Shown here: positions 1-64,000 of the stretch, piece by piece
How positions within the stretch are numbered: the first letter of the stretch is position 1
Layout: the number at the start of each line of letters is the position of its first letter
Origin: an uncultured delta proteobacterium
Lineage (GTDB): Bacteria > Desulfobacterota > Binatia > Binatales > Binataceae
Direction: 5' to 3'
Assembly (NCBI GenBank): GCA_963771325.1
Contig: CAVYTJ010000002.1
Span: 673,074-737,073 of the forward strand
Length of the DNA: 64,000 bases
The notes under the pieces: generated by a model
Databases searched by the model: none
Seen by the model: only the letters and a program-made list of their open reading frames with translations
Told to the model about the DNA's origin: nothing
Made by a program: the position numbers and the translations under genes

Positions 1-468
1 GGCGTTGGTGATGAACATCTTGCTGCCCTTGAGCACGTAGTTGTCGCCGTGGCGGACCGCGCTGGTGCGGATCGATTGCACGTCGCTGCCGGCGTGCGGC
101 TCGGTCAGCGCCAGGCCGCCGCGTTTCTCGCCGGCCGCCATCGCGGGCAAAAAGCGCTTGCGCTGCTCGTCGGTGCCGTGATGCGTGATGATGTAGGCCA
201 TGATGAGGTGGCTGTTGATCACGCCCGCCAGGCTCATCCAGCCGCGCGACAGCTCCGCCATCAAGCGCGCGTAGCTGGCGAAGCTCAAGCCCAAGCCGCC
301 ATGCTCGACCGGGATGGTTGCGCCGAAAAGCCCCAGTTCGCGCATCGTCGCAACCAGCGCATGCGGGTATTCGTCGGCATGCTCCAGCTCGGAGGCGACG
401 GGAATAACGTCGCGGTCGACGAAGCGGCGCACCGCGTCGATTACGTCGTGGTCAAGCGTATCTGCCAT
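1..468 (-). CDS. acyl-CoA dehydrogenase, N-terminal part (gene runs off left edge; start codon at 468)
   Basis: Reverse-strand translation from ATG at 468..466 reads MADTLDHDVIDAVRRFVDRDVIPVASELEHADEYP...GGLALTEPHAGSDVQSIRTSAVRHGDNYVLKGSKMFITNA, typical of the ACAD N-terminal and middle domains. The ORF track misses it because it is truncated by the window edge. Confidence 0.75.
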   Translation of the reverse strand, partial: MADTLDHDVIDAVRRFVDRDVIPVASELEHADEYPHALVATMRELGLFGATIPVEHGGLGLSFASYARLMAELSRGWMSLAGVINSHLIMAYIITHHGTDEQRKRFLPAMAAGEKRGGLALTEPHAGSDVQSIRTSAVRHGDNYVLKGSKMFITNA

Positions 469-656
469 CTCGCAGTTCCTTTCAGCCAGTAAGAGAAATG
501 GAAATTTGATGGGCGCCGGGCGCCTATGCGGCGAGATTAACAGAACAAATCGACGGGCCGCCAACGGCGTTTACGGAGCGCCGCAGGCCGCTTCCGCGAA
601 AAAGAAATCGGGTGCGCCGCGCTGAGCGCGCGCGTTCAAGCGTCCAGCGGACTAAT

Positions 657-704
657 CAGCGTGACTTCGCGTCAGCGTGACTTCGCGTCAGCGTGACTTC
701 GCGG
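657..704. repeat. 16-bp tandem direct repeat x3 (cagcgtgacttcgcgt), followed by further GTGAC/GTCAC motifs and the palindrome gtgacaagtcac to ~756
   Basis: Read directly in the sequence at 657-704. More gtgact motifs occur at 713-756. The 640-1240 region has no convincing ORF. Confidence 0.85.
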
Positions 705-1220
705 GCTGACTAGCGTGACTGCAATGACTTCAAACGCACTCGTGACAAGTCACGAACGCGACGGAGGAGCTTCGTGAGGCGTCAGAAACTTGACCGGAGC
801 GACGAAGATTTGGCGGCGAGCGCCGAAGGAAGCGTCGCCGCTGCGCTAACCACGGGATTCGAATCGGCCGCGGCGAGCAGATGCGCGCGCAGGATCAGGA
901 GCGCAACAAATGCCGATAAAAGCAGGAGAAAAAGCATGATCGAATGGGGTTCGACATCGCTCTCGCGCAGCTGTTGCGCGACGGCGGATCTCGGCGATTG
1001 ATCCTTGGCTGGTCTCATGAGGCCTTGTATGAGCAAATCGCATACCGTCCGCCAGCGGCTTTTTCTGAATTGCGCAATCCCTAGCTATCTTTTTCCTACA
1101 GACGCGCGGTCCTTGCCGCCCCCGACGCTGTCGTTGCATCCGCGCGTCATCCGCTTTTAGGAGCGCGGACATATCAGCGCGGCGACAATTGTGACCCAAC
1201 ATTTCTGGAAAGCGGGCACC

Positions 1221-1241
1221 TATACGTGTACTATACGTATA
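1221..1241. promoter_or_regulatory. inverted repeat tatacgt-N7-acgtata overlapping the antitoxin start; candidate autorepression operator of the TA pair
   Basis: Perfect 7-bp arms tatacgtgtactatacgtata lie immediately 5' of, and overlapping, ATG 1241. Type II TA operons are typically autoregulated at such inverted repeats. Confidence 0.45.
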
Positions 1242-1483
1242 TGGCTCCAAAGGCGCGAAGAAAGCTGACCATAACCGTCGAGGACGCCGTCTACCGCGGA
1301 CTGCGCAAGATCGTCGGCCCGCGCAACATCAGCCGCTTCCTGAACGACCTTGCGCGGCCCCATGTTGTGCGCGAGCGGCTCGACGAGGGCTATCGCGCGA
1401 TGGCCGGAGACGAAACTCGTGAGGCCGAAGCCGCCGAGTGGAGCGAGGAGTTGGTGGGAGACGTCGCGGATGAGCCGCGATGA
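1241..1483 (+). CDS. type II antitoxin (RHH/MazE-like small DNA-binding protein)
   Basis: [42 protein letters not shown]... is a basic N-terminal beta-strand plus helix (RHH-like) followed by an acidic tail. It overlaps the downstream MazF-family toxin gene by 14 nt. The ORF track start (GTG 1226) was moved to ATG 1241. Confidence 0.6.
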
Positions 1484-1817
1484 GCATAGCGCCCCGCGGC
1501 GTGGCGAGGTTTGGTGGATAGCCTTCGATCGCACGACGGGCGGCGAAATCAGGAAGACGCGCCCGGCGGTCGTGGTCAGCAATGACAGCGCCAACCGCTA
1601 TCTCAACCGCGTCCAGGTCGTTCCGCTCACCAGCAACGTGAAACGTCTCTATCCGGCCGAGGCGTACGTAAGGGTCAATGGGGTGCGCAACAAGGCGATG
1701 GCCGATCAGATAACCACCGCCAGCAAGCAGCGCCTGCGCGAAAAGGCCGGCACGATCGATCCCGCCGACCTGGCGGGCGTGGAACGCGCGCTCAAGACCC
1801 AACTCGGCCTGAACTGA
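1470..1817 (+). CDS. mazF: MazF/PemK-family endoribonuclease toxin
   Basis: [56 protein letters not shown]... has the classic PemK/MazF signature (GEVWW, RPAVVVS, VVPLTS). Confidence 0.85.
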
Positions 1818-1928
1818 AGCTTCCCTGCGTTCAAAGCGGCGTCGATGATGCGCGGGCGTTCGCGCGTTCACTGCTCTTGCAAGCGCGGCCGGCCTGTTGA
1901 TAGACTAAGTGTCAGATTGACGCAAACT

Positions 1929-2966
1929 ATGGAATCAAATATGTCGCTTGAAATGCAATCCTCGACCGGCGCTGACACCGCCGGCGCGCGGCTATATCGC
2001 AAGCTCGCCGCTCTTGGGCAGGACGGCTACGACCTGGCGGCCTGCGAGCGCTACGCCGCCCAGATCGACGAAATCAACCGGCTCAAGGCCGAGCGCGGCG
2101 CGGTCGTGCTCGCGCACAACTACCAGCGCCCCGAAATATTCGAGGTCGCCGACTTTATCGGCGACTCGCTGGAACTCGCGTACAAGGCGCGCGAGGTCCG
2201 CGACGCCGGAATCATCGTGTTCTGCGGTGTCCACTTCATGGCCGAGACCGCCAAGGTCTTCAACCCCGAGCGGATGGTGCTGCTGCCAGACCTGCGGGCC
2301 GGATGCTCGCTGGCGGATAGCGTCACCGCCGAAGCGCTGGCCGAGCGCAAGGCCGAGTTGCGCGAGATTTATCCCGACCTCAAAGTCGTCTCCTACGTCA
2401 ACTGCACCGCCGACGTTAAGGCCGAGTCCGACGCCTGCTGCACGTCGGCCAACGCGCTCAAGGTGGTCGAGGCGATCGACTCCCGCCATGTGCTGTTCGT
2501 TCCCGATCAGAATCTCGCCAACTACGTGCAGAGCCAGACCAGCAAGAAGATCATCTCGTGGGACGGCAACTGCTACGTGCATCACCAGATAACCGCCGAG
2601 GAGGTCGACCGGGTCAAGCGCGCGATCCCCGGCATCAAGGTGCTGGCCCATCCCGAGTGCCGCACCGACGTGCTGCGGCTGGCCGACGCGGTGCTCTCGA
2701 CCAGCGCGATGGTGCGTTATGCCGAGAGCAGCGACGCGGACAAGTTCCTGATCGTGACCGAGTGCGGGCTCTCGGACCGGTTGCTGATGGAGATTCCGAA
2801 CAAGCACTTCTACAAGGCGTGCAAGCTCTGCCGCTACATGAAGATGATCACGCTGGGCGGCACGCTCGATTCGCTGCGCCACCTGCGCTTCGAGATCGAA
2901 CTGCCCGAAGACGTGCGCGAAGGGGCGCGCCGCGCGCTGGAGCGGATGCTCGAATTGGGCGCGTAG
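1929..2966 (+). CDS. nadA: quinolinate synthase
   Basis: VLAHNYQRPEIFEVADFIGDSLELA, FCGVHFMAETAKV and conserved Cys residues are NadA hallmarks. ATG at 1929. Confidence 0.9.
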   Translation: MESNMSLEMQSSTGADTAGARLYRKLAALGQDGYDLAACERYAAQIDEINRLKAERGAVVLAHNYQRPEIFEVADFIGDSLELAYKAREVRDAGIIVFCGVHFMAETAKVFNPERMVLLPDLRAGCSLADSVTAEALAERKAELREIYPDLKVVSYVNCTADVKAESDACCTSANALKVVEAIDSRHVLFVPDQNLANYVQSQTSKKIISWDGNCYVHHQITAEEVDRVKRAIPGIKVLAHPECRTDVLRLADAVLSTSAMVRYAESSDADKFLIVTECGLSDRLLMEIPNKHFYKACKLCRYMKMITLGGTLDSLRHLRFEIELPEDVREGARRALERMLELGA

Positions 2967-2977
2967 GAGACGCGGCT

Positions 2978-3127
2978 GTTGTCATCCTGAACGAAGGTTG
3001 CCGAAGTGAAGGATCAACGCGAAGCGATTTTTATGTTTATCGCCACCCTGAGACATCGGCAGATCGATAACGGCGCGAAGAGAGATCCATCGCTTCGCGG
3101 AGATCCTTCGCTGACGCTCAGGATGAC
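2978..3127. repeat. copy A of an inverted-repeat extragenic element (arm Y 2978-3030, 54-nt spacer, arm X 3085-3127); BIME/MITE-like
   Basis: Arm X (atccatcgcttcgcggagatccttcgctgacgctcaggatgac) is 43/43 identical to 32776-32818. Arm Y (tgttgtcatcctgaacgaaggttgccgaagtgaaggatcaacgcgaagcgatt) is near-identical to 32830-32886. X is approximately the reverse complement of Y. Confidence 0.75.
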
Positions 3128-3137
3128 AAAAGGGAGC

Positions 3138-6100
3138 CTAATCGCTTAACTCCTCGAGCAGCGCCTTGGCGTCTTTGAGGTCGGCGGTGTCGAAACCCTC
3201 GGAAAACCAGCCGTAGATTTCCGCGAGCATCGCGCGCGCTTCGTCGCGGCGGCCCAGTCGCGCGAGCAGACGCGCAAGGCTCATCACGGCGCGCAGCTCC
3301 CACGACCTGGCTTCCTGCTCGCGGGCGATCGCGATCGCCTGCTCGAAGCAGGTTTGCGCCTGCGCCTCAAATGGGGCTCCGCGGGTCAGCAGCGCCTCGC
3401 CTCTCAGCCGGCACAACTCGGCCGCGCTCATGCGCGCTCCGGTTTGCTCGATGACGTTGAGCGCCTGCTCCGCCGCGCTCCGCGCTTGGTCCGCCAGGCC
3501 CGCTTTGAGATAAGACGAAGCCAGGCCCACGACGACGGCGGCGGCGCCCAGCGCGGATCCCGTCGCGCGGTACGACTCGATGCCGGCCAGCGTTTCCGCG
3601 ATGCCCTCGTCGGTTCGTCCGAGCGCGGCTTGAGCGATACCGCGGTAAGTCGATCCGAGCGCGCTCCAATAGCGGAATCCGTGCTCCATCCCCACCCTGC
3701 GGGCCTCGTCCGCCAGTTGATGCGCGGCTTCGGGATCGCGGCGGCAAAGTTTGAGCATCGCTCCGTAACTGAGGGCAAAAGCCAGGCTCATCGGATGGCC
3801 GAGGTCTCGCGCGCGCCCCAACGCTTCGCCGCTCATCTCGAGCGCGGCGGCCGGATAGCCGAGCAGCCACAACGCCACCGACAAAAAAGAAAGCGAAGCG
3901 ACCCGCGGGTCCTGGGGCATCCCTTTCAACGGCGAAGGATCGTGTATGGCCGCCGCCTGTTCCAGTCTTGCGCGAGCGGCGCGGAATTTTCCGCTGAAGA
4001 GCGACACGGCGCCGCTCGCGAAATTCGCATTCGCTATCATGCCCGAATCACGCGCACGCTCGGCAATTTCGATTAGCTCCATGCTGGTCTGGTCCGCGCG
4101 TCCGAGATCGCGCCGTACCTGATGGAAGGCCCAGGCGAACATCAATGCAGGGAAGTGGAGCACGGGGTCGCCGAGTGCGCCGCTCAGTTCCAGCGCGCGC
4201 CGCGCGGATTCTTCGACTTCGGGCGCCGCATAGCCCTTGTTCGCAACCAGCGATCCGACCAGGGCAAGCCGCAGCTCGACTTCCCGCCGCATCCGCTCCT
4301 GGCCCTCGGGCTCGCGCGCGAGCATTTCGAGCGCGGAATTAAACAGGCTTGCCGCCTCTTCATGAGCGGAGCGCCGTTCCGCCTGCTCGCCGGCGAGCCG
4401 CAGATAGTGGATCGCCTTGCCGGCGTTTCCACTGCGGCTGTAATGGCGAGCGAGATCCGGCAAATGATCGTCGAGCTGATCGGCAAACAGCGCCTCGATC
4501 GCCTGTGCCGTGCGCTCGTGGAGCGGCTTGCGGCGCTCGTTCAGCACCGAGCCATACGCCACCTCGTGCGTGAGCGCGTGCTTGAAGCTGTATTCCACGT
4601 CAGGCAGCGCCGGCTGCTCGTAGATGAACTCGCCGAGCTGCAAATCGCCGAGCATCCGCTCCAGTTCGTCATCCGGCTTGCCGGTGACCCGTCTGACCAG
4701 ACCCAACGGAAACTCCTTGCCCATCACCGCCAGCGTCTGCAGCAGCTCTTTCTCGCCGGCGGGCAGACGGTCGATACGCGAGGCGAGAATCGCCTGGACC
4801 GTCGGAGGGATCCTCAGTTCGTCGAGCGCCTTGGTCAGCTTGAGCGTCCCGTTACGCACCAGGGCTCCCTCGTCGAACAGCACCTGCACGGTCTCTTCCA
4901 TGTAGAACGGGTTACCCTCGGTCTTGTCGATAATCAGCCCGCGAAGCGGTTGCAGCGCGACGTCGTCGCCGAGCAAGGCCGTCAGCATTTCCCCGGCGCT
5001 CTCGCGCCCCAGCGGATCCAACCGAAGCTGCGCGTAATGGCTTTTGTTGCTCCAGTTGTGCCGGTACTGCGGCCGATAATTCACCAGCAACAGCACGCGC
5101 GCGTTGGCAATCGCATCGACCAGCAGGTCGAGCAGCGCCTGGGTCTCGTTGTCGATCCAGTGCAAGTCCTCGAACACGACGATCAGCGGCCGGTTTAGGC
5201 TCTCGCGCAGCAAAATCCGCTTGATCGCCTCCAGCGTCCGCCGCTGGCGCACTTGTCCATCCATCTGCGCCAGCGCGCCGGCCGTTTCTTCCACGCCCAG
5301 CAGCGCAAACAGGTACGGCAGGGAGTCTTCCAGCGCGCGGTCGAGCATCATCACCTTGCCGGCCATCTTCTCGCGCCGTTTGCGCGCATCGTCGTTGGGC
5401 TCAATCTCGAAGTAGTTGTTCAGCAACTCGATAACCGGAAGGTAGGCCGAGGCCTTGCCGTGCGAGACCGAGAATGTTTCCAGCGTCAGGCATCCGCTCT
5501 GCGAGGTCATCTTGAATTCGTAGAGGAGCCGCGACTTGCCCAGCCCGGCCTCGCCCATCGCCGCGACGACCTGCCCGTGGCCCTTCTTCACCAGTTCGAG
5601 CGCGTGGCGCATCGCGGCCATCTCGCGCTCGCGGCCGACGAATTTCGAAAGGCCGCGGCCGGCCGAGCGCTGCAGCCGCGTGCGCAGCGATCCAAGTCCG
5701 GTCACTTCGTAAACGTTGACCGGCTCGTTGACGCCCTTGATGCGTGACGGTCCGAGGGCGCGGAAGAAAAAGTAGCCGTCGCACAGCCGAAACGTCGCTT
5801 CGCTCGCGACCACGGTGCCGGGCTCGGCCAGGGTTTGCATCCGCGAGGCCAGGTTGGCCGTATGGCCGATAGGTGTGTACTCGACGTGCTGCTCGCCGGT
5901 CTGAATGGGGCGCACTACCACTTCGCCGGTGTTGAGTCCGATGCGAATCTGGATTGGCGCACGCCCCTCGGCGCGCAAATAGCCGGCGAGCTTTTTGATC
6001 TCCTGCTGCATCCGGAGCCCCGCCAGCAGTGCGCGCTGCGGATGGTCTTCGTGGGCCACGGGAGCGCCGAACAACGCGAAGATGCCGTCGCCGGTGGATT

Positions 6101-6506
6101 GCACGACGTAGCCGTCGTAGCGATGCGCAGCGTCGATCATCAGCTTCAACGCCGGATCGATCACGCGACGAGCGTCTTCGGGATCAAGGTCCTCCATGAG
6201 CTCGGTCGAGCCCTTGATATCGGCGAACAGCGCGGTGACGGTCTTGCGTTCGCCTTCGATCTCCGCAGCCGGTAAGCCTGCCGCGATCACGCTAATCGAG
6301 GCGGGGGCCTTGCCTGGGGCGGACTGAGCGGCCGGTGTAGGAGTGCCGGCGGCTCCTTGCAGGGGTGCGGCGCACTCTCCGCAAAATCGCGCCGCAGGCG
6401 AGTTGTCAAATCCGCACCGTGAGCAGCGCCGCCTGAACGGAGCAGCGCACTGCTCGCAGAACTTGAGCCCTTCCGGATTTTCCGCCCCGCAAGCTGAACA
6501 GTGCAT
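3138..6506 (-). CDS. double zinc ribbon / class III adenylate-guanylate cyclase (CHD) / STAND AAA_16 ATPase / TPR protein (paralogue 1 of 3)
   Basis: N-terminus has two CxxC...CxxC ribbons (MHCSACGAENPEGLKFCEQCAAPF..CSRCGF..CGECAAPL). CHD motifs TALFADIKGST and VVQSTGDGIFALFG. Walker A GEAGLGKSRL and Walker B VVFEDLHWID. Long TPR-like C-terminus ending YGWFSEGFDTADLKDAKALLE. Confidence 0.9.
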   Translation of the reverse strand: MHCSACGAENPEGLKFCEQCAAPFRRRCSRCGFDNSPAARFCGECAAPLQGAAGTPTPAAQSAPGKAPASISVIAAGLPAAEIEGERKTVTALFADIKGSTELMEDLDPEDARRVIDPALKLMIDAAHRYDGYVVQSTGDGIFALFGAPVAHEDHPQRALLAGLRMQQEIKKLAGYLRAEGRAPIQIRIGLNTGEVVVRPIQTGEQHVEYTPIGHTANLASRMQTLAEPGTVVASEATFRLCDGYFFFRALGPSRIKGVNEPVNVYEVTGLGSLRTRLQRSAGRGLSKFVGREREMAAMRHALELVKKGHGQVVAAMGEAGLGKSRLLYEFKMTSQSGCLTLETFSVSHGKASAYLPVIELLNNYFEIEPNDDARKRREKMAGKVMMLDRALEDSLPYLFALLGVEETAGALAQMDGQVRQRRTLEAIKRILLRESLNRPLIVVFEDLHWIDNETQALLDLLVDAIANARVLLLVNYRPQYRHNWSNKSHYAQLRLDPLGRESAGEMLTALLGDDVALQPLRGLIIDKTEGNPFYMEETVQVLFDEGALVRNGTLKLTKALDELRIPPTVQAILASRIDRLPAGEKELLQTLAVMGKEFPLGLVRRVTGKPDDELERMLGDLQLGEFIYEQPALPDVEYSFKHALTHEVAYGSVLNERRKPLHERTAQAIEALFADQLDDHLPDLARHYSRSGNAGKAIHYLRLAGEQAERRSAHEEAASLFNSALEMLAREPEGQERMRREVELRLALVGSLVANKGYAAPEVEESARRALELSGALGDPVLHFPALMFAWAFHQVRRDLGRADQTSMELIEIAERARDSGMIANANFASGAVSLFSGKFRAARARLEQAAAIHDPSPLKGMPQDPRVASLSFLSVALWLLGYPAAALEMSGEALGRARDLGHPMSLAFALSYGAMLKLCRRDPEAAHQLADEARRVGMEHGFRYWSALGSTYRGIAQAALGRTDEGIAETLAGIESYRATGSALGAAAVVVGLASSYLKAGLADQARSAAEQALNVIEQTGARMSAAELCRLRGEALLTRGAPFEAQAQTCFEQAIAIAREQEARSWELRAVMSLARLLARLGRRDEARAMLAEIYGWFSEGFDTADLKDAKALLEELSD

Positions 6507-6579
6507 ATCCTCTGGTCACCCGGCTGACTATTCCCTATCTCGCCGGATGCCGACAAGCGTCCAGCAATATCCTGGCGTC

Positions 6580-7296
6580 CTATGGCCTTACTGTCTCACC
6601 CCGGTGCTTTCGATACATCTTGTCTCGCCACGCGAATATCGGGGCGAACGCTGAATTCGAGGTCACCGACGCGGTATACATCGGACGCATCGATGCGGGA
6701 AAAACGAAGAGCTCATCAGCAGGAGGGTTCACCAGCAGAAACATGCTCGCGGTGGTGAGATCGGCCCGGGTGAAAGCATCGCCGACTAAATACTCACGTC
6801 CATCGAGAGCATGTTTGAGTACCGTCAAAATCCGCTCGACCGTGACTTTGGCATGCTCCTCGGCATACTGGGTGTGTTGGTACTTCTGCGCAAAGTATTG
6901 TCCGCCTTGTTGCAATTCCGGCGCGCTCGATCGCAGAAAATGCCCAATGATGAGCATCCGCGCCTGAGGGCCCAGGACCCCGTCCATCAGCTCCTCCCAC
7001 ATCATCACCTGCGCCCGATCTTTCTCGGACTCCGGCATGAGCCGCGGTTGCGGGTGATGCTGCTCAAGCCAATTCAGGATCGCGGTCGAGTCGGGAATCA
7101 CCGTGCCATCAACGAGCAACACCGGGACCTGGGCCTGCCCGGTCAGTTTCTTTACTGCTTCTTCGTCCACCCCGGGCTGGTAGTCCTGTTTTTCATATGG
7201 CACGCCTTTGAAGTTGAGCGCCCATCGAACGCGTTCCGCCCAGGGCGACGCATACATCTGAATCAACTTTGTAGTACTCAACTTTGTACTGCTCAT
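6580..7296 (-). CDS. glutathione S-transferase family protein
   Basis: Thioredoxin-like N-terminal domain with YASPWAERVRWAL...QVPVLLVDGTVIPDSTAILNWLEQ, followed by a helical C-terminal domain. Only 24 bp downstream of paralogue 2 on the same strand. Confidence 0.75.
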   Translation of the reverse strand: MSSTKLSTTKLIQMYASPWAERVRWALNFKGVPYEKQDYQPGVDEEAVKKLTGQAQVPVLLVDGTVIPDSTAILNWLEQHHPQPRLMPESEKDRAQVMMWEELMDGVLGPQARMLIIGHFLRSSAPELQQGGQYFAQKYQHTQYAEEHAKVTVERILTVLKHALDGREYLVGDAFTRADLTTASMFLLVNPPADELFVFPASMRPMYTASVTSNSAFAPIFAWRDKMYRKHRGETVRP

Positions 7297-7320
7297 TTTT
7301 GAATACCCCCGCTGGAACGT

Positions 7321-10300
7321 TTAGGACAATTGTTCGATAAGTACCTTCGCGTCAATCAAATCTTTCGTATCAAGACCTTCGCTGAACCATCCGTAGATCT
7401 GCGCGAGCATCTGCCGGGCTTGCTCCTTCTTGCCTTGCTGCTCCCACAACCGGCTCAAGCTCGTCACCGCTCTTAACTCGAACGACTTGGCTTCTTGTTG
7501 ACGCGCAATCTCGATGGATTTACGGAAGCATTCTTCCGCTTCCATTTGGATGGCAGGCTCCGCTTCGACGCCGGAACGCCGGAGGACGAGTTCCCCCTTC
7601 AATCGATGGAGTGCCGCCTCGTTGTAGCGCTGGCCCGTTTTTTCCACTATCGCGATCGCCTCTGCCACAGCAGCCAGTCCTTCCTCGAAGCGTCCCGCTG
7701 TTGCGTATGCCTCCGCCAGGAAACAAAGAAACCACGGTCGGAACAGGCTGGCCCCTGATGCTAACTGGGCGTCCAAACCCTCGCGGATCATCGCAATTCC
7801 TTCCTCTGTTTGTCCCTGCTGGGCAAGTGCGTATCCTCGATACATAGTTGCCTGCGCCAGAAAACTCCCAAATCCTTGCTCCCTGCAGAGCGCGATCGCC
7901 GCCTCCGCTTGTTGCTGGTACGCAGGCCATTCCTTGCGAAGTTGAAGGATTGGAAGTGTGTGCAGCACCGTAAGTGCCAGGCTATACGCGTGAGACTGGT
8001 TGTGAGCCAGGGCGAATGTCTCCCCCATCCTCTTTGAAGACTGTTCTGGATGTCCGAGAAGCTCCAGGATCCACGCTGTCCTGCCGAGGCAAAACACTCC
8101 GGGATCCAGCCCATAGACAAATGTATGAACGTGATGTTTCTGAGGGTCGTACAAGCTGATCGCCCGTTCGAAGTGCTGCAAGGCAGGGATCAGCTTCCCG
8201 AAAAGGAACAGCGAATTTCCCTGCGCCAGATGAGCTTCCACCAGAAGACCAGAGTCTTGCACGCTCTCTGCCAGGCTCACGAGCTGCTGTGCTAGCTCAA
8301 AAGCCGACTGCAACTCTCCCCGTATGAGATGAAAGGATCGCAGACCAAACAACATTGGAAAGAGCCTTGCTTCCTCGCCTGATTGTCGGCCCAACTGGAG
8401 CGCTCGCTCGTAGACTGCCCCTACCTCTGGTGCCCCGTTCCCCTTCGTCGCTATCAGAACCGGACCAAGGATCGTCTGCAGGACCAACTCCCGCTGATCA
8501 CGTTGCGGGCTATTCGGCAAGGTCTTCAACAATTCCAATGCAGTAGTGAGGTATTTGATCGCTTCCGTGTTTGCGGATCGTTCGATAGCTTGTTGCGCGG
8601 CAAGTTGCAGATATTCCAGTGCCTTCAGGCTGCTTCCGCTGCAACTGTAGTGATGAGCCAGCTCTCCGTAGTGGTCTTCTAACCGAGAATTAAAGAGAGC
8701 TTCAATCTGACCTGCCGTGCGTTCGTGCAATTCCTTGCGCCGTTCTCCGAGTAACGAACCGTATGCCACCTCTTGGGTGAGCGCATGTTTGAAGGTGTAC
8801 GCAGATTCAGGAAAGGCAGGCTGCTCATAGATGAATTCGCTAAGTTGAAGGGCCGCAAGCATGCGTTCGAGTTCCTCGTCCGGCTTTCGTGTGACACCCC
8901 TTACCAGTCCGAGCGGGAATTCTTTGCCGATCACGGCGAGCGTCTGCAAGAACCCTTTCTCGTCCGCCGGCAGACGATCGATTCGCGAGGCCAGGATTCC
9001 CTTCACCGTGGGCGGGATGTGGATCTCGGATATTGAGCGGGTGACCTTGACCGCGCCATTGCGGACTAGCGCACCCTGATCGAACAGCGCCCGTATCATC
9101 TCCTCGATAAAAAATGGATTCCCCTCGGTTTTTTCGATGATCAGCCGCTTAAGCGGCCGCAGTTCCACCGCATCGCTCATCAATGCACTCAGCAACTCCT
9201 CGGCGCTCTCGCGCCCCAGCGGATCGAGCCGCAATTGAGTGTAGTACGTCTTACTGCCCCAGCTGTGTGAGTATTCGGGACGGTAATTCACGAGCATCAG
9301 GATCTTTGCGGTGCCGATCGATTCGACGAGCAGATTCAGCAGCGCCTGCGTCTGTTCATCGATCCAGTGCAGGTCCTCGAAGATCACGACCAGCAACTGG
9401 TTGAGGCTCTCGCGCAACAAAATCCGCTTGATGGCGTCCAGCGTGCGCCGACGCCGCAGGTCCGCGGCTATTTGCCCGAGCATCCCCCCTGGCTCCTCCA
9501 CCCCGAGCAGGGCGAAGACGTAGGGCAAGGTATCTTCCAGCGTCCGGTCGAGCATCAGTACCTTGCCGCCGATCTTTTCGCGCCGCCGCCGTTCGTTGTC
9601 TTCAGGGATCAGAGCGAAGTAGTCTTTGAGCAGCTCGATAACCGGCAGATAGGCCGAGGCCTTGCCGTGCGAGACCGAAAAAGCTTCGAGCACCAGGCAA
9701 CTGTCCTGCGCCACGGCTTTGAACTCGAAAAACAGCCTCGACTTGCCCAGCCCCGCCTCGCCCATCGCCGCTACCACCTGCCCGCGCGCGCCTTTAGTTC
9801 GCTCCAGCGCGCGCTTCATTTCCTCGATCTCGCGGTCCCGGCCGACGAATCGCGACAGCCCCCGCCGCGTCGACATCTGCAGCCGCGTGCGCAGCGGACC
9901 CAGCCCTACCAGCTCATAAACATTGACCAGCTCGCTCACGCCCTTGACCCGGGTTGGCCCCAACGTCTTGAACTCGAAGTATCCTTCGACCAGTTTCTGC
10001 GTATGCTCGCTCACCGCGATCGCCCCGGTCGGCGCGAGCGCCTGCATTCGCGCGGCCAGACTGGTCGAATGCCCGATCGGAGTGTACTCGGTGCGATGCT
10101 CGCCGGTCTGAACCGAGCGCACCACCATCTCGCCGGTGTTCAGCCCCACGCGAATCTCGATCGGCGCGCGCCCCTCCTCGCGCAGCTTGCTTGCGTACCG
10201 CTTGATGTCCTCCTGCATCTTGAGCGACGCGAGCAGCGCCCGCTGCGGATGGTCTTCGTGCGCGACCGGCGCTCCGAACAGCGCGAAGATGCCATCCCCG

Positions 10301-10746
10301 GTCGATTGCGCCACATAGCCCTCGTAGCGATGCACCGCGTCCATCATCAGCTTGAGCGCGGGATCGACCAGCCGGCGCGCCTCCTCCGGGTCGAGGTCCT
10401 CGATCAACTCCATCGAACCTTTGATATCGGCGAACAGGGCGGTGACCGTCTTGCGTTCGCCGTCGATCGCCATCGACGTTTCTGGCAGCTCCGCCGTGAC
10501 GCGAATTTCGGGAGCGGGTGCTGTTACCGGCGGCGCCTTGGGTGAAACAGCTTGAGCATTGCCAGCCAGCGCGCCCCCGCATTCGCCGCAGAAGTCCTCG
10601 CCGGGATCGTTCGAAGCACTGCATTGTGGGCACCGGCGCGCAAGCGAAGAACCGCATTTCGCGCAGAATTTGCGCCCCTCCCGATTTTCTGCTCCGCACT
10701 TCGCGCAGCGCATTTTTCCATTTCCCGTCTTGTCAGCGCGGTGCAC
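7321..10746 (-). CDS. double zinc ribbon / class III cyclase / STAND ATPase / TPR protein (paralogue 2 of 3)
   Basis: Same architecture as 3138-6506: CAKCGAEN..CAKCGS, TALFADIKGSMELIEDLDPEEARRLVDPALKLMMDAVHRYEGYVAQSTGDGIFALFG, GEAGLGKSRL, FEDLHWID. C-terminus ends YGWFSEGLDTKDLIDAKVLIEQLS. Confidence 0.9.
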   Translation of the reverse strand: MHRADKTGNGKMRCAKCGAENREGRKFCAKCGSSLARRCPQCSASNDPGEDFCGECGGALAGNAQAVSPKAPPVTAPAPEIRVTAELPETSMAIDGERKTVTALFADIKGSMELIEDLDPEEARRLVDPALKLMMDAVHRYEGYVAQSTGDGIFALFGAPVAHEDHPQRALLASLKMQEDIKRYASKLREEGRAPIEIRVGLNTGEMVVRSVQTGEHRTEYTPIGHSTSLAARMQALAPTGAIAVSEHTQKLVEGYFEFKTLGPTRVKGVSELVNVYELVGLGPLRTRLQMSTRRGLSRFVGRDREIEEMKRALERTKGARGQVVAAMGEAGLGKSRLFFEFKAVAQDSCLVLEAFSVSHGKASAYLPVIELLKDYFALIPEDNERRRREKIGGKVLMLDRTLEDTLPYVFALLGVEEPGGMLGQIAADLRRRRTLDAIKRILLRESLNQLLVVIFEDLHWIDEQTQALLNLLVESIGTAKILMLVNYRPEYSHSWGSKTYYTQLRLDPLGRESAEELLSALMSDAVELRPLKRLIIEKTEGNPFFIEEMIRALFDQGALVRNGAVKVTRSISEIHIPPTVKGILASRIDRLPADEKGFLQTLAVIGKEFPLGLVRGVTRKPDEELERMLAALQLSEFIYEQPAFPESAYTFKHALTQEVAYGSLLGERRKELHERTAGQIEALFNSRLEDHYGELAHHYSCSGSSLKALEYLQLAAQQAIERSANTEAIKYLTTALELLKTLPNSPQRDQRELVLQTILGPVLIATKGNGAPEVGAVYERALQLGRQSGEEARLFPMLFGLRSFHLIRGELQSAFELAQQLVSLAESVQDSGLLVEAHLAQGNSLFLFGKLIPALQHFERAISLYDPQKHHVHTFVYGLDPGVFCLGRTAWILELLGHPEQSSKRMGETFALAHNQSHAYSLALTVLHTLPILQLRKEWPAYQQQAEAAIALCREQGFGSFLAQATMYRGYALAQQGQTEEGIAMIREGLDAQLASGASLFRPWFLCFLAEAYATAGRFEEGLAAVAEAIAIVEKTGQRYNEAALHRLKGELVLRRSGVEAEPAIQMEAEECFRKSIEIARQQEAKSFELRAVTSLSRLWEQQGKKEQARQMLAQIYGWFSEGLDTKDLIDAKVLIEQLS

Positions 10747-10886
10747 TATCTCGACAACCGCGCCGGAGAAACAAAGGTCTACTACGTGGGCACGCCAACG
10801 CCTACCCTACTCTCTCGGTGCTCGGCCGTTCGCCCTCCTGTCTCCCGTGGCGACGGCCGAGCGATCCGAAGGTCACTGTGCAGAGC

Positions 10887-10914
10887 AGAAAAACGGGGGG
10901 ACGTTTGTCCCGCG
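10887..10914 (-). terminator. candidate intrinsic terminator downstream of the cupredoxin gene
   Basis: Minus-strand RNA reads ccgcgggac-aaac-gucccccg followed by UUUUU, immediately after the stop at 10917. Confidence 0.5.
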
Positions 10915-10916
10915 GA

Positions 10917-11462
10917 TCACTTCACGTCTATTTCCATGCGCATCCAGGGATGGATGCAGCATTCGAAGAGATGCTTGCCCTTCGAAAGACCGGTGATATC
11001 AAGGTGGCTACCCTGGAGGATTCGCGTCCTGGCCACCGCGATGTTTTTAAAGCCACCGGAGCACTCGGGAATGACGCTTGTTGCGCTGCCAGGATTGAGC
11101 TGCGGGATGAATCCGTTACCGAACTCCTTTACCTCGGTAAAGGTGTGCGGCTCACCGCCTTGGTCGACTATGGAAACGATGGTCCCCCGCTTGATCGTCA
11201 ACTTGTCGGGTTCGAAGTCCCAGCCCGGATCGGGAGTTCCAGCCTCCGCCAATGCAAATAGCTCGGACAGTGTAGTAAATGCTCCGAGCGTGACGTTTTT
11301 GCAAAAGTCCGGGCCCACCGCCGCGTTGAACGTGACTGGATCACATTCGTCCAAGGCCACGATCTGGGCCAGACTAGGTGATTTATCTTGCGCACCCGCG
11401 TGCGTCGCGCCAGCGAACATCAAGCAGCCGACGAATAAACCCACTACCACGGTAATTTTCAT
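10917..11462 (-). CDS. secreted cupredoxin (amicyanin/plastocyanin-like type 1 copper protein)
   Basis: Signal peptide MKITVVVGLFVGCLMFAGATHA. Candidate T1Cu ligands: His in GGEPHTF and the C-terminal FECCIHPWM (Cys-x2-His-x2-Met, the amicyanin CTPHPFM spacing). Confidence 0.6.
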   Translation of the reverse strand: MKITVVVGLFVGCLMFAGATHAGAQDKSPSLAQIVALDECDPVTFNAAVGPDFCKNVTLGAFTTLSELFALAEAGTPDPGWDFEPDKLTIKRGTIVSIVDQGGEPHTFTEVKEFGNGFIPQLNPGSATSVIPECSGGFKNIAVARTRILQGSHLDITGLSKGKHLFECCIHPWMRMEIDVK

Positions 11463-11693
11463 CTTGATTCTTCCTCCTCGTCGATCAGATTAACGTTGGT
11501 TCCACGGCATTCCTCTGGCCAAAAAACCACGCGCAATTCGCAATTTTTAAGGCTCACCTCCTTTGTCGCGCGATTGTGAGTTTGTTGCGTTTTGTGCGAG
11601 TATCGCAGCCATCCGAGCGCGAAGTCCTGATCGAATTCGAACATTTCTCTTACAACTTGCGCCCCATCCGACCGCTCGGAGGAGCTAGCAGAG

Positions 11694-13428
11694 ATGGCGG
11701 CAGAACATGCAGTCCGCTTCGGTCCCTATCGGCTCGACGCCTCCGAGGAGCAGGTCTGGCGGGGCCAACAGCTGGTGAAGCTCACGCCCAAGAGCTTCTC
11801 CGTTCTGCGCTACCTCGCGGAACGTCCAAAGCGCCTAGTCACCAAGGAGGAACTGTTCAGGGCACTGTGGCCGAATACGGCGGTTAGCGATGCGGCATTG
11901 ACAAGATGCATTCGCGAGATTCGGGAGGCGCTCACCGACGATGCGCGCTCGCCCCATTACATCGAGACCGCGCACCGGCGTGGGTTTCGCTTCGTTGGGC
12001 CCCCGGCCGAGGTGCGCCAGCCGATCCCGCGAACGAAGACAAAGTATGCGAAGAGTGGAGGCGTTAACATCGCCTATCAGGTCGTCGGCGAGGGCCCGGT
12101 CGACCTGGTGATGGTGCCCGGGTGGACCTCGAACGTGGAGGGCTGGTGGGAGCTACCCGCCTCGGCGGCCTTCTATGAACGGCTGGCGACCTTCTGCCGC
12201 CTTATCATTTTCGACAAGCGGGGAACCGGCATGTCGGACCCCTTTCCCCTCGATCAACCGCCCACGCTCGAGCAGCGGATGGACGACGTGCGAGCGGTCA
12301 TGGACGCAGCGGGCTTCGAACGGGCGGTATTGTTCGGATATTCCGAGGGTGGCCCGATGTCCCTCCTATTTGCCGCCACCTACCCGGAGCGGACGGTCGC
12401 GCTCGTTCTGCACGGGACGTTCGCCAAGCAGGAATGGCATGACACATTTGCGGCGAGGCTCGCCGAAACGCCCGAACAACTCGCGGCGCTGGTCGAGGAG
12501 CGATGGTCCGAGGGCTGGCCCGGCCTCGATGTATGGGCGCCGACCTTCGCGGACAACGAAGAGAACCGACAGGCGTTCGCCCGCTTCATGCGGCAAGCGG
12601 CGAGCCCCGCGACCGCCGCGGCGATCCTACGGATGTCGTGGGAGATCGACGTGCGGCCCATTTTGCCCGCGATCCGCGTGCCGACCTTGATTCTCCACCG
12701 CCGCGAAGAACGAGCGTTTGGCGTGGCGCATGCGCGATATCTCGCCGATCACATTCCTGAGGCGAAGTATGTCGAGATGCCCGGCGTGGATCACCTCCTG
12801 TACGCTGGCGACCACGAGGCGATAGCGGAGACGGTCGAGGAGTTCCTGACCGGTGCCCGACATGCCCGCAAGGCCGGCCTTCTCGCCACGGTGTTGCTCA
12901 TCGACGTCGTGGATTCGGCGGGACGAGCCTCCGAGCCCGGCGACCGCGCCTGGCGAAGTCTCCTCGGGCGCTACCAGGAGTTGGTTCGAAGGGAAGTGAG
13001 CCGTTTTCGTGGACGCGAGGCGGCAGGTGATCGCTGCGCGGCGACGTTCGACGGCCCGATCCGAGCGCTTCGCTGTGCGCTGAGGCTGCGTGAGGCCCTT
13101 CGGGAGTCAAGACTTCCAAATCCGCATGAGTGTACACACCGGAGAATGCGAATTCCAAAACGATCGGCTGAGCGGCACTACGGTTCGCATCGCGGCCCAG
13201 ATTCTCGCCAAAGCCGCGCCGGGTGAGATCTGGGTATCGGGTACCACGAAGGATTTGGTACCCGGCTCGAGAATCGAGTTTGAGGATCGAGGACTACACG
13301 TCTTAGGCGATATCCCACGACAATGGCCTTTGTTCATCGTGAAATCGACGGATGACGCGGCAACCCGTCGATCACGGTCTCTTCCTCCTTCTCGCTCACA
13401 GCTCTACCGGACCGCTCGGCGCGGATGA
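11694..13428 (+). pseudogene. winged-helix (OmpR/CadC-type) + alpha/beta-hydrolase + class III cyclase-domain protein, interrupted by a +1 frameshift near 13096-13105 (possibly an assembly artefact)
   Basis: Residues 1-105 VRFGPYRLD...LTPKSFSVLRYLAERPKRLVTKEELFRALWPN...RRGFRFVG form a trans_reg_C domain. This is followed by an alpha/beta-hydrolase fold (GYSEGG nucleophile elbow). CHD start LLIDVVDSAG...GDRCAATFDG is in frame 0, and the CHD continues as IRMSVHTGECEF...GTTVRIAAQ in frame +1 (ORF 13090-13428). The shift site is at a CCC/GGG run. Confidence 0.75.
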
Positions 13429-13655
13429 GTGCTCTGATGAATGCTCTTTGGTGGCCCGATTGGGCGCCGATATCACGCTGTCCGAAATAGCGATACCGCG
13501 ACTCGTGAAATAGGCGCTTTCATCGTTTTGAGCGAAGGCCGGCATCGCGCCTATACTTGACAGTGGAAGCCATATCGACGCGGGCCGAATGTGGCCGAGG
13601 CCGCGATCAAAGACGCTCTCTGCGGAGCCAATAAACCGACCGACGGGAAGACACT

Positions 13656-15713
13656 ATGTCGAACTCGGCTCAATCGTTGTCCGACGAACGGCTGGTTTCC
13701 GGAGTCCATCTGGTAGGCAGTATCCCGCTCGCCGATGCCGACCAGGTGTTTCGGCGGGTGACTGCGGATCTCGGCGACCGGTTAAGACGCATCCCCGATG
13801 GCGAGACCGGTCCGCGAGCGGACTGGATCATCTGGCAGTATCCCATCCTCAGTTCGCGGCCGGAGTTCGAGATCTGCCCGCCCGGGCCGGACCATTATCG
13901 GGCGCTACCGAGGCTGCGGCTTGGTGAAGGCGTCGCGGCCGCGGATATTGCCTTCGAGCGGCTCGGCTACGCGCAGACCGCGATCGCGTCTTACCGCCTG
14001 TTCGCGACGCTCAAGCGCGACGGGATCGTGCCGGTGCATTGCCGCTTTCAGGTATCGCTGCCCACTCCGCTTGCGCCGATCAGCGCGTTCGTTGCGAGCG
14101 ACGCTCAAAGCGCCGTCGAGCCAATTTATGAAGCGCGCATGCTGGAAGAGGTGGCGCTGATCATACAGGCGATCCCCGCCGATCAACTGGCTATTCAATG
14201 GGACACGAACGTCGAGTTTGCGATGCTCGAAGGCTCGGTACCCGCATGGTTCGACGACGTGCGCGCGGGCATCATGGAACGGCTGTTGCGCTTGAGCCGC
14301 CACGTGCCGCCCGCGGTCGAACTGGGTTATCACCTGTGTTATGGCGACGGGCGCCATCGCCACACCGCCGCGAAAGACGCGCGCAAGCTGGTTGAAATCG
14401 CCAACGCGCTGGCGGCGAGTCTGGACCGGCCGCTCAACTGGCTACACATGCCGGTGCCCGTCAACGCCGCGGAATCCTATTTCTCGCCGATGGCCGCGCT
14501 GATGCTACGTGCGGAAACCGAGCTTTACCTCGGAGTAATCGATCCGTCGGACGGCCTGGGGGGCGCGCTGCGGCGAATCAGGATGGCGCGGTCTTTTGTG
14601 GACGGATTCGGCGCCGCCACCGTCTGCGGATGGGGCCGGCAGCCGGAGCGGATCGTTCCTGAACTGCTCAAGCTGCACGCCGAGGTCGCGCGGCCGGTGG
14701 TGTCGCGCTCGGATCAGCACGCGTCGTTCGTATGGCCGAGCGGCTTCGATCGGATACCCGACGAAGATTGGACGCATCAGCCGGTGGACCGTTTCGGGCT
14801 GGCCTATGACAAGGTGGAGCGTCACAGTTGGTATCGCAACCTCGATCCGATCGTCGAGGAACTCGCCGGCAATCTGAAGGACGGCGACATCATGGTGGAT
14901 TATTCGGGCGGAACCGGAATTCTCCTCGATCGTCTCAAGTTGAGAATTTTCGACCGCGCGGCCGGCATTTTGATAGCGGACAGTTCGCCGCGTTTTTTGC
15001 GTGTCGCGCACGAGAAATTCGCCGGCGATCCGCGCGTTGCTTTCCGGCTCCTGCGCTTCCTGAAAGAGGAGAAGCGCGTGCAGCGAATCAACGAAGTGTT
15101 GAGCCCGCCGCTCCTTCAGCGCGGAGTCGACACCATCGCGTGCACCAATGCGGTCCATCTCTACACGGACCTGGAGGAAACCGCTTCCGCGTGGGCTTCC
15201 GTTCTGCGGCCCGGCGGCAAGTTGTTCATCAATTCCGGAAATATCCGCAACCCGCGCGCCAAGCCCAATCAGTGGATCCTGGATGAAACGGTGTGGGTCA
15301 TAAATGACCTTGCCGAGGGCATCGTCCGCAGCGATCCCCGCTATGCGGCGTATCGGCCGGTTCTCGATGACGGTGAGCGCATGGAGGCGCACAGCGCGTT
15401 TAGAAATCGCGTGTTCGTTGAACCGCGGCGGCTTGATTTCTATCTGAACACGCTCCGGAGCGCAGGTTTTCAGATCGAGGGCGTGACGGAGCACAATATC
15501 CGGGCCCGCGTCGACGACTGGTACGAATTTTTGACCGCATACCATGACGCGGTGCTCGGATGGGCCGGCGGAAATGAGAAAGTCGACGGACGGGCGCCCA
15601 CCGCGGAAGCGATCGCGGACCGCCTCTCCCTGATTCGGCAGGCGATAGATACGTTGTTCGGCGGCCGCACGGAGTTCGACGCCTGCTGGACCTATATCAA
15701 CTGCGCGCGCTGA
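13656..15713 (+). CDS. 685-aa two-domain protein: uncharacterised N-terminal ~430 aa plus C-terminal class I SAM-dependent methyltransferase domain
   Basis: C-terminal half carries methyltransferase motif I (IMVDYSGGTGILLDRL) and downstream Rossmann-fold elements. I do not recognise the N-terminal region as any family. Confidence 0.7.
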   Translation: MSNSAQSLSDERLVSGVHLVGSIPLADADQVFRRVTADLGDRLRRIPDGETGPRADWIIWQYPILSSRPEFEICPPGPDHYRALPRLRLGEGVAAADIAFERLGYAQTAIASYRLFATLKRDGIVPVHCRFQVSLPTPLAPISAFVASDAQSAVEPIYEARMLEEVALIIQAIPADQLAIQWDTNVEFAMLEGSVPAWFDDVRAGIMERLLRLSRHVPPAVELGYHLCYGDGRHRHTAAKDARKLVEIANALAASLDRPLNWLHMPVPVNAAESYFSPMAALMLRAETELYLGVIDPSDGLGGALRRIRMARSFVDGFGAATVCGWGRQPERIVPELLKLHAEVARPVVSRSDQHASFVWPSGFDRIPDEDWTHQPVDRFGLAYDKVERHSWYRNLDPIVEELAGNLKDGDIMVDYSGGTGILLDRLKLRIFDRAAGILIADSSPRFLRVAHEKFAGDPRVAFRLLRFLKEEKRVQRINEVLSPPLLQRGVDTIACTNAVHLYTDLEETASAWASVLRPGGKLFINSGNIRNPRAKPNQWILDETVWVINDLAEGIVRSDPRYAAYRPVLDDGERMEAHSAFRNRVFVEPRRLDFYLNTLRSAGFQIEGVTEHNIRARVDDWYEFLTAYHDAVLGWAGGNEKVDGRAPTAEAIADRLSLIRQAIDTLFGGRTEFDACWTYINCAR

Positions 15714-15818
15714 CGTCGGATGCGTCCGTCGTTCACGAACCGCCGCGGCGGCCAGGGCCGCGAGGGGGCCGCCCTGCCTTTTTGAACGGCACGCAATCCG
15801 GCGGATATACTTGCGCCG

Positions 15819-16535
15819 GTGAACTCTGAATCGCCGCCGCCCTCGCGAAGGGTGAACGAGCCCGCCGCCGCGCGCAGCGATCGCGCCGCGCGCCCCAAGG
15901 TCGCCGTCGACACGGTGGTGTTCGCGGTCGAGGGCGGCCGGCTCAAGACCTATCTCGTGCAGTTGCGCCGCGGCGCGGTCCGCGGGCGATGGGCCTTCGC
16001 CGGCGGCCTGGTGCGGATGGGCGAGATGCTCGACGAGGCGGCGCATCGCGAGCTTTACGCCTCGACCGGCATCCGCGAGGCCTACCTGGAGCAGCTTTTC
16101 ACCTTCGGCGACCCCTCGCGGGACCCGCGGGCCCACGTCGTTTCGGTGGCCTACATGGCGCTTATCGCGGACGCGCGCAGTGCCGCGGCGCCGGGCGGCA
16201 AATACCAGGACGGCCGCTGGTTCGAGGTTTCGGCGCTGCCCGCGCTTGCGTATGATCATCAACAGATGGCGCAATATGCGCTCGGAAGGCTCAAGGCCAA
16301 GCTCGAGTACACCAATATCGCGTGTAACCTGCTGCCTGAGACCTTCACCTTCGCGGAACTGGAAGCGCTGTACGCGATGATCCTCAAGCGGCCGATCGAC
16401 CGGCGCAATTTTCGCCGGCGGATTCTCTCGATGGGAATCCTGCGCCGCTTGCCGGCCACCCGCCGCGGCGCCCATCGCCCGGCCGCGCTCTACAGTTTCA
16501 TGCGGCGCGACCCGCAAGTCGTGGAAATGCTATAG
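15819..16535 (+). CDS. NrtR-like regulator (Nudix-related N-domain with degenerate Nudix box plus C-terminal winged helix)
   Basis: GLVRMGEMLDEAAHRELYASTGI matches Gx5Ex7RE but has lost the EE pair, as in non-catalytic NrtR. The C-terminus ...TFTFAELEALYAMILKRPIDRRNFRRRILSMGIL resembles the NrtR wHTH. The GTG start at 15819 is uncertain. Confidence 0.55.
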   Translation: MNSESPPPSRRVNEPAAARSDRAARPKVAVDTVVFAVEGGRLKTYLVQLRRGAVRGRWAFAGGLVRMGEMLDEAAHRELYASTGIREAYLEQLFTFGDPSRDPRAHVVSVAYMALIADARSAAAPGGKYQDGRWFEVSALPALAYDHQQMAQYALGRLKAKLEYTNIACNLLPETFTFAELEALYAMILKRPIDRRNFRRRILSMGILRRLPATRRGAHRPAALYSFMRRDPQVVEML

Positions 16536-16560
16536 TGATCCGAGTGATCGGGTGAGCATC

Positions 16561-17004
16561 ATGGCGAAGACCAAAACCCCGCCGCCGGGCGGTAAACAAA
16601 GCAAGCAAAGCAAGCGAACATGGATGGTCGCGGCGGTGGCCGCCGTGGCGGTCCTCTCGATTGGCGCGGTCGCGTGGACGATGCGCTCGGCGGCCGATCC
16701 GGCGGCCGCAACCGCCAAGGGCGAGCGCGTGACGCTCGACCCCGCCCGCTTTTCCGGGGTGGCGCGCCAGGCGTATGAGGTCGCAGAGAAAAATCCGGCG
16801 CTGCTCGCGCAGCTTCATTGCTACTGCGGATGCGACAAGGAACTCGGCCATCAGAACCTGCTCGACTGCTATCGTGACGAGCACGGCGGCCACTGTCCGG
16901 TCTGCACCGGCGAAGCGCTCGAGGCCGCCAAGCTCGCCGACGAGGGACTCCCGGTCGATCAGATCCGCCGCGTGCTGCGCGAACATTACGCGCAAGGGAA
17001 CTGA
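16561..17004 (+). CDS. membrane-anchored PCYCGC-motif protein (putative metal-binding, unknown function)
   Basis: N-terminal TM helix, then HCYCGCDKELGHQNLLDCYRDEHGGHCPVCTGEA. An alternative GTG start lies at 16552. Confidence 0.55.
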   Translation: MAKTKTPPPGGKQSKQSKRTWMVAAVAAVAVLSIGAVAWTMRSAADPAAATAKGERVTLDPARFSGVARQAYEVAEKNPALLAQLHCYCGCDKELGHQNLLDCYRDEHGGHCPVCTGEALEAAKLADEGLPVDQIRRVLREHYAQGN

Positions 17005-17007
17005 CGC

Positions 17008-17619
17008 TTGGCGGGTCTGGTCTCGGCCTACATCCAGCACTTCACTTACGCTGGATTGCTGGTGGTCCTGATATTGTGCGGGATGGGCCTGCCGATACCC
17101 GAGGACGCGGCGCTGCTGGCAGGCGGTTTCCTGGTGCATCGCGGAATCATCCAGTACCCGATGACGCTGGCGGTCGCGCTGCTGGGCGTGGTCGGGGGCG
17201 ACAACCTGCTGTTCTTTTTGGGCCGGCGGTTTGGCACCGGGCTGGTCAAATATCTCGGTATCGGACGGCCGCGCTCGCAACGCCAGATCGAGTGGCTCAA
17301 GAATTTCATGGAGCGCCACGGCCATCGGGCGATCCTGTACGCGCGCTTCGTCGCCGGACTGCGCGCGCTGGTCTATCTGACCGCCGGCTCGTTCGGCGTG
17401 AACCCGCTACGGTTTTTTCTCTATGACCTGGCCGGCGCGGCGATCTCGGTGCCGATCGTAGTCACGCTCGGCTACCTCTTTGGCGGCCAGATCGAGGTGG
17501 TGCTGCAATATATCGGCGGGGTCGAGAAGCTGGTGTGGCTGGTGGTGGCGCTCTCGCTCGGGGTAATCGCGATGCGGATGCTGATGTTCACGCGCGAACG
17601 CGGAGAAACCCCGACCTAG
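17008..17619 (+). CDS. DedA/VTT-family membrane protein
   Basis: LLVVLILCGMGLPIPEDAALLAGGFLV...GRRFGTGLVKYLGIGRP...ILYARFVAGLRALVYLTAGS is the DedA (SNARE-associated) signature. TTG start. Confidence 0.8.
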   Translation: MAGLVSAYIQHFTYAGLLVVLILCGMGLPIPEDAALLAGGFLVHRGIIQYPMTLAVALLGVVGGDNLLFFLGRRFGTGLVKYLGIGRPRSQRQIEWLKNFMERHGHRAILYARFVAGLRALVYLTAGSFGVNPLRFFLYDLAGAAISVPIVVTLGYLFGGQIEVVLQYIGGVEKLVWLVVALSLGVIAMRMLMFTRERGETPT

Positions 17620-17696
17620 GCGATACTGGTTGCGCTCGCGCGCGGTTTTGAGGGTCGGGCACGCCGCGTCGCCAGGCGGATTTCGAATCCATTCAT

Positions 17697-17742
17697 ATCG
17701 AAATTATTTGTCTCGAAATTACTTATCTCGAATTTATTTACG
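17697..17742. promoter_or_regulatory. AT-rich triple direct repeat (tcgaaattatttgtc / tcgaaattacttatc / tcgaatttatttacg) abutting the sensor kinase start codon
   Basis: Read directly in the sequence. Local GC drops sharply. No Shine-Dalgarno motif lies between the repeats and ATG 17743. Confidence 0.4.
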
Positions 17743-19215
17743 ATGGAATTCAGACTTCCGGCGCTCAATCTCAAAGCCAAACTGATGGCACTGATGGTGG
17801 TGCTGCTGGGGCTGACGCTCGGCGCCGAATTGCTGGTCAGCCTCAACACCCAGAACCGCATCGTCGAGGCCACCCAGGACAACGTCAAAGAACTCGCGAG
17901 CGCGATCCAGATAAGCGTGCAGGAGCTGACCTCGGTCGGCACCTTCGATCGCGATCGCCTGCAGAACTACGTCAACTCGCTGCACAACAACGGGCTCGAA
18001 GTCTCGATTGCGTCGAGCAAGGACCTGATCATCAACAGCTCCAACCCGGCGTTGATCGGCGAGGCTATCAACCGCGGCGCCGTCCACATCGTGGCGGCGC
18101 AGACTGCGGCACACGGCGCCGCCGACCCGCTCCCGGTGCCGGCCTTCACGGTCGGTCCGGCCGGCGAGCAGACCGTCTACCTGATTCCGGTCGAAGTGGA
18201 GGACCATCTGCTCGGCTACGTGCAGGTGGTCGCCGATTTCGCCGACTTTGCCCGCCCGCTGGAGGAGCATCGCATCCATCTGTTGACGGTGGCGCTGGCG
18301 ATCTTCGCGATCGGGTTGGTCTTCTCCTACGTGCTGGCCGATCGCTACGTCGAACCGATCCACGCGGTCGCCGCCGCCGCCCAAAACATCGCCGCCCGCG
18401 GCCTCGAACCGGTACCCGAGGCGCATCGGCGCGACGAGATCGGATTGCTCACGCGCAGCTTCAACGAGATGGTCGACCAGTTGCGCCGCGCGCGCGAGCG
18501 CGAGGCCGAGCTCAACCGGCTCGAGCGCTTCACCGCGCTCGGCCAGCTGGCCGGCGCATTGGCGCACGAGATCAAGAATCCGCTGAATTTCATCAGCCTG
18601 GCGATCGACCAGCTGCGCGCGCGCTACGCGCCGCAACTGCAAAACGACCAGGACAATTATCGCCGCCAGCTCGCGGTCATGAAGGACGAGGTCCATCGCC
18701 TCTCCGAGCTGATCCAGAGCTTCCTGAACTATGGCCGTCCGATCGAGGTCCATCCCGCGCCCACCGACGTGCGCGCGCTGGTCGGCAACGTGCTGGAGTT
18801 GTCGGACTCCAAGCTGCGCAGCCAATCGATCCATGCCCTCCAGCAAGGCGCCGAGGCGCCGGTCATACTCAACGTCGACGCCGAGAAGCTTCACGCTTGC
18901 TTCATCAACGTGGTGGCGAATGCGATCCAGGCGATGCCCGAGGGTGGAGAACTCAAGATCGCGTTCTGGCGCGACGTCGACAACGAGGTGATCACCTTCT
19001 CCGACACCGGCGCGGGCATCGACCCCGAGGTCGCAAGCCACGTCTTCGAGCCGTTCTTCACCACCAAGCGCGAAGGCATCGGCCTCGGCCTGTTCTTCTC
19101 GCGCGCGATCGTCGAGCGCCACGGCGGCACGATCAGGATCGGCTCCAACCCGGCCGGACGCGGCACCACGGTGACTTTCATCCTGCCGCTCGGCGCACTA
19201 GGTAAACATACATGA
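17743..19215 (+). CDS. sensor histidine kinase (periplasmic sensor-TM-HAMP-HisKA-HATPase_c; NtrB/AtoS-like)
   Basis: H-box LAGALAHEIKNPLNFISLAID. N, G1 and G2 boxes: NVVANAIQAMPEGGELKI, FSDTGAGIDPEV, GIGLGLFFSRAIVERHGG. Confidence 0.85.
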   Translation: MEFRLPALNLKAKLMALMVVLLGLTLGAELLVSLNTQNRIVEATQDNVKELASAIQISVQELTSVGTFDRDRLQNYVNSLHNNGLEVSIASSKDLIINSSNPALIGEAINRGAVHIVAAQTAAHGAADPLPVPAFTVGPAGEQTVYLIPVEVEDHLLGYVQVVADFADFARPLEEHRIHLLTVALAIFAIGLVFSYVLADRYVEPIHAVAAAAQNIAARGLEPVPEAHRRDEIGLLTRSFNEMVDQLRRAREREAELNRLERFTALGQLAGALAHEIKNPLNFISLAIDQLRARYAPQLQNDQDNYRRQLAVMKDEVHRLSELIQSFLNYGRPIEVHPAPTDVRALVGNVLELSDSKLRSQSIHALQQGAEAPVILNVDAEKLHACFINVVANAIQAMPEGGELKIAFWRDVDNEVITFSDTGAGIDPEVASHVFEPFFTTKREGIGLGLFFSRAIVERHGGTIRIGSNPAGRGTTVTFILPLGALGKHT

Positions 19216-20633
19216 GCCAACCGTCGGTATTGGTGGTCGAGGACAACGACCTGGAGCGGCAGATAACCGTCGAGACGCTGCGCGAGGAAGGTTTCCTGGT
19301 CGACGAGGCGCCCAACGGCATGCGTGCGATGGAGCAACTCGCGCTGGGCAGCTTCGACGTGGTGCTGACCGATCTGATGATGCCCGGCATGACGGGCGAA
19401 GAGTTGCTCGCCGCGGTGCGCCAGACTTATCCGGGCAGCCAGGTCGTGCTGCTGACCGCGCACGGCACGATCGAGAGCGCGGTGAAGGCGACCAAGAGCG
19501 GCGCTTTCGAATACCTGACCAAGCCCACCGACCGCGAGAAGCTGGTGATGACGGTCGGCAAGGCGGCCGAGTTCGCGAGCCTCACGCAGGAGAACATCCT
19601 GTTGCGCACGCGGCTGGAGGGCAAATTCCAGGTCGAGGGCATCATCGGGCAGCATCCCGCGATCGAGGACGTGATCCGCGTGGTGCGCAAGGTTGCGCCG
19701 TCTTATTCGACAGTGTTGATCCAGGGCGAGAGCGGCACCGGCAAGGAGGTCATCGCGCGCGCGATCCACAAGCTGTCGCCGCGCGGGACGCGCCCGTTCG
19801 TGGCGATCAACTGCTCGGCGATTCCCGACAGCCTGATCGAAAACGAACTATTCGGCCACGAGCGCGGGGCCTTTACCGGGGCCAACGAGCGCAAGATCGG
19901 GCTTATCGAGAGCGCCGACAAGTCGACCCTGTTCCTCGACGAGATCGCCGACCTCAATATCGGCCTGCAGGCCAAGATTCTGCGCGTGCTGCAGGAGCGC
20001 GAGTTGCGCCGGGTGGGCGGCAACGAATCGATCCGGGTCGACGTGCGCCTGGTCGCCGCCACCAATCGCGACCTGTCCGAGGAAGTCGCCCAGGGACGCT
20101 TTCGCGAAGACCTCTACTACCGCATCAACGTCGTCACCATCACGCTGCCGCCGCTGCGCGATCGCCGCTCGGACATCCCGCTGCTGGCGGAGAACGCGCT
20201 CAAGAACCGTTTCGCCCATCTGGCGCAAAATCGGGTCAAAGAGATCAGCCGCGAAGCGATGGAAGTGCTGCTCGACTATCCGTGGCCAGGCAACGTGCGC
20301 CAGCTCGAATCGGCGATCGAACGCGCGCTGCTACTCTGCGAAGGCGACCGCATCATGCCCAAGGACCTGCCGCAGGAAGTGCTCGCGCGCAAGCTGCCCG
20401 CACGCGGCGCCGAGCGTCCGCGCTCAGAGCGCTTCGAGATGCCCGCCGAAGGAATCAACTTCGAGAGTCTCGAGCGCGACCTGATTCTGCAAGCGATGGA
20501 ACGCGCGGAATGGGTAATCGCCAAGGCGGCCAAGATGCTCGGGATGAGCTATCGCACCCTGCAATACCGTCTCGACAAATTCGGGATCAAGAAACCTGAC
20601 GGGCGCGCACAGCCGGCCGACGCCAAAGCTTAA
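19212..20633 (+). CDS. sigma-54-dependent response regulator (NtrC family: REC + AAA+ sigma-54 activator + Fis-type HTH)
   Basis: REC domain (DVVLTDLMMPGMTG, KSGAFEYLTKP). Sigma-54 activator motifs GESGTGKEVIARAIH and the GAFTGA loop (ERGAFTGANERK). C-terminal HTH. Overlaps the kinase stop by 4 nt. Confidence 0.9.
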   Translation: MSQPSVLVVEDNDLERQITVETLREEGFLVDEAPNGMRAMEQLALGSFDVVLTDLMMPGMTGEELLAAVRQTYPGSQVVLLTAHGTIESAVKATKSGAFEYLTKPTDREKLVMTVGKAAEFASLTQENILLRTRLEGKFQVEGIIGQHPAIEDVIRVVRKVAPSYSTVLIQGESGTGKEVIARAIHKLSPRGTRPFVAINCSAIPDSLIENELFGHERGAFTGANERKIGLIESADKSTLFLDEIADLNIGLQAKILRVLQERELRRVGGNESIRVDVRLVAATNRDLSEEVAQGRFREDLYYRINVVTITLPPLRDRRSDIPLLAENALKNRFAHLAQNRVKEISREAMEVLLDYPWPGNVRQLESAIERALLLCEGDRIMPKDLPQEVLARKLPARGAERPRSERFEMPAEGINFESLERDLILQAMERAEWVIAKAAKMLGMSYRTLQYRLDKFGIKKPDGRAQPADAKA

Positions 20634-20647
20634 GCGCCGCGCCGCTC

Positions 20648-21001
20648 TTAAGCGCTCGCCGCAAGCAGCGACGGCGTGGGTAGGTAAACCCAACATCGAA
20701 GCGCCGCGCCGGCAGCGCTCGTGACTTCGACTTTCACCCGCGAATACAGCCGCGGCACTTCCTCGTAACGATCGAGCACTGCGAAATCGCGCTCGCCAAG
20801 TCCGCTCAGCACCAGGCCCGGGGTCGCGACGCCTGCGCGTTCGACGATATAGAAGTAGCGCCCACGCCGGCGCTCGTAGCCCTCAAAGCGGGCCGGGGCC
20901 GCGGCGACTTCGCGCCCGAGCATCGCGGCGCGATGGGCCGCGTCGAGCAGCGAGCCATAGACGAACAGGGCTCCGTCGCTTTCCGGATCCGGCATGCTCA
21001 T
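20648..21001 (-). CDS. gamma-glutamyl cyclotransferase-like (GGCT/AIG2 fold) protein
   Basis: MSMPDPESDGALFVYGSLLD... has the YGSL motif of the GGCT family. The start was moved from the long ORF to the internal ATG at 21001. Confidence 0.55.
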   Translation of the reverse strand: MSMPDPESDGALFVYGSLLDAAHRAAMLGREVAAAPARFEGYERRRGRYFYIVERAGVATPGLVLSGLGERDFAVLDRYEEVPRLYSRVKVEVTSAAGAALRCWVYLPTPSLLAASA

Positions 21002-21085
21002 CGCAATCTCCTCCCGCGCGGCGCCGTGAAGCGGTTGCCGCACCGCGCGGCTTAACCTACGCTCGCGTTGGGCCGCGGCTAAACG

Positions 21086-21844
21086 ATGGGTCAAGCTTTC
21101 AAGCGTTTCCTCGAACAACTCGGCGACATCGGTCTGCTGACTCGCGAATGCGTCCGCCAGGCGCTCCGCCGCCCGTTCGAGGGCGGTTTGCTGGTCGAGC
21201 AACTCGACAGCGTCGGCGTGCGCTCGCTAAACGTCGTCAATCTTACCGCAATTTTTACCGGGATGGTGCTCGCGCTGCAGATGGGACAGTTCCTCGCGCG
21301 CTTCGGTGCCAAGATTTATATCAGCCGCATCATGGGGCTGTCGCTGTTCCGCGAGATGGGTCCGGTGCTGACCGCGCTGATGATCGGCGCGCGCGTCGGC
21401 GCCGGCATCACGGCCGAGCTCGGCAGCATGAAGGTGACCGAGCAGATCGACGCGATGCGGGCGCTGGCGACCAGCCCGGTCAAGAAGCTGGTGGTGCCGC
21501 GGGTGCTGGCGACGGTGCTGATGCTGCCGGTGCTGACCGTCATCTCGGACGCGGTCGGGCTGGTCGGCGGACTGCTGATAGCGGTCACCCAGCTCGGCTT
21601 GGGCGCGGGCTATTTCTTCTCCTCGATGGCCCAAAACACGCGCCTGGGCGATCTCACGAGCGGCCTGGGCAAGGCGGTGTTCTTCGGCTTCCTCATCTCG
21701 ATCATCGCGTGCAACAAGGGACTTGGCGCGACCGGCGGCGCCGACGGCGTGGGGCGCGCGACAACCTCGGCGGTGGTGGCGGCGTCGATCGGCGTGCTGG
21801 TGTCGGATTTCTTTCTGACCAAGCTGTTCATGGCGATCGGATGA
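21086..21844 (+). CDS. mlaE: Mla/Ttg2-type ABC transporter permease
   Basis: Multi-TM protein with the conserved MlaE stretch ...QIDAMRALATSPVKKLVVPRVLATVLMLPVLTVISD... Confidence 0.85.
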   Translation: MGQAFKRFLEQLGDIGLLTRECVRQALRRPFEGGLLVEQLDSVGVRSLNVVNLTAIFTGMVLALQMGQFLARFGAKIYISRIMGLSLFREMGPVLTALMIGARVGAGITAELGSMKVTEQIDAMRALATSPVKKLVVPRVLATVLMLPVLTVISDAVGLVGGLLIAVTQLGLGAGYFFSSMAQNTRLGDLTSGLGKAVFFGFLISIIACNKGLGATGGADGVGRATTSAVVAASIGVLVSDFFLTKLFMAIG

Positions 21845-22587
21845 AAGACGAGTCGCGTCCGTACATCAGCGTGCGCGGGCTGTACAAGAGCTTCAACGGC
21901 AACCCCGTCCTGCAGGGCGTCGATTTCGACGTCCACCAGGGCGAGACGCTGGTGGTGTTGGGCGGCAGCGGCGAAGGCAAGAGCGTGATCCTGCGCCACC
22001 TAAACGGCCTGGTCGCGCCCGATCGCGGCGAGGTCCGGATCGACGGGCGCTCGCTCAGTGGGTTGGATGAAAACCAGCTCTACGACGTGCGCCGGAAGGT
22101 GGCGATGGTCTTTCAGCTCGGCGCGCTGTTCGACTCGCAGACCGTGTATGGCAATATCAGCTACCCGCTGCGCGAACACGCCGCGCTCACCGAGCCGCAG
22201 ATCGCGACGCGCGTCGCCGAATTGCTCGCGATGGTCGATCTGAAGGGCACCGAGCGGCTTTATCCGGCGGAGTTGTCGGGAGGGATGAAGAAGCGCGTCG
22301 CGCTGGCGCGCGCGATCGCGCTGGAACCGCGCGCGGTGCTCTACGACGAACCAACCACCGGACTCGACCCGATCGTTACCATGCATATCAATGGGCTGAT
22401 TCGCAGCATGCAGCGGATGCACGGTTTCACCTCAGTGGTGGTGACGCACGATCTCAAGAGCGCATTCACGGTGGGCGACCGTTTCGCCCTGCTCGATCAC
22501 GGGCGCATACGTTTTTCGGGGACCGCGCAGGAAGTGCACAGCACGCGCGACGAACTGATGCAGGAGTTTCTCAAGGCCGCGTTCTGA
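21841..22587 (+). CDS. mlaF: Mla-type ABC transporter ATP-binding protein
   Basis: Walker A GGSGEGKS, signature LSGGMKKRVALARA, Walker B LYDEPTTGLD, H-loop VVVTHD. 4-nt start/stop overlap with mlaE. Confidence 0.9.
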   Translation: MKDESRPYISVRGLYKSFNGNPVLQGVDFDVHQGETLVVLGGSGEGKSVILRHLNGLVAPDRGEVRIDGRSLSGLDENQLYDVRRKVAMVFQLGALFDSQTVYGNISYPLREHAALTEPQIATRVAELLAMVDLKGTERLYPAELSGGMKKRVALARAIALEPRAVLYDEPTTGLDPIVTMHINGLIRSMQRMHGFTSVVVTHDLKSAFTVGDRFALLDHGRIRFSGTAQEVHSTRDELMQEFLKAAF

Positions 22588-22624
22588 ACCGGCGCGCGGC
22601 ACGCTATCAGGGAGATTTCAAACC

Positions 22625-23821
22625 ATGGCGGAACAACAAAGCAGTCATGCACTGCGCGTGGGGATCGTGATGGTGCTCGGGATCGCGATCCTGGCGGGCG
22701 CGATCTTTTCGATCGGTGGAGGGTTACGATGGCTCGGAGGCACCGAGGAGCTGACCGCGCGTTTCCAACGCGTCAACGGGTTGGAAGTCGGAGCGCCGGT
22801 TCATCTCTCGGGCGTGAACATCGGCTCGGTGGCATCGATTCAGTTTCCCTCAGACCGGCGCGCCAACTACGTCGTCGTGCGCCTCAGCATAGAAGCCAGC
22901 GCGGCTGAGCGCGTGCGCACCGACTCGGTAGCCAAAATCGAATCGCTGGGGTTGTTGGGCGACAAGTTTCTGCTGCTCACGGCGGGCTCGCCCGACGCGC
23001 CCTCTGCGGACCCGAATGGATTGCTGAAGAGCCAGGATCCGTTCAACTATCAGTCGCTGCTGCAGGCCCGCAACACCGGCGACCTGGTCGCCAACATAAT
23101 CGCGATCTCGAGCTCGGCGCGCCAGTTTCTCGATTCGGTCAACGAGGGTCACGGAATCCTGGCCGAGCTTATCAAGGGCCCCTCCAACCCACAGGAAAAG
23201 ACCCTCACCCTTGCTTCGATGAGAGAGACGCTCGACAACCTCCAGAAGCTGACCACCAAGCTCGAGGTCGCCGTCGATCGCGTCGACCGCGGCCAGGGTG
23301 TAATCGGCGCGATGCTAAGTCCGCGGAACAACGGCCAGCAAGTGGTGGCGAATATCACCAGCGCATCGGAGTCGATGCGCACGGCCTCGGCACGCCTCGA
23401 TCAGACTTCGCTTCAGCTTCACGACCTGGTGGCGCGGGTGGACACCGCCAATGGCCTGTTGCCGCAATTAATGGAAGACCAGAGCTACGCAGGCCGCGTG
23501 ATGAGCAATCTGCGCCGTTCCTCGGACGACATGCGCGAGGTGCTCGACAAGATAAACGGCCGGCAAGGCACGCTCGGCCTGTTGATCAACGATCCGTCGC
23601 TCTACGACAAGACTACTAACCTGGTTAGCGCGAACGGATGGGGCTTCTCGCTGTTCAGGGGCGTCTACGGCGTGTCGCATCCATTCGGCACGACGGCCTC
23701 GCCGAGCTATGCGCCGCCGCCTGCCGAGCAGATGAATTACAGCCCGGCAGTCAATAGCGCATCGCCCGCGGCCGGCACCACGAATCCTGCGCCAACGGCC
23801 GCGCCACAGGGGAACCCATGA
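22625..23821 (+). CDS. mlaD: MCE-domain substrate-binding protein (MlaD-like, long coiled-coil and Pro/Ala-rich tail)
   Basis: N-terminal TM helix, then an MCE domain (LTARFQRVNGLEVGAPVHLSGVNIGSVASIQF...). Confidence 0.8.
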   Translation: MAEQQSSHALRVGIVMVLGIAILAGAIFSIGGGLRWLGGTEELTARFQRVNGLEVGAPVHLSGVNIGSVASIQFPSDRRANYVVVRLSIEASAAERVRTDSVAKIESLGLLGDKFLLLTAGSPDAPSADPNGLLKSQDPFNYQSLLQARNTGDLVANIIAISSSARQFLDSVNEGHGILAELIKGPSNPQEKTLTLASMRETLDNLQKLTTKLEVAVDRVDRGQGVIGAMLSPRNNGQQVVANITSASESMRTASARLDQTSLQLHDLVARVDTANGLLPQLMEDQSYAGRVMSNLRRSSDDMREVLDKINGRQGTLGLLINDPSLYDKTTNLVSANGWGFSLFRGVYGVSHPFGTTASPSYAPPPAEQMNYSPAVNSASPAAGTTNPAPTAAPQGNP

Positions 23822-23847
23822 TCATAAATGCGGCGTGATTTTTAGAA

Positions 23848-23920
23848 GGCCGCTCACGAGCGGCCCCTACATTGGAGCGGCGGATTTTTTTGTAGGGGCC
23901 GTTCGTGAACGGCCCTCTAC
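23848..23920. repeat. two REP-like palindromes (ggccgctcacgagcggcccCTAC at 23848-23870 and GTAGgggccgttcgtgaacggccctCTAC at 23892-23920) between convergent genes
   Basis: Imperfect palindromes with a terminal CTAC (the second also has a 5' GTAG), separated by a T7 run. A third member is at 30868-30892. Confidence 0.55.
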
Positions 23921-23965
23921 GATCGTGACTGAATCGGCGCCGGCCAAAGTACCTGAAAGTTCAGA

Positions 23966-24649
23966 TCACTCTGCGGGCTCGGGTTTCTTCAGCCCCAGGC
24001 GCTCGTAGTACTTCGCCGGCACCTTCGAGCGATCCTTGTAGATGATAAAGTTGCAGTGCTCCTTGCCAATCTCGTGCGCCGGCTCGACCACCACGAACGG
24101 CGCGCCGTGGGCCTCGATGTCCTGACGCTCCATCACCGGCTCGTGCGCGCAGTAAACGGGAAAGCTGTCGCGTCCGTAGGTCAGGAACTGCTTGCCCCTG
24201 ACCGTCAACATCGCGTCGGGGCCCTCGTATTTGCCCTCCAGCACCAAGCGCCCGCCGCTCCCGCACGGACGCATCTGGATGACGACTTTCTCGTCGTCCT
24301 CCTCGATATGCATCGGCTGGAGATGGCCGCGTAGCCCGGCGGCGAACATCTTGACTCGCGCGCGCACGTCCTGGGGCATCTTGTCCAGGCTGGGTCCCCA
24401 CCACGCCTTCACGCCCTCGTCCATCGCTTCCTCGAGCGCCTTGTCGCCGAAGCGCCGGCCGACGAAGCTGAGCGTCGCGGCAGTCCAGTTGCGGTAGAGG
24501 TCGTGCATGCTGAGGAACTCGTTGTACATCCGGCGCGCGAGTTTCTTTGCGCCTTCGCGATCGCCGCGATCGATGCTTTCGACCAGGCGGTCGACCGTGA
24601 GTTTTTCCATCTCGGCTATTTCGTCATTGCTGAGTATCCGCTCGGCCAT
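23966..24649 (-). CDS. hypothetical protein (conserved Cys/His cluster: MRPCGSGGR...VYCAHEP...HCNF)
   Basis: Start set at the ATG with a GGAGG RBS 7 nt upstream (MAERILSNDEIAEMEKL...). I do not recognise a family. Confidence 0.5.
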   Translation of the reverse strand: MAERILSNDEIAEMEKLTVDRLVESIDRGDREGAKKLARRMYNEFLSMHDLYRNWTAATLSFVGRRFGDKALEEAMDEGVKAWWGPSLDKMPQDVRARVKMFAAGLRGHLQPMHIEEDDEKVVIQMRPCGSGGRLVLEGKYEGPDAMLTVRGKQFLTYGRDSFPVYCAHEPVMERQDIEAHGAPFVVVEPAHEIGKEHCNFIIYKDRSKVPAKYYERLGLKKPEPAE

Positions 24650-25023
24650 CGCTGATGCCTCCCGTCCTAAGATTATCTGGTCCGAAGCTAGCGCAATTGT
24701 ATCGAAGTGGTGAAGCGCGGCGACGCCGGCGCGACGCGCCGCCGGTCGCAATTCGCGGCGACGCGAGACGTCGCTCGGGCGAGCGTGCTCTTTCCGTTGG
24801 CAAGTGAAAAGCGGCTGCGCTATAGTCCGTCCGTTTTGACTTGCAATTTGAACTCGCCGTTTTGGCGCGCGCCGAGAAACACCGCGCGAGGTCCCAGCCC
24901 CGATTGCGATCGGAGGCGATTCGCGGCAAGGTCGCCCGGATTGAAATGCCGCTTATATGAGTATCTAATTGAGAAGTAGCGGTGCTTATAGCATGGTAGC
25001 GCAGGCCGAGGTCTGAAACAGCC

Positions 25024-26796
25024 GTGGAAACGTCTTCGCACGATGTTCTTCTGGTCGGCGGCGGCGGCGCCGCTTTGCGCGCCGCTATCGCCGTATCCGA
25101 AATCAATCCCAAGCTCAGCGTCGCGGTGGTCTCCAAGGTCTACCCGATGCGGAGCCACACCGTGTCCGCCGAAGGCGGCGCCGCCGGCGTAATCGCCGAG
25201 GACGACACCTTCGACGAGCACGCATACGACACCATCTCGGGCGGTGACTGGCTGAGCGACCAGGATTGCGTCGAGATCTTCGTGCACGAAGCTCCCAAAG
25301 AGCTGCTGCGGCTGGAGAACTGGGGCTGTCCGTGGAGCCGGCGCGACGACGGCAAAGTCGCGGTGCGCCCGTTCGGCGGGATGAAGAAGATGCGCACGTG
25401 GTTCGCCGCCGATAAGACCGGCTTCCATATGCTGCACACGCTCTTCCAGACCTCGCTGCGCTATCCGGTCACGCGTTACGACGAGACCTTCGTCACCAAG
25501 CTGATGGTCGAGGACGGCCGCGTCTGCGGCGTAGTCGCGATCGAGCTCAAGACCGGCAAGGTTCGCGTGATCACGGCCAAGGCGGTGATTATCTGCACCG
25601 GTGGATGCGGCCGCGTGTTCCCCTACACCACCAACGCCAACATCTGCACCGGTGACGGGATGGCGCTCGCCTACGAGGCCGGCGCGCCGCTCAAGGACAT
25701 GGAGATGGTGCAGTACCATCCGACCGGCCTGCCGTTTACCGGCATTCTGATAACCGAGGCCTCGCGCGCCGAGGGCGGATTGCTGGTCAACAAGGACGGC
25801 TACCGTTATCTGCAGGACTACAATCTGGGCACGCCGCAAAAGGAGCCCGTGCTGCGCACGATGGAACTCGGCCCGCGCGATCGCCTCTCGCAGGCCTTCG
25901 TCAAGGAGATGGAGAAGGGACGCACGGTCAAAGGCCCCTACGGCGACGTGGTCCATCTCGATCTGCGCCATCTGGGCGAGGCGAAAATCAACGCCAAGCT
26001 CCCGATGGTGCGCGAGCTGTGCGTCAAATACGAGAACATCGATCCCGTCCATGAGCTGATCCCGGTGCGTCCGGTGCAGCACTACATGATGGGCGGCGTC
26101 CATACCGACACCAGCGGCGCGACTCCGCTCAAGGGACTCTATGCCGCGGGCGAGGCCGCCTGCGTGAGCCTCAACGGCTCGAACCGGCTGGGCTCCAACT
26201 CGCTCGGCGAGCTGCTGGTATTCGGCGCCCGCGCCGGACGGGCCGCGGCCGAGTACGCGAGCCAGACCGCGATGCCGTCGGCGAACCCGGTGCTGGCGCT
26301 GGGCGCGGACGAGGAGCGGCGAATCGAAAGCGAGTACCTGCGCAAGACCCGCGGGACCGAGAAAATCTCGGCGCTGCGCGAAGCGATGCAGCATACGATG
26401 GAAGCCGGCGCGGGCATCTACCGCACGCGCGTCTCGCTGGCCGAGGCGGCGGACAAGATCGCCGAGATGCAGGAGCGCTACAAGGCGATCTCGATGGAAG
26501 ACCACAGCCTCGCCTTCAACACGCAACTGATCGCGGCGCTGGAGCTGGGCTTCCTGCTCGACGTCGCCGAAACCATCCTGCAATGCGGCCTGCAGCGCGA
26601 GGAATCGCGCGGCGCTCATCAGCGGATCGATTTTCCCGATCGCGACGACAAGAAGTTCCTCGCGCATTCGCTGGTGTCGAGGGGAGAAAACGGGCGGCCG
26701 GTGGTTTCCTATCTGCCGGTAACGATCACGCGCTGGCCGCCGGGCAAGCGGGTATACGGAGAGCAAGCGACCGATGGCGGACACGATAGTCATTGA
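25024..26796 (+). CDS. frdA: fumarate reductase / succinate dehydrogenase flavoprotein subunit
   Basis: FAD-binding [16 protein letters not shown] and the covalent-FAD His region [10 protein letters not shown], among others. GTG start. Confidence 0.9.
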
Positions 26797-27514
26797 GGTG
26801 GCGCGGTACTCGCCCGAGACCGACGCCGAACCGCACTTTCAGAGGTACGTGGTTCCGCTGCGCGGGGACTGGATGGTCCTCGACGCGCTGAACTATATCA
26901 AGGACCGGCTCGACGGCTCGCTCACCTACCGCTGGTCGTGCCGGATGGGCATCTGCGGAAGCTGCGGGATGGTGGTCAACGGCTACGAGCGGCTGACCTG
27001 CGAAACTTTGCTCGCGCAGTTCGCGCCGGGACCGGTGCGAGTCGAGCCGCTGCGCCATTTCCCAGTGGCGCGCGACCTCGTGATCGACATGACCGACTTT
27101 CTCGAGAAGCTGACCCGGGTCAAGCCGTGGATCGTGCGCAAGGACAAGACGCCGCCGGCGCGCGAATATATCCAGACTCCCGAGCAGCTCGCGACCTTCA
27201 AGCAATACAGCAACTGCATCAACTGCATGCTGTGCTATTCCGCGTGCCCGGTTTATGGAATCGATCCGCATTTCGTCGGACCGGCCGCGCTCGCGCTGGC
27301 CGAACGTTACAACCTCGACTCGCGCGACCAGGGCGCCAGCGAACGGCTCGACATCCTCTCGCAACACGACGGCATCTGGGACTGCACGGTGATCGGCGAA
27401 TGCTCGGTGGTCTGCCCCAAGGAAGTCGATCCGTCGCTGGCGATCCAGGAATTCAAGCTCACCGCCACCAAGGAATGGTACAAATCGTTCCTGATGCCGT
27501 GGGGAGGCAAGTGA
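26774..27514 (+). CDS. frdB: fumarate reductase iron-sulfur subunit
   Basis: 2Fe-2[16 protein letters not shown] and 4Fe-4S/3Fe-4[13 protein letters not shown]...[12 protein letters not shown] cysteine clusters. Confidence 0.9.
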
Positions 27515-27518
27515 CCCG

Positions 27519-27926
27519 ATGGCCTCGTTTCCGCAATTTCAGCCCCGCGAGTATCGCCGCTCGTTTTCCAACTGGTGGTGGCTCGGACGGCGCAACTACC
27601 TGATCTTCATCCTGCGCGAGTTTTCCAGCGTCTTCGTCGCCTACTTCCTGGTCGTGACGCTGAAGCAGGTCTGCGCGCTCGCGCGCGGCCCCGAAGCGTA
27701 CGCGGCGTTCCAGGCGCACATGCGGCATCCGCTGATGATCCTGCTCAACATCATCGCGCTCGCCTTCCTGGTGCTGCACACCATCACCTGGTCCAAGCTG
27801 GTGCCCAAGGCGTTCTATCCGCGCAGCCACGGCCATCCGCTCCCAGAGATGACGACGGCGCTGCCGAGCTACATCCTGTGGGCTATCGCCACGATAGTGG
27901 TGGCGGCCTTTATCCTGGGGGCCTGA
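27519..27926 (+). CDS. frdC: fumarate reductase membrane anchor subunit C (E. coli type)
   Basis: NWWWLGRRNYLIFILREFSSVFVAYF... aligns by eye to E. coli FrdC ([24 protein letters not shown]). Confidence 0.75.
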   Translation: MASFPQFQPREYRRSFSNWWWLGRRNYLIFILREFSSVFVAYFLVVTLKQVCALARGPEAYAAFQAHMRHPLMILLNIIALAFLVLHTITWSKLVPKAFYPRSHGHPLPEMTTALPSYILWAIATIVVAAFILGA

Positions 27927-27927
27927 G

Positions 27928-28278
27928 ATGAGCAAGCGCGCCAACGAACCCGCGGTATGGTTCCTGTTCGGCACCGGCGGCTTCATCGCGGGCTACCTGC
28001 TGCCGGTACAGATCCTGTTCTTCGGCATCCTGTTCCCGCTCGGGATCTTCACCGACCCGGGTTACGAGGCGACGCGTCGCCTGTTCGAGCATCCGCTCGC
28101 GCGCCTATACCTGGTGGTGCTGTGCTTTTTCGGATTCTTCCACGCCGCGCATCGGCTACGCCTGACGCTGGTCGATTTTCTGCGGATCAAGCATCTGGAG
28201 AGCGCGCTCGGCCTGGTGCTGTATACGTTGGCGCTGATCGGCACGCTGTACGCGATCCACCTGGCGAGGGTCGTTTAA
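27928..28278 (+). CDS. frdD: fumarate reductase membrane anchor subunit D
   Basis: MSKRANEPAVWFLFGTGGFIAGYLLPVQILFFGILFPLGIF resembles E. coli FrdD ([38 protein letters not shown]). Confidence 0.75.
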   Translation: MSKRANEPAVWFLFGTGGFIAGYLLPVQILFFGILFPLGIFTDPGYEATRRLFEHPLARLYLVVLCFFGFFHAAHRLRLTLVDFLRIKHLESALGLVLYTLALIGTLYAIHLARVV

Positions 28279-28302
28279 GCGCGCCGCATCACGGCGCACG
28301 GC

Positions 28303-29541
28303 TCACACGCTGCTAAGCGCGCGTGTGAAGTCGTCCAGCAGATCGCGCCAGTGCTCGGTCCCCATCGAGATCCGCACCAGGTCGTCAGTGATCCCGGCCA
28401 ACGCCAATTCCGCCGGACTGAGCTCGCTATGCGTCGTTGTTTTCGGATGACAAGCGAGAGTCTCCACGCCCCCTAAACTGACGGCGTTCTTTCCGATAGT
28501 CAGATTGCGGAGAAACTCGAACGCTCCCCTCTTTCCACCTTCGAGTTCGAGCGACAGCAGCGAGCCTGGATAGTCAGTCTGGTTGTCTCGAATCCTGATC
28601 TGTTCGGCGTCCTTGAACAGCGATGGATACAAAACCCGCCTCACCCGCGGATGATCGGCCAGATGTTCAGCGATTCTCTGCGCGTTCTTGCTCTGCCGAT
28701 TCATCCGCAAGGCCACCGTCGAGAGACGCGAGTTGAGCATCCAGCATTCATCGGGCTGAAGGATGTTGCCGAGCATCGCGCGCAGGCCGCGAAGACTCTG
28801 GACCAGGTCCGGCTCAGCCGCCGCCACCACGCCCGCGAGCAGATCGCTGAATCCGCCAAGGAACTTCGTTGCCGAATAAATGACCAGGTCCGCGCCGTGA
28901 TCGATTGGATGCTGAAACGTCGGCCCGAGAAGCGTGTTGTCCACCGCGAGTAGCGGACGCCTGGGATGCCGCCGGACGGCGGAAGCCGCGGCGCCAATAT
29001 CGGTCATGGTGAGCGTCGGATTGGAGGGCGTCTCGATCAAGACGAGCTTGACATTGTCGGTGTTCGCAATCGCATCGGTAAGTGCCCGCGTGTCGCCTGC
29101 GACCACGGACTGCGCCGTGAATCCCAGCGGCTCGATAACCTGGTGAATCAGGTGCTGCGTCCCACCATAAAGAGGCTGGGTATAAATCAGCGAGCTGCCA
29201 CGTTCGAGATAGCCAAGCAGGACCGTGAAGATCGCCGCCATCCCTGAATTGAACACCGCTGCCGCGACGGCGCCGTGTTCCAGCGGCACGAACTGGTCCT
29301 CCAGAATTTCGGCATTGGGATGGTTCAGTCGGGCATAGATCAGGTCCGGACTCTCTTCGGCGGTCGGCTGGGCTCGCCCAAGCACGATATCGAAGGAGCG
29401 CTCCGCGGCCTCGGGGCTCGAGAAGACGTAGGTCGAGCTGCGATAGACTGGAGGTCTGGCCGATCCAACCGACAACTGCGGATCGAATCCCTTGGTCAGG
29501 ACCGCTGTTTCCGGCCTCACCCGGTAGGAAATCTTTCCCAT
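28303..29541 (-). CDS. PLP-dependent trans-sulfuration family enzyme (cystathionine gamma-synthase / beta-lyase / methionine gamma-lyase fold)
   Basis: PLP-lysine motif YSATKFLGGFSD and overall Cys_Met_Meta_PP layout. ATG at 29541 with a GGAGGA RBS. Confidence 0.8.
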   Translation of the reverse strand: MGKISYRVRPETAVLTKGFDPQLSVGSARPPVYRSSTYVFSSPEAAERSFDIVLGRAQPTAEESPDLIYARLNHPNAEILEDQFVPLEHGAVAAAVFNSGMAAIFTVLLGYLERGSSLIYTQPLYGGTQHLIHQVIEPLGFTAQSVVAGDTRALTDAIANTDNVKLVLIETPSNPTLTMTDIGAAASAVRRHPRRPLLAVDNTLLGPTFQHPIDHGADLVIYSATKFLGGFSDLLAGVVAAAEPDLVQSLRGLRAMLGNILQPDECWMLNSRLSTVALRMNRQSKNAQRIAEHLADHPRVRRVLYPSLFKDAEQIRIRDNQTDYPGSLLSLELEGGKRGAFEFLRNLTIGKNAVSLGGVETLACHPKTTTHSELSPAELALAGITDDLVRISMGTEHWRDLLDDFTRALSSV

Positions 29542-29628
29542 AACGCGTCCTCCTTCTAAGATCACTGTACTCCGGTGGACGCCTTCAGGCCTCTGATGTG
29601 ACGGCAAAAATAGCCGGCGTATGCGGCG

Positions 29629-30471
29629 TCAACGGCCCTTGGTATCGGGCACGCCGATGCCCGCGAGAAAATCGGTGCGCGCCTTCATCGCGTCTTCGGC
29701 CACAGCTTTGTTGTAGGCGTTCATAGTTATGCGCGCGTCCTCGGTACACATCACGTCGCGCATCTCGGCGCGTTCGATATAAAGTCCCTCGGCCAGCGGC
29801 AGATCGGCGCCCAGGTAGACCGCGCGCTTGATCGCGCCGACCGCGCGCGGCGACCGCTTGGCCAGCGTCCGCGCCCATCCCATCGCGAACGCCATCAGCG
29901 TGTCCGGCGCGAGCACCCGATTGACCATCCCCATCCGCTCGGCGTCGCGCGGCGAATAGACGTTGCCGAACAGCATCACCTCGAGCGCTTTCCCCCGCCC
30001 GATGAGGCGCGGCAGGCGCTGCGTTCCGCTGCCGCCCGGCAGGATCCCCAGCACCGCCTCGGGCAGGCCGATTTGATACGGTCCGTCGGCCGCCAGGCGA
30101 AAGTCGCACGCCAGCGAAAGCTCATAGCCGCCGCCCATGCAGTCGCCGTTGATCGCCGCGATCACCGCCTTGGGCATCAGCATGATCCGGTCGAGCATCC
30201 GATGGTACCCGAGCTCCATCTCGGGAAAGACGCGGGCGCACTCGGCCGGATCGGCGGCCATCTGCGCCAGCTCGTCGACGCTGTAGTGCGTGATGAACTT
30301 GCCGTCGATTCCGCCGGTCAGGATGATGGCGCGGAGCTCGGCGTCGGCCTCGGCCTTGCCGATAAGCTCCAGCAGCTCGCCGGCGCCCGGACCGACAAAG
30401 TAATTCATCGGCGGATTGCGATAGGTCCAAACTTCGACGTGATCGTGGCGCTCGACGGTCCAGTGTTTCAT
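29629..30471 (-). CDS. enoyl-CoA hydratase/isomerase (crotonase) family protein
   Basis: Crotonase fold motifs: AIILTGGIDGKFITHYSVDEL, AAINGDCMGGGYELSLACDFRLA, GILPGGSGTQRLPRLIG. Confidence 0.85.
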   Translation of the reverse strand: MKHWTVERHDHVEVWTYRNPPMNYFVGPGAGELLELIGKAEADAELRAIILTGGIDGKFITHYSVDELAQMAADPAECARVFPEMELGYHRMLDRIMLMPKAVIAAINGDCMGGGYELSLACDFRLAADGPYQIGLPEAVLGILPGGSGTQRLPRLIGRGKALEVMLFGNVYSPRDAERMGMVNRVLAPDTLMAFAMGWARTLAKRSPRAVGAIKRAVYLGADLPLAEGLYIERAEMRDVMCTEDARITMNAYNKAVAEDAMKARTDFLAGIGVPDTKGR

Positions 30472-30590
30472 GGCTAACCTCCGTGCCGCTGGCGTAGCTC
30501 GCGCGCGCTTCGGCTGTCAAGGCGAATGGGAGTAGAGTGAGTGCATCGTCCAGGCTCCGACCGAGCGAAAGGCCCACGACGAGGGAAATC

Positions 30591-30851
30591 ATGAAAGTTG
30601 ATATCGACCTCAAGGCCGGCTTCCTGCAGAACCTCAAGCGCGAGGTGCTGGCGCAGCTCACGCCCGAGGAGCGCGCGGTGATCGAGGTTTCGACCGGCGA
30701 GATGGGCAACAAGCCCGACGCGGTCAAGCTCGGATGGCTCAAGATGCGCACCAAGGAGAGCTGGACCAAGCAGCGCTACACGCGCGCGCTCGACCGCGTG
30801 ATGACGCGGCTTAAGGAACTGGTCGCGGCGGAATCGGCGAAGAAGGAATAG
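30591..30851 (+). CDS. small hypothetical protein (87 aa, charged and helical)
   Basis: ATG 30591 preceded by GAGGGA. MKVDIDLKAGFLQNLKREVLAQLTPEERAVIEV... Confidence 0.4.
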   Translation: MKVDIDLKAGFLQNLKREVLAQLTPEERAVIEVSTGEMGNKPDAVKLGWLKMRTKESWTKQRYTRALDRVMTRLKELVAAESAKKE

Positions 30852-30867
30852 CGCGCTGGAAATCAAA

Positions 30868-30892
30868 AGGGCCGTTTCCCGAACGGTCCCTA
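30868..30892. repeat. REP-like palindrome gggccgtttcccgaacggtcccTAC (same family as 23848-23920)
   Basis: Shares the GGGCCGTT..GAACGG.CCCTAC core with the palindromes at 23892-23920. Confidence 0.45.
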
Positions 30893-31274
30893 CGGATGGA
30901 TCCGGCGTGATCTACGGTTTCGATGGGCTCTCTGCTTGCGGGCGACGAATTGAAACGTCGACATTGTCCACTCTGGAGCGGGCAGGAACACACGATCTTC
31001 GCCAGTCAGTTTCAACCTCGTAGTTTCTTCAAATCTGCGTAATTGCCTCGCCCGGATCGTGTCCGCTGGTCTGCGCGAAATCTGAAACTTCCGCAGAACC
31101 CCAACGTACCAGCCCGTAGCCGTCACAAAACAGCGCAGCCAGCTGGCGAGGTCCAGCGGCGTCGCGATTTGTAGAGGCGTTGATCGGCGAGAATGGGGCA
31201 TGGGAAGATGAATCGAAATAACTCCGGAGAGTTGTTTGCCGACGATCGGCGTCACAGCCGAGCGCTCCTGATCA

Positions 31275-32126
31275 GTGCCCGCTGCTAGACGGTCAAGGCT
31301 CACCAGCGAATCGAACGGGAAGTCCCAGGTGGTAGTCATCGAGCGTAGATTGGCCCAGCTCTTTTCTTACAAGCTGGTCTTCTTTGCTAACGCAGACTCT
31401 CTGGATCGAATCGTCAAAAGACTGAAGCCGACCGAGATGGCGCGCCTCCTTCACACAAACAAGGGGCTTGATGGTTCGCGCTTTGTAGTTAAACGCGAGC
31501 GGACCTTCACCGTGTGCAATGACCTGCGCCAGCCGCTCGAGACGCTGTGGAAGAGCTTTGCTCCTTACAACCGTGCCGAAATCCGCAAGGCCGAGAGATT
31601 GGTCGAGCGCGTGCGAATCACGCGCAACGAACCAGCGGGCCTCGACGACTTTATTGCCGTGTACAATGATTTCGCGCGGCTTAAGGACGGCGTGTGGCCG
31701 ATTTCGGCGCGCCTTCTTAACCGTTACGATGGGTTCGCCGACCGACTTGTCCTGTACCTCGACGAACAACCGATGGTGGTGAATCTGGTGCTGCGCGATG
31801 CCGAAACCGGGCGCGTCAGAGGATTATACAATGCCAGCCGGCGCCTGCACGCTGACGAGCCGAAAAAGGCTCGGGTCCTGGGCAACTTGAACCGTTTGCT
31901 ACATTGGCACAACATGCGGCTCTACAAAAAAGAGGGCTTCGATACCTACGATTGGGGAGGGATCAGCGAGGATCGAAGCGATGGCAGGGCCAAATTCAAG
32001 ATGTCTTTCGGCGGAAATATCGCGGAGGAGTACACTTATCTCTGCGCAGGCTGGCCACGACTCGGACTCCTGGCGCAACGCCTGTTTGAGTTGGCGTCGG
32101 CACGCGGCCGCCGGGCGCGCCGCTGA
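31275..32126 (+). CDS. FemAB-like / Acetyltransf_6 (GNAT-fold) domain protein, possibly N-terminally truncated
   Basis: ...LYLDEQPMVVNLVLRD...LYNASRR...RLLHWHNMRLYKKEGFDTYDWGGI...KFKMSFGG resembles FemAB-family acyl/aminoacyl transferases. The ORF opens immediately after a stop and the upstream 400 bp has lower GC and no coding frame. Confidence 0.45.
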   Translation: MPAARRSRLTSESNGKSQVVVIERRLAQLFSYKLVFFANADSLDRIVKRLKPTEMARLLHTNKGLDGSRFVVKRERTFTVCNDLRQPLETLWKSFAPYNRAEIRKAERLVERVRITRNEPAGLDDFIAVYNDFARLKDGVWPISARLLNRYDGFADRLVLYLDEQPMVVNLVLRDAETGRVRGLYNASRRLHADEPKKARVLGNLNRLLHWHNMRLYKKEGFDTYDWGGISEDRSDGRAKFKMSFGGNIAEEYTYLCAGWPRLGLLAQRLFELASARGRRARR

Positions 32127-32253
32127 AGTCTTCGAGCGGCTGTCCGTCCGACAAGTCGCGAATTACAGTGAGAGGGATGGAACCTTCAGATGATCGGTTC
32201 ACCACCCGATTAGAATTTTTGGATAACCCGAAGCGGGACCTCATTTTCTCCAA

Positions 32254-32646
32254 CTACTCAGGCACCCGCGGCTGTTCCTCAGCCGTGTAGCACACGAACG
32301 TCCTGGTTTGCGGAAGGCCCGCATCATGCGCGGGGTAGCAGGCAAATCGCGCGTTCAGATCGCCCTCGTAGGAAGGCGCTTTCTGCTTGCCGGAAAATTT
32401 CCCCACAAAAGGCGCGACGTCCCGCTCAACGGTCACAGCGTTATTGGGCTGACCCGAACTCTGCTGCCGTTTTGAGCTCCCGCCGCCGCCCAAAAGCTGC
32501 CCCAGACCTCCAAGCCCCTGAGCAAAGGATTGACCAAGCCACGCGACCAGGAACAGCACGACGCCAATCGTTGCGACCGCGCCGGATTTCCTTAACTCTA
32601 TTGTTTGCCTTGCTCGCGATTTCCGAATCCTCCTCGCCCGTGCCAT
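32254..32646 (-). CDS. hypothetical small membrane protein (basic N-terminus, one TM helix, Gly-rich linker)
   Basis: MARARRIRKSRARQTIELRKSGAVATIGVVLFLVAWLGQSF...GGGGSS... No recognised family. Confidence 0.35.
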   Translation of the reverse strand: MARARRIRKSRARQTIELRKSGAVATIGVVLFLVAWLGQSFAQGLGGLGQLLGGGGSSKRQQSSGQPNNAVTVERDVAPFVGKFSGKQKAPSYEGDLNARFACYPAHDAGLPQTRTFVCYTAEEQPRVPE

Positions 32647-32775
32647 TAAGACGAAACTGACGGGGCGACGGTTACATTCATTCGGATAAAATTCATAGCT
32701 TCACGATTCCGTGAGAGGCCCACGCCGCTTCTGAGCCCCTCTCCCTGTGAAGGTGTCGATAAATGGGAGAAATCA

Positions 32776-32890
32776 ATCCATCGCTTCGCGGAGATCCTTC
32801 GCTGACGCTCAGGATGACTGCAAGGAGCTTTTGTTGTCATCCTGAACGAAGGCTGCCGGAATGAAGGATCAACGCGGAGCGATTGTTTTT
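32776..32890. repeat. copy B of the inverted-repeat extragenic element (arm X 32776-32818, 11-nt loop, arm Y 32830-32886); forms a long hairpin
   Basis: See 2978-3127. Here the arms are head-to-head (..caggatgac tgcaaggagct tttgttgtcatcctg..). Confidence 0.75.
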
Positions 32891-32902
32891 GTGCTTTTAG
32901 CG

Positions 32903-34091
32903 TTACGGCTCGATGCGAGCGACGCGGCGCTTGCCGACCTCGAGAATACGATGCTGGCCGGGGACGAAATGGAAATTGATGTCGCTGACAGTCTGGCGGT
33001 CGACGCGCACCGCGCCCTGCCCCACCAGCCGGCGCGCCTCGTTGGTCGAGGCGGCGAAGCCGAGCTGCTTTAGCAACTCGCAGATCCATAGCTCCTCGGC
33101 GATGCGATACACCGGCACGTCCTGCGGCACTTCGCGGCGCTGAAACTTGCTCTCGAAATACTCCCGCGCGTCGCTCGCGGCGTCGCTATCGTAATACTCG
33201 GCGACGATCTCGGTCGCGAGCCGCTTCTTGGATTCCATCGGATGCGATTTGCCGGAGCGGATCGCGGCGAGATCGGCGGGCGCGACGTCGGTCAGGAGCT
33301 CGAAATAACGCGGCATCATCCGATCCGGAATCGACATCAGCTTGCCGAACATGTCACGCGGCGCGTCGGTCAGCCCGACCGCGTTGCCGTAGGACTTCGA
33401 CATCTTGCGCACGCCGTCGAGTCCCTCCAGCAGCGGCATGGTCATGACGACCTGCGGCGGCTGGTTAAATGCGCGCTGCAGCTCGCGCGCGACCAGCATG
33501 TTGAATTTCTGATCGGTGCCGCCGAGTTCGACGTCGGCGCGCAGCGCGACCGAATCATAGCCCTGGACCAGCGGGATAGAGCAGCTCGTGCAGGAACAGC
33601 GGCTGCTGCTCGGCGAGGCGCTTCTCAAAGTCGTCGCGCTCGAGCATCCGCGCCACGCTCAGCTTGGCGGCGATCTCGATCAGGCCGCGAACGTCGAGCT
33701 TGTCCATCCATTCGCTGTTGAAGCGGACTTCGGTCAGCGCGGGATCGAGGATTTTCGAGACCTGGCGCTGGTAGGTTTCGGCGTTGGCGACGATCTGCTC
33801 GCGCGTGAGCGGCTTGCGCGTCTCGGAGCGCCCGGTCGGATCGCCGATCATCGCGGTGAAGTCGCCGACCAGGAAGATCACGGTATGGCCGCGGCGCTGG
33901 AAGTCGCGGAGCTTCTTGAGCGCTACGGAATGGCCCAGGTGCAAATCGGGCGCGGTCGGATCCATCCCGAGCTTGACCCGTAGCGGGCGCCCTTCGCGAA
34001 GCTTGGCCGCCAGCTCATCGCCCGAGATGACTTCGGAGGCGTTGCGCCCCAGCTCCTCGGCCTGCTCTTTCGCGTCGCTCTCTTCCAACAC
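32903..34091 (-). pseudogene. tyrS: tyrosyl-tRNA synthetase interrupted by a single-base frameshift at a GGG/CCC run near 33573-33575 (probable assembly indel)
   Basis: The N-terminal ORF (33555-34091) has HIGH motif [10 protein letters not shown] and ends ...[11 protein letters not shown]. The second ORF (32903-33628) continues ...[31 protein letters not shown] and an S4 domain. Removing one C from tatcccgctgg restores [13 protein letters not shown]. Confidence 0.85.
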
Positions 34092-34098
34092 CTTGCGC

Positions 34099-35412
34099 TC
34101 AGTGCATCAATTGCGTCAGGCCGGTGGGATTCTGGAACTTCGAGATGTTGTCATACTGCGGCGAGTAGCGGTCGGCCCACAAATCCTCGCCATTGGCGTC
34201 GGCGGTGAAGATGTGAGTGGCGTGCTGCTCCTGGAGGTTCCAGTACTGCTCGATGATTCCGCCGCCGAAGTACTGCGGCCCCCACTCCGGATGGAGCCGG
34301 TCCTCGCGCGTGCGCAGCCCGATATTCACCACCTTCCACAGTGCCATGCTCGAGTCGTACAGGTCCTCGTGCACGTTGGCGAAATAGGCCTGGGCGGTGT
34401 ACATGATGCGCTTGCCGTAGCAGTAGCCCGAGCGCATCGACTCGATCCGGCGCACGTCGGTCACCCACACCGGCACCACTTCCCATTTGCCCCACGACGG
34501 CTTCGCCCAGCCAAGCGGCAGATCGTAGTTGTCGGGAAACTTGCCCATCGCGGTGGTCATGTCGACCAGCGCGAGAATATTCTGTTCACGCAGGAACTGG
34601 CCCTCGAACACTGAAGCGCCGCCGTTCCATCCCACTCGCTGATCGTCGTGCGTTGCGTCGCTGTCGAACAGCGGCGCGCATCGCGCCGAGGTCGAAAGCC
34701 GCATCGCCTGGCGCAGCGCCGGGATGAAAACGTAGTCGTCGGGCAGCCGGGTCACGTCCTGCCAGTACAGTGTCAGATCGGCCGAGTACTTCGCTTCCTC
34801 GGGCACCTCGACCATCAGCCATTCGCCGTACCACGCTCCGGTCGAGCCGGGCTCGGTGTGCGAGATGCCGGGGAACCAGTTGTAGGCGAGCTGGCGATAA
34901 TTGTAATCGACGCGAGTGCAGGCCTTGCTGCCGAACTTGTCCATCGTGCAAAACGACGACGGGGTCCCCGAATCGGGCATGCCGACGTAGAGATGGCCGC
35001 CGGGACGAAAGGTGACGTCGGCCGCGATCTCGGTCCCCTTGTCGGGGCCCGACGGATGCGGAAACGGAACGCCGGAGACATAGTTTTCCAGCTTGTAGGC
35101 GCCGTTGGGCAACTTGAGAAAGCGGGTCTGCGCCGAGTACTTCTCCACCGCGTCCCAAAACGGCTTGGGCAGCGGATGGATCGCCGTCAGCCCCACGTCC
35201 ATTTCGACGTCAGGCGGCATCTTCCAATCGACGCTGCCGTCGAATAGCGCGATCATCCCGTCGGGCATGAAGGCCTTGTACTGCTGCCAGTTCTTCATGG
35301 TGATTTTGGTGCCGGGCGGGATGGTGTTCTCCACCGCCCCGGCCATCGCCACACTGAGAAAGCAGAGTGCGAGGCCGATGATTCCAGGCAACAGCTTCCG
35401 AATGCCGTTCAT
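34099..35412 (-). CDS. secreted hypothetical protein (signal peptide; DUF1329-like size and composition)
   Basis: Own ATG at 35412 with a GGAGGG RBS 8 nt upstream. [26 protein letters not shown]... signal peptide. The ORF track fuses it with ctaB only because no stop intervenes in that frame. Confidence 0.6.
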
Positions 35413-35465
35413 CTCGAGGTCCCTCCCTGTTCCAAATCGAGGAAACTCACGCTCCCGGTGTGCGA

Positions 35466-36378
35466 TTAAACACGGTCGAGCACGATTACCAGGAATACGA
35501 TCGGCAAATACAAGAGCGAAGCGAACATCACGCGGCGCGCCGCCGCGGCGGCATTCGGGTTGCGCGCGAGCCGCAGTCCCGAAGGTCAGCATCATCGCGC
35601 CCAGCGCGAGCGCGACCGCCATCGAGATCCACCCGGCGAAGCCCAGCAGCGTGGGCAGCGCGCCCGCCGCGATGAGCGCGATGCAATCGAGCAGGATCAG
35701 CTTGTCCACTGGATTAAGGCGCGGATTACCGCGTCCGCCCGCAAGCGGCAGCATGCTGATTCCGGCGCGCGCGTAGTCGCTCTGGTAAAGCCGCGCAATC
35801 GAGAGCGAATGGGGAAGCTGCCACAGGCACATGATGAGGAACAGGATGAAAGGTTCGACGCCGAGTCTTCCGCTGGCCGCGGCCCATCCGGCAACCGGCG
35901 GCAGCGCTCCGGGCACCGCGCCGACGGCATGGCAAAGCCACGAGACCCGCTTGAGCGGCGTATACGCGAACAGGTAGAGCAGCGCGATTGCGGCGGTCAC
36001 CGCGGCGGCCAGAAAATTCGCCGCCACCCACAGCCAGGCGCATCCGCCGACCGTCGTGACGAGGCCGAAGACCAGCGCCTCGGGCGGGCTCAGGCGTCCC
36101 TCGGGCAGCGGGCGATGCTGCGTTCGGATCATCAGGGCGTCGATGCGGCGCTCGAAATACTGGTTGAGCGCGAGCGTGCCGCCGGCGGCGAGCGCGGTGC
36201 CGAACAGCGTATTCAGCGCAAGCCACAGGTCGAAGCGCTCGGCGCTGCCGAGATAGAAGCCGACCAGCGTGGTCAGCAGAACCATCGCGAGCACGCGCGG
36301 TTTGGTCAGCTCGAGATAGGCCGCGGCGCGCTTGCGCGCGCCGCTCGCCGATGCGAGCGCAACGGCTTCGGCGCTCAT
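35466..36378 (-). pseudogene. ctaB: protoheme IX farnesyltransferase (heme O synthase) with a C-terminal frameshift near 35550-35590 (GC-rich tract; probable assembly indel)
   Basis: UbiA-family motifs YLELTKPRV, NQYFERRIDALMIRTQHRPLP. The conserved C-terminal helix ...RRVMFASLLYLPIVFLVIVLDRV* with TAA stop at 35466 is in the +1 frame relative to the upstream body. Confidence 0.8.
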
Positions 36379-37541
36379 GCGCCCACCTCGTGCCGCGCCG
36401 GCGCGCCCAACCGAGGCGCACGTGCGCGCGCGCTCTCAGAGCCGCCGGCGTCGCGCACCGCGCGCTCCAGATGCCATGCGCGCAAGCTTAGCGCGAGGCA
36501 GGTTGCGAGCACCGCCGCTCCCACCGCGACGTGCGAGGTCGTCGGGACGACCGCGCGGCGGCTTAGAACCGTCGCCGCGCCGAGCCCTATCTGCAGCGCG
36601 AGCAGCACCAGCAACCCCAGCGCCGGGCGCCGCAGCGACGGCTCATCACGATATTCCCGCAGCGTCCGCGCGACCGTCCACAGCACCATCGCCGTGACCA
36701 CCACCGCACCACATCGATGGGCAAAGTTGACCGCGATCGGCACCGAGAACATCGGCGGCACCAGGTGCCCGAAGGCAAGCGGAAAATCGGGAATCGCGAG
36801 GCCCGCATGCATGTGCCGCATCAGCGCGCCGATAATTATCTGCAAGTAGATGACTCCGGTGGTCACGCCAGCGAGCGGCGCCACGGGCGTCCGGCTGGGC
36901 GTGAGCGCCGTCGGCGCCACCGGCGCCATCACCTGCCAAGCCGGGCTCGTGAACAACGCGATCGCGACCATCAGGCAAAAGAAGGCCTGCCCGGTCATCG
37001 CGTGCGCGACCGCGAACGTCAGGGGCAGATTCAAAAGCACGGTTATGCCCCCGAGCACGGCCTGCACGACCACCATTCCGAAAGCCGCGAGCGCCGTGTA
37101 CCGGACCCACGCGCGCCGCTCGGCCATCCAGACCCACAACGCCAGCGTCAGGGTGAGAATCGAGACCGTGCCGGCGATCGCGCGATGGCCCCACTCGAAA
37201 AGCACTCCCGCTCCCCACTGTTGTGGCACCAGGCGGCCGGCGTCGAGCGGCCACGACGGCACCGCCATCGCGGATCCGGTGGAAGTCACCAATCCTCCGG
37301 CGAAAACCAGAACGAAGGTGGCGGCGGCGGCGAAAACAGCGAAACGATGAAGGGCCACCGAAGAGGACGGGCCGCGGCCCGCGTCGGGCGAAGCTTGAAA
37401 ATCAGATCGTGTGGTCTGCGAGAACGCGCTCACGTTTATTCCATTCTCGTCCGCACGGCGCTTTGCCGAACTCCGCGACAAGACCTCACGGCTGGACCTC
37501 ATGTCATTAGAATCGCGAACAATACTCTGCTCGAAAAACAA
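36375..37541 (-). CDS. ctaA: heme A synthase (CtaA/COX15 family)
   Basis: Eight TM helices with conserved His-containing segments (EWGHRAIAG..., AHAMTGQAFF, MRHMHAGLA). The N-terminal 40 aa of the ORF may not be translated. 4-nt overlap with ctaB. Confidence 0.75.
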   Translation of the reverse strand: MFFEQSIVRDSNDMRSSREVLSRSSAKRRADENGINVSAFSQTTRSDFQASPDAGRGPSSSVALHRFAVFAAAATFVLVFAGGLVTSTGSAMAVPSWPLDAGRLVPQQWGAGVLFEWGHRAIAGTVSILTLTLALWVWMAERRAWVRYTALAAFGMVVVQAVLGGITVLLNLPLTFAVAHAMTGQAFFCLMVAIALFTSPAWQVMAPVAPTALTPSRTPVAPLAGVTTGVIYLQIIIGALMRHMHAGLAIPDFPLAFGHLVPPMFSVPIAVNFAHRCGAVVVTAMVLWTVARTLREYRDEPSLRRPALGLLVLLALQIGLGAATVLSRRAVVPTTSHVAVGAAVLATCLALSLRAWHLERAVRDAGGSESARARAPRLGAPARHEVGA

Positions 37542-37667
37542 CCCAGGCTAACGCACGATATCAGCCCGCGCGGACGCTTGCCAAGGTCACCAGGTTACTT
37601 CGCGCTTGGCTCGGCAGCGGCACTTTTCGGCCGCTTCTTGCTGATACGGTCAACCAGCAGATGGGCC

Positions 37668-40052
37668 TCACGCGACTCGCACCGTACCGCTCGTGGACTG
37701 CGAAGCCTCCCCCGTCTGGAGCGGTTCGACGTCGCGCGCCACGAACGCCGGCCGCACAATCGAGAAGATCGACGGCACCAGGGTTATCGCCGCCAGCCAG
37801 TGCGTGAGCATCAGCAACGCGAGCAACAGCGCCATCTCAGCCGAGAAACGCAGGCTCGACATCCAGTACCACGGCAACACCCCGCCGACGAGCGTCGTGG
37901 CCGTGAACGTGACCGCCATCCCCGAGGTGTTGATCGCGCGTTTGATCGCGCCGTCGTAATCGTGAAGCCGCCCGTATTCGCGCTTGATACGGTCCACCAC
38001 GTACAGGATGTAATCGACGCCGATACCCATCCCGACCGCAGTCACCGGCAAAGTGTTGATATTGATCCCGACGCCCTTCAACCCGATGTACAGAAAGCTG
38101 ACCACGCCGGCCGCGATGAGCGTCATCAGCACCATCGCGCCCGCGGTCAACGAGGCATAGCTCAACGCCACCAGGGTGAAGACCACGGCCAGGATTAGCA
38201 GCGTGCTGACGCGGTCGGAATAGGCAATCTCGTCGTTGAGCGCCGCGGTCAGGCCGATACTGCCGCCGGCGAGCACGAATTTCACGTGCGGCACCGGATG
38301 GGCCGCGATAAATCTGTTGGCCCGGGTCAGCGCTTCCAGCACCGTCGAGCCCTCGATGTCCCAATAGTAGACGACGAACTGGCCGTAGCGCGCGTTGTAG
38401 TCCATGTACTGGAAGATGATCGTCGGCGACGGCGCCGAGGACTGGTACATGAAGAGCATCTGGCCGATGCCCTTGAGATCGCGCGGATACACCTCCCACA
38501 CGGGATCGTTGTAGTGAAAGAGGCTCTGCAGCCGCCGCACCAGGGTCGTGATGTAGCGGCTGCCGCTCGCCTGCGGCTGCGCGAGCATGTAGTGGCTGAA
38601 GTCGTCGAGCAGGGCGAGCAGCTTCGGATCCTTCATCGCGTTGGCGTGATCGCCTTGAAGATAGATCACCAACTCGTTGGAGCCGCCGTAGGAGCGGTTG
38701 ATATGGCGCGAGGAGACGTTGAAGTCGGAGTCCTGCCACAAGAGCGGCGACCCCGGCTCGGTGTAGCCGATCGGCAGCTTGACCGCCTGCTGAATCCCCA
38801 GCACCACGACCACCGCGGCGATCCCGAACACTACCCATCTACCGCGGCGGCTCGTGCAGCTCTCGCCCACCCAGTGCAGGCCCGACGCCATCCAGTGCGG
38901 GACGTAGTGCTTGGTGATCTTCGGCGTCGGCAGGACGTCGAGCAGCAGCGGCACGAGGATCAGGATGGTGAAGATGTTGGAGAAGCCCCAGAAGCTCGCA
39001 AAGAAGGCGACCTTGCGCACCAGCGGGATGGTGGCGACGCCCAGCACCAGGATGCCCGCGGCGTCGGCGAGGATGCCGATCGCGCCGGGTAAAAACAGCT
39101 CGTCCATCGAGTCGCGCACGGCCTGATGGCGGTCGCCGGTGCGTTCGAGCTCCTCGAAATAGCGCTCGAGCAACTGCACCCCGTGGCTCGCGGCCCGCGC
39201 GGTCACCAGCAACGGAATCACCAGCACCAGGACGTCGAGGTTGTAGCCGAGCAGCCCGAGAAAGCCGAGTCCCCAGATGACCTGCGCCGCCGCCCCGACT
39301 ATCGGCAGCAGCACGCCATAGGCGCGGCGAAAATAGAGCACCAGCGACAGTACGATAAACAGTCCAGTGACGCTGAAAATTTCCGCCAGCTCGCCCTTGT
39401 AGTACCAGCACCAGGCCTTCAGCACCGGTTCGCCGGTGGCGTACATCGCCGTGTTGTCGTCTTCGACGGCGTGCTTGATGCTGGCCAGGCGCCGATGCAT
39501 CTCGCCGTAGTCGACCTGGCCCTCGTTGAACCCGGCGGTGACGATGGCGCTCGTGCCGTCGGCCGAAACCAGGACGCCGTAGGCGAGGCTGTGCAGCACG
39601 TCATGCTTCAGGCGCTCGAGGTCGGCGCTGGAAGTTGGAATCTGGTCGGGCAACAGCGGCCGCGAGATGATCAACCCGCCGCTGGTCGCGACCACCTTGC
39701 GCGCGTTGGTGCCGGTAATCGAGTTGATCAGGTCGTGATCGACGCCGTCCATCAGGTCGAGTTGCTGATGGATGAAGCGAATCTTGTTCAGCGTTTTATT
39801 GGTAAAAATGTCGCCGTGTTTGACCTGCAACTCCACCGTCATCACGTTGGCGGTGCCGAAGATTTCCCGGAAGTGGTTGTAGGCCGCGACGTAAGGATGG
39901 GCTTGCGGCAGGAGATCGCTGAACTTGCTGTACATCCGCACCGCGACCGCCTGGTAGGCGAAGAAAATCGTGACCACCGCAAGGAAGGCGAGCGAAAACC
40001 AGCGATGCCTAAGCGTCAGCCGGACAATCGAATGAACCAGACGTTCAACCAT
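37668..40052 (-). CDS. RND-superfamily MMPL/HpnN-like transporter (12 TM, two large periplasmic loops)
   Basis: Duplicated 6-TM bundles with MMPL-type signatures (GIDYILYVVDRIKRE, LGLLGYNLDVLVLVIPLLVTARAASHGVQLL). Confidence 0.8.
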   Translation of the reverse strand: MVERLVHSIVRLTLRHRWFSLAFLAVVTIFFAYQAVAVRMYSKFSDLLPQAHPYVAAYNHFREIFGTANVMTVELQVKHGDIFTNKTLNKIRFIHQQLDLMDGVDHDLINSITGTNARKVVATSGGLIISRPLLPDQIPTSSADLERLKHDVLHSLAYGVLVSADGTSAIVTAGFNEGQVDYGEMHRRLASIKHAVEDDNTAMYATGEPVLKAWCWYYKGELAEIFSVTGLFIVLSLVLYFRRAYGVLLPIVGAAAQVIWGLGFLGLLGYNLDVLVLVIPLLVTARAASHGVQLLERYFEELERTGDRHQAVRDSMDELFLPGAIGILADAAGILVLGVATIPLVRKVAFFASFWGFSNIFTILILVPLLLDVLPTPKITKHYVPHWMASGLHWVGESCTSRRGRWVVFGIAAVVVVLGIQQAVKLPIGYTEPGSPLLWQDSDFNVSSRHINRSYGGSNELVIYLQGDHANAMKDPKLLALLDDFSHYMLAQPQASGSRYITTLVRRLQSLFHYNDPVWEVYPRDLKGIGQMLFMYQSSAPSPTIIFQYMDYNARYGQFVVYYWDIEGSTVLEALTRANRFIAAHPVPHVKFVLAGGSIGLTAALNDEIAYSDRVSTLLILAVVFTLVALSYASLTAGAMVLMTLIAAGVVSFLYIGLKGVGININTLPVTAVGMGIGVDYILYVVDRIKREYGRLHDYDGAIKRAINTSGMAVTFTATTLVGGVLPWYWMSSLRFSAEMALLLALLMLTHWLAAITLVPSIFSIVRPAFVARDVEPLQTGEASQSTSGTVRVA

Positions 40053-40215
40053 CGAAATCCTGTGGCGGAAGAGGCCATCGGCGAGCCGTCGCGAGGTTTT
40101 CCATCGCAGGATGCGCGCTTGGGACCGAGGCCGGTCGATCGACGCACCATATCAACCCCGGCCAAACCTCGCCAGTGGGGGGCCAATGCCGGCCCGGCGA
40201 AAACCGACTAGGCGG

Positions 40216-43200
40216 CTAACTCAACTTCGATTCGAGCAGCGCCTTCGCGTCTTTCAGGTCGGCGATGTCGAAGCCCTCGGTGAACCAGCCGTAGATCTTG
40301 CCAAGCCTGGCGCGCGCTTCGTCGCGGCGGCCCTGCTGGTCGAGTAACCGAGCGAAACTGGTCGTCGCGCGCAACTCCCACATCCTTGCGCTTTGCATTC
40401 GAGCGATTTCTATCGCGCGCAGCAAAGAGCTTTCGGCCGCGACAAGGTTCCCTTGCGTCAGCCGCGCGACGCCCGCAATGCGGTGAAGTTCCGCCGTGAA
40501 TTGGCGCTCACCCGATTCTTCGGCCTGCCGGAGAGCATCGCTCACGACATCCAACGCCTCATCACAATGCCCGATCGAGCTCAAACCCGCCGCGAATTCT
40601 CCCAGGAACCATGGACCCCCAAGCACTGAACCGAGAGCTCGCCAGGCATCGAATCCCTGTTTGATGGTATCGACTCCCCGTGCCCCCTCTCCACGCTGGA
40701 CCGCGGCGCATCCCATCAATATCTGTGCAAACGCCAGGTAAAAAGCCAGCCCATGCTCGGCGGCCAGCGCCGTCGACGTTCGGCAGCGTTCGATAGCTGC
40801 ATCTGGTTCTCGTCGCAAAAGATGTAACTGTCCCGCGTATATCGTGGCCATGGCCAGCGCTCTTGGATGAGCCAGCACATGCGCCACCTGGACGCAGTCC
40901 AAGACGGTCCTAAGGGCCTGATCTGGATAACCCCGATAGTGTTGAGTCCAAGCCGCGTAAGCTCTTGAGATCATCGCTGGATCATCGACAAAGACCCGAG
41001 AAGGCGGCGTTCCTGGCTTGCACGCGTCGATCGCCAGCGCTAAGCGCTCGGAAGCGGTTTCGATTCGCCCACACCAGAATGCGGTGTCACCTGCGGCGAA
41101 ATTCGCATACGCAAGACGAGTGTCGTCCTTGGATTCACCCACTGATGTGAGAAGTCGCTCTGCCAATGCCTCGGCGTCACGAAGTTCCGCGCGTAGCAAG
41201 TGAAAGACCCACAATCCGGATAAGGCCTCGAAGAGCGCCGAGGTATCCCCGGCTAGCTGGCAAAGCTCAAGCGCCCGCGTGTAGTTCGCGCCAATCTCTG
41301 AAGCACCCTGACCTTTGACTGCCATCAGACTAGGCCCAATCAAAATTCGGAGTCGAATTTCCTGGACTCGATTGCCCTGATCGTCTGGCAGCTCCGATAT
41401 GAGCTCTAAAGCGGTCCCAAGCTGTGCGATGGCGCCGTTGTCGGCGCCCTTGGCAGCGGTCTGCTCTCCGGCTCGAGTGAGATATTCGATGGCCTTCTCG
41501 AGGTTTCCACCTCGGCGATACTGATGAGCGAGCTCCGCCAGGTGATCGTCAAGGCGGTCGGCATAAAGCGACTCGATCGCGGCTGCGGTCCGCTCGTGGA
41601 GCACCCGCCGCCGCTCGCTCAGGACTGAGTTGTAGGCGACTTCCAGTGTCAGCGAGTGCTTGAAGGTGTACTCGGCGTCGGGCAGTGCGGGCTGCTCATA
41701 GATGAACTCACCGAGCTGCAGATCGCTCAGCATCCGTTCGAGCTCGTCGGCGGATTTGTCGGTTACCTTTTTGATCAGTCCGAGCGGGAACTCCTTACCC
41801 ATCACGGCCAGGGTTTGTAAGAGGTCTTTTTCATCGGCCGGTAACCGATCAATACGCGAGGCGAGGATCACCTGCACGGTGGGCGGGATGTTCAGCTCGC
41901 TCAATGGCTTGGTGAGCTTGACCGCACCATTGCGGACCAGAACTCCTTCGTCGAGCAGTACCTGCACGGTCTCCTCCATAAAGAACGGATTGCCGTGGGT
42001 CTTCTCGATAATCAGGCGTTTGAGCGGTTTGAGCGAAGGATCATCGCCCAGAAGCGCACCCAGCAACTCTTCGGCACTCTCCTGCCCGAGCGGGTCGAGC
42101 CGGAGGCGGGCATAGTAGGTCTTGCTGCCCCAGCCGTGACGGTACTCGGGACGGTAATTGAGCAGCAGCAGCACCCGAGCGTTGCCGATCGCGTCGGCCA
42201 TGAGATCGAGTAAGGCTTGGGTTTCGGCGTCGATCCAGTGCAAGTCCTCGAAGATCACGACCAGCGGCTGGTTGAGGCTTTCACGCAACAGAATGCGCTT
42301 GATGGCTTCCAGCGTGCGGCGCCGACGCGCCTGTGCGTCCATCTGGGCCAGTGCGCCGACGGTCTCCTCGACTCCAAGGAGCGCGAAGAGGAACGGCAAT
42401 GCGTCCTCTAACATGCGATCGAGCGTGAGGACTTTGCCAGTGATCTTTTCCCGTCGCCTGCGTGCGTCGTCCTCGGCCTCGATCTCGAAGTAGTTGTTGA
42501 GCAGCTCAATAACGGGCAAATAGGGCGACGCCTTGCCGTGAGAGACGGAGAACGTTTCCAAAACAAGGCATCCACTCTGCGAGGTCGCCTTGAATTCGTA
42601 AAACAACCGTGACTTGCCCAGCCCGGCCTCGCCTATCGCGGCAACGATCTGCCCGTGGCCTTTCCGTACCAGTTCCAGTGCGCGCCGCATCTCCGCCACC
42701 TCTCGCTCGCGCCCGACGAACTTCGTGAGCCCACGCCCGGCCGCTCGCTGCAGCCGGGTTCTGAGCGGGCCGACTCCCGTCACCTCGTAAACGTCAACCG
42801 GCTCACTGACTCCCTTGACGCGAACCGGCCCCAATGCCTTGAACGCAAAGTAGCCCTGACATAAACGATGGGTCGCCTGACTGCTCACCACCGAGCCAGG
42901 GTCGGCCAGCGTTTGCATGCGCGAGGCGAGGTTCGCCGTATGCCCGATCGGCGTGTACTCGATCTGCTTCGCGCCGGTTTGGATCGGCCGCACCACCACC
43001 TCTCCGGTGTTGAGTCCGACCCGGATCTGGAGTGGGGCGCGGCCCTCGGCGCGCAGCCGGCTCGTCAGCCGTTTTATCTCCTGCTGCATCCGGAGCGCGG
43101 TCAACACCGCCCGCTGTGGATGGTCCTCGTGGGCGACGGGTGCGCCGAAGAGCGCAAAGATGCCATCACCGGTCGACTGCACGACGTAACCGTCATAGTG

Positions 43201-43629
43201 ATGGACCGCGTCAATCATTATCTTGAGCGCGGGGTCGATCACCCGACGAGCGTCCTCTGGATCGAGATCCTGTATCAGCTCGGTCGATCCCTTGATGTCA
43301 GCGAACAGTGCGGTGACCAGCTTGCGCTCGCCCTCCGGTACATCCTCGGCTTCTACAGAAGCGCTGACGCCGATCGTCGGACCCGATACGGCCGGCGCTG
43401 CGAACTGACCGGCTTTAGCGCCTTTAACCGCCTGGCCCAGGGCGGTACCGCATGCGTTGCAGAATCTCGCACCCGTCCGGTTGGATGCCCCACACGAAGG
43501 ACACCCCTGTGGCAGAGCGGTTCCGCATGCGTCGCAGAACCTGGCGCCATCGAAGTTCTCTGAGCCGCAGCTTGAGCAGTTCATCAACCTAGCCGTGACC
43601 TTGATGATGGAACTTTCTCGGTTTAGCAA
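40216..43629 (-). CDS. double zinc ribbon / class III cyclase / STAND ATPase / TPR protein (paralogue 3 of 3)
   Basis: CSSCGSENFDGARFCDACG..CPSCGASNRTGARFCNACG. The CHD is ~85% identical to paralogue 1 (TALFADIKGSTELIQDLDPEDARRVIDPALKIMIDAVHHYDGYVVQSTGDGIFALFG). GEAGLGKSRL, FEDLHWID. C-terminus YGWFTEGFDIADLKDAKALLESKLS. Confidence 0.9.
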   Translation of the reverse strand: MLNRESSIIKVTARLMNCSSCGSENFDGARFCDACGTALPQGCPSCGASNRTGARFCNACGTALGQAVKGAKAGQFAAPAVSGPTIGVSASVEAEDVPEGERKLVTALFADIKGSTELIQDLDPEDARRVIDPALKIMIDAVHHYDGYVVQSTGDGIFALFGAPVAHEDHPQRAVLTALRMQQEIKRLTSRLRAEGRAPLQIRVGLNTGEVVVRPIQTGAKQIEYTPIGHTANLASRMQTLADPGSVVSSQATHRLCQGYFAFKALGPVRVKGVSEPVDVYEVTGVGPLRTRLQRAAGRGLTKFVGREREVAEMRRALELVRKGHGQIVAAIGEAGLGKSRLFYEFKATSQSGCLVLETFSVSHGKASPYLPVIELLNNYFEIEAEDDARRRREKITGKVLTLDRMLEDALPFLFALLGVEETVGALAQMDAQARRRRTLEAIKRILLRESLNQPLVVIFEDLHWIDAETQALLDLMADAIGNARVLLLLNYRPEYRHGWGSKTYYARLRLDPLGQESAEELLGALLGDDPSLKPLKRLIIEKTHGNPFFMEETVQVLLDEGVLVRNGAVKLTKPLSELNIPPTVQVILASRIDRLPADEKDLLQTLAVMGKEFPLGLIKKVTDKSADELERMLSDLQLGEFIYEQPALPDAEYTFKHSLTLEVAYNSVLSERRRVLHERTAAAIESLYADRLDDHLAELAHQYRRGGNLEKAIEYLTRAGEQTAAKGADNGAIAQLGTALELISELPDDQGNRVQEIRLRILIGPSLMAVKGQGASEIGANYTRALELCQLAGDTSALFEALSGLWVFHLLRAELRDAEALAERLLTSVGESKDDTRLAYANFAAGDTAFWCGRIETASERLALAIDACKPGTPPSRVFVDDPAMISRAYAAWTQHYRGYPDQALRTVLDCVQVAHVLAHPRALAMATIYAGQLHLLRREPDAAIERCRTSTALAAEHGLAFYLAFAQILMGCAAVQRGEGARGVDTIKQGFDAWRALGSVLGGPWFLGEFAAGLSSIGHCDEALDVVSDALRQAEESGERQFTAELHRIAGVARLTQGNLVAAESSLLRAIEIARMQSARMWELRATTSFARLLDQQGRRDEARARLGKIYGWFTEGFDIADLKDAKALLESKLS

Positions 43630-43686
43630 ACTAAGTTTTTTACCACTTGATCAGTGTCATTAGCGCGTAAAAAGTTACTCGCGCGC

Positions 43687-43706
43687 AATCGGACCTTGGT
43701 CCGATT
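43687..43706. promoter_or_regulatory. perfect 9-2-9 palindrome AATCGGACC-TT-GGTCCGATT in the divergent promoter region between paralogue 3 and the fadD-like gene
   Basis: Read directly. A flanking agtaactcg motif recurs twice (43673, 43768). GntR/TetR-style operator geometry. Confidence 0.4.
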
Positions 43707-43817
43707 TTCGCCGATCGCTCCTGGCTCGCCGCGTGATGTCTGCTGACAGGTTTGGCGCGACGCCCTCCTTTGCGGTAGTAACTCGATCGCCAGTCGCATG
43801 GCGCGGAGGTTGAGCGG

Positions 43818-45629
43818 GTGAACAATTTCGCGACTCTGGCCGAGCTTTTCACCGCACAGGCAGAAAGGCTCGGCGATCGGGCCTTCCTGCGCGACAAGGC
43901 CGGCAAGGTTTGGCGCGACCACTCCTGGAACGACATCGCTGATGAGGCCGCGCGCCTGCGCGCCGGTCTGCTCGGACTTGGACTGGAGCGGGGCGATCGA
44001 ATCGCAATCCTGTCGGATAACTGTCCGCGTTGGGTGGTGGTCGATCAGGCTGCGCTCGGGATGGGCGTGGTGGTCGTGCCGCTGTACACCACCGCCGGCG
44101 TCGAGGAGACCCGCCACATCCTCGCCGATTCGGCCGCGAGCCTGGTCGCGGTCAACGGCGATGCGGCGGTGACGAAGATCCTGGAGATTTCGAACGATTT
44201 ACCCGACCTCCAGGGTATCATCCAGATGACTCCTTCGCAGGGCGCGCCGCCGTCATACGGCGGGAGGGGGAAGCTGCGGATTTTCACTTTCTCGCAGATG
44301 ACCGCCCATCCCGCCGAACCGCCGATGGAGGGCTCGCGCGATGATCTGGCGACGCTCATCTACACCTCGGGCACCACGGGGCCATCCAAGGGCGCGATGC
44401 TCACGCATGGCAACCTGCTGGCCAATAGCGAATCGTCGCAAGCCGCGCTCGACCTCAACGAGCAGGACATGATGTTGTCGTTCCTGCCGATCGCCCATTC
44501 GTTCGAGCGCTCCGCCGGCTACTACACGGTGGTGCTGGCGGGCGGCACGATTTCATACGCCGAGGGGCTGGGACAGATCGCGCAAAATCTGCTCGAAGTG
44601 AATCCGACTATCGTGCTTACCGTGCCGCGGGTGCTGGAGGCGGTTTACGCGCGCGTGATGCGCACGGTGGAGGCGGGACCGGGTGTGCGACGTGCGCTGT
44701 TCAACGCCGCGGTCGCCACCGGGGCGCACGCGGCGACATACCGGCACCAGGGCCAGTCGGTGCCCGTGCGTCTGGCGGCCCCGATGGCGCTCTTTCGCAA
44801 CGCGGTGTTCGCGCGCATCCGGGCAATTTTCGGCACGCGGCTGCGCTATCTAATCTCGGGTGGCGCGCCGCTGCCGCGCGAGATCTTCCGCTTCCTGGCC
44901 GCCGCCGAAATCCCGATCGTCGAGGGTTACGGGCTGACCGAGGCCTCGCCGGTGGTCTCGGTGAACCTGCACGGCCACACCAGGATTGGCACCGTGGGCC
45001 GCGCGATCAGAGACGTCGAGGTCCGCACCGCGCAAGACGGCGAATTGCTGGTGCGCGGGCCCAATGTGATGACGGGTTACTACAAGCTGGAGGCCGAAAC
45101 GCGCGAGGCGATCGACGCGGAGGGATGGCTCCATACCGGCGACATCGCGAGCATCGATCACGACGGCTACATCACCATCACCGACCGCAAGAAGGAAATT
45201 ATCGTGCTGTCGGGCGGCAAGAACATCTCGCCCGCCAACCTGGAGAGCCGGCTGAACTCCGACCCGGCGATCGCGCAGGCCTGCGTGATCGGCGATCGGC
45301 GCAAGCACCTGGCCGCCCTGCTGGTGCCTGATTTCGAGTACCTGGCCGCCCAGCCCGCGTTCAAGCTGACGGTGATGCGCCCGCCCGAGCAGGCCGTCGC
45401 CGACCCGGCGCTACGCGCTTTCTACCACGCCCGCATACATGAGCTAAACAAGGGATTGTCGGACGTCGAGACCATCGTCGCGTTCGCTCTGCTGGCGCGC
45501 CCGTTCGGCCAGGACAACGGCGAGCTTACGCCGACGCTCAAGCTGCGGCGCAAGGTCATCGTCGAGCACTATCGCGACGTGATCGAATCCCTGTACGGAA
45601 CGGAAACGGGCCGGCGCGCCACCGAATAG
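43818..45629 (+). CDS. long-chain fatty-acid--CoA ligase (AMP-dependent synthetase)
   Basis: AMP-binding motif IYTSGTTGPSKGAMLTHGNLLAN, plus GYGLTEASPVVS, and the C-terminal domain with ...ITDRKKEIIVLSGGKNISP. Confidence 0.85.
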   Translation: MNNFATLAELFTAQAERLGDRAFLRDKAGKVWRDHSWNDIADEAARLRAGLLGLGLERGDRIAILSDNCPRWVVVDQAALGMGVVVVPLYTTAGVEETRHILADSAASLVAVNGDAAVTKILEISNDLPDLQGIIQMTPSQGAPPSYGGRGKLRIFTFSQMTAHPAEPPMEGSRDDLATLIYTSGTTGPSKGAMLTHGNLLANSESSQAALDLNEQDMMLSFLPIAHSFERSAGYYTVVLAGGTISYAEGLGQIAQNLLEVNPTIVLTVPRVLEAVYARVMRTVEAGPGVRRALFNAAVATGAHAATYRHQGQSVPVRLAAPMALFRNAVFARIRAIFGTRLRYLISGGAPLPREIFRFLAAAEIPIVEGYGLTEASPVVSVNLHGHTRIGTVGRAIRDVEVRTAQDGELLVRGPNVMTGYYKLEAETREAIDAEGWLHTGDIASIDHDGYITITDRKKEIIVLSGGKNISPANLESRLNSDPAIAQACVIGDRRKHLAALLVPDFEYLAAQPAFKLTVMRPPEQAVADPALRAFYHARIHELNKGLSDVETIVAFALLARPFGQDNGELTPTLKLRRKVIVEHYRDVIESLYGTETGRRATE

Positions 45630-45633
45630 ATAG

Positions 45634-46401
45634 TCACTCGACCAGGTAGTAGTCGACAGTCGAAACCAGGCGCAGTTTCTTCTCGATCGAGGAGCGCTCC
45701 TCGGCCGGGTCCGGCACTTCGCCGTCGCGGCTCAGCACCTGGAAGACGCCCTCGTTGGCGCGCCGAATCGCGCCGAGATGGCTGTTGGAGTCGGCGGCGA
45801 ACTGCTGCGCCAGGACACGGGCGCTCTTGGTCGCCTGCGCCAGCATCGCGGGCCGGATATCGCCCACGTGGGTGAACAGGTAGGCCGGGTTGGCGGGGGA
45901 GTTTTCGAGCGGCCGCCCGTCCAGCACCACGCCCTGCCGGATCAGCTCGCCGGTCGTCTGGCTCGCCGCGCGCACCGCGTCGACCTTGGTGGTGCGAATC
46001 TCGAAGCCCGCGGTTATCACATAGCGCCGGGCGGCCTCGACGTTGGGCGGTCCCATCGGCGCAGCGAATGCGAACTGGTCATTGACCCGCGTCGGCAGGG
46101 GTTCGATTTCGCGATCGATGAAGCCGGACTTGTCGATAAAGGCGCGGACGAGTTCGCGGTCGCGCTCACTGACGGCGCTGACTGCGCTGATGTCGGAGCC
46201 GGTCGCACTGAAGCTCAAGGTCCATACGGCGAGGTCGGCCTTGACGTTGCGTTCTGCCAGCCCCTTGACGCTGACGTAGCGTTCGGCGCGCCGTCCCTGG
46301 AAGAAGCCCTGGCCGACAAAATAGCCGCCCAAGGCCGCGCCGGCTCCGACCAACAGGCCGAGAATTACCGCGGCAGGAAACGAGATCGACCCCCGTTCCA
46401 T
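45634..46401 (-). CDS. SIMPL-domain (DUF541/YggE-like) periplasmic protein
   Basis: N-terminal TM/signal, then YVSVKGLAERNVKADLAVWTLSFSATG... typical of the SIMPL family. Confidence 0.6.
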   Translation of the reverse strand: MERGSISFPAAVILGLLVGAGAALGGYFVGQGFFQGRRAERYVSVKGLAERNVKADLAVWTLSFSATGSDISAVSAVSERDRELVRAFIDKSGFIDREIEPLPTRVNDQFAFAAPMGPPNVEAARRYVITAGFEIRTTKVDAVRAASQTTGELIRQGVVLDGRPLENSPANPAYLFTHVGDIRPAMLAQATKSARVLAQQFAADSNSHLGAIRRANEGVFQVLSRDGEVPDPAEERSSIEKKLRLVSTVDYYLVE

Positions 46402-46415
46402 CTTGTTCGCGCGGA

Positions 46416-46919
46416 TCAGTGCTGCGAGTTCTCGTCGCTCTCGAGCGCGAGGATCGTATGAATCGTAACCAGGCGCTTGACCACGTAGGAGCGTTTGCCG
46501 CGCGGAGTCTGGACCTCGATGTCATCCTGCTCGGCCTTGCCGATCAGCGCCCGTCCCAGCGGCGAGGAAAGCGAGATCCGGTTGGCGGCTCCGTCGACCT
46601 CCTCCGGCACCACGATCTCGTACTCCACGCTGACGCTTTCGTCGAGGTCTTCGAGCTCGACCCGGCTGCCCAGGCCGACCGTGTCGCGCGGGATCGAGTC
46701 GAGGTTAATCCGCGCAAGCTCCGAAACGCGCTCCTCGAGATTGGCCAGGCGCGCGCGCAGGAATTCCTGGCGCTGCTTGGCCATCGCCCACTCGGCGTTC
46801 TCCGAAAGATCGCCGTGTGCGCGCGCGCGCTCCAGCTCCTTGGGCAACTCCACGGTTAGCTCGCGCTTGAGATTGTCCATGTCCTTGCGCAGCCGCTTGA
46901 CTACTGGAAGTTCAGCCAT
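46416..46919 (-). CDS. greA: transcription elongation factor GreA
   Basis: N-terminal coiled coil with HGDLSENAEWAMAKQRQEFLRARL and the C-terminal FKBP-like domain. Confidence 0.9.
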   Translation of the reverse strand: MAELPVVKRLRKDMDNLKRELTVELPKELERARAHGDLSENAEWAMAKQRQEFLRARLANLEERVSELARINLDSIPRDTVGLGSRVELEDLDESVSVEYEIVVPEEVDGAANRISLSSPLGRALIGKAEQDDIEVQTPRGKRSYVVKRLVTIHTILALESDENSQH

Positions 46920-47000
46920 TGCTCTCCTGCAGACGCGACATCTGACTGCTTAATCGAGCTAACCATAGAATCTTTTCAAGCCGCCCCAAGCCGCGCGCCG

Positions 47001-47234
47001 CTAGTCGGCCACGATCGAAGTCAGGCTGCGATTGACTCCCGGCACGCTCTGGATTTTCTGCACCACCAATTCACCCAGCGAAGAAACGTCGCTCGCCTCG
47101 GCCACCGCGATGATGTCGTGCGGGCCGGTGACCGCGTGGGCGCTGGAGATTCCCGCCACATTGCGCAGCTTGGTTGCGACTTCCCGCGCCTTGCCCGGCG
47201 AGGTGTCGACGAGGATGAACGCTTTGACCGACAT
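47001..47234 (-). CDS. stand-alone Lrp/AsnC ligand-binding (RAM) domain protein
   Basis: MSVKAFILVDTSPGKAREVATKLRNVAGISSAHAVTGPHDIIAVAEA... The ATG has an AAGGAGG RBS. Confidence 0.5.
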   Translation of the reverse strand: MSVKAFILVDTSPGKAREVATKLRNVAGISSAHAVTGPHDIIAVAEASDVSSLGELVVQKIQSVPGVNRSLTSIVAD

Positions 47235-47313
47235 CTGCTCTTCCTCCTTGGTTGGATTGCTGGCGAATTTCGACCCGGCGAACCTTTCACCGATCGCGCG
47301 GCGCCCGAACCGG

Positions 47314-48201
47314 CTAGCGCGCCACCGGCGGAATCGCGACCCCCTGTTCGGTGTACATGTAAAAGCCACGGCCGGCCTTGCGCCCCAAATAGCCGGCGTC
47401 GACGTATTTCTTGAGCAACGGGCACGGGCGATATTTGTCGTCGCCGAAGGTGCGATGCATCACCTCCATGATCGCGAGACAGGTGTCCAGGCCGATCAGA
47501 TCCGCCAGCTCCAGCGGACCCATCGGCTGATTGGTGCCGAGCTTCATCGCGATATCGATATCGCTGACTCCGCCCACGCCCTCGTACATCGTGTAGATGG
47601 CCTCGTTGATCATCGGCAGCAGGACCCGGTTGACGATAAAGCCGGGGAAGTCCTCGGCGGTCATCGTGTTCTTGCCCAGCCGCTCGGCCAGCGTGCGCGT
47701 CTGCTCGAAGGTCTCCTGCGAGGTCGCGAGTCCGCGGATGATCTCGACCAGCTTCATCGCCGGCACCGGGTTCATGAAGTGCATCCCGATGAAGCGCGGC
47801 GCGCGGCTGGTGCGCGCGGCCATCCGCGTGATCGAAATCGACGAAGTGTTGGAGGCGAAAATGATCTCGGGCGGGCAGACCTTGTCGAGCTTCTGGAACA
47901 GCGCGATCTTGGCCTCTTCGTTTTCGACCACCGCCTCGATTAGGAAATCGACCTCGCGGAGGTCCTCCAGCCGCGCGGTGGTCTTGATACGGCCGAGCAC
48001 GCGCGCGCATTCCTCGGGCTTGATCCGGCCGCGCTTGACCATCCGATCGAGGTCGCGTCCGATATTCTCCACCCCGCGCCGGCATAGTTCCTCGCTGACG
48101 TCGTGGATCAGGACCTCGAAGCCCGCCTGCCCCGCCACCTCGGCGACTCCGCCGCCCATCTGTCCCGAGCCCACGATGCCCAGTCTGCTAACCGCCATCA
48201 A
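47314..48201 (-). CDS. hbd: 3-hydroxybutyryl-CoA / 3-hydroxyacyl-CoA dehydrogenase
   Basis: NAD-binding IVGSGQMGGGVA, plus FASNTSSISIT, HFMNPVPAMKLVEIIRG and the C-terminal dimerisation domain. Confidence 0.85.
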   Translation of the reverse strand: MMAVSRLGIVGSGQMGGGVAEVAGQAGFEVLIHDVSEELCRRGVENIGRDLDRMVKRGRIKPEECARVLGRIKTTARLEDLREVDFLIEAVVENEEAKIALFQKLDKVCPPEIIFASNTSSISITRMAARTSRAPRFIGMHFMNPVPAMKLVEIIRGLATSQETFEQTRTLAERLGKNTMTAEDFPGFIVNRVLLPMINEAIYTMYEGVGGVSDIDIAMKLGTNQPMGPLELADLIGLDTCLAIMEVMHRTFGDDKYRPCPLLKKYVDAGYLGRKAGRGFYMYTEQGVAIPPVAR

Positions 48202-48301
48202 TTCCTCTCCGTCGGCGCGCGCGCCGCTTCAACCCGAAAAAAACTCCTGCGCGGCGCATTCCCAGTCAAGTTCCCAACCAAGATCCCGATCAAGAATTCC
48301 A

Positions 48302-48664
48302 TCAGGATAACTCGGGCGGTTTGTCGCCGGCTCGCCACGTACCCTCGCCGCCGCCCGCACGCATCGAGCCGCGTACCCGGCGCACGTCTTCGGGCGACTG
48401 GCGCCCGGGCATCCCCAGCCCGCGCATCAGTACGTTGGTCAACTCCGAGGTCAAACGGTCGCGCAGCGTCGGCTCCCCGCCCAACTGGGCGTCGAGCACC
48501 CGATCCACCTGCTCCCGCGTCAGTCCTTCGGCGGCAAAAATATCCACCAGTCCGACCAGTCCCACCGTGGGGCCGGCCCGCTCGACAATACTGATGATCT
48601 TGCCGCAGACCGGGCAGGTCCGGCGAATCAGTCCGGCCCATCGCCGGCAATAGAGGCAGCGCAT
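48302..48664 (-). CDS. hypothetical protein with N-terminal CxxC...CxxC zinc ribbon
   Basis: MRCLYCRRWAGLIRRTCPVCG... No family recognised. The coding call is weak. Confidence 0.3.
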   Translation of the reverse strand: MRCLYCRRWAGLIRRTCPVCGKIISIVERAGPTVGLVGLVDIFAAEGLTREQVDRVLDAQLGGEPTLRDRLTSELTNVLMRGLGMPGRQSPEDVRRVRGSMRAGGGEGTWRAGDKPPELS

Positions 48665-48856
48665 GCGCTGGTTTAAGCCGACCTCCTACGCTCCGAAAGC
48701 GAAAGCGGGCGCGCGTGCCCACCACAGGCGCGCTGCCCCGCTCTGATTTTGAAACTACACCGGCCCAACAAGCGCGGCAAGCCGCCTTTGCTTAGGGCGC
48801 GCGATATCGCTTTGATATCGCTCGCCTTGACATCGCGTTCGTGGGCGTAATAACCT

Positions 48857-48879
48857 TAATTGAGAATGGTTCTCAATTA
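48857..48879. promoter_or_regulatory. perfect 10-3-10 palindrome taattgagaa-tgg-ttctcaatta in an AT-rich region upstream of the FTR1 permease gene; Fur-family (Irr/ICE-like TTTAGAA-N3-TTCTAAA) operator candidate. Followed by a 16-bp tandem repeat agtaaaacagtagaac x2.3 (48882-48920).
   Basis: Read directly. Each half-site matches the ICE half TTTAGAA at 6/7 positions. The gdatatcgct direct repeat at 48803-48828 is nearby. Confidence 0.45.
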
Positions 48880-48960
48880 CAAGTAAAACAGTAGAACAGT
48901 AAAACAGTAGAAAAGTAGAACAAATAAGACGATTTAAGGCGTCACCCAAGGAATCTCAAG

Positions 48961-49897
48961 TTGCCCACTGTCCTACCTTACTTTTTCTATTCCCTCGGCA
49001 TCCTGGTGCGCGAGGGCTCCGAAGCCTTGCTGGTTGTCGTTGCACTGCTTGCCGCAGTGCGCGAGGCCGGGCAGGAGCGACGCGCGCGCGATATCTACGC
49101 CGGCGCGTCTGCTCGCGCTCGGACTCAGCCTCGTGCTGGCGTGGGCGGTCAACCATCTCATTGCCGACGACACCAGCGATACGCTCGAGGGCGTCTTCCA
49201 ATTGCTCGCCGCGGCGACGCTCTTTTACGTGAGCTCCTGGCTGACCGCGCGCGGCCAGAGCGACCGCTGGCGCACCTTCCTGCACGACAAGGTCGAAGCG
49301 TCGCGTGACATCGCGGGGCCCTCAATCGCGCTTGGACTGACGGCGTTTTTGGCCGTGATGCGCGAGGGCGCCGAGACTATCGTCTTCTTCCAGGCGCTGC
49401 TCGGCGGCGCGACTGAAACCGCCGAGCGTCATGCGGTGATGGCGGGATTGCTGGCGGGCGCGCTGGCACTGGGCGTGATTTTCCTGGTCCTGCGCAAGGC
49501 GGCGTTTCGCATCCCGCTCGGCTCGTTCTTCACCGCGACCTCAGTGCTGCTCTACGGACTGGCGGTGATCTTCGTCGGCCAGGGAATTTCGAGCTTCCAG
49601 GAATCGGGCGTGATGCGCGCGACTTTCGTCGATCATGTGCCGACCATCCAGGCGCTGGGACTCTTTCCAACCGTGCAAACGCTCGCGGCGCAGGCCGCGA
49701 TGCTCGGGCTGGCGGCGCTCGCGTTGTTCGCCCCGGCTGGCCCGCGCAAGCGCAAGCACGACGATACGCCGGCGGCAGCCGGCGGCAAGGTCAGCCCGCG
49801 CATCGCCAGCCGCTCCCGCGTTAGTTCGCGAATTTCCGGTCGCGCTGTCGCGCCTGTTGCCCGCGCATCGCGAAAGCTGTTACCCAGTGGTTCCTGA
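48961..49897 (+). pseudogene. FTR1/EfeU-family high-affinity iron permease, frameshifted near 49100-49125 (may be an assembly artefact)
   Basis: The first REGxE motif (LVREGSEALLVVVALL) is in frame 1 (48961-49308). The second (AVMREGAETIVFFQALL) and the remaining TM helices are in frame 2 (49034-49897). Confidence 0.7.
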
Positions 49898-49900
49898 GGA

Positions 49901-50776
49901 ATGCCCGCGATGCCGCCGCCACTTGCCGATGATCCGGCCTCCAATGATCCTGTCCCGCATGATTCTGCCCAGCATGATCCTGTCCCGCACGATCTTGCTC
50001 ACGCGAGAGCCAGCGAAACCACGGCGCCTAATCACGCACCCGAGCCGTCGCCGACACCGCAACGCGGCATAGTCGAAGTCATATGGGGTGCCGCGGCGAC
50101 CGCGTTGGCGGTTTTCTACACCGCGGCGCTTGCGCCCTGCGCCGCGCTGGTCAGCGTGCTCGGGTATCCTCATCTGGCCACACCGATCAGCCGTCTCTGG
50201 GGCTGGCTCATCGTGCGCACCAGCGGCGTCACGGCCGAGATCGAGGGACTCGAGCATCTCGCCGGCCTCAAATCCTACGTCCTGGTCTCAAACCATCAGA
50301 GCTTCTTCGACATCTTCGCGATCTGTGCCTGGATGCCGGGAGAGCCGCGCTTCGTGGCAAAACAGGAGCTGGGGAAAATCCCGGTGCTGGGATCGGCGAT
50401 GCGCCGTTCGGGGCACATCATGATCGATCGCGCCAAGGGCGGTCAGGCAATCCGCAAGGCGCTCAAGATCGCGCGGGAGGGTTTTTCGATCGTGGTTTTC
50501 GCCGAGGGCACGCGCTTCAGCGACAACCGGGTGCATCCGTTCAACGACGGCGCGGCGTGGCTCGCGATCGCAACGCGCCAGAAATGCGTGCCGATGGCGA
50601 TCAGCGGAACCGCCGGCTTTTTTCCGCGCGGCGCGCGAATCGTGCGCCCGGGGCGGCGGATGCGGATGGCGATCGGACCGCCGGTCGATACCACGGAACT
50701 GCGCGGCGCCGATCGCGAGGCGCTGACGCGCCAACTCGAAGCGAGCGTGCGCGCGCTCTTTCGCACCGAAGTGTAA
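49901..50776 (+). CDS. plsC: 1-acyl-sn-glycerol-3-phosphate acyltransferase (LPLAT family) with a Pro/His/Asp-rich N-terminal extension
   Basis: Acyltransferase motifs VSNHQSFFDI (HX4D), FVAKQEL, FAEGTRF, VPMAISG. Confidence 0.8.
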   Translation: MPAMPPPLADDPASNDPVPHDSAQHDPVPHDLAHARASETTAPNHAPEPSPTPQRGIVEVIWGAAATALAVFYTAALAPCAALVSVLGYPHLATPISRLWGWLIVRTSGVTAEIEGLEHLAGLKSYVLVSNHQSFFDIFAICAWMPGEPRFVAKQELGKIPVLGSAMRRSGHIMIDRAKGGQAIRKALKIAREGFSIVVFAEGTRFSDNRVHPFNDGAAWLAIATRQKCVPMAISGTAGFFPRGARIVRPGRRMRMAIGPPVDTTELRGADREALTRQLEASVRALFRTEV

Positions 50777-50852
50777 GCCCACGGGCGGATTCGCCGCTGA
50801 AGGCCGGTTGCGCCAGCGGAGCTCGGCCGCGTCGCGCGGATGGCGAAAAAAT

Positions 50853-51227
50853 TCAGACCTTGCGGTCGAAGATGAATAGCGGGACCTGGTTGGCGATCTT
50901 CGGATCGAGCGCGAGCACGCGGCGCCCATGATCGATCTTCGGCGCCGGCGGTTCGATACCTGCACTCTTCAACGCCGCGGCGACTTGCGCGACGTCTTCC
51001 GCCTCCAGCCAGAGCCCCGCAAGCCCCTCGCCGCTCGTGGCGATCGCCGAGGCCGCCGCGGCGCCCGCGACCAGCCGGATTTCCGCGCCACCCACCTTAA
51101 GCGTCGCGCTGTCGGCGCTGGAATCTGGCGTCAATTCGAAGCCGAAGTTCTCGCGGTAGGTCTTTACCGCGTCCGCAAGATCGGTCGTCGCGACCTCCAG
51201 CGTATCGAACCGTTTCAGCAGTGCCAT
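50853..51227 (-). CDS. VOC (glyoxalase/bleomycin-resistance fold) family protein
   Basis: Single beta-alpha-beta-beta-beta module composition (MALLKRFDTLEVATTDLADAVKTYRENFGFEL...). Start moved to the internal ATG. Confidence 0.5.
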   Translation of the reverse strand: MALLKRFDTLEVATTDLADAVKTYRENFGFELTPDSSADSATLKVGGAEIRLVAGAAAASAIATSGEGLAGLWLEAEDVAQVAAALKSAGIEPPAPKIDHGRRVLALDPKIANQVPLFIFDRKV

Positions 51228-51273
51228 TGTTTCACTTTCACCGGTCTCTTCAGGATACTTCACTGCGCCGGGA

Positions 51274-52026
51274 TCATTGTTTCGCGGGCGCCAGCGTGAA
51301 GTCTGCCGTCGCTGTTTTGCCCGGCTCGACCGTCACCTTCCGCGTCTGTGTGCCGAGCTTTTCCTGCCACACCTCGAGCGTGTACGTCCCCGGCGGAACG
51401 TCCTGGATCATAAACTTGCCGTTGCCGTCAGTCACCGCATAGTACGGATTGCCCGCCACGAACCACCATCCATGCATCCAGTTGTGCGCGTCGCAACTCA
51501 CAGCGATCAATTCCGGATATTTGAGCGGCGCGGTTACGATCACGTGCTTGAACGGCGGCTGCGCCATGTCGAGCGCGGGGTTGCGTTTGGACTCGGTGCG
51601 GACGCTGTGCAGGATGCCGTCGGAGTTGACGATATCGACCGTGCTGCCGACGGGAAAGGCGAGCACGTGCGGGGTGTAGTCGCAGCCCTTCTGGTCGAAT
51701 TTCACGTCCTTCAGCGGAGCCAGCGGAACGCCCTTTGTGATGTCGGCGATGCTCACGACGGCATTGGCGATACCGCCGCCGGCGCCCACGATCAGACTTT
51801 CGTCATAGAGCGGCGCGGCGCCGCATACTTCGCGGTCCTTGCTGATTTCGACCGGCTTGCGGGCGGGCGGCGCGCCGTCGAATTTGACCGTGCCGGCGAT
51901 CGCCCCGGTGTCCTTGACGGTCTCGGCCTGGTAAGCGTAGGCGCGCGCGACCGGCGTAAGCGATGCGATGGCTATGAAGGCGGCAGCGGCGCGAGCGATC
52001 GCAAAGAAGCGGAGCCGATGGCGCAA
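51274..52026 (-). CDS. secreted cupredoxin-like domain protein with C-terminal carboxypeptidase-regulatory-like beta-sandwich
   Basis: Signal peptide, then VGSTVDIVNSDGILHSV (compare amicyanin VGDTVTWINREAMPHNV) and SCDAHNWMHGWW (Cys-x2-His-x2-Met). C-terminal GKFMIQDVPPGTYTLEVW. Confidence 0.5.
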   Translation of the reverse strand: MRHRLRFFAIARAAAAFIAIASLTPVARAYAYQAETVKDTGAIAGTVKFDGAPPARKPVEISKDREVCGAAPLYDESLIVGAGGGIANAVVSIADITKGVPLAPLKDVKFDQKGCDYTPHVLAFPVGSTVDIVNSDGILHSVRTESKRNPALDMAQPPFKHVIVTAPLKYPELIAVSCDAHNWMHGWWFVAGNPYYAVTDGNGKFMIQDVPPGTYTLEVWQEKLGTQTRKVTVEPGKTATADFTLAPAKQ

Positions 52027-52048
52027 ATGCTGCCTCTGAGGGGGCTTG

Positions 52049-52669
52049 CTAAGCCGCCAGCTTGGTCGCGATCACGACGCGATGGACCGAAAAGCGCGCG
52101 ATACGCTCGTTGCGGTCGACGCTGATCTTGTGGCCGTCGAGCACGTCACGGACAAGCAGCCGCGTGGTCCATCCCAGATGCCTGGTCAGCGGGTTGGCGA
52201 CCCATACCAGCGAATAGAGCAGCGGATTTTCGCTCGCGAAATGATTGATGAGGACAATCTTGCCGCCCGGCTTACATACCCGCAGCATCTCCTGCATCAT
52301 GCGCGGCGGATCCGGCACCACCGTCATCACGTGGAAACTCGTCACGCAATCGAAGCTGTTGTCGGGAAACTCGAGATTAAGCGCGTCGCCCTGGCGGACG
52401 TCGATATGACCCCAGCCGTTCTCGCGGGTCTTCTTGACCGCGTGCGCGAGCATGTCGGTGGACGGATCGATGCCCACGACCTTGACGTAGGGCGGATAGG
52501 CGTCGAGCGAAATGCCGGTGCCCACGCCGACTTCGAGCACCTGCTGCCCCGGACGCAGATTGAGCTGCTCGATTGTCTCGTGTTCGTGGTCGACAAAAAT
52601 TCGCCCGAACGTGTGGTCGTAAAAACGCGCAAAGTCGGAATATACGCGGCTCTGATGCGGTTCGCCCAT
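52049..52669 (-). CDS. class I SAM-dependent methyltransferase (UbiE/COQ5-like, Methyltransf_11)
   Basis: Motif I VLEVGVGTGISL, post I VVGIDPS, motif II/III region. Confidence 0.8.
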   Translation of the reverse strand: MGEPHQSRVYSDFARFYDHTFGRIFVDHEHETIEQLNLRPGQQVLEVGVGTGISLDAYPPYVKVVGIDPSTDMLAHAVKKTRENGWGHIDVRQGDALNLEFPDNSFDCVTSFHVMTVVPDPPRMMQEMLRVCKPGGKIVLINHFASENPLLYSLVWVANPLTRHLGWTTRLLVRDVLDGHKISVDRNERIARFSVHRVVIATKLAA

Positions 52670-52770
52670 CGCTAGTAAAACCTCAAACCTCTGTGCAGTG
52701 TACGCCGCCGCGGCTGCACGGATACGGCGCGCGTATCGCTACGCCCCCAAACTCTTTCCCATTCCCGGCG

Positions 52771-52965
52771 CTAGGCTGCCGCGTTGATGCCCCGCGTCTG
52801 GCGCTTGAAGGAGGCGATGTCGCGTTTGCGAAAGCGCCACTGCCGTCCCTTCTTGAACGCGGGCAGAATATTGCGGCGTGCGAATTCGTTGACCGTGTCG
52901 GGGCTCAGATCGAGCAGAAAAGCCACTTCCCGTGAGTTCAAAAGCACGTCGTCTTTGTCTGCCAT
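52771..52965 (-). CDS. excisionase-family (HTH_17/MerR-like) small DNA-binding protein
   Basis: LNSREVAFLLDLSPDTVNEFARRNILPAFKKGRQWRFRKRDIASF is the Xis-type HTH signature. 64 aa. Confidence 0.6.
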   Translation of the reverse strand: MADKDDVLLNSREVAFLLDLSPDTVNEFARRNILPAFKKGRQWRFRKRDIASFKRQTRGINAAA

Positions 52966-53124
52966 GGTCGTGCTCTAAGGCTCGCGGTTTTTAATATGAA
53001 CCCTTCGATCAAGTCAAGGTATTCTGACAAAACGCCGCCCGCGCCGCCATCGCCGAGGGACGACCCACGTCGGGCACTCGGATGGAGCGGCGTCTGTGCC
53101 ATAATTAGCCTGTCATAACACTTC

Positions 53125-54801
53125 TTAGACGCTTATTGAATTCAGCCGGCGCATCGAAATCAGGTAATCATACCACGCCCGCGTCACCACGAAGCACGAG
53201 AACACGCCCGTCAGCACGCCCACGCAGAGCGTGACCGCGAAGCCTTTCACCGGCCCCGTCCCAAACTGGAACAGAATCAGGCCGGCTACGAAGGTCGAGA
53301 TATTGGAATCGCGAATCGCGGACCACGCGCGCTCGTAGCCGAGGCGGACCGCCTCCCGCGGCGTTTTGCCCAGGCGCAACTCCTCGCGCATCCGTTCATT
53401 GACCAGGACGTTGGCGTCGACCGACATGCCGAGCGTCAACACGATCCCGGCGATTCCCGGGAGCGTCAGCGTCGCCTGCATCGCCGCCATCACGCAGATC
53501 AGCAGCAGGATGTTGAGCGAGAGTCCAAAGTCGGCGAGCAAGCCGGCTCCGCTGTAGTACGCGGCCATGAAGACCAGCACCACCAGCGCGCCGACCACGA
53601 ACGACCGCTCGCCCTGGCGTATCGAATCGCGCCCCAGCGACGGTCCGACCGTGCGCTCTTCGATAATCTCCACCGGCGCCGGCAGCGCGCCCGAGCGCAG
53701 CACGATCGCCAGTTCGTGCGACTCGTCGTAAGTGAAGTTGCCGGTTATCTGCACGTGGCCGCCGGGAATCGGCTCCCTGATTACCGGCGCGGAGTAAACG
53801 ATATTGTCGAGCACGATCGCGATCTTGCGGCCCACGTTGGCCGACGTGATCGCGCCGAAAATCTGCGCGCCGCGCTGGTCGAGGTCGACGGTGACATACG
53901 GTCCTTCGAGCTGCCCGCCGGGACGCACGCGCGCGTCGGTGATCGTGTCGCCGGTGAGCAGCACGGGCGACTCGACCAGGTAGGGCTCACGGCCGCCGCG
54001 GCTGGCGGGCCCGTAGAGGATTTCGTCACCCGGCGGCGGGCCGTCGCGCAACGCGTCGGAGACCGAATGATTGTCGTCGACCAGCTTGAACTGCAGCACG
54101 CCGGTCTTGCCGATCAGCTCCTTGGCGCGCTCGGGGTCCTGGATACCGGGGAGCTGCACTAAAATCTCGTCGTTGCCCTCCTGGGCGATCGTGGTCTCGC
54201 GAACTCCGAGCTGGTCGATTCGATTGCGGATGGTCTCGAGCGCCTGCTCCATCGCATTGCGCCGCACCTGATCCAGTTCGATCGGCCGGTAAGTCATCTG
54301 GTAGGTCGGCCCGGCGTCACCCGAGTTGGGCGCAAGCCCGATCACCATGTCGGAAAAAAGCTTGCCCGCGAGATCGAGAAAAGCGGTCCGCTCGTCCGCG
54401 CTGGGCAAGGTCACCAGCACCGCGCTACCCGAAGGATCGACGGTGACGCTCTTAACCTCGAGCTTGTTCTGCTTCATCTCCTGCTTGACGTCGTCGGCGA
54501 CGCGGCGCAACTGGGTTTTGACCGCCTCGTCGAGTTTGACCTCGAGCAAAAGATGGGTGCCGCCCTGGAGGTCGAGCCCCAACTGGATTTTTGGTGTCGG
54601 GATGGTGCTGGTCCACCAATCGGGCAGTGCGCCGCTGATGCTGGGTAGCAGAATCAACACGGCCAGTGCGGTCAGCGCCGCGGCCAGGTAAAGCCGCGTG
54701 CGGCCGCTGCCGCCGGTGAAGTGCAGCCACAAAAAAGCGCCCGCGACCGCGAGCAGGATGATTATCGGGATGAAATCGGCGTTTGCGTTAGCGTTTTCCA
54801 C
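53125..54801 (-). CDS. secD: protein translocase subunit SecD
   Basis: N-terminal TM, large periplasmic P1 domain, C-terminal 5-TM bundle ...FGTGPVKGFAVTLCVGVLTGVFS. GTG start. No secF follows. Confidence 0.9.
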   Translation of the reverse strand: MENANANADFIPIIILLAVAGAFLWLHFTGGSGRTRLYLAAALTALAVLILLPSISGALPDWWTSTIPTPKIQLGLDLQGGTHLLLEVKLDEAVKTQLRRVADDVKQEMKQNKLEVKSVTVDPSGSAVLVTLPSADERTAFLDLAGKLFSDMVIGLAPNSGDAGPTYQMTYRPIELDQVRRNAMEQALETIRNRIDQLGVRETTIAQEGNDEILVQLPGIQDPERAKELIGKTGVLQFKLVDDNHSVSDALRDGPPPGDEILYGPASRGGREPYLVESPVLLTGDTITDARVRPGGQLEGPYVTVDLDQRGAQIFGAITSANVGRKIAIVLDNIVYSAPVIREPIPGGHVQITGNFTYDESHELAIVLRSGALPAPVEIIEERTVGPSLGRDSIRQGERSFVVGALVVLVFMAAYYSGAGLLADFGLSLNILLLICVMAAMQATLTLPGIAGIVLTLGMSVDANVLVNERMREELRLGKTPREAVRLGYERAWSAIRDSNISTFVAGLILFQFGTGPVKGFAVTLCVGVLTGVFSCFVVTRAWYDYLISMRRLNSISV

Positions 54802-54826
54802 TTTTCACTTTTTCACTTTTCACTTG
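54799..54826. repeat. heptamer microsatellite (cactttt)x3.9 on the + strand, i.e. (AAAAGTG)n immediately 5' of and overlapping the secD GTG start
   Basis: Read directly: ccacttttcactttttcacttttcacttg. Lies in the yajC-secD intergenic gap. Confidence 0.6.
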
Positions 54827-54879
54827 AAGTCGGCGAAGCTTTTGAGCGGCGAGACTTTTGATCCTGAATTGCGCACCCG

Positions 54880-55254
54880 CTACTGCTCCGCCTTCTGACT
54901 CTTGCCCACCGGAGGCTTGCCGTAGCTGGAGAGCGCGGTTATCTGGCTGCGCTCGACCCGCACGCGCACGTTCGGCGCGATCTCCAGGACTACCACTTTG
55001 TCGCCGATCTCGTTTATCCGGCCCAACAGCCCGCCCGTGGTCACTACTTCGTCGTTGCGCTTGAGTTTGGCGAGCATGTCGCGATGCTCGCGCGCCTTGG
55101 TGGTTTGCGGGCGCAGAAAGAACCAGTAGAAGGCCAGGATCAGCAGCGAGAACGGCACTCCCGGCCCGTACAGCAGTTGATCGATAAGCGTCGGCTGGCC
55201 TGCCGCGGCGGGAGCGGCCGCGCTTTGCGCCCACGCGATTCCTTCAAAAAACAT
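54880..55254 (-). CDS. yajC: preprotein translocase subunit YajC
   Basis: Single TM, then ...FLRPQTTKAREHRDMLAKLKRNDEVVTTGGLLGRINEIGDKVVVLEIAPNVRVRVERSQI, typical of YajC. Confidence 0.85.
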   Translation of the reverse strand: MFFEGIAWAQSAAAPAAAGQPTLIDQLLYGPGVPFSLLILAFYWFFLRPQTTKAREHRDMLAKLKRNDEVVTTGGLLGRINEIGDKVVVLEIAPNVRVRVERSQITALSSYGKPPVGKSQKAEQ

Positions 55255-55272
55255 CGGTTGTTTTCTTACCTT

Positions 55273-56421
55273 TTACTCTTCCGCGCTTCGCTCGCCGTTA
55301 AGCCGCGCCAACGTCCCGGCCGCGAACTCCCGGCAGGTGCGAGATGCGATAGCAGCTTGCATCCCGGCCATCAAGCGGGCGTAGAAGTAGAGATTATGTT
55401 CCGTTAGCGCGCGCGCCGCCAGAATCTCCCCCGAAATATATAAATGCCGCAGGTACGCCCGGCTAAGCGTCGTGCAGGTGCGGCATCCGCATCCTTCCTC
55501 GAGCGGCCGCGGGTCGCGGGCGTGCACGGATTGTTTGATCGAGATGCGGCCGTCGCTGGTGTAGGCGCTGCCATTGCGCGCGTTGCGCGTCGGCAACACG
55601 CAATCGAATAGGTCGTAGCCCATTGCCACCGCCGCGACGAGATCCTCGGGCGTGCCGACGCCCATCAGGTAGCGCGGGCGCTCCGCCGGCAGCAGGCTCG
55701 CGCTCAGCGCGGCCATCTCGAGCATCTGCTCCTTCGGCTCGCCGACCGCGAGCCCGCCCGCCGCGAAGCCATCGAACGGCATCGCGGTTATCTGCGCGGC
55801 GCTGCGCCGTCTCAGTTCAGGATAAACGCCGCCCTGGATTATCCCGAACAGCGCCTGGCGCGAACTGCGCCGCGCGCCGACGCATCGCTCGGCCCATCGC
55901 GTCGTCAGCTCCAGCGAGGCCTCTGCCCGCGCGCGCTCGGCCGGATACGGCGTGCACTCGTCGAGCGCCATCATCAGGTCGGAGCCGATTCGCTCCTGGA
56001 TTTCGACCGCGCGCTCCGGCGTCAGCATGAACTCGGAGCCGTCGAGGTGCGAGCGAAAACGAATTCCGCCGGGACCCACTTCGTTCAGTTTGGCGAGGCT
56101 CATCGCCTGAAAGCCGCCAGAGTCGGTCAGCACCGCGCCGTCAAATCCCATGAAGCGCCCCACCCCGCCGAGTTCCTCGATAAGCTCGGCGCCGGGGCGG
56201 AGCGCGAGATGGTAGGTGTTGGCGAGCACCAGCCGATAACCCAACTGCCACAGCTCATCGGGCGCCATCGCCTTGACCGCCGCGCGCGTGCCAACCGGCA
56301 TGAAAGCCGGCGTCGCGACTTCGCCGTGCGCCGTCGCGAGGCGGCCGACGCGCGCGTCGCCATCGCGCGCGATGACCTCGAAACCGAACGCCGGCGCGGT
56401 GCTCTCACGATTGCTCGGCAT
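55273..56421 (-). CDS. tgt: queuine tRNA-ribosyltransferase
   Basis: ATPAFMPVGT, LVLANTYHL, DSGGFQ, LMMALDEC and the zinc site CGCRTC. The start was trimmed from the 633-aa ORF to ATG 56421. Confidence 0.9.
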   Translation of the reverse strand: MPSNRESTAPAFGFEVIARDGDARVGRLATAHGEVATPAFMPVGTRAAVKAMAPDELWQLGYRLVLANTYHLALRPGAELIEELGGVGRFMGFDGAVLTDSGGFQAMSLAKLNEVGPGGIRFRSHLDGSEFMLTPERAVEIQERIGSDLMMALDECTPYPAERARAEASLELTTRWAERCVGARRSSRQALFGIIQGGVYPELRRRSAAQITAMPFDGFAAGGLAVGEPKEQMLEMAALSASLLPAERPRYLMGVGTPEDLVAAVAMGYDLFDCVLPTRNARNGSAYTSDGRISIKQSVHARDPRPLEEGCGCRTCTTLSRAYLRHLYISGEILAARALTEHNLYFYARLMAGMQAAIASRTCREFAAGTLARLNGERSAEE

Positions 56422-56429
56422 TTTTCCGC

Positions 56430-57449
56430 TCACAGGATCAACATCGCGTCGCCATAGCTCAGGAAGCGGTAGCGATGGCGCAGCGCCTCGCGGTAGGCGT
56501 CGAGAATCTCCTCGCGCCCCGCAAACGCCATCACCATCGCGAGCACCGTCGAGCGCGGCATGTGAAAGTTGGTCACCATCGCGTCGATCGCACGGAAACG
56601 GAAGCCCGGAGAGATGAAAAGTCCCGTCGCGCCCTCGGTGTCGCCGGTGATCGCGTGGGATTCGAGCGCGCGCACACTGCTGGTGCCGACCGCGATCACG
56701 CGTCCGCCAGTGCGCCGCGCCAGCGCCAGCGCCGAAAGCGTGGCGGGAGCGATCGTATACCACTCGGCCTCCATCGTGTGCGCTTCGACCTGTGGCGCGC
56801 GGAGCGGCGTAAACGTACCCGGCCCGATATGCAGCGTTACGAAGGCCGTGCGCACGCCCGCCGCGGCAAGCTTGGCCAAAAGCTCGCGTGTGAAGTGCAA
56901 TCCGGCCGTCGGCGCCGCCACCGCGCCCGGTTGTGCCGCGAAGACGGTCTGGTAGTCGTCGCGGTCCGACGGCCGCGGCTCGCGATGGATATAGTGCGGG
57001 AGCGCCAGCGCGCCGGCGCTCTCCAGGATGGTTTCGATCGGCACCGAATCGTCGCTCATGACCAGCGGGCGGCCCGGACGCTGATAGCCTGCGATTCTGA
57101 GCGCGCGGCCGTCGTCTAGGACGAGCCGCGTGCCTTCGCGCAGTCCTCGATGGCCCCGGATCAACGCGAGCCACGCGCCCGGCGGCTCGTCGACCGGACG
57201 CACCATCAGCAGTTCGATCGCTCCGCCGGTCGGCTTGCGCGCGAACAGGCGGGCCGGGAAGACTCGCGTGTCGTTGAGCACGAGCAGGTCGCCGTCGCGC
57301 AGAAAATCGCCGAGCTTGTAGAACCGCGAGTGCTCGAGCGTGCCGCCGCGCCGGTCGAGCACCATCAGGCGCGCCTCGTCGCGGCGCTGAAGCGGCTCCT
57401 GCGCGACCAGTTCGGGCGGCAGATTGTAATCGAGTTCGGTTAGACGCAT
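56430..57449 (-). CDS. queA: S-adenosylmethionine:tRNA ribosyltransferase-isomerase
   Basis: MRLTELDYNLPPELVAQEPLQRRDEARLMVL...VLNDTRVFPARL is the QueA signature. Confidence 0.9.
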   Translation of the reverse strand: MRLTELDYNLPPELVAQEPLQRRDEARLMVLDRRGGTLEHSRFYKLGDFLRDGDLLVLNDTRVFPARLFARKPTGGAIELLMVRPVDEPPGAWLALIRGHRGLREGTRLVLDDGRALRIAGYQRPGRPLVMSDDSVPIETILESAGALALPHYIHREPRPSDRDDYQTVFAAQPGAVAAPTAGLHFTRELLAKLAAAGVRTAFVTLHIGPGTFTPLRAPQVEAHTMEAEWYTIAPATLSALALARRTGGRVIAVGTSSVRALESHAITGDTEGATGLFISPGFRFRAIDAMVTNFHMPRSTVLAMVMAFAGREEILDAYREALRHRYRFLSYGDAMLIL

Positions 57450-57565
57450 GCCAAAGGCGCGGCCAAGTGCGCCGGCGCCAACAAATAAAAATATCATCGG
57501 CTACGAGGCCGCGATACGCGGTCAGAAATTCCCTTCCCCAGAACTGCCGGGGAAGGAGACGGCAT

Positions 57566-58546
57566 CTACGCGATACGCAGAACGATCTTGCCGAAGTGCT
57601 CGCTCGCCGCCATCATGCGATGCGCCTCGGCCACGTTCGCCATCGGCACGACCTTGTAGATCGGCGGGCGCAGGCGGCCAGCCTCGAGCGCGGCACCGAA
57701 ACGCGCGAGCAGCGCGGCGACGATCTGCGCTTTCTCCTTTTCCGGCCGGGTGCGCAGCGTCGAGCCGATCACTTCGAGATGCCGCCGCAGGACTGCAGCC
57801 AGATCGATCTCCGTGCGCGTGCCCATCATCAGACCGATCAACACCAGCCGCCCGCCGTGCGCGAGCGCCTCGAGGTTCGGACCCAGGTAGGCCGCGCCGA
57901 TACTGTCGAGGATGACGTCGGCGCCGCGCCCGTTGGTGGCGGTTTTGACCGCGGGCGGAAACGGTCCCGACTTGTAGTTGATCGCGACGTCTGCGCCGAG
58001 CTTGAGGCACTGCTCACACTTGGCGTCGCTGCCCGCGGTCACGATCGAGCGCACCCCGGCCTCCTTGCACAGCAGAATCGACGCCGTGCCGACGCCGCTG
58101 CCGCCGCCGTGCACCAGCACCGAGTCACCGGGCTTCGCCTCGGCTAGCATGAAGATGTTGAGAAAGGCCGTCAGGAAAACTTCGGGAAACGCCGCACCCT
58201 CTTCGTCGCTCATCGAGGCCGGGATTTTCATTGCGGAGCCGCTATCCACCGCCGCCAGTTCCGCGTAGCCGCCGCCCGGCAACAGAGCCATCGCGCGCTC
58301 GCCGACGCGCCATCCGCTCACCCCCGCCCCGACCGCCGCGACCTCGCCCGCGCATTCCATGCCGATGATTTCCGAGGCGCCCGGCGGCGGCGGATAAAAC
58401 CCCTGACGCTGTATCAGGTCGGCGCGGTTGAGTCCCGCGTACTTCACCCTGATCAGCAACTGGCCCGGCCCGGCCTTGGGATCGGGCGCCTCGCCAATTT
58501 TGAGCACGCTCTCGTCGCCCGGTTTGTCGCAGACTACCGCCTTCAT
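57566..58546 (-). CDS. NADPH:quinone oxidoreductase (zeta-crystallin/MDR family)
   Basis: MKAVVCDKPGDESVLKIGEAPDP..., nucleotide-binding VLVHGGGSGVGTASI. GGAGGA RBS. Confidence 0.8.
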   Translation of the reverse strand: MKAVVCDKPGDESVLKIGEAPDPKAGPGQLLIRVKYAGLNRADLIQRQGFYPPPPGASEIIGMECAGEVAAVGAGVSGWRVGERAMALLPGGGYAELAAVDSGSAMKIPASMSDEEGAAFPEVFLTAFLNIFMLAEAKPGDSVLVHGGGSGVGTASILLCKEAGVRSIVTAGSDAKCEQCLKLGADVAINYKSGPFPPAVKTATNGRGADVILDSIGAAYLGPNLEALAHGGRLVLIGLMMGTRTEIDLAAVLRRHLEVIGSTLRTRPEKEKAQIVAALLARFGAALEAGRLRPPIYKVVPMANVAEAHRMMAASEHFGKIVLRIA

Positions 58547-58585
58547 CGCTCGGACATCCTCCATCGTGCGCTGGCGCGAGGCTCG

Positions 58586-58620
58586 CGCGCCGCGCAAAAA
58601 CGGGGAGAGGGTCCGCGCTG
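58586..58620 (-). terminator. candidate intrinsic terminator after the alcohol dehydrogenase gene
   Basis: Minus-strand RNA: ggagaggguccagcgcggacccucucc (11-bp perfect stem) followed by ccgUUUUU. Confidence 0.5.
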
Positions 58621-58658
58621 GACCCTCTCCGGAAAACGCAATCGCGAACGCCGCGAGT

Positions 58659-59714
58659 CTAGATCTTATAGTCGATGATCGTAACGCCGACGTTCTGGAA
58701 GTTAGTCATCTCCTCGAGAATTTTCGAGGCGCCGTCCAGCCCGACCGTGCCGGTGATCATCGCCTTGGGATTGAGCTTCTTGGCCTCGACCATCTGGAGC
58801 ATCCCCGGATAACGCGTCGATTGCATCCCGAGCGTGCCGATGATTTGCAGCTCCATCAGCACCATCTTGTCGATCGGCACCGAGATTTCGCCCTTCTCGG
58901 CCTGCGTCGTGAGTCCGATCTGGAGATGACGTCCCTGCTTGCGCAGGCTGTTGATCGAATTGCGGCAGGTGGCGGCGACGCCCAGCGCGTCGACCGAGAC
59001 GTGCGCGCCGCCCTTGGTGATGTCCACGATCGCCGCCGCCGGATCGCCGGCCTTGGCGTTGACGATATGGCTCGCGCCGACCTCTTTCGCCAGTTCAAGC
59101 TTGCGCCCGTCGAGGTCGACCGCGATAACGTTGGCGCCAATCGAGGACGCGATCTGAATCGCCGCAAGTCCGATTCCGCCGCAGCCGTGCACCGCGACCC
59201 ATTCGCCCGGCCGCACCTGCGCGCGGTCGACGATTCCGTGATACGAGGTCATGAAGCGGCATCCCAGCGACGCGCCTTCGAGAAAGCCCACCGCGTCGGG
59301 CATATGTACCAGGTTGAGGTCGGCGAATGGGATCCCGACGTAGGAGCCGTAGCCGCCATGATACGTGACGCCGGGGATGAGCGGGGTGTTGCAAATGTTC
59401 GAGTTCCCGCTGCGGCAGAAATCGCAAGTGCCATCGCCCTGGCTGAACGGAACCAGCACTCGATCGCCCTTCTTGAAGTCCTTGACCTCTTTGCCCACTT
59501 CCTGAACCACGCCGCAGAACTCATGCCCCATGATCATCGGCATCTCCGGCGTAAGTCCGACCCACGTCCAGTCGCCCGACCATAGATGCCAGTCGGAGCG
59601 GCAGATACCCTCCGCGGCGGTCTTGAGAATCGCGCCATTGGGAGGACACTGCGGATCGGGCATGTCCCTGACAACCAGCGGTTTGCGAACACCTTCCATT
59701 ACGGCAGCTTTCAT
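58659..59714 (-). CDS. zinc-dependent alcohol dehydrogenase (MDR family)
   Basis: Catalytic Zn ligands (CRSDWH, GHEFCG). Structural Zn CDFCRSGNSNIC. NAD-binding VHGCGGIGLAAIQ. Confidence 0.85.
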   Translation of the reverse strand: MKAAVMEGVRKPLVVRDMPDPQCPPNGAILKTAAEGICRSDWHLWSGDWTWVGLTPEMPMIMGHEFCGVVQEVGKEVKDFKKGDRVLVPFSQGDGTCDFCRSGNSNICNTPLIPGVTYHGGYGSYVGIPFADLNLVHMPDAVGFLEGASLGCRFMTSYHGIVDRAQVRPGEWVAVHGCGGIGLAAIQIASSIGANVIAVDLDGRKLELAKEVGASHIVNAKAGDPAAAIVDITKGGAHVSVDALGVAATCRNSINSLRKQGRHLQIGLTTQAEKGEISVPIDKMVLMELQIIGTLGMQSTRYPGMLQMVEAKKLNPKAMITGTVGLDGASKILEEMTNFQNVGVTIIDYKI

Positions 59715-59804
59715 CGTGTCCCTCCTTGAAGCGAATCCTGCGTGCGGTCAACCTTCCGTATAGCGCCGCGCCTCGTGGCTGGCAAACTGTTTAACTGTCT
59801 CGGA

Positions 59805-60803
59805 TCACGCCACCAGCGCCGCGAGCGTGCGCTCGTAGCCGGCGAGGTCGGCCGCGTCGAGGTCCACACGATGCAGGTCGGCGCCCGCTTCGGCCTCGGC
59901 CGCAAGCCGCTCGCGCGCGCCGGCCGCGTCGCCAGCGTAGCCCATCTCGTCAATTAGCCGGCGCGAGACCGCCTCGGTCCCGGCCTTCGAGCCGCCCGCC
60001 GCCCACGCCTCGCGAATCCGGTGCACGTCGTCGCCGAAGCCGAAACGCGTGAGCTGCTCGGCATAGAAGGTGCCCATGCGCGCCGCGTAGAACGAAAGCG
60101 TCCCGGCCTGGATTGCGCGCGCACGATCTGGATTGTTGGTCACATGAATCGTGCTCGGCGATTTCACCGCGACGGATTTGGGATCGCGCCCGGCGCTCGC
60201 CACCGCCGCGCGGAAATCCGCGATCGATTCCTTGAGCCGCCCCAGCGGAATCATCACCGGCAGCCATCCGTCGGCCTTTTGCGCGGTGAACTCGACGCTC
60301 TTTTGGTTGAGCGACGCGATCCAGATCGGGATGTGCTTGCGCGGCGGCTCGAAGCGCAGCGTGAACCCGCGCTTGAGTTTGAACAGCTTGCCGTCGTAGT
60401 TGAGCGGCTGCCCGGCCATCAGCAGGTTGATGATATCGACGTACTCGCGCATCCGGGTGAGCGGCGGATTGAACGCGACGCCGTGGAAGTGCTCGATCAC
60501 CTGCGGTCCGCTGGTGCCAAGGCCGATGATCATCCGCCCGCCGCTCAGTTCGTCGAGCGTCGCGAAATGCTGCGCGAGCGCGCCCGGCGTGCGTGAGTAA
60601 GTGTTGACGATCCCGGTTGCCAGGCCGATTCGTCGCGTATGCTCGGCGAGCAGCGTCAGACTGGTGAAAGCGTCGCGGCCCCACGCCTCGGCGACCCAGA
60701 TCGAATGTGCGCCGGCCTCGTCGGCGGCGCGGGCGCGCTCGATCATCCCCTTGAAGTCCGGCTTGCCCTGCCAGTTGACGCCGAGTGCAATCTTATAGCC
60801 CAT
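59805..60803 (-). CDS. luciferase-like monooxygenase family oxidoreductase (probably F420-dependent, LLM class)
   Basis: TIM-barrel LLM motifs (GAHSIWVAEAWGRDAF, IIGLGTSG, HIPIWIAS). Start set at the internal ATG 60803. Confidence 0.65.
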   Translation of the reverse strand: MGYKIALGVNWQGKPDFKGMIERARAADEAGAHSIWVAEAWGRDAFTSLTLLAEHTRRIGLATGIVNTYSRTPGALAQHFATLDELSGGRMIIGLGTSGPQVIEHFHGVAFNPPLTRMREYVDIINLLMAGQPLNYDGKLFKLKRGFTLRFEPPRKHIPIWIASLNQKSVEFTAQKADGWLPVMIPLGRLKESIADFRAAVASAGRDPKSVAVKSPSTIHVTNNPDRARAIQAGTLSFYAARMGTFYAEQLTRFGFGDDVHRIREAWAAGGSKAGTEAVSRRLIDEMGYAGDAAGARERLAAEAEAGADLHRVDLDAADLAGYERTLAALVA

Positions 60804-61061
60804 TATTTTTACCAACCCTCGCGGCGCCACTCCGATGTCGCGGCTGATTCGTCTCCGAAGCGGCGCCTCGATGCTCGCCTGCAAACGGCTATCTAGACCG
60901 ATTGCGGCTCTTCTTTTTAGCGCCATGCTGTCGCGACTGTCGAGTACAAATACGCTCGAAGGCGCGCGCGTGGAAAAGCAAATCGTTCATGAAACCATAA
61001 TCGTCAGGCAAAACGGGCACGTTTCGCGCACTTTTCGCAGACGCCCGTACCGGGTAAGCTG

Positions 61062-61943
61062 ATGATGTGGATGATGCGGGGCGGAGCGGCTCTTAAGCCG
61101 TGTCTCACCGTACTTTTTGATAGGTCTTGCGTGCCGACCGACAACGAAGCTGAAAACAAGTCTGCAACCGCGGGCAAAGCCGCCGGCGGCGAAGACAAGC
61201 TCGCCGGACGCAGGGTGGTCGTCGATTTCACCCTGTTGCGCCGCTATGGCGGGCGCAACTTCCGCGACCTCGGCGGCCATCCCACCGCCGAAGGCAAGCG
61301 CGTGCGGAGCAACATGATCTTCCGCTCGGCGCACCTGGCCGAGGTTCCCGAGGAAAGCCCGATAAGGTCAGCGGGGCTCCGCACCGTGGTCACGCTCCAG
61401 AGCCGCACCGAGATTTCGATCCTCGGGCCGCCGCACGCCGACGTGCTGCGCGAGGTGCGATGGGAGCATATTCCGATCGGCGATCGATGGTTTCGCGAGC
61501 GCGAGCCGATAAGCCTGATACCCGGCCGCGAGCATCATTCGATTCTTCACGACTTCCGCCAGGACTGGCGGACGTTCTTCAACATCCTGGCCGAGCGCGA
61601 CGTCTATCCGCTGCTCTTCCATTGCTCGGCCGGTCGCGACCGCACGGGAGTGGGCGCGGCGATGCTGCTCGAATTGCTGGGCGTGAGCCGTGAGCGGATC
61701 GTCGCCGACTTCCTCGAGAGCAACGTGGTGTTTCCCAAGATGCCGCTGGCGGCGGCGCAACTCGAGCCGGTGTTCGAACTGATCGACGAGGCCGGCGGTA
61801 TCGAGGCCTTCATGAGCGAGGGTATCGGGCTGGATCGCGCCGGCCTGGGGGCGATCCGCCAGGATCTTCTCGAAGACCTTCTCGAAGATCCGCTCGAAGA
61901 TCCCGCGACGTCCGACGTCACCTCCGATCGCGACGACGAATAG
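61062..61943 (+). CDS. protein tyrosine/serine phosphatase (Y_phosphatase3-like, CX5R)
   Basis: NFRDLGG..., catalytic loop LLFHCSAGRDRTG. Acidic LEDLLEDPLEDP tail. The start is uncertain. Confidence 0.65.
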   Translation: MMWMMRGGAALKPCLTVLFDRSCVPTDNEAENKSATAGKAAGGEDKLAGRRVVVDFTLLRRYGGRNFRDLGGHPTAEGKRVRSNMIFRSAHLAEVPEESPIRSAGLRTVVTLQSRTEISILGPPHADVLREVRWEHIPIGDRWFREREPISLIPGREHHSILHDFRQDWRTFFNILAERDVYPLLFHCSAGRDRTGVGAAMLLELLGVSRERIVADFLESNVVFPKMPLAAAQLEPVFELIDEAGGIEAFMSEGIGLDRAGLGAIRQDLLEDLLEDPLEDPATSDVTSDRDDE

Positions 61944-62006
61944 CTAGCGCGCGAGGCGCCGACATGCCTCGTTGACCTTTCTCGCTTCTTATTTCCGACC
62001 CCTTGT

Positions 62007-62063
62007 CCAAGTCGAAGGAGAGGGCACTTCTGACTCCCTCTCCTTGGTCAAGTCAAGGAGAGG
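62007..62063. repeat. hairpin (aaggagaggg-11nt-ccctctcctt) flanked by direct repeat caagtc.aaggagagg, between convergent genes
   Basis: Read directly. No adjacent U-run on either strand, so its role as a terminator is uncertain. Confidence 0.4.
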
Positions 62064-62087
62064 TTAGGAAAGATGCGCACACCTTTG

Positions 62088-63320
62088 CTAGCGGACGGCG
62101 CGCAGCGTGCGGCGACCCGATTTCGCCGTGCGCAATGCGAGCAGCCGATCGAGGATCACGTCGGCGACCTCGTCCTTGCTGAGCTTGGGATGCTCGATCG
62201 CGCGGCCATCGTCCCCGATGATGGTCACGATATTGGTATCGACCGCGAAACCGGCGTCGCTCCGCGAGACGTCGTTGGCGACGATGAGGTCGAGGCGTTT
62301 GCGCCGCAGCTTGTCGGCGGCGTTTTCTTCCAGCTCCTGGGTCTCGGCGGCGAAGCCGATCACGATGCGCGAGCCCTTGCGCGCGCTCAGCCGCGGCATC
62401 TCGTCGGCGATCCCTTCCAACTCGAGCGTCATCCCGCGCGCGTTCTTTTTGATCTTGTGCGGCGCCTGATGCGTGGGCCGAAAATCCGCCACCGCCGCCG
62501 CCATCACCAGCGCCGTGCTCCACGGAAAGTTGCGCGCGGTCGCGTTCAGCATCTCGGCCGCGCTTACGGTATCGATTCGCTCCGTGCCGTACGGCGTGCC
62601 GAGCGGCGACGGCCCCGCAATCAGCCGGACGCTCGCGCCGCGCCGCCACGCCGCGCGCGCAATCGCAAAGCCCATCTTGCCGGTCGATCGATTGGAGACG
62701 AAGCGCACCGGATCGATCATCTCCTGCGTCGGTCCGGCGGTCACCAGGATGCGCTCGGCGGCGAGGTCGTGCGGCGAGAGCATCCGCTCTACCTCCTCGA
62801 CAATCGCCGCAGGGTCCGGTAGCCGTCCCTTGCCCTGGTAACCGCAGGCGAGGTCGCCGGCGGCGGGATCGATAACCGTGACGCCACGCGCTTTCAGCCG
62901 CGCCAGGTTCTCGACCACGGTCGGATGAGCATACATGTGCACGTTCATCGCGGGCGCGAAAGCAACCGGGCACTGCGCGGCGAGCAGGACCGTCGTCACG
63001 ATGTCGTCGGCGATACCGACCGCGGCCTTGGCGATTACGTCGGCGCTGGCGGGCGCGATCACGATCGCGTCGGCGGTGTCGGCGAGCCGGATATGGCCGA
63101 TCTCGGATTCCTCGGTCAGGCTGAAGGTGTCGGTCGCGACCGGATTGGCGCTCAGCGTTTGCAGCGTCAGCGGCGTGATGAACTCGGCCGCGTTGCGCGA
63201 CATCATCACGCGCACTCGCGCCTGCTGCGCGGTCAGCAATCGCACCAGCTCGGCGGCCTTGTACGCGGCGATTCCGCCGCATACGCCGACCACGATCGTC
63301 TTGTCCTTAAGCACGCCCAT
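62088..63320 (-). CDS. coaBC: bifunctional phosphopantothenoylcysteine decarboxylase / phosphopantothenate-cysteine ligase
   Basis: Flavoprotein N-domain (VGVCGGIAAYKA) and CoaB C-domain (ITAGPTQEMIDPVRFVSNRSTGKMG). Confidence 0.9.
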   Translation of the reverse strand: MGVLKDKTIVVGVCGGIAAYKAAELVRLLTAQQARVRVMMSRNAAEFITPLTLQTLSANPVATDTFSLTEESEIGHIRLADTADAIVIAPASADVIAKAAVGIADDIVTTVLLAAQCPVAFAPAMNVHMYAHPTVVENLARLKARGVTVIDPAAGDLACGYQGKGRLPDPAAIVEEVERMLSPHDLAAERILVTAGPTQEMIDPVRFVSNRSTGKMGFAIARAAWRRGASVRLIAGPSPLGTPYGTERIDTVSAAEMLNATARNFPWSTALVMAAAVADFRPTHQAPHKIKKNARGMTLELEGIADEMPRLSARKGSRIVIGFAAETQELEENAADKLRRKRLDLIVANDVSRSDAGFAVDTNIVTIIGDDGRAIEHPKLSKDEVADVILDRLLALRTAKSGRRTLRAVR

Positions 63321-63413
63321 CTAACAGCGCCCACCCGGGCCTGATTCTACGGCGTCGACGGGAGGCGGAGAAAGGGCCTCGCGAGCAGAGCGTCAGGGCC
63401 CGGGCGCGCCCCG

Positions 63414-64000
63414 TTAGCGTTCGATCTCGCCGCTGATGAACTTCTCGACCCGTTCGCGGGCGATATCGTCGGCGATTTGGCGCGGCGGATGCTTCATCGT
63501 GTAGGCCGCAATCGAGTAGAGCGGTCCGCCGATCTTGCGGTCGCGCGCAAGACGCAGGCATCGAATCGCGTCGATCACCACGCCGCCCGAATTCGGCGAA
63601 TCCTGCACCGACATCCTGAGCTCTAGCTCGATCGGAATTCCGGCGAAGCCCTCGCCCTCGATCCGCAGGAAGCAGACCTTGTTGTCGCGCTGCCAGGCGA
63701 CGTAGTCCGACGGGCCGATATGCACGTCGCCGTCGGGCATCCGCTCCGGCATCACGCTCTGCACCGCCTCGGTCTTGGACTTGCGCTTGGAGCCCAGGCG
63801 CGAGCGGTCGAGCATGTTAAGGAAGTCGGTGTTGCCGCCGGTATTGAGCTGATAGGTGTGGCGCACCTTGATTCCGCGATCGGCGAACAGCTTCATGATG
63901 GTGCGATGCAGGATGGTCGAGCCGAGCTGCGATTTCACATCGTCACCGACCACCGGGATTTTGCGCTCGGTGAACTCGGCCGCCCATTTTTCGTTCGAGA
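63414..64000 (-). CDS. myo-inositol-1-phosphate synthase, C-terminal part (gene continues past right edge)
   Basis: ...HTYQLNTGGNTDFLNM... and surrounding sequence typical of the bacterial/archaeal MIPS (Ino1) family. The frame stays open to position 64000. Confidence 0.7.
   Translation of the reverse strand, partial: SNEKWAAEFTERKIPVVGDDVKSQLGSTILHRTIMKLFADRGIKVRHTYQLNTGGNTDFLNMLDRSRLGSKRKSKTEAVQSVMPERMPDGDVHIGPSDYVAWQRDNKVCFLRIEGEGFAGIPIELELRMSVQDSPNSGGVVIDAIRCLRLARDRKIGGPLYSIAAYTMKHPPRQIADDIARERVEKFISGEIER

Follow-up and report, generated by a model that had tools for sequence, protein, structure and literature searches.

Inverted repeats beside nadA and tyrS

A sequence-only reading of this DNA drew attention to an inverted-repeat sequence just downstream of nadA that recurs in permuted form, 30 kb away, beside tyrS, and the question raised by this locus is whether the pair is a local relic, a structured RNA or terminator, or part of a family of small mobile repeats. 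The window examined here is the whole 64-kb stretch of DNA that was analysed. Arm X, described as a 43-nt sequence identical at both loci, indeed has two exact occurrences in the window (3085 to 3127 and 32776 to 32818, 0 mismatches) and none in any of 100 shuffled sequences. Arm Y, described as near-identical at both loci, matches at 49 of 53 positions (92%) between 2977-3029 and 32832-32884. X and Y are imperfect reverse complements of each other, as had been claimed, with segments of 18 to 26 nt that are 81 to 89% complementary, Y being about 10 bases longer. The order at 2978 is Y-spacer-X, the spacer measuring 55 nt (3030 to 3084; 54 nt had been given), and at 32776 it is X-loop-Y. The head-to-head order there stands as described, whereas the 11-nt loop ascribed to it is only approximate: 17 nt separate the unit ends, and the effective loop is 5 to 7 nt once extra pairing is counted. 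The two loci are circular permutations of each other, and no copies beyond these two (A and B below) were found within the window, profile searches included. The proposed folding check found that both loci fold far better than shuffles on either strand, copy A at -71.8 kcal/mol (z -5.2 on the + strand, -6.3 on the - strand) and copy B at -61.2 kcal/mol (z -5.5 and -6.4, respectively). Gene context places both copies at gene 3' ends, as the same reading had noted. Alignments with the flanking sequences and with an empty site indicate that the extent of the elements is greater than first reported. The features of copy A are as follows.

About 2978 to 3139, no strand: the whole of copy A, a heads-out (tail-to-tail) doublet, from alignment with the empty site of relative L010 and its predicted fold (-71.8 kcal/mol, z -5.2)
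2981 to 3029, + strand: long unit L, GTCATCCTGAACGAAGGTTGCCGAAGTGAAGGATCAACGCGAAGCGATT (nhmmer score 66.2 against the L-unit profile)
3030 to 3084, no strand: spacer of 55 nt, compared with the head-to-head consensus
3085 to 3127, - strand: short unit s, equal to arm X, the - strand reading GTCATCCTGAGCGTCAGCGAAGGATCTCCGCGAAGCGATGGAT (exact 43-nt repeat; nhmmer score 56.0)
3128 to 3139, no strand: AAAAGGGAGCCT, the 5' half of the head-to-head loop consensus (consensus comparison)

Copy A lies between convergent stop codons, that of nadA (2964-2966, + strand) and that of a zinc-ribbon/cyclase/AAA/TPR gene (3138-3140, - strand), hereafter the cyclase gene, to which AAAAGGGAGCCT donates two bases. 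Its spacer contains degenerate forms of the outer arms seen in the head-to-head class, that of copy B, abutted with the right outer arm (TTTATCGCCACCCTG, 3036-3050) before the left (GGCAGATCGATAACGG, 3058-3073). Because of these abutted arms, and because the sequences on either side of it correspond to the halves of the head-to-head linker, copy A is recognised as a circular permutation of the copy B type. The relative L010 lacks copy A at the same site (window 2930-3215 aligned to L010 3527-3650); its empty site reads GCGGCT/ACTGACCTGTCCTG/CTCGAGCAGCG, with nadA and a 3' remnant of the cyclase gene retained. By this alignment, copy A appears to have been gained as one unit, or precisely lost in a relative. 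Its boundaries are unit heads and not outer ends, and its flanks carry no duplication. The same alignment bears on the proposal that a cyclase island has its edge at copy A. The first ~100 nt of the cyclase 3' end adjoin nadA in L010 without the element, which puts the rearrangement boundary within the cyclase gene, some 100 nt past the element; copy A is therefore not the edge.

The features of copy B, with approximate limits at 32750 (outer arm AAGGTGTCGATAAATG) and 32912, are as follows.

32736 to 32749, no strand: CCCCTCTCCC plus TGTG, left half of the hairpin, one of the CCCTCTCCC..GGGAGAGGG family, that received copy B (a flank type common beside copies)
32750 to 32775, + strand: left outer arm AAGGTGTCGATAAATGGGAGAAATCA, containing the outer terminal inverted repeat (consensus GAGGGTGTCGATAAATG; head-to-head alignment)
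32776 to 32818, - strand: short unit s, the same as at 3085-3127 (exact repeat; profile search)
32819 to 32835, no strand: head-to-head linker TGCAAGGAGCTTTTGTT (family consensus AGAAAGGGAGCCTTTTTGTT; alignment)
32836 to 32884, + strand: long unit L (nhmmer score 60.9; 92% identity to L of copy A)
32885 to 32912, no strand: degenerate right outer arm GTTTTTGTGCTTTTAGCGTTACGGCTCG (consensus TTTGTGTTTATCGACATCCTC; alignment)

The repeat units of copy B begin 18 nt past the stop codon of tyrS, which is on the - strand, and the degenerate right outer arm overlaps that stop codon (32903-32905). A recognisable right end, a right-hand duplication and the right half of the target hairpin are all missing from copy B.

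A dispersed repeat family of the Binataceae

The count of copies in genomes and metagenomes that had been proposed was made with a strict pattern spanning both arm types, GTCATCCTGARCG-N3-20-GAAGGATCNNCGCGRAGCGAT, which was run on a collection of species-representative genomes and, among the matches listed, found at least 107 loci in 28 assemblies. Nearly all of the assemblies listed are labelled Candidatus Binataceae, a member of the candidate phylum Binatota, or uncultured delta proteobacterium of the same series of metagenome-assembled genomes. A further 15 metagenome contigs matched, with 14 complete head-to-head copies, every one of ordinary size, and a blastn search of a plasmid collection gave no match. 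It had been stated at the outset that a total of only two copies would suggest a local duplication. Two copies 30 kb apart with an identical 43-nt arm are what a duplication or recombination relic confined to this region of the genome could leave, but with so many loci in other assemblies and in metagenome contigs such a relic is extremely improbable.

Profile searches of 0.87 Mb of genome loci identified 233 units in 130 clusters. The lengths of the matches are bimodal, corresponding to a short unit s of about 39 to 43 nt (arm X) and a long unit L of about 49 nt (arm Y), and inverted pairs of short and long units make up foldback elements of 110 to 185 nt. The most frequent arrangements are listed below; the clusters other than singlets are mainly inverted doublets, with some arrays too.

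L>s< (heads out): 39, with a gap of 26 nt in most
L<s> (heads facing): 25, with a gap of about 15 to 16 nt
s>s<: 15, with a gap of 26 nt in most
Singlets: 36 of the 130 clusters

The head-to-head class, which includes copy B, has the consensus structure GAGGGTGTCGATAAATGCGGGGAAAAAG - s - AGAAAGGGAGCCTTTTTGTT - L - TTTGTGTTTATCGACATCCTC, amounting to about 160 nt, with the outer inverted ends GAGGNTGTCGATAAA...TTTATCGACNNCCTC. In the tail-to-tail classes, these outer inverted ends, 12 to 15 nt long, flank L-26 nt-s or s-26 nt-s, giving elements of 174 to 185 nt. Terminal inverted repeats, GAGGCTGTCGAT...ATCGACAGCCTC, are kept at both ends of the elements, although copy B has only the left one and copy A has neither, and 44 of 55 occurrences of the outer-end motif are within 80 nt of units. 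The elements (160 to 185 nt) are non-coding, with copy-to-copy indels that shift the reading frame in the head-to-head alignment; a small peptide starting at the ATG in GATAAATG was considered and rejected, since the frame is not the same between copies. The units are near-invariant between species of which the coding DNA differs by 7 to 14%. Full-text literature searches with the unit sequence and its conceptual peptides (HPERSEGS, VILSEAKDL and others) returned unrelated primers or nothing. The likeness to REP sequences and BIMEs suggested earlier is apt in that two unit types alternate in orientation, head-to-head and tail-to-tail, with typed linkers.

The location of the elements is biased towards gene 3' ends. 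Only 9 of the 130 clusters overlap open reading frames, though these make up 80% of the DNA. The 82 classifiable intergenic sites lie between convergent, co-directional and divergent genes in the proportions 27/49/6, compared with 90/276/92 for all intergenic gaps (chi-square ~14, p ~0.001 by our own arithmetic, on crude, GC3-based gene calls). Elements sit in both orientations relative to neighbouring genes.

The hairpin unit and its GCGNAGC tip

Each unit is itself an imperfect palindrome. Behind a GTC head it has a 5-bp stem (ATCCT/AGGAT), two tandem G.A mismatches, a 2-bp GC/GC stem and a GNA loop, so that its tip reads GCGNAGC with N free (GCGTCAGC in the s unit), and the tail of the Binataceae unit, CGCGAAGCG, includes a second mini-hairpin motif. 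The centre GAGCGNAGCGA is flanked by five perfectly complementary bases in 115 of its 167 occurrences, and GTC precedes 114 of these 115. A wider pattern found 263 fully paired units and 13 with one mismatch. Besides ATCCT/AGGAT there are six recurrent compensated stems (ATTCT/AGAAT, ATTCC/GGAAT, ATTTC/GAAAT, ATGCT/AGCAT, GTCCT/AGGAC and ATCCC/GGGAT); a seventh, GCCGC/GCGGC, is present as a single copy that may be due to chance. Covariation was tested on 38 distinct 25-mers with the structure ...(((((..((...))..)))))., in which five of the seven pairs have changed on both sides. The 22 cells with changes on both sides compare with 7.9 +/- 2.3 in shuffles (0 of 500 shuffles reach 22), and the covariation score of 0.300 compares with 0.181 for shuffles and with no more than 0.086 when the partners are slid. 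The inner pair covaries too, from G-C to A-T. None of the 35 pairs of the long hairpin between units has a compensatory change, as the units are nearly invariant.

Under standard DNA folding parameters, single units fold no better than shuffles (z ~0), a result explained by the stability of GCGNAGC, for which those parameters do not account. The d(GCGNAGC)/d(GCGNNAGC) mini-hairpin is an extraordinarily stable DNA structure that standard thermodynamic models miss (Hirao and co-workers; reviewed in PMC13037366). It is reported to be markedly more stable as DNA than as RNA, and in phages such mini-hairpins act as primase and promoter signals, with examples in phage origins, in ssi signals and in the promoters of N4 (PMC13037366). 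The units resemble these structures in that every tip is GCGNAGC and the tail carries a second copy; in the literature that could be searched, no dispersed repeat family capped by this mini-hairpin is described.

The bare 25-nt core of the unit, GTCATCCTGAGCGNNGCGAAGGATC, was found in 68 stretches in a collection of viral contigs that range from 43 to 70% G+C. The cores are usually arranged as heads-out inverted doublets with spacers of 16 to 44 nt, and few have the Binataceae-type tail. One phage has two copies, 2037 nt apart, that flank ordinary head and tail genes. No protein family recurs beside the cores of the viral contigs, and no Rfam family covers them (20 viral loci). Since the core is found in these contigs, the s and L units of Binataceae appear to be an elaboration of a more widespread hairpin unit. 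As the contigs that share the core differ greatly in G+C content, the unit may be a sign of a hairpin-recognising enzyme of wide occurrence. The wider host range of the unit would follow from the G+C content of the contigs only.

Evidence for mobility

Relatives of the window differ in the presence of elements at orthologous sites. L056, L069 and L010, three of the genomes with matches to the strict pattern, are 86 to 94% identical to the window across kilobases, which assigns the window to a related genome of the Binataceae. At positions 57530-57559 the window is element-free, with an intact hairpin (TCCCTTCCCC-AGAACTGCC-GGGGAAGGAGA) where L056 and L069 carry a head-to-head element, and at 15715-15777 it has 63 unrelated bases where L010 has a head-to-head element (7498-7731). 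Among the 29 elements of which the outer ends could be anchored, to which this count was restricted, 21 are abutted by direct repeats of at least 4 nt (4 to 6 nt in length, for example TTGCAG, CTGAAA, GATCCT, TGACCA and CCAAGG); when the flanks were permuted 2000 times, the number of such elements averaged 1.26 and never exceeded 5. The direct repeats are clear for the tail-to-tail subfamilies and weaker in the head-to-head class, where, with the metagenome copies pooled, they flank 5 of 20 elements against a permuted mean of 1.06 (CTAG, ACCAG, ATCTT and TCGTC are clear instances, as is TTGGACA in L061); neither window copy shows them.

Many elements occupy the loop of another hairpin, so that their flanks are typically the two halves of CCCTCTCCC-loop-GGGAGAGGG. 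The family of target hairpins, CCCTCTCCC-N3-14-GGGAGAGGG, has 27 intact copies, compared with 1.4 in shuffles. Comparison of an intact site, CCCTTCCCGCACGGGAAGGG, with a filled site, CCCTTCCCGCACG/element/GCACGGGAAGGG, indicates that the loop is duplicated. The insertion polymorphisms and flanking direct repeats bear out the suggestion that the two loci belong to a small mobile repeat family of the BIME/MITE kind.

Search for a mobilising enzyme

The IS200/RAYT-like transposase that had been proposed as a cognate enzyme was not found flanked by units in the sampled loci: a scan for HUH and Y motifs, which covered the 0.87 Mb from genomes as well as the viral and metagenome loci, detected no Y1 (HUH) transposase in such a position. 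The sole RAYT-like gene, in L036 (Pfam Y1_Tnp, 2e-08), was rejected as a partner because the repeat that surrounds it, and to which it is cognate, is another one, a classical REP with a GTAG head, GTAGGGCGGGCGTCCCTGCCCGCC. Genes between distant units in the 0.87 Mb are all ordinary metabolic or regulatory genes. A possible relationship to a Tn3-like end, through the shared sequence CTGACGCTCAG, was dropped because that sequence lies 50 to 60 nt from the element tip.

A parent insertion sequence was sought as pairs of outer ends 0.5 to 4 kb apart in the 0.87 Mb, and the single real case was L061, in which s and L are separated by a gene of the IS110 family (Pfam DEDD_Tnp_IS110, 2.4e-20). This locus was rejected as a parent element, the junctions being those of an IS110-family insertion into a head-to-head element. 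The 0.87 Mb of genome loci and the 15 metagenome loci yielded no autonomous parent element that shares the outer ends of the repeat. The insertion point in L061 is the CT of the s unit core, GTCAT(C/T)-CT-GA(G/A)CG, and the non-coding left end of the inserted element can form a stem with an internal loop bearing GUUGUCAUUC and GGCGCUCAG; these correspond to the left target flank and, in reverse complement, to the core together with the right flank. In this one case, the predicted loop resembles the target loop expected of a bridge RNA (PMC11208160). REPs are known targets of IS110-family elements (Tobes and Pareja 2006, PMC1525189), and the position of the L061 element exactly at the unit core is like that of ISPpu9/10 and ISPa11 in REP units; here too the one case seen has the repeat as the target, not the product, of the IS110-family element.

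Nature of the repeat family

The two loci are copies of a dispersed, non-coding, palindromic mosaic repeat of Binataceae that is probably non-autonomous mobile DNA of the MITE/REPIN type, and the best-supported reading is that of a MITE-type family with REP-like hairpin units as its building blocks. The sequence family is new, and the kind of element is a known one. That an enzyme acts in trans, what type of enzyme it is and whether neighbouring transcripts are affected are what we infer. Two inverted units form a long foldback by pairing. In the mechanism that we propose, a transposase acting in trans would recognise the outer inverted ends GAGGNTGTCGATAAA...TTTATCGACNNCCTC; insertion by a short staggered cut would create the duplication of 4 to 7 bp; and the preferred targets would be the loops of other G+C-rich hairpins just downstream of genes. 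Elements delimited by outer ends, such as copy B, and doublets delimited by heads, such as copy A, may coexist as two modes: the gain or loss of copy A as a unit, together with the abutted arms in its spacer, suggests a second mode of mobilisation based on unit heads, or descent from a tandem or circular form. The permuted copy A may have arisen at the junction of two tandem copies, through a circular form that reintegrated, or by independent mobilisation.

As in MITEs, the elements are short and non-coding, with terminal inverted repeats and target-site duplications, the autonomous IS with the same ends being the one hallmark that was absent from the genome and metagenome loci sampled. As in the REP sequences and BIMEs of enterobacteria (units Y and Z), two types of palindromic unit are extragenic, highly repeated and arranged in alternating orientation with typed head-to-head and tail-to-tail linkers, are concentrated at the 3' ends of genes and in convergent intergenic regions, and are used by insertion sequences as landing sites. 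They differ from these in that the unit sequence is unrelated, with (T)GTC at the head of 114 of the 115 paired units where REPs have GTAG, and with a GCGNAGC cap; in that many copies have outer inverted ends and flanking duplications, and that the core is present in contigs of a viral collection; and in that no tyrosine transposase was found in the loci sampled.

The Correia/NEMIS elements of Neisseria are bacterial MITEs with terminal inverted repeats and target-site duplication, intergenic and polymorphic between strains. The Binataceae elements are like them in being non-coding elements of 100 to 200 nt that fold into long hairpins. They are unlike them in that a parent IS was not found in the loci sampled, that the duplication varies from 4 to 7 bp instead of being a fixed dinucleotide, that the interior consists of REP-like hairpin units and that insertion is preferentially into the loops of other hairpins.

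The main rival explanation is a REPIN/RAYT mechanism, in which the units are REPs, inverted doublets are what replicates, and a REP-associated tyrosine (HUH) transposase, encoded by a single-copy gene, mobilises these doublets at the replication fork in single-stranded form, leaving the target unduplicated. Every unit is a hairpin with a conserved 5' GTC head and a covarying stem, and its tip is a motif known for stability in single-stranded DNA (PMC13037366). Like REPINs, which are foldbacks of 70 to 120 nt formed by inverted doublets in two configurations (Bertels and Rainey 2011, PMC3116915; PMC3337134), the Binataceae repeats occur as hairpin-forming inverted doublets that outnumber singlets, vary in presence between relatives, and are extragenic with a bias to gene 3' ends. 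The head-delimited copy A without duplication would also fit such a mechanism, as would the targeting of the unit by an IS110-family element, in the manner of REPs (PMC1525189). In contrast, HUH transposition makes neither the outer inverted ends nor the 4- to 7-bp duplications that many elements of the outer-end subfamilies possess, no RAYT gene flanked by cognate units was detected in the sampled genome, viral or metagenome loci, the one in L036 belonging to a different REP, and a core that is common to viral-collection contigs of 43 to 70% G+C is unlike a lineage-specific REP. We therefore regard REPIN-type replication as possible, if rather unlikely. It is similarly doubtful, though conceivable, that the 25-nt unit (GTC, covarying 5-bp stem, GA/AG and GCGNAGC cap) is an undescribed hairpin signal shared by distant bacterial and phage lineages and recognised as single-stranded DNA by a widespread enzyme, whether an HUH nuclease or transposase, a primase or a hairpin-promoter polymerase; the elements of Binataceae would then be a lineage-specific elaboration, and the unit would also be a programmed landing site for a bridge-RNA (IS110-family) recombinase.

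Functions in the host account less well for the repeats. A cis-acting hairpin (a bidirectional terminator, a stabiliser of mRNA 3' ends or a single-strand DNA signal), copies of which are kept by selection and not by transposition, would be in keeping with the position of the elements at gene 3' ends and between convergent genes, with the near-invariance of units across species, and with the primase and promoter roles of phage mini-hairpins (PMC13037366). A T-rich run follows the long hairpin on both strands of the head-to-head consensus, with a stem and loop that do not fit the rule for intrinsic terminators. A consensus terminator scan was empty at both loci, contrary to the terminator module that had been envisaged, close relatives have orthologous sites without the element, the flanking duplications and the positions within other hairpins are those of insertion events, and the long hairpin has no compensatory changes; selection of this kind is improbable as the explanation of the copies. 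A small structured RNA gene or riboregulator, the other function envisaged at the outset, is very improbable. The strong predicted folds on both strands and the covariation of the 25-nt unit would be expected of one, but at gathering and E-value thresholds Rfam 15 returned only generic long-hairpin (microRNA precursor) noise from the window, L061 and the 20 viral loci, a scan found no promoter-like site at either copy, the copies are permuted and lie in both orientations with respect to neighbouring genes, the tip is reported to be markedly more stable in DNA than in RNA (PMC13037366), and the covariation does not extend to any of the 35 pairs of the long hairpin. Overall, the sequence-only reading described the feature correctly, and its interpretation is supported in part.

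Significance for the Binataceae

The Binataceae are uncultured soil bacteria known from metagenome assemblies only, and this is, within the literature that could be searched, the first description of their main small dispersed repeat. In the unit, the GCGNAGC mini-hairpin occurs naturally as a module that is repeated through a genome, and a bridge-RNA recombinase apparently programmed against it would be a useful natural example of target choice. Repeats of this kind give rise to assembly breaks, spurious small open reading frames, remodelled gene ends, and hot spots of recombination and insertion; in the window, the stop codons of both the cyclase gene and tyrS fall within sequence derived from the elements.

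Cyclase region and neighbouring genes in the window

The 10.7-kb segment 2978-13642 of the window corresponds to 1.85 kb (3575-5426) in L010, a locus of a close relative, where the 3' end of the cyclase gene survives as a pair of short remnants (at approximately 3583-3630 and 5240-5303) with unrelated DNA between them. The window segment includes:

within 2978-13642: cyclase/AAA/TPR gene, 1122 aa
7321-10746: second ORF, close in size to the cyclase/AAA/TPR gene, 1141 aa

On the minus strand of the window, tyrS (32903-34091) is divided between an ORF at 33555-34091 and another at 32903-33628, which overlap but are read in different frames; one half of tRNA-synt_1b is matched by each. This split is probably a frameshift, possibly introduced by an assembly error. 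Also on the minus strand, a single ORF of 759 aa (34099-36378) combines UbiA prenyltransferase and DUF1329/LolA-like domains, and is either an unusual fusion or the product of a sequencing error that merged two genes.

Insertion into and within repeats

A second small repeat family consists of G+C-rich hairpins of the form CCCTCTCCC-N3-14-GGGAGAGGG, of which 27 intact copies were found versus 1.4 expected. These hairpins, which frequently sit within another palindrome (CCCTCACCC..GGGTGAGGG), are sites into which the main element inserts. Hairpins of this family lie, among other places, at:

window 57530-57559
L050:806
L082:6400
L045:1225

The main element can itself be interrupted: in the sampled locus L061, a head-to-head element (2310-3598), with a TTGGACA direct repeat on both sides, contains an insertion sequence of the IS110 family that is partly decayed (DEDD_Tnp_IS110; 2377-3505, minus strand), and the insertion point is the CT between GTCAT(C/T) and GA(G/A)CG of the unit core. 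The non-coding left end of the insertion sequence (3300-3510) contains a stem with an internal loop that holds GUUGUCAUUC and GGCGCUCAG, which correspond to both target flanks; judged by its sequence, this loop appears similar to the target-binding loop of a bridge RNA.

Distribution of units and coexisting repeat systems

The 25-nt core GTCATCCTGAGCGNNGCGAAGGATC was found in 68 stretches of viral-collection contigs (L123-L190; G+C 43-70%), in most cases as heads-out inverted doublets, for example:

L149:504-572
L124:4896-4986

Sister families with compensated stems share contigs with this core (ATGCT/AGCAT at L149:3014-3079). Neither an associated gene family nor an Rfam family was found for the core in these viral-collection stretches. 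Among the genome matches listed for the main repeat family, the only non-Binataceae genus label belongs to a Methyloceanibacter sp. MAG (L041; JBARKP010000047.1), whose short contig (2.9 kb) may be mis-binned.

In L004, units also occur in direct tandem arrays with a period of approximately 55-110 nt; the two arrays, 304 nt apart, are mutually opposite in orientation:

4810-5033: three copies
5337-5602: four copies, with a fifth, weaker one visible

In L036:1827-2745, a RAYT-like Y1 transposase gene (2102-2632) sits among four REP copies of the classical GTAG-headed type, in the form GTAGGGCGGGCGTCCCTGCCCGCC or its complement, with a single L unit 97 nt upstream. L036 and L044 belong to the same MAG, deposited as 'uncultured proteobacterium', which therefore has a distinct REP/RAYT system coexisting with the main repeat family.

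Follow-up and report, generated by a model that had tools for sequence, protein, structure and literature searches.

Which nucleotide is cyclized by a class III cyclase that lacks the Lys normally used to hydrogen-bond adenine N1? The question is raised by a 64,000-nucleotide stretch of DNA (hereafter, the window) from a soil Binataceae bacterium. A preliminary description of it had proposed three cyclase homology domains (CHDs), each pairing Gln at the adenine-specifying Lys position with His at the position of the specifying Asp.

Three STAND-type genes with cyclase domains

A tblastn search over the window yields exactly three CHDs, all on the minus strand and the first at 5697–6251, and translation of 5696..6251 gives the very domain quoted in the preliminary description. 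An additional motif match (GDGIYA) at 57555 is a chance one, as tblastn returns three CHDs only. The first gene (paralog 1; 3138..6506, on the minus strand like all features given below) is an open reading frame (ORF) for 1122 residues with Pfam matches to DZR, Guanylate_cyc, AAA_16 and TPR_12. It begins with a double zinc ribbon (residues 2–45; 6372..6503; DZR, PF12773, 36.5 bits, together with Zn_Ribbon_1), whose translation contains four CxxC pairs (CSAC, CEQC, CSRC and CGEC). The CHD (residues 86–270; 5696..6251; PF00211, 80.3 bits) is followed by an AAA_16, or STAND-type, NTPase (residues 288–472; 5091..5645; PF13191, 65.9 bits against a cutoff of 32.6) with a Walker A motif, GEAGLGKS, at residue 318, and by a fast-diverging C-terminal TPR/sensor region (residues ~700–1122; 3141..4409; TPR_12 match).

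According to their ORFs and Pfam matches, the other two genes share this architecture. Paralog 2 (7321..10713, 1130 residues) has an ATG start at 10713, while its ORF runs on to a GTG at 10746; residue 1 of paralog 1 aligns with residue 12 of that ORF. Paralog 3 (40216..43584, 1122 residues; also recovered by tblastn) starts with ATG at 43584, its ORF running on to a TTG at 43629. Their CHDs, located by tblastn at 9904..10458 and 42775..43329, are respectively 72% and 83% identical to that of paralog 1. Thus, in all three proteins of ~1,125 residues Pfam finds the same order of modules: double zinc ribbon, CHD, AAA_16 NTPase and TPR. PF00211 scores are 80.3, 77.4 and 87.5 bits for paralogs 1 to 3 (cutoff 21.9), those of PF13191 range from 66 to 72 bits (cutoff 32.6), and TPR_12 or TPR_MalT matches follow the NTPase. 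Between paralogs, the CHD and NTPase are 68–83% identical and the TPR region 31–44%. Sequence searches against PDB gave only insignificant matches for the zinc-ribbon part and no match for the NTPase/TPR part. From their domain make-up, in which a P-loop NTPase with Walker A precedes a repeat sensor, the three proteins are predicted to be cytoplasmic STAND-type signaling proteins.

Paralog 1 has a 93% identical homolog (P0001) and orthologous loci in Binataceae MAGs (L001, L002 and L005). Every paralog has its own orthologs in other MAGs, at 75–93% identity, and paralogs 1 and 2 are neighbors in a conserved arrangement, P2–GST–P1–NadA. Genes in the neighborhood encode NadA, GST, an OmpR-wHTH/hydrolase fusion, MMPL, CtaA, UbiA and an AMP-binding enzyme. 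We found neither PycTM/PycTIR nor any other cNMP-activated effector among the flanking genes, no TOMM biosynthesis genes nearby and no cNMP receptor gene within the window. The loci belong to the housekeeping chromosome, with conserved synteny and no Pycsar or TOMM partners, and the three genes within the window represent an ordinary lineage-specific expansion of signaling proteins.

Gln136 and Thr211 as the predicted base-reading pair

We established the residue register by HMMER alignments to five solved cyclases (2w01, 3r5g, 6fht, 6sir and 5oyh) and by an independent MAFFT alignment; the two agree. Counted from the likely ATG starts, the three paralogs share one numbering: D96, Q136, D140, T211, H215, N/S218 and R222.

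In both alignments, Gln136 of each paralog occupies the column of the adenine-specifying Lys, just as originally described. In paralog 1 it is encoded by CAA (6099..6101), four residues before Asp140; in paralogs 2 and 3 it lies at 10306–10308 and 43177–43179. The same column holds Lys in CyaB (3r5g) and CaAC (5oyh), and Glu in Cya2 (2w01) and CaGC (6sir); between Cya2 and its engineered form, 6fht, it changes from Glu to Lys.

The second position turned out differently. The equivalent of the substrate-specifying Asp is Thr211 (EYTPIGH; 5874..5876 in paralog 1, 10081–10083 in paralog 2 and 42952–42954 in paralog 3), whose column has Thr in CyaB, Gly in Cya2, Cys in CaGC and Asp in CaAC. Thr211 sits seven residues before the Asn of the NxxxR motif, which is the canonical spacing for the Asp, and in an AlphaFold2 (AF2) model it falls on the β-strand preceding helix α4. 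CaGC 6sir and CaAC 5oyh are a wild-type/engineered pair differing by E497K/C566D (PMC5967339), and the two columns changed between them are those of Gln136 and Thr211. The His assigned to this position in the preliminary description, His215, lies four residues downstream, and its by-eye register was therefore off by four. Comparison with canonical CHDs thus exposed an error for the second residue, yet the corrected pair is still not Lys/Asp: as read from these alignments, the base-reading pair is Gln136/Thr211. Class IIIb is partly defined by replacement of Asp with Thr at the substrate-binding position (PMC2613629). Since class IIIb enzymes normally have Thr here, only the first of the two specifying positions appears unusual.

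The AF2 model of the CHD, built from a 17-sequence alignment, is mediocre (pLDDT 66, poorest around the QSTGDG hairpin), and we therefore took from it only secondary-structure placement and the Foldseek ranking, with no claims on three-dimensional contacts. We also considered whether Arg199, which is invariant in the family and replaces a canonical β4 Gly, might compensate for the lost Lys. This was ruled out because Lys/Asp members carry Arg199 too.

Catalytic residues and helix α4

Alignment to solved cyclases shows that both metal-binding Asp residues and the transition-state Arg are intact in all three paralogs. In paralog 1 these are Asp96 (FADIKG; codon GAT, 6219..6221), aligned to the F/SxD motif, Asp140 (GDG; 6087..6089) and Arg222 (5841..5843). 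The transition-state Asn, likewise said to be retained throughout, is present as Asn218 in paralogs 1 (5853..5855) and 3 (42931–42933), but is replaced by Ser218 in paralog 2 (GHSTSLAARM; 10060..10062). The same Ser occurs in paralog 2 orthologs, and the combination Gln136–Thr211–His215–Ser218 marks a stable subfamily that accounts for 46 of the 274 aligned family domains. More generally, Ser, Gly or His replaces Asn218 in about 40% of these 274 domains and in 59 of 155 50%-cluster representatives. Rv1900c has His at the corresponding position and is nevertheless active (PMC4886424), so the α4 Asn is not universal in active cyclases. Paralog 2 may be only weakly active.

His215 (5862..5864 in paralog 1, 10069–10071 in paralog 2, 42940–42942 in paralog 3) lies in the loop before helix α4, in a column occupied by Arg, Ala or Asp in the solved cyclases according to both HMMER and MAFFT. 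It covaries with position 218 (His–Asn, His–Ser and His–Gly versus Gln–His), not with position 136, and it is also present in P0214, a Lys/Asp member of the family. His215 and residue 218, at the N-terminus of helix α4, probably share a role in ribose binding or the transition state, which would explain why Ser, Gly or His is found at 218 in some subfamilies.

Conservation across the family

Gln136 is present in all 119 close homologs and in 138 of the 155 50%-cluster representatives. The corresponding counts are 116 and 89 for Thr211, and 116 and 96 for His215; Asp96 is present in 119 of 119 close homologs. The two metal Asp residues, Arg222 and Gln136 are nearly invariant in a set of more than 250 sequences that reaches down to ~50% identity. 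Judged by this conservation, Gln at the Lys position is a family-wide trait, neither a chance event nor a local oddity. Moreover, positions 136 and 211 covary: Gln goes with Thr, Val, Ala or Ser, and Lys goes with Asp. The Lys/Asp members are few and have the same architecture as the Gln/Thr proteins; a Marinobacterium aestuarii protein is one such sister. The Gln/Asn pair of the Rv0386 type is confined to 2 of the 274 family domains aligned. Some relatives have tandem CHDs, one site of which is degenerate.

At E<1e-30 the family comprises 2,709 clusters (50% identity). Our literature searches found no biochemically characterized Gln/Thr CHD and nothing relevant on Binatota cyclases or STAND-cyclase function. 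The Gln-bearing CHD–STAND family is very large, annotated only in generic terms and apparently uncharacterized.

Relationship to known cyclases

In a PDB sequence search with the CHD of paralog 1, Cya2 (2w01) was the best match (1.3e-27) and CyaB (3r5g) the second (1.5e-26); the top Foldseek matches of the CHD model were CyaB, Cya2 and CyaC (TM 0.7–0.8). The closest known enzymes are thus of class IIIb, with E-values of 1e-27 to 1e-13: CyaB of P. aeruginosa (Lys/Thr), CyaC of Spirulina (1wc*; Lys/Thr) and Cya2 of Synechocystis (Glu/Gly). With these structures our CHDs share both metal Asp residues, the Arg and, in paralogs 1 and 3, the Asn; like class IIIb enzymes, they are of homodimer type, a single chain carrying all six classes of residue. 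The Thr at the Asp position is common to them and CyaB. They differ in having Gln at the first specifying position, where class IIIb adenylyl cyclases (ACs) have Lys and Cya2 has Glu, the invariant Arg199 instead of Gly, and His215 instead of Arg or Ala. They are also fused to STAND NTPase/TPR modules, whereas the CyaB, CyaC and Cya2 types are fused to GAF, CHASE or MASE. By sequence, then, the CHDs are best described as class IIIb-like: the Thr and the nearest relatives fit, but the Lys expected of ACs of this subclass is missing. Another mark of the subclass is stimulation by CO2/bicarbonate.

In 2005 Castro et al. reportedly found M. tuberculosis Rv0386 (Gln57/Asn106) to be mainly an AC with guanylyl cyclase (GC) side activity. 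Rv0386, classed as IIIc, and its paralogs Rv1358 and Rv2488c consist of a CHD, an ATPase, TPR and a LuxR-type HTH. Going by its published description, Rv0386 resembles our proteins in having Gln at the Lys position, non-canonical substrate selection and a CHD that precedes a STAND-type ATPase and helical repeats. On the other hand, its second specifying residue is Asn rather than Thr, its subclass is IIIc whereas our CHDs are nearest IIIb, and it ends in a LuxR HTH, while Pfam finds none here and the TPR reaches the C-terminus; the N-terminal double zinc ribbon is an extra feature of our proteins. A preprint (bioRxiv 10.1101/2024.03.06.583649) cites the Rv0386 study for a Gln–Asn pair with GC side activity in a sentence naming Rv2488c, and the same precedent is cited in PMC3466318.

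Our proteins also match NCBIfam TIGR03903 (TOMM system kinase/cyclase fusion protein) with 375–465 bits, below the cutoff of 705.75. The match runs from profile positions 256–276 to ~1265, that is, from the cyclase domain to the C-terminus only, and the CHD–NTPase–TPR body is therefore homologous. TIGR03903 proteins have an N-terminal kinase where ours have the double zinc ribbon. With scores below the cutoff, no kinase and no TOMM genes, we rejected membership in a TOMM system.

Mechanism, product and alternative explanations

Taken as a whole, the proteins are probably active purine nucleotide cyclases, gated by oligomerization and relaxed in their choice of base. Class III cyclases need a head-to-tail CHD dimer. 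In the proposed mechanism, the paralog-specific TPR region would bind a ligand or partner; by analogy with other STAND proteins, this would drive nucleotide-dependent oligomerization of the NTPase, bringing two CHDs together head-to-tail and turning on cNMP synthesis. The neutral, ambidentate side chain of Gln136 could weaken or relax purine discrimination, and by analogy with Rv0386 (Gln/Asn) the most likely product would be cAMP with some cGMP. We agree with the preliminary description that the domains look catalytically equipped and that their product is not predictable from sequence.

An unlikely but possible alternative is that Gln/Thr CHDs are primarily GCs, or truly of dual specificity, the change from Lys/Asp to Gln/Thr being a switch towards GTP. 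Gln and the guanine-specifying Glu are isosteric, and the carbonyl oxygen of Gln could act as acceptor for hydrogen bonds from N1-H/N2-H of guanine. Gln136 aligns with the Glu of the bona fide GCs Cya2 and CaGC, and Cya2 is the best PDB match. Also, GCs tolerate many residues at the second position, Thr among them (PMC4215837). That Lys–Asp and Gln–Thr covary within one architecture points to a switch in function, not to drift. However, Rv0386, the only Gln-bearing CHD known to have been characterized, is reportedly mainly an AC; Gln, unlike Glu, carries no negative charge; and CyaB, the second-best PDB match, shares this Thr and is an AC. It is rather improbable that the CHDs are weak or dead and serve mainly in dimerization or regulation, or that paralog 2 is a degenerate heterodimer partner of paralog 1, as in mammalian C1/C2. 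In favor are the loss of the canonical Lys from all three paralogs, and of Asn218 from paralog 2 and many family domains, the conserved adjacency of paralogs 1 and 2, and the tandem-CHD relatives. Against this, a dead site would not be expected to keep the metal Asp residues, Arg222 and Gln136 nearly invariant in more than 250 sequences, the Asn is dispensable in Rv1900c, and paralog 2 keeps all other catalytic residues on both half-sites and therefore is not a one-sided degenerate subunit.

Two further readings are much harder to sustain. The preliminary description had counted a pyrimidine cNMP among the conceivable products, and in this vein the CHDs could make cCMP/cUMP as part of an anti-phage system resembling Pycsar or NLRs, in which STAND/TPR would sense a phage protein. 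PADLOC PycC profiles do match all three proteins (54–63 bits, best 60.5–63.2), and STAND modules, a diversifying TPR sensor and multi-copy expansion resemble Avs/NLR-type immune sensors. These scores, however, are below those of the generic PF00211 (77–88 bits) and reflect a shared CHD fold only; our proteins are much larger than PycC and multidomain, and no effector gene lies alongside, the neighbors being NadA, GST, MMPL and an AMP-binding enzyme in conserved synteny. Moreover, the published Pycsar base-selecting residues lie at other positions (PMC11224242). We thus found no specific support for a pyrimidine product, rejected Pycsar membership and regard this reading as very unlikely. A Gln/His specifying pair is hardly tenable. 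His215 is strongly conserved and, in sequence, near the active-site helix, but two alignment methods with five solved cyclases and the canonical Asp-to-Asn spacing all point to Thr211, and His215 accompanies Lys/Asp in P0214 and varies with 218 instead of 136.

Significance

The corrected Gln136/Thr211 pair makes these enzymes neighbors of the class IIIb cyclases, not a separate class, and shifts mutational interest to Q136 and T211, not H215, as the base-reading pair. It is a doubtful idea that, within a clade of fixed architecture, the concerted change from Lys/Asp to Gln/Thr and the gain of a conserved His215 reflect a true change of product, whether to cGMP, to a signal of mixed purines or to some other cNMP. 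If so, the multi-copy, sensor-diversified paralogs of Binataceae would form an NLR-like receptor array, signaling via a nucleotide distinct from the ordinary cellular cAMP pool. Identifying the products of one Gln/Thr member and one Lys/Asp sister would calibrate prediction for thousands of signaling proteins of soil bacteria.

Three paralogous proteins with one architecture

A tblastn search of the whole window with the cyclase homology domain (CHD) of paralogue 1 returned exactly three CHDs, each on the minus strand: 5697-6251, 9904-10458 and 42775-43329. A further motif match at 57555 was weak and was rejected as a chance hit, since tblastn gave these three only. The CHD of paralogue 1, first delimited as 5696-6251 (minus strand; 185 residues on translation), lies within an ORF of 1,122 aa (3138-6506, minus strand). 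The ORFs of paralogue 2 (7321-10746, minus strand) and paralogue 3 (40216-43629, minus strand) begin mechanically at upstream GTG/TTG codons (10714-10746 and 43585-43629); alignment to paralogue 1 points to ATG 10713 and ATG 43584 (MRCAKCG and MNCSSCG) as the likely true starts.

Pfam gives all three ORFs the same architecture, which starts with a double zinc ribbon, continues with Guanylate_cyc (PF00211), scoring 77-88 bits where the cutoff is 21.9, and then has an AAA_16 NTPase and TPR repeats. The Walker A motif, GEAGLGKS, is at residue 318 in each. The paralogues are 55-61% identical over their full length and 72-83% identical in the CHD.

Assignment of the active-site residues

Once the starts are trimmed, a single numbering applies to all three paralogues: D96, Q136, D140, T211, H215, N/S218 and R222. 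The register was taken from HMMER alignments to solved cyclases and from an independent MAFFT alignment, and was the same on every column. At position 136, the Gln found here aligns with Lys in CyaB (3r5g), engineered Cya2 (6fht) and CaAC (5oyh), and with Glu in Cya2 (2w01) and CaGC (6sir). Thr at position 211 corresponds to Thr in CyaB (3r5g), Gly in Cya2 (2w01), Cys in CaGC (6sir) and Asp in CaAC (5oyh), and His at position 215 to Arg, Ala, Asp and Asp, respectively.

Two pairs of related structures served as internal rulers. The 6sir and 5oyh structures are separated by two substitutions engineered to change specificity, E497K and C566D, both of them in contact with the adenine base (PMC5967339); 2w01 and 6fht differ by one E-to-K change. 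The columns that differ within these pairs coincide exactly with Q136 and T211. Therefore, the preliminary description was right in placing Gln at the adenine-specifying Lys position, but the His that it put at the Asp position is misplaced by four residues. The Asp equivalent is Thr211 in EYTPIGH, 7 residues before the Asn of NxxxR. In an AF2 model of modest quality (pLDDT 66), Thr211 lies on a strand, His215 is in the next loop and residue 218 starts helix alpha4. The Asn and Arg had also been described as kept in all three CHDs; this holds for R222 throughout and for the Asn of paralogues 1 and 3, but paralogue 2 has Ser218 (GHSTSLAARM).

Conservation and covariation across the family

We aligned 274 CHDs to the query: 119 domains from the 120 closest homologues among the matches listed in a word-indexed search, and 155 domains from the best 150 cluster representatives at 50% identity. 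Gln136 is present in 119/119 of the close homologues listed and in 138 of the 155 domains of the best representatives. Thr211 occurs in 116/119 and 89/155, respectively, with V, S or A elsewhere, and His215 in 116/119 and 96/155, with Gln in 27. Both metal-binding Asp residues and the Arg are nearly invariant throughout the 274 domains. Gln at the Lys position is typical of the family as a whole, which is very large (2,709 clusters at 50% identity with E<1e-30), carries only generic annotation and is apparently uncharacterised.

Positions 136 and 211 covary in the aligned CHDs. The partner of Gln136 is T in 202 domains, V in 24, A in 8, S in 8 and D in one; that of Lys136 is D in 4 and S in 2. 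No such link ties His215 to position 136, since a Lys/Asp member carries this His too. This is independent evidence that the functional pair is 136/211 and not 136/215.

In the family alignment of relatives P0001-P0270, residues 215 and 218 covary strongly (H-N 137, H-S 56, H-G 14, Q-H 26), and a His is nearly always found at one or the other. This covariation suggests a single ribose/transition-state role, shared by two residues that sit at the N-terminal end of alpha4 (5853-5864, 10060-10071 and 42931-42942 in paralogues 1, 2 and 3), and such sharing would be why the loss of Asn218 is tolerated. In Rv1900c, an active cyclase, this Asn is replaced by His (PMC4886424).

The canonical Lys/Asp pair (YVAKSLGDG ... 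DYDPVG) is found in a small sister group. It includes relatives P0171, P0187, P0197 and P0214 and Marinobacterium aestuarii WP_067381694.1; P0171 and the M. aestuarii protein match the window proteins in their architecture of zinc ribbon, CHD, AAA_16 and TPR. We also considered Arg199 (5910-5912 in paralogue 1), which stands where the canonical beta4 'VVG' motif has its Gly and is followed by a segment one residue longer than in CyaB/Cya2 (RPIQTGE vs GNIGS-E). Of the 274 domains in the alignment, at least 90% have Arg here, and the residue is invariant in a 17-sequence alignment (A1). Since this Arg is found in Gln/Thr and Lys/Asp members alike, compensation for the lost Lys was ruled out.

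Some relatives (P0223, P0239, P0243, P0265 and P0266) carry two tandem CHDs, which in P0223 run on into AAA_16 and TPR. In several of them (e.g. P0223, P0239 and P0266), one copy lacks metal-binding or transition-state residues, a putative pseudo-heterodimer-like arrangement. The gene model of a close homologue from JGI, P0003 (1734 aa, 74% query coverage, 61% identity), may be a fusion or a tandem.

Relationship to known cyclases

The M. tuberculosis cyclase Rv0386, the subject of a study by Castro et al. (2005), is reported to have a Gln/Asn pair and to be an adenylyl cyclase with guanylyl side activity; the pair and the side activity are cited in a 2024 preprint (bioRxiv 10.1101/2024.03.06.583649) and in PMC3466318. 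Compared by its literature descriptions, Rv0386 has Gln at the Lys position, as here. The preprint's sentence on the Gln-Asn pair cites the Rv0386 study but gives the protein as Rv2488c.

An Asp-to-Thr exchange at the substrate-binding position is one of the polymorphisms that define class IIIb (PMC2613629). The class IIIb enzymes Cya2, CyaB and CyaC are both the best PDB sequence matches of these CHDs and the best Foldseek matches of the AF2 model (TM 0.7-0.8). Together, the Thr and these closest enzymes argue for a class IIIb-like CHD, in which Lys-to-Gln would be the sole unusual specificity feature. NCBIfam TIGR03903, a TOMM kinase/cyclase fusion, matches from the cyclase domain to the C-terminus at 375-465 bits, below its cutoff of 705.75; its kinase part is replaced by the zinc ribbon in the window proteins.

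Sensor divergence and genomic neighborhood

Identity between paralogues is 68-83% in the CHD, NTPase and middle region but only 31-44% in the C-terminal TPR region. This sensor region, about 420 aa, is encoded at 3141-4409, 7324-~8610 and 40219-~41490 (minus strand) in paralogues 1, 2 and 3. A conserved CHD/NTPase with a divergent TPR region is the pattern of a diversifying receptor family. In other MAGs, each of the three is represented by orthologues of its own (75-93% identity), and the gene order paralogue 2-GST-paralogue 1-NadA (1845-10746) is kept in related Binataceae MAGs (loci L001, L002 and L005). The paralogues are therefore old and stable, with diverged sensors. The lineage, Candidatus Binataceae/Binatus, is known here from soil metagenomes, and its genomes carry several copies each.

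NadA (1845-2966) lies beside paralogue 1. The GST-like gene (6580-7296) is located between paralogues 2 and 1 on the same strand, so an operon link may exist. The flanking genes are ordinary chromosomal ones: NadA, GST, an OmpR-wHTH/hydrolase fusion, MMPL, CtaA, UbiA, an acyl-CoA-synthetase-like enzyme, SecD, Tgt and a histidine kinase with a sigma-54 regulator. Among them there is neither a cNMP effector nor any gene of a Pycsar or TOMM system.

On the opposite strand, immediately upstream of paralogue 2, a 510-aa ORF (11694-13226, plus strand) joins an OmpR/PhoB-type winged helix (Trans_reg_C) to an alpha/beta-hydrolase domain, an unusual regulator architecture. A single 759-aa ORF (34099-36378, minus strand), adjoining the CtaA gene (36375-37541), combines a UbiA prenyltransferase (aa 33-267) with DUF1329 (aa 359-684); this may reflect either a genuine fusion or two genes that share one ORF call.

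Proposed mechanism and product

Around the directly observed architecture, residue assignments, conservation and covariation, a four-step mechanism may be proposed. The TPR region would sense a ligand or partner particular to each paralogue, the STAND NTPase would oligomerise, the CHDs would be brought together as the head-to-tail homodimer needed by class III cyclases, and a cNMP would be made. We favor a homodimer because one chain holds every residue class.

The earlier view that the enzymes are probably active, with a product that sequence does not predict, stands in part, with the specifying pair amended to Gln/Thr and the Asn lost in one paralogue. Replacement of Lys by the neutral Gln probably relaxes purine discrimination, and our best guess for the product is cAMP with some cGMP. 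Gln is also isosteric with the guanylyl cyclase-specifying Glu, which would suit a GTP-preferring enzyme, though we regard this as unlikely. Weak or dead regulatory CHDs, in paralogue 2 especially, seem more doubtful still. A Pycsar-like pyrimidine cyclase is highly improbable: it has no specific support, the published Pycsar base-selecting residues are at other positions (PMC11224242), and PADLOC PycC profiles score at most 60.5-63.2 bits, below the generic Pfam CHD match.

The interest of the Gln feature is modest and lies mainly in a clean target for comparing specificity between the Gln/Thr members of the family and their Lys/Asp sisters, the latter being a natural control.

Follow-up and report, generated by a model that had tools for sequence, protein, structure and literature searches.

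Among described systems, the closest to the protein reported here is LipJ (Rv1900c) of Mycobacterium tuberculosis (structures 1YBT and 1YBU; NCBIfam model NF058673), in which an alpha/beta-hydrolase domain is followed by a class III cyclase homology domain (CHD). Rv1900c is reported (Sinha et al. 2005) to be active even though the canonical Lys and Asn are replaced in it by Asn and His. Class III cyclase domains all form head-to-tail dimers, and heterodimers with one degenerate site are established among them. Such domains also occur in the mycobacterial CHD-ATPase-LuxR HTH proteins Rv0386, Rv1358, and Rv2488c, where they lie at the N-terminus and that of Rv0386 is active. Two other groups of proteins are relevant: the CadC/HilA/ToxR-type regulators, which carry an N-terminal winged helix followed by a sensory region in one polypeptide, and the alpha/beta-hydrolases RsbQ of Bacillus subtilis and D14/KAI2 of plants, which show that a hydrolase is able to serve as a signal receptor.

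The window, a 64-kb stretch of bacterial DNA analyzed as a whole, contains a real three-domain gene in which a winged helix is followed by an alpha/beta-hydrolase domain and then a CHD. Its features are as follows.

11555-11693, plus strand: conserved upstream region, a candidate promoter/operator, with a GGAGGAG ribosome-binding site immediately ahead of the start codon (ATG)
11694-13428, plus strand: whole regulator gene, with a 577-aa product after removal of one T at 13114/13115
11694-12008, plus strand: N-terminal winged-helix domain (aa 1-105), predicted to bind DNA, of the OmpR/CadC/HilA type, without a receiver domain
12039-12857, plus strand: alpha/beta-hydrolase domain (aa 116-388), PF00561
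12876-13338, plus strand: class III CHD of the LipJ/Rv1900c type (aa 395-548), with the frameshift inside
13114-13115, plus strand: frameshift site, TT versus a single T in every relative, within Leu474 (CTC in relatives)
13339-13428, plus strand: basic C-terminal tail (aa 549-577) and TGA stop, clade-specific, predicted to be disordered

Without repair, the gene reads as a 510-aa open reading frame (ORF) at 11694-13226, whose final 37 codons lie in the wrong frame, together with a second ORF, in the +1 frame, in which the remainder of the CHD is read up to the stop at 13426-13428. An exact look-up of the truncated 510-aa product gave no record. Intact orthologues of 577 to 579 aa were found in P0001 (97% aa identity), L096 (99.3% nt identity), L090, and L009, and the dN/dS values show purifying selection across all three domains. 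The C-terminal tail is limited to relatives with at least 86% identity, and its residues 554 to 577 have a pLDDT below 50 in the AlphaFold2 (AF2) model.

The two N-terminal domains were identified with high significance, as the sequence-only reading had supposed from the letters. First, the OmpR/CadC-type winged helix that it placed at aa 1-105 matched Pfam Trans_reg_C (PF00486) at aa 26-100 with 65.6 bits against a cutoff of 26.2 (E=4e-18). The NCBIfam CadC model matched aa 5-104 and the HilA/EilA model aa 23-116, and the AF2 model shows the strands and helices of a winged helix at aa 7-100. The domain, whose dN/dS is about 0.1, is a winged helix of the OmpR/CadC type and a predicted DNA-binding domain. 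Second, the alpha/beta-hydrolase fold with its GYSEGG motif (aa 215-220) matched Abhydrolase_1 (PF00561) at aa 138-370 with 66 bits against a cutoff of 25.8 (E=4e-18). The Ser217-Glu339-His367 triad is intact, comprising the nucleophile elbow G-Y-S217-E-G (Ser codon 12342-12344), the acid Glu339 (12708-12710), and His367 (12792-12794), and the hydrolase is predicted to be competent. At least 120 of the 121 aligned homologues, and all 81 rows of the genome-locus alignment, retain the three triad positions (Ser, Asp or Glu, and His), and dN/dS across this domain is 0.04 to 0.14. The nearest solved structures are the esterases 8V16 and 6EB3, the enol-lactonase 2XUA, RsbQ, and D14/KAI2; matches by sequence to RsbQ (E=3e-9) and D14/KAI2 (about 1e-8) are accompanied by Foldseek TM scores of about 0.8.

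Analysis of the frame break showed a single extra T at 13114/13115, where the window has AGACTTCCAAATC and its relatives have AGACTCCAAATC in the DNA alignment. The shift inside the CHD that had been noticed from the sequence is thus present, but the junction proposed for it at 13091-13105, gaggcccttcggg (13092-13104), was misplaced, since frame 0 is correct through ...LREALRESR. An alternative repair, removal of a C from the CCC at 13097-13099, gives REAFGSQDFQIR, which mismatches the orthologues, and was rejected. TT in place of T is a minimal homopolymer only, and was counted against reading the shift as an error. Twelve related contigs span this site at 90 to 99.5% nt identity (L001 to L008, L095, and L096 by DNA alignment, L009 and L090 by translation). 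All of them lack the extra T, which is thus peculiar to the window, and 11 encode an intact 577- to 579-aa protein. In L095 the gene is interrupted too, but elsewhere. L096 is intact, and between 12932 and 13352 the inserted T is the sole difference between its gene and that of the window. The closest relatives (99.3 to 99.9% nt identity) are long-read-style contigs. L009, the genome closest at the species level, is one of the MFD genomes, which were assembled from Nanopore data (PMC12313526).

Two other genes of the window are also frame-broken. The tyrS frame is split by an extra base inside the conserved YPLVQGYD motif (near 33565-33580), and that of ctaB is interrupted (near 35560-35590) and runs on into the gene that follows; when repaired, CtaB matches TIGR01473 over positions 2-280 of 281. 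Metagenome scans found no close relatives of tyrS, and a second pattern gave unrelated tyrS genes only, in which the motif is in frame. The remaining overlapping same-strand ORF pairs that were checked as frameshifts (MlaE/ABC, GreA/SIMPL, AsnC/3HCDH, TGT/QueA, FrdB/C/D, two ADH genes, and MazF/NadA) were all rejected as separate genes.

The most serious rival explanation is that the extra T is a real, recent mutation and the gene a true pseudogene in this strain, with the CHD cut after aa 473, leaving either a winged helix, hydrolase, and half CHD or no stable protein. In favor of this, the sequence as it stands does have a broken frame, no relative shares the insertion, and the CHD is the least constrained of the three domains (dN/dS 0.22 to 0.41). 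Against it, breaks of this kind also affect two housekeeping genes within the 64-kb window, a sister long-read contig, L095, is broken elsewhere in the gene, and the sequence downstream shows no decay, further disabling changes, or excess substitutions (dN/dS 0.15 to 0.31 in the post-shift CHD). We therefore regard a true pseudogene as unlikely. Because tyrS and ctaB are broken as well and there is no decay downstream, the extra T is most likely a long-read assembly error (an indel), as the sequence-only reading had suspected, and not a biological pseudogene. This means that the organism probably makes the intact 577-aa protein. The gene should be annotated as encoding an intact 577-aa regulator rather than a frameshifted pseudo-cyclase, and the assembly should be treated as containing about one indel error per 20 kb, including those in tyrS and ctaB.

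When repaired, the C-terminal domain matched the CHD of Rv1900c/LipJ (1YBT) with E=7.6e-30 in phmmer at 38% identity, and the AF2 model of the 97%-identical P0001 superposed on 1ybt/1ybu with TM scores of 0.86 to 0.90 and an rmsd of 1.4 to 2.0 Å (Foldseek), as expected of the CHD fold. The LipJ model NF058673 spans aa 114-547 with positions 8-447 of its 449 (348.8 bits, E=4e-104), so that the hydrolase-then-CHD order of LipJ is present with an extra winged helix in front; at a cutoff of 800 bits for the equivalog, the window protein is a homologue and not an equivalog. An HMM scan of the repaired protein, which had been suggested as a check, thus gave a clear match to LipJ but left Pfam Guanylate_cyc (PF00211) below threshold, at 13.2 to 17.4 bits for the fragment and the repaired protein versus a gathering score of 21.9. 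Pfam alone would therefore overlook the domain, which is called a CHD here from its match to 1YBT, its match to the LipJ model, and its fold. Three relatives (P0021, P0047, and P0072) clear the PF00211 threshold with 25 to 42 bits; of these, P0021 has no winged helix and carries the signature DDDKHR.

The CHD is degenerate in sequence, having lost four of the six canonical cyclase residues (signature D, deletion, D, R, R, Q). The metal-binding Asp404 and Asp446 are both retained. The Lys position, equivalent to N342 of Rv1900c, falls in a two-residue deletion (RE--AAGD). The substrate Asp is replaced by Arg491, which aligns with D395 of Rv1900c and D157 of Ma1120; the Thr assigned to this position earlier was incorrect. 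The RIAAQ reading of the Asn-x-x-x-Arg motif held, with Arg498 at the Asn position (H402 of Rv1900c) and Gln502 at the Arg position (R406). Of the Rv1900c catalytic set D302, D346, D395, and R406, only the first two have retained counterparts. From these substitutions we infer that cyclase activity has been lost, and the description of the protein as a DNA-binding pseudo-cyclase suits a LipJ-like protein that has a winged helix and lacks four of six canonical residues.

The three-domain architecture is shared by many other proteins. Of 8000 candidates scored in the homologue search, those with the same domain order came out on top, and the order is found in 105 of the 121 sequences of an alignment made from the window protein and its 120 best matches. 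Among the 80 best species-representative loci, about 60 have this order as well, the majority from Acidobacteriota. The architecture had been taken as unusual, with a DNA-binding domain in front as uncommon and an absence of homologues with this order as evidence against it; these counts show otherwise. The window protein is an ordinary member of a large uncharacterized regulator family that is common in soil bacteria. A literature search for the winged helix-hydrolase-CHD architecture found no paper.

Some trends were apparent in this family. First, loss of catalytic residues goes with the winged helix: both metal Asp residues and the Arg are kept in 5 of 63 relatives with a winged helix compared to 17 of 18 without one, counts in which the loci share kinship and are not phylogenetically independent. 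The 121-sequence alignment gives the same pattern. Second, in the window clade the Arg position is Gln or Glu, and the first metal Asp has become Glu in several members. Third, in a neighbor-joining tree without support values, this degenerate clade lies inside a group without a winged helix that keeps the LipJ residues, and a second degenerate clade is found in Acidobacteriota. One possible reading, which we put forward only tentatively, is that winged-helix-LipJ fusions are widespread one-component transcription factors in which the competent hydrolase acts as a ligand-hydrolyzing receptor and the dead CHD as a dimerization/allosteric relay, the CHD having degenerated at least twice independently in company with a DNA-binding domain. 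The fusion family is spread over many species, mainly of Acidobacteriota and also of the lineage of the window, which is probably Binatia-like.

Alternatively, the protein could be an active bifunctional enzyme-regulator whose CHD still makes cAMP or cGMP and couples local nucleotide synthesis to DNA binding. This would agree with the two retained metal-binding residues, with the activity reported for Rv1900c, and with one winged-helix clade (P0047, P0050, P0056, P0061, and P0081) that keeps the full D-K-D-D-H-R set. However, the window clade has replaced the Arg equivalent to R406, the substrate Asp is Arg, the Lys region is shortened, several clade members have lost even the first metal Asp, and the Pfam cyclase model stays below threshold. 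An active cyclase in the window protein is accordingly improbable.

Two genes for zinc-ribbon-CHD-AAA_16-TPR cyclases (3138-6506 and 7321-10746) lie 1 to 8 kb upstream, and the sequence-only reading had tied the regulator to this cyclase island. In such a scheme, the degenerate CHD would serve as a scaffold that heterodimerizes with the CHDs of the neighboring proteins and either controls them or comes under their control, as in mammalian cyclases with their C1/C2 pseudo-heterodimer. Class III CHDs are known to form heterodimers in which one site is degenerate, and the cyclase-regulator neighborhood is kept in L001 to L004, L009, and L090. However, the linkage is limited to the closest clade, with at least 90% aa identity, which is what plain synteny gives; no cyclase gene was found beside the 72 to 75% identical orthologues (L089 and L092 to L094) or beside 79 more distant loci; and the cyclase genes are on the opposite strand, with a cupredoxin gene in between. 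The functional tie is thus not borne out, and we consider the scaffold very improbable. A tblastn search for eight window neighbors across 80 loci found their synteny only in L009. The divergent 181-aa gene was considered as a conserved partner, since a divergent gene of similar length (about 180 aa) accompanies the 72 to 75% orthologues, but the two proteins are not credibly homologous (a forced, long-gapped alignment gives 26 to 28% identity). The 181-aa protein is a member of an abundant cupredoxin family, which is far more conserved than the regulator. Last, programmed +1 ribosomal frameshifting or transcriptional slippage, for which nothing speaks beyond the two overlapping frames, is effectively refuted by the intact orthologues, all relatives being single-frame without the extra T and no slippery or stimulatory element being conserved because the site itself is not.

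Taken jointly, the observations are probably best explained by an intact cytoplasmic one-component regulator with a hydrolase input and a non-catalytic CHD, the frame break being an assembly error. The hydrolase domain would be the input, binding and probably hydrolyzing a small ester or lactone by analogy with RsbQ, D14, and KAI2. The CHD would make no cAMP and would be retained as a head-to-tail dimerization and allosteric module. Its dimer would bring a pair of winged helices together on repeated DNA sites, which may be the ones that precede the regulator's own gene in the conserved upstream region (11555-11693). TTGTG-type repeats lie there at about 11572-11600 and the palindrome TGATCGAATTCGAACA at 11628-11643, and the region is nearly invariant among the window, L001, L090, and L009 despite a coding dS of 0.34 to L009; we infer that it is a candidate promoter or operator of the gene.

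In wider terms, a large sister group of the LipJ-type hydrolase-cyclase module carries a fused DNA-binding domain; its members always retain the hydrolase triad and have nearly always lost the catalytic residues of the cyclase. They offer a clear and testable example in which a cyclase domain would have taken on a non-catalytic role and a hydrolase may be the sensor of a transcription factor. The hosts are abundant, poorly studied soil bacteria, and the finding alone resolves no open question.

Comparison with the known systems brings out what is shared and what is not. Like the Rv0386-type proteins and the zinc-ribbon-CHD-AAA_16-TPR proteins of the window, the regulator joins a class III CHD to signaling or DNA-binding modules, but those proteins differ in domain order and partners and have no hydrolase domain. 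With the CadC/HilA/ToxR-type regulators it shares the position of the winged helix and the lack of a receiver domain; in contrast to them, it has no apparent transmembrane segment or periplasmic sensor in the domain matches and the AF2 model, and its C-terminal part is a soluble hydrolase-CHD module. RsbQ and D14/KAI2 share with it one branch of the alpha/beta-hydrolase fold and have a Ser-Asp-His triad, whereas they are distant in sequence, are outscored by plain esterases and enol-lactonases, and signal via partner proteins without a fused DNA-binding domain; the comparison is offered as a functional hypothesis, with no claim of membership. LipJ/Rv1900c differs in that the window protein adds the winged helix, scores 349 bits against the equivalog cutoff of 800, has the N342 region deleted and D395 and R406 changed to Arg and Gln, and has putative esterase and cyclase roles. 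Yet the hydrolase-then-CHD modules of the two proteins are colinear over aa 114-547, their CHDs are superposable, and a non-canonical catalytic Asn position is common to the whole lineage.

The regulator gene starts at an ATG at 11694 (+ strand), just 3′ of a GGAGGAG, and as assembled consists of a 510-codon open reading frame (ORF) that ends at 13226 and another ORF, shifted to the +1 frame, that spans 13090 through a TGA at 13426-13428. The sequence-only reading placed a winged helix, an alpha/beta-hydrolase, and a LipJ-type cyclase homology domain (CHD) in this order, and the order is present, because Pfam found the domains in the two ORFs:

aa 26-100, first ORF, + strand: Trans_reg_C (E = 4e-18, 65.6 bits)
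aa 138-370, first ORF, + strand: Abhydrolase_1 (E = 4e-18, 66 bits)

The second ORF gave a sub-threshold Guanylate_cyc match only (17.4 bits versus a cutoff of 21.9). The GYSEGG motif lies at aa 215-220, the best alignments of the winged helix were to the DNA-binding N termini of CadC and HilA/EilA, and no receiver domain was found in the protein. An AlphaFold2 model of the intact homologue P0001, built from a 105-sequence alignment (mean pLDDT, 86.6), shows three folded domains with low-confidence linkers at ∼101-115 and 390-394. The domains and the degenerate motif described earlier stood; the position of the frameshift and the assignment of one residue had to be revised.

Searches with the conceptually repaired protein retrieved intact homologues, P0001 (577 aa, 97% identical) and P0002 to P0008 (87 to 94% identical). 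The break had been placed at gaggcccttcggg (13092-13104), but in the protein alignment to the homologues frame 0 remained the correct frame up to the end of ...CALRLREALRESR, beyond that junction, and a repair there was therefore ruled out. Over the gene, the eight metagenome contigs that encode P0001 (98.6% DNA identity to the window) differ from the window by one gap, where the window reads AGACTTCCAAATC and the contigs read AGACTCCAAATC. The extra T is at 13114/13115, within the Leu474 codon, and its removal yields a 577-aa protein colinear with P0001.

This T is most likely an assembly indel. The earlier suspicion of a sequencing error fits several observations: the T is private, tyrS and ctaB are also broken, there is no decay 3′ of the shift, and a related long-read contig breaks the regulator gene at another position. 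First, the T was absent in all 12 relatives covering the site, which are L001 to L008 (98.6% nt identity), L095 (99.5%), L096 (99.3%), L090 (93% aa identity), and L009 (90% aa identity). L096 carries an intact 577-aa regulator gene on a 772-kb contig, and between 12932 and 13352 the inserted T is the sole difference from the window. In the 13.7 kb syntenic with L001, every remaining indel lies between genes or nets to a multiple of three. Second, two further frame breaks in the window both affect housekeeping genes:

32903-34106, - strand: tyrS, split into overlapping ORFs 33555-34106 and 32903-33658
34099-36378, - strand: ctaB, reading into the following DUF1329 gene

The tyrS ORFs match class I tRNA-synthetase model positions 3-139 and 137-291. 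One base too many at 33573-33575 (+ strand, GGG) gives tatCCCgctggtc instead of the expected tatCCGctggtc, inside the conserved motif YPLVQGYD of tyrosyl-tRNA synthetase, and 14 unrelated tyrS genes carry TATCCGCTGGTCCAGGGCTATGA in frame. Because tyrS is essential, such a break points to an assembly indel. As read, ctaB appears as a 759-aa UbiA + DUF1329 fusion that matches TIGR01473 only over 2-253; when the frame is switched near 35577, a 303-aa heme o synthase results that covers positions 2-280 of 281, and the fusion is really a frameshifted ctaB with its stop codon hidden by the shift. Third, the post-shift part of the regulator gene is unharmed, with a dN/dS of 0.15 to 0.31 against relatives. 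A real pseudogene, in which the extra T is a genuine and very recent mutation, is accordingly rather unlikely, and programmed frameshifting is ruled out by the intact orthologues.

As a further indication of assembly error, the regulator gene is also broken in L095 (ENA ERZ25039605 contig_42953, 1038-2171), a long-read contig from the same ENA assembly series as the closest relatives. There, two inserted bases lie elsewhere, near window 12784-12788, and the gene is called as 377 aa. The closest species-level genome to the window, L009, belongs to the Microflora Danica genomes, which are Nanopore assemblies (PMC12313526), and the window may have been derived from similar data.

The surroundings of the regulator gene were as follows:

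3138-6506, - strand: second zinc-ribbon-CHD-AAA_16-TPR cyclase (gene A)
6580-7296, other strand from the regulator: GST ORF, between the two cyclases
7321-10746, - strand: zinc-ribbon-CHD-AAA_16-TPR protein (cyclase B), upstream of the regulator
10917-11462, - strand: 181-aa secreted cupredoxin-like protein, upstream of the regulator
40216-43629, - strand: third zinc-ribbon-CHD-AAA_16-TPR paralogue

The three cyclase paralogues (1122 to 1141 aa) combine a double zinc ribbon, a class III cyclase, AAA_16, and TPR; the orthologous region of L090 has a single paralogue (1041 aa). Compared with L001/L002, the window shows in-frame length differences, each 15 nt in total, at 6331-6341 (gene A) and at 7263-7277 (start of the GST ORF, near its junction with cyclase B) and an intergenic 1-nt difference at 10887. 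The regulator had been tied to this cyclase island, and its CHD could then serve as a partner for the neighboring cyclases. Gene order is indeed kept in L001 to L004, L090, and L009, all at 90% aa identity or higher, but no cyclase gene lies next to the 72 to 75% orthologues, and a CHD-AAA-TPR neighbor was likewise absent from all 79 loci of more distant relatives. The link is recent synteny, nothing more.

The 72 to 75% orthologues have a divergent ∼180-aa secreted-protein gene alongside, and a shared partner gene was rejected, as their proteins and that of the window are not credibly homologous. The window's 181-aa protein had no Pfam match and carries cupredoxin-like ligands (GGEPHTF ... 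CCIHPWM). Its family is very abundant (3355 matches, the best 120 being 68 to 92% identical), shows much stronger conservation than the regulator does, and is named "plastocyanin" (JGI) or [quoted passage not shown] (NCBI). The 140 nt 5′ of the regulator ATG are near-invariant out to L009 and contain TTGTG-type repeats and a 16-nt palindrome, which makes this region a reasonable candidate operator for autoregulation. On the 3′ side, a gene for a 685-aa protein (13656-15713, + strand) with only a weak C-terminal methyltransferase match separates the regulator from a NUDIX/NrtR-like gene in the window, L001, and L095 to L097; this gene is missing at that position from L009 and L090, whose regulator is followed directly by the NUDIX gene, and is a recent gain or loss.

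A winged helix in front of the hydrolase and CHD had been considered uncommon, and the opposite holds. All three domains occur in 105 of 121 aligned sequences, a set made up of the window protein and the best 120 of 8000 scored hits, so homologues with this order, whose absence was to count against the earlier reading, are many. P0058, P0062, and P0119 (∼910 to 920 aa) also contain a serine/threonine protein kinase domain joined to the three-domain core. A scan of one genome per species gave at least 600 stretches, 596 of them confirmed; among the best 80 loci, which were retained, about 60 match from residues 1-9 on, winged helix included. These are mostly from Pyrinomonadaceae, Blastocatellia, Vicinamibacteria, Bryobacterales, and other Acidobacteriota. 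The window clade comprises genomes labeled "uncultured delta proteobacterium," and relatives of the neighboring cupredoxin are labeled Candidatus Binataceae, from which a Binatia-like origin of the window is probable. JGI automatic names for the family are [quoted passage not shown] and no paper on it was found. The window gene is unexceptional within a large, uncharacterized variant of the LipJ family.

A tabulation of the six CHD positions by architecture revealed a sharp split: both metal Asp residues and the Arg are kept in 17 of 18 genome loci without a winged helix (typical signature D-D-D-K-H-R, LipJ-like) compared to 5 of 63 with one, and the 121 aligned sequences gave the same pattern. 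In a neighbor-joining tree of the hydrolase-plus-CHD region, the degenerate window clade is nested in a group with intact residues and no winged helix, another degenerate clade, a large one, falls within Acidobacteriota, and a small winged-helix clade has the fully canonical D-K-D-D-H-R set. Because there are two degenerate clades, the CHD seems to have degenerated at least twice, both times in winged-helix lineages; this is suggestive only, since the tree carries no support values and the loci counted share ancestry and are not independent. Of these findings, only the family-wide association between the DNA-binding fusion and the lost cyclase residues merits follow-up.

The hydrolase triad is conserved: at least 120 of 121 aligned sequences keep each of Ser217, the acid at 339 (Glu in the window but mostly Asp in relatives), and His367, as does every one of the 81 rows (80 loci and the window) in the alignment of genome loci. 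Its nearest solved relatives are the metagenomic esterases 8V16 and 6EB3 (∼1e-16), 3-oxoadipate enol-lactonase 2XUA and haloperoxidase-type esterases, RsbQ (3e-9), and D14/KAI2 (∼1e-8). RsbQ, D14, and KAI2 are receptors among alpha/beta-hydrolases, class III CHDs act as head-to-tail dimers, and dimers of OmpR-type winged helices bind repeated sites. In this protein, the three folded domains follow a fixed order, the hydrolase triad is conserved, and the CHD is degenerate but selected. A small ester or lactone might be the signal that the hydrolase binds or turns over, the change could be relayed via the CHD dimer, and the paired winged helices would then bind DNA.

The repaired C-terminal region matched the Rv1900c (LipJ) CHD at E = 7.6e-30 and Ma1120 at ∼1e-15. 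The NCBIfam LipJ model matched aa 114-547 (E = 4e-104) with 349 bits, below its equivalog cutoff of 800, and the CHD of the P0001 model superposes on 1ybt/1ybu with a TM of 0.86 to 0.90 and an rmsd of 1.4 to 2.0 Å.

Canonical CHD residues mapped via the Rv1900c and Ma1120 alignments
Metal Asp 1: Rv1900c D302; window Asp404, kept
Metal Asp 2: Rv1900c D346; window Asp446, kept
Substrate Lys: Rv1900c N342; lost in the window by a two-residue deletion (RE--AAGD)
Substrate Asp: Rv1900c D395 (D157 of Ma1120); window Arg491
Transition-state Asn: Rv1900c H402; window Arg498
Transition-state Arg: Rv1900c R406; window Gln502

From this mapping, RIAAQ was correctly assigned to the Asn and Arg positions, and the substrate Asp, thought to be Thr, is Arg491. 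Within the clade, the dN/dS of the CHD is 0.22 to 0.41 (winged helix, ∼0.1; hydrolase, 0.04 to 0.14), and the domain is under selection, not decaying. The winged helix and the degenerate CHD residues support the proposed DNA-binding pseudo-cyclase. A still-active cyclase domain is a rival reading; both metal Asp residues are kept, and Rv1900c was reportedly found active without the canonical Lys and Asn by Sinha et al. in 2005. Compared to LipJ, only the loss of the Asp, the loss of the Arg, and the deletion exceed LipJ's own departures. Judged by its residues, the window CHD is nonetheless likely inactive as a cyclase.

Follow-up and report, generated by a model that had tools for sequence, protein, structure and literature searches.

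Five one-base frameshifts in a 64-kb stretch of a Binataceae contig are very probably long-read consensus errors

A 64-kb stretch of a metagenome contig of the Binataceae (the window) contains four genes with broken reading frames: tyrS, ctaB, the gene of an FTR1-family iron permease and a hydrolase-cyclase gene. A sequence-only reading of the window had reported one frameshift in each of them. All four were confirmed, and the count rose to five, as the FTR1 gene was found to carry a second lesion. The five indels are very likely consensus errors of a long-read metagenome-assembled genome (MAG) contig, most probably of the Nanopore, Flye plus Medaka type, and not mutations of the organism; a mixed-strain route is the likely mechanism at three of the sites.

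Gene census against close relatives

The named matches of the tyrosyl-tRNA synthetase (TyrRS) belonged to Candidatus Binataceae. Three ENA contigs, L001 (ERZ25039470 contig_66242, 772 kb), L002 (ERZ25039506 contig_27975) and L003 (ERZ25039482 contig_53540), matched the window with 98.4–99.1% identity over 7–21 kb. L004 (ERZ25039474 contig_21498) matched it with 99.3% identity over 20.9 kb, and JGI contigs matched its left third with 98.0–98.8% identity. The nearest GTDB species representatives were MFD09286.bin.2.82 and MFD00731.bin.2.203 (the latter, contig_63516, is L007), with 89–93% nucleotide identity to the window. L005 and L007 were regarded as neighbouring species because they were only 89–93% identical to the window.

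Forty-eight genes called on L001, L004 and L085 were mapped to the window by tblastn. Full-length matches in one frame, with 97.5–100% identity, were obtained for 44 of them, and no in-frame stop codon was found in any of the 48 mapped genes. The four exceptions were tyrS, ctaB, FTR1 and the hydrolase-cyclase gene. Their five lesions were all 1-nt indels, and each one-base fix restored the exact protein length of the relatives, with 98–99.7% identity. The compared sequence, about 58 kb, contained these five frame-breaking one-base indels; the remaining indels relative to the relatives were intergenic or multiples of 3.

All the sites were in frame in L001–L004 (about 99% nucleotide identity) and in L085–L100 (98–99%). 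The in-frame assemblies included ten JGI contigs for FTR1 and six for the cyclase gene. The same held for contigs with MEGAHIT or SPAdes names (k141_, NODE_) from a relative with 95% identity. Metagenomes were scanned at the tyrS site, and 11 of 11 matches had the in-frame length. These matches came from other species only (68–93% identity), so this test is weak; its matches hint that the extra base of tyrS is not a circulating allele.

Additional frame switches had appeared in a codon-usage frame plot at about 1450, 21840, 47300 and 56432. They were rejected as lesions, as the gene calls of the relatives identified them as normal gene boundaries: a PemK toxin–antitoxin pair, a 4-bp MlaE/ABC overlap, separate AsnC and 3HCDH genes, and Tgt/QueA. 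At 1214–1817 (plus strand), beside nadA, a small ORF precedes the gene of a PemK/MazF-type toxin, which has 115 aa in relatives, and the two are probably a toxin–antitoxin pair.

Other length differences were also observed. Near the start of the GST gene (7263–7277), the window carries a duplication of 15 bp, TCAACTTTGTA(G)TAC, and at 6341 the JGI contigs differ by a 15- or 24-bp GCGGACGG-type repeat; both are in-frame tandem-repeat length polymorphisms between strains. Intergenic 1-nt length differences were found at short runs at 40177–40182, 23864–23867, 47272–47274, 10887 and 30913–30928. The run lengths compared with those of relatives were G6 vs G5, G4 vs G3, C3 vs C2 and A5 vs A6, and no gene was affected. 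These differences may be real variation or further consensus errors.

Five one-base lesions in four genes

The tyrS gene (tyrosine–tRNA ligase) occupies 32903–34091 on the minus strand. Its 1189 nt correspond to 395 codons, a stop codon and one extra base. The gene is read as two ORFs, an N-terminal one of 178 aa (33555–34091, minus strand) and a C-terminal one (32903–33628) that lies one frame over. The Pfam profile tRNA-synt_1b (PF00579) matched the first piece at profile positions 3–139 and the second at positions 138–291, and the S4 and SYY_C-terminal domains (PF01479, PF22421) matched after it. The tRNA-synt_1b pieces abut exactly and are followed by the S4 and SYY C-terminal domains, indicating that the two ORFs are halves of one gene. 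In tblastn, an intact orthologue switched frame at 33573/33574. The alignment to relatives placed one base in excess at 33572–33575, which reads CCCG within TATCCCGCTGG (CCC at 33573–33575 and G at 33572, minus strand). The ORFs, the Pfam halves and the tblastn frame switch thus bore out the claim that a 1-nt insertion splits tyrS.

It had also been claimed that deletion of one base would give the canonical sequence, and this proved correct. Removing one base from TATCCCGCTGG gave the canonical junction sequence and a TyrRS of 395 aa, 394 of which were identical to the intact proteins P0001 and P0002. HLGH and KMSKS motifs were visible in the repaired translation. It therefore has the features of a class I TyrRS, namely a tRNA-synt_1b catalytic domain, HIGH-type and KMSKS motifs, and a C-terminal S4-like domain. 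Intact proteins matching the repaired TyrRS were encoded on three other same-species contigs with about 99% nucleotide identity. Compared with the relatives, tyrS had 6–8 synonymous codon differences and one non-synonymous difference (one such codon against each of P0001 and P0002). TyrRS is normally a single-copy essential enzyme, and no second tyrS was found within the 64-kb window.

In the relatives, the tyrS site is a proline codon, CCC or CCG, followed by CTG or TTG, and it is in frame. L001 has CCC-CTG, L002 has CCG-TTG, and L003 and L005–L008 have CCG-CTG; the window has CCC-G-CTG. A sequence of the type CCC-N is a classic +1 slippage-prone site for tRNA-Pro. The gene could accordingly be functional as it stands if the P-site tRNA-Pro re-paired from CCC to CCG by programmed +1 frameshifting, and the canonical TyrRS sequence is exactly what a shift at CCC-G would yield. 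Such a site would mean that recoding had recently arisen in the gene of an essential aminoacyl-tRNA synthetase. The extra base was absent from all 18 orthologous DNA sequences, three of them about 99% identical, so conservation of the site is lacking. CCC is followed by GCU and by neither an in-frame stop nor an obviously rare codon, and no Shine–Dalgarno-like (GGAGG-like) stimulator was found in the sequence upstream of the site. The efficiency of spontaneous +1 slippage is much too low to sustain an essential enzyme, and the four other one-base lesions of the window are at non-slippery sequences. The tyrS site shares the CCC-G quadruplet with programmed +1 frameshifting (prfB type; tRNA-Pro at CCC-N). 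Unlike the prfB type, it is unconserved, has no stimulatory elements and has four other lesions nearby, and we do not count it as a member of that class. We consider recoding at tyrS extremely improbable.

The ctaB gene (heme O synthase, UbiA family; Pfam UbiA) is at 35466–36378 on the minus strand, with 913 nt, that is, 303 codons, a stop codon and one extra base. A split had been claimed at about 35550–35590, and the extra base was indeed found there, at 35576/35577 (minus strand), where the window reads GGGACTG and the relatives read GGG-CTG or GGG-ATG. More precisely, the relatives have GGG-CTG or GGG-CTA (Leu), L002 has GGG-ATG (Met), and the window has GGG-A-CTG. After removal of A35577, a CtaB of 303 aa was obtained, identical to the L002 CtaB at 300 of 303 positions. 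The extra base puts the last 35 or so codons out of frame, and reading continues into the next gene. An artificial read-through ORF of 759 aa (34099–36378, minus strand) is the outcome, which joins the N-terminal part of CtaB to a DUF1329 protein and has Pfam UbiA and DUF1329 on one product. The true DUF1329 gene is at 34099–35412, downstream of ctaB. In relatives, CtaB (303 or 307 aa) and the DUF1329 protein (437 aa) are encoded by separate genes; the fusion (P0368) was recorded on one contig only. At 35734, a 12-bp duplication in L001 accounts for the lengths of 307 vs 303 aa and is an in-frame tandem-repeat length polymorphism.

The FTR1-family iron permease gene, as read, is at 48961–49897 on the plus strand (Pfam FTR1); the corrected gene would be at 48961–49824 and encode 287 aa. 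The claimed split at about 49100–49125 was verified, and alignment to relatives placed one base in excess at 49107–49109. At this site L004 has GCG-TTG, ten JGI contigs have GCT-CTG, and the window has GCG-T-CTG. A fifth event, absent from the earlier reading, is present at 49807/49808, where one G is missing after 49807. The window has ATCGCC-AGCC, vs ATCGCCGAGCC in 11 of 11 relatives. This deletion replaces the last 6 aa and appends a 24-aa tail. With both corrections the product is 287 aa long, as in relatives, and 283 of 287 residues are identical to L004.

We considered the 49807 deletion as a real variant common to P0361, a 313-aa FTR1 from JGI. This was rejected, since the tail of P0361 is different. 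A product of a 1.34-Mb ENA contig, P0121, has a different aberrant FTR1 C-terminal tail that starts from the same ...KVSPRIA position (window about 49800–49830). Because P0121 has its own aberrant tail there, the GC-rich ATCGCCGAGCCGC stretch at the 3' end of FTR1 may be recurrently error-prone. The region upstream of FTR1 contains, at 48857–48879 (plus strand), a perfect inverted repeat of 10 nt whose arms are separated by 3 nt, TAATTGAGAA-TGG-TTCTCAATTA. About five copies of an 8-nt unit, AGTAGAAC/AGTAAAAC, follow directly at 48881–48922 (plus strand). The whole array (48857–48922) may be a Fur-like operator or another regulatory array for the iron permease.

The fourth gene encodes a winged-helix (wHTH), alpha/beta-hydrolase and class III cyclase-like protein and is located at 11694–13428 on the plus strand. 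It has 1735 nt, which equals 577 codons, a stop codon and one extra base. Pfam Trans_reg_C and Abhydrolase_1 were found in it, and its closest relatives have 577 aa. The extra base is a T at 13114/13115 (plus strand): the window reads GACTTCC, whereas 10 of 10 relatives read GAC-TCC, with one T instead of two. The split reported for this gene was therefore real, and its position was not: it had been given as 13096–13105, about 10 nt upstream of the actual site. The corrected product has 577 aa, 568 of which are identical to L085.

Three paralogous genes for proteins of about 1,100 aa are located at 3138–6506, 7321–10746 and 40216–43629, all on the minus strand. Their products have double-zinc-ribbon, guanylate/adenylate cyclase, AAA_16 and TPR regions. 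The third paralogue (about 40232–43747) is present in same-species contigs and absent from the neighbouring species L005 and L007.

Assembly origin and strain alleles

The broken products were each recorded on a single 987,051-bp contig (NCBI, ENA): the 178-aa TyrRS piece is P0362, the 759-aa fusion is P0368, and a 254-aa FTR1 piece is P0176. Intact TyrRS with at least 99% identity was found on dozens of contigs. The same-species contigs bear Flye-style names. The nearest GTDB genomes belong to the Microflora Danica MAGs (MFD*.bin), for which Nanopore reads alone were assembled with Flye --meta and polished with a single round of Medaka (PMC12313526). Judged by its size and its relatives, the contig of the window was most probably made like the MFD MAGs, as a long-read assembly of the Nanopore, Flye plus Medaka type.

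Similar lesions were observed in other long-read assemblies of the lineage. The tyrS of L007 (about 10090–10115) has its own 1-nt deletion near codons 35–37, in the REGRPLRV region; its tblastn match covers 1184 nt, a length not divisible by 3. Long ENA contigs encode two truncated TyrRS products, P0366 and P0367. In L003, a low-coverage long-read contig, several genes are split and 12 private indels were counted in 7.1 kb. Positions 7111–10478 of L003 match window positions 31491–34687 in the opposite orientation with 82–90% identity and hundreds of gaps; this end of the 10.5-kb contig looks like a fold-back or inverted-duplication chimera. For metaFlye, about 4 indels per 100 kb have been reported on a mock community, and frameshift errors were commoner in Nanopore soil data (PMC13087279). 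The five events in the 64 kb of the window are of the same order as the mock-community rate.

The frameshifts could also be genuine. Recent pseudogenisation would then have affected tyrS, ctaB, FTR1 and the cyclase gene, and function would be supplied by other copies or by community members. The deposited sequence does contain the lesions, and a strain-specific real mutation would likewise be found on one contig only. However, at a rate of five lesions per 64 kb, several hundred genes would be broken in the whole genome, and the window contains no nonsense mutations or larger deletions, with 44 of 48 genes perfectly intact. The substitutions in tyrS are nearly all synonymous, signs of relaxed selection were not seen, and the window offers no second copy of this normally single-copy gene. 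In sister long-read assemblies these genes are broken as well, at other positions; in contigs from short-read assemblers and from JGI they are not. The comparison with reductive genome evolution leads to the same point. Mycobacterium leprae is an example of pseudogene accumulation in this process, and the window resembles it in having several broken genes, housekeeping genes included, in a short stretch. Unlike in reductive evolution, nonsense mutations, deletions and relaxed selection were not found in the window, and the neighbouring genes are intact. We regard genuine pseudogenisation as quite improbable.

Consensus errors explain the lesions better. The 44 intact genes, the one-base repairs to exact length, the restriction to a single contig and the Nanopore-only neighbours support this reading. 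It is in line with the earlier suggestion that most or all of the frameshifts were artefacts, which the private occurrence, the one-base fixes, the intact relatives and the lack of nonsense mutations uphold. Resting on sequence comparison, it is very well supported and short of proof. The living cells most likely carry intact tyrS, ctaB, FTR1 and cyclase genes.

At three sites, the window equals the union of two strain alleles: CCC/CCG became CCCG in tyrS, A/C became AC in ctaB, and GT/TC became GTC at FTR1 site 1. These three errors would have arisen from reads of two co-assembled strains that differed by one or two adjacent substitutions, at the third position of a codon and/or the first position of a leucine codon. 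The consensus or polishing step would have kept both alleles side by side, which would add one base. The change from T to TT in the cyclase gene and the lost G in the FTR1 tail would be ordinary residual long-read indel noise. No polymorphism was found near the cyclase site or FTR1 site 2 among the sampled relatives. With two of five sites lacking polymorphism, retention of both alleles cannot account for everything.

Polymorphic columns made up only 2.5–4.4% of the alignment among relatives. For three of five random sites to fall on such columns, P was about 8e-4 before the match of the inserted base was considered and about 0.02 at ± one column, for a pattern that was noticed post hoc. No convincing common motif (e.g., a methylation site) was shared by the five positions. 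Three of the insertions precede a CTG leucine codon, owing to the polymorphism at the first position of leucine codons and at the preceding third position.

The window also alternates over short ranges between strain types. In 23761–43825, 127 diagnostic sites were L001-like and 122 were L002-like, with 42 private differences. This allele mosaic could reflect a consensus collapsed over mixed strains or natural recombination in the soil population. Collapsed-haplotype and mixed-strain consensus errors have been described (Strainberry, PMC8302730; Strainy), and the window is likewise a mosaic of two haplotypes. No description of a tandem-allele insertion signature was found in the literature searched; the signature is deduced here from assemblies. 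Whether tandem alleles are a systematic, recognisable class of Nanopore consensus error in strain-mixed soil MAGs, correctable without references, is in our judgement an even call.

Alternatively, strain polymorphism may have played no part, and the lesions may be plain indel noise of long reads or slippage at homopolymers. A basecaller or polisher would then have miscounted short runs or made errors in GC-rich sequence, and the lesions would still be artefacts that arose by another route. The tyrS lesion fits a change from CC to CCC before G, and the cyclase lesion a change from T to TT. The FTR1 and ctaB sites have 70–83% GC. The indels of L003 are often off polymorphic sites, as are two of the five events of the window. 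Against this, none of 103 homopolymer runs of at least 5 nt, 20 of them at least 6 nt, carries a frame-breaking indel, and their host genes are intact. The insertions in ctaB (A between GGG and C) and at FTR1 site 1 lengthen no run. Three of the five events coincide exactly with polymorphic columns, where the inserted base is the alternative allele. Plain noise as the cause of all five events is thus rather unlikely, though it may hold for some sites and deserves more weight than the readings in which the lesions are real, and the mixed-strain route is preferred for the three sites.

The sequence-only reading had placed three of its four sites at homopolymer or very GC-rich tracts. This is only loosely true. 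The runs are 1–3 nt long, the local GC fraction is 0.50–0.83, and two of the insertions extend no run. Homopolymer slippage as the main cause was not sustained, given that 0 of 103 runs of at least 5 nt were affected and three sites were strain-polymorphic.

Consequences for gene calls

Indels that fragment genes in long-read assemblies and MAGs are likewise single-base, repairable by one base, private to an assembly and present at a few per 100 kb. They have been measured with IDEEL-type approaches by Sereika et al. 2022 (PMC9262707), in the nanoMDBG benchmark (PMC13087279), and with Kastor (PMC12007338) and Homopolish (PMC8011154). Homopolymers are stressed in that literature, whereas the runs here are at most 3 nt long and three of the five events are on strain-polymorphic positions.

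False splits or fusions affect about one in twelve genes in the window. Their products, among them the 759-aa CtaB–DUF1329 fusion, are already in public protein collections. The warning that the frameshifts matter for every pseudogene call in the window was justified, as false splits and fusions are present. Claims of pseudogenes, domain fusions or metabolic gaps from this MAG should first be checked against relatives. If polymorphisms seed one-base insertions genome-wide, they would offer a simple way to locate and repair errors in strain-rich long-read metagenomes.

Biologically the finding is not novel, and it serves as a useful quality flag for the contig and for protein databases. Its biological weight is small, since tyrS, ctaB, FTR1 and the cyclase gene almost certainly function in the organism.
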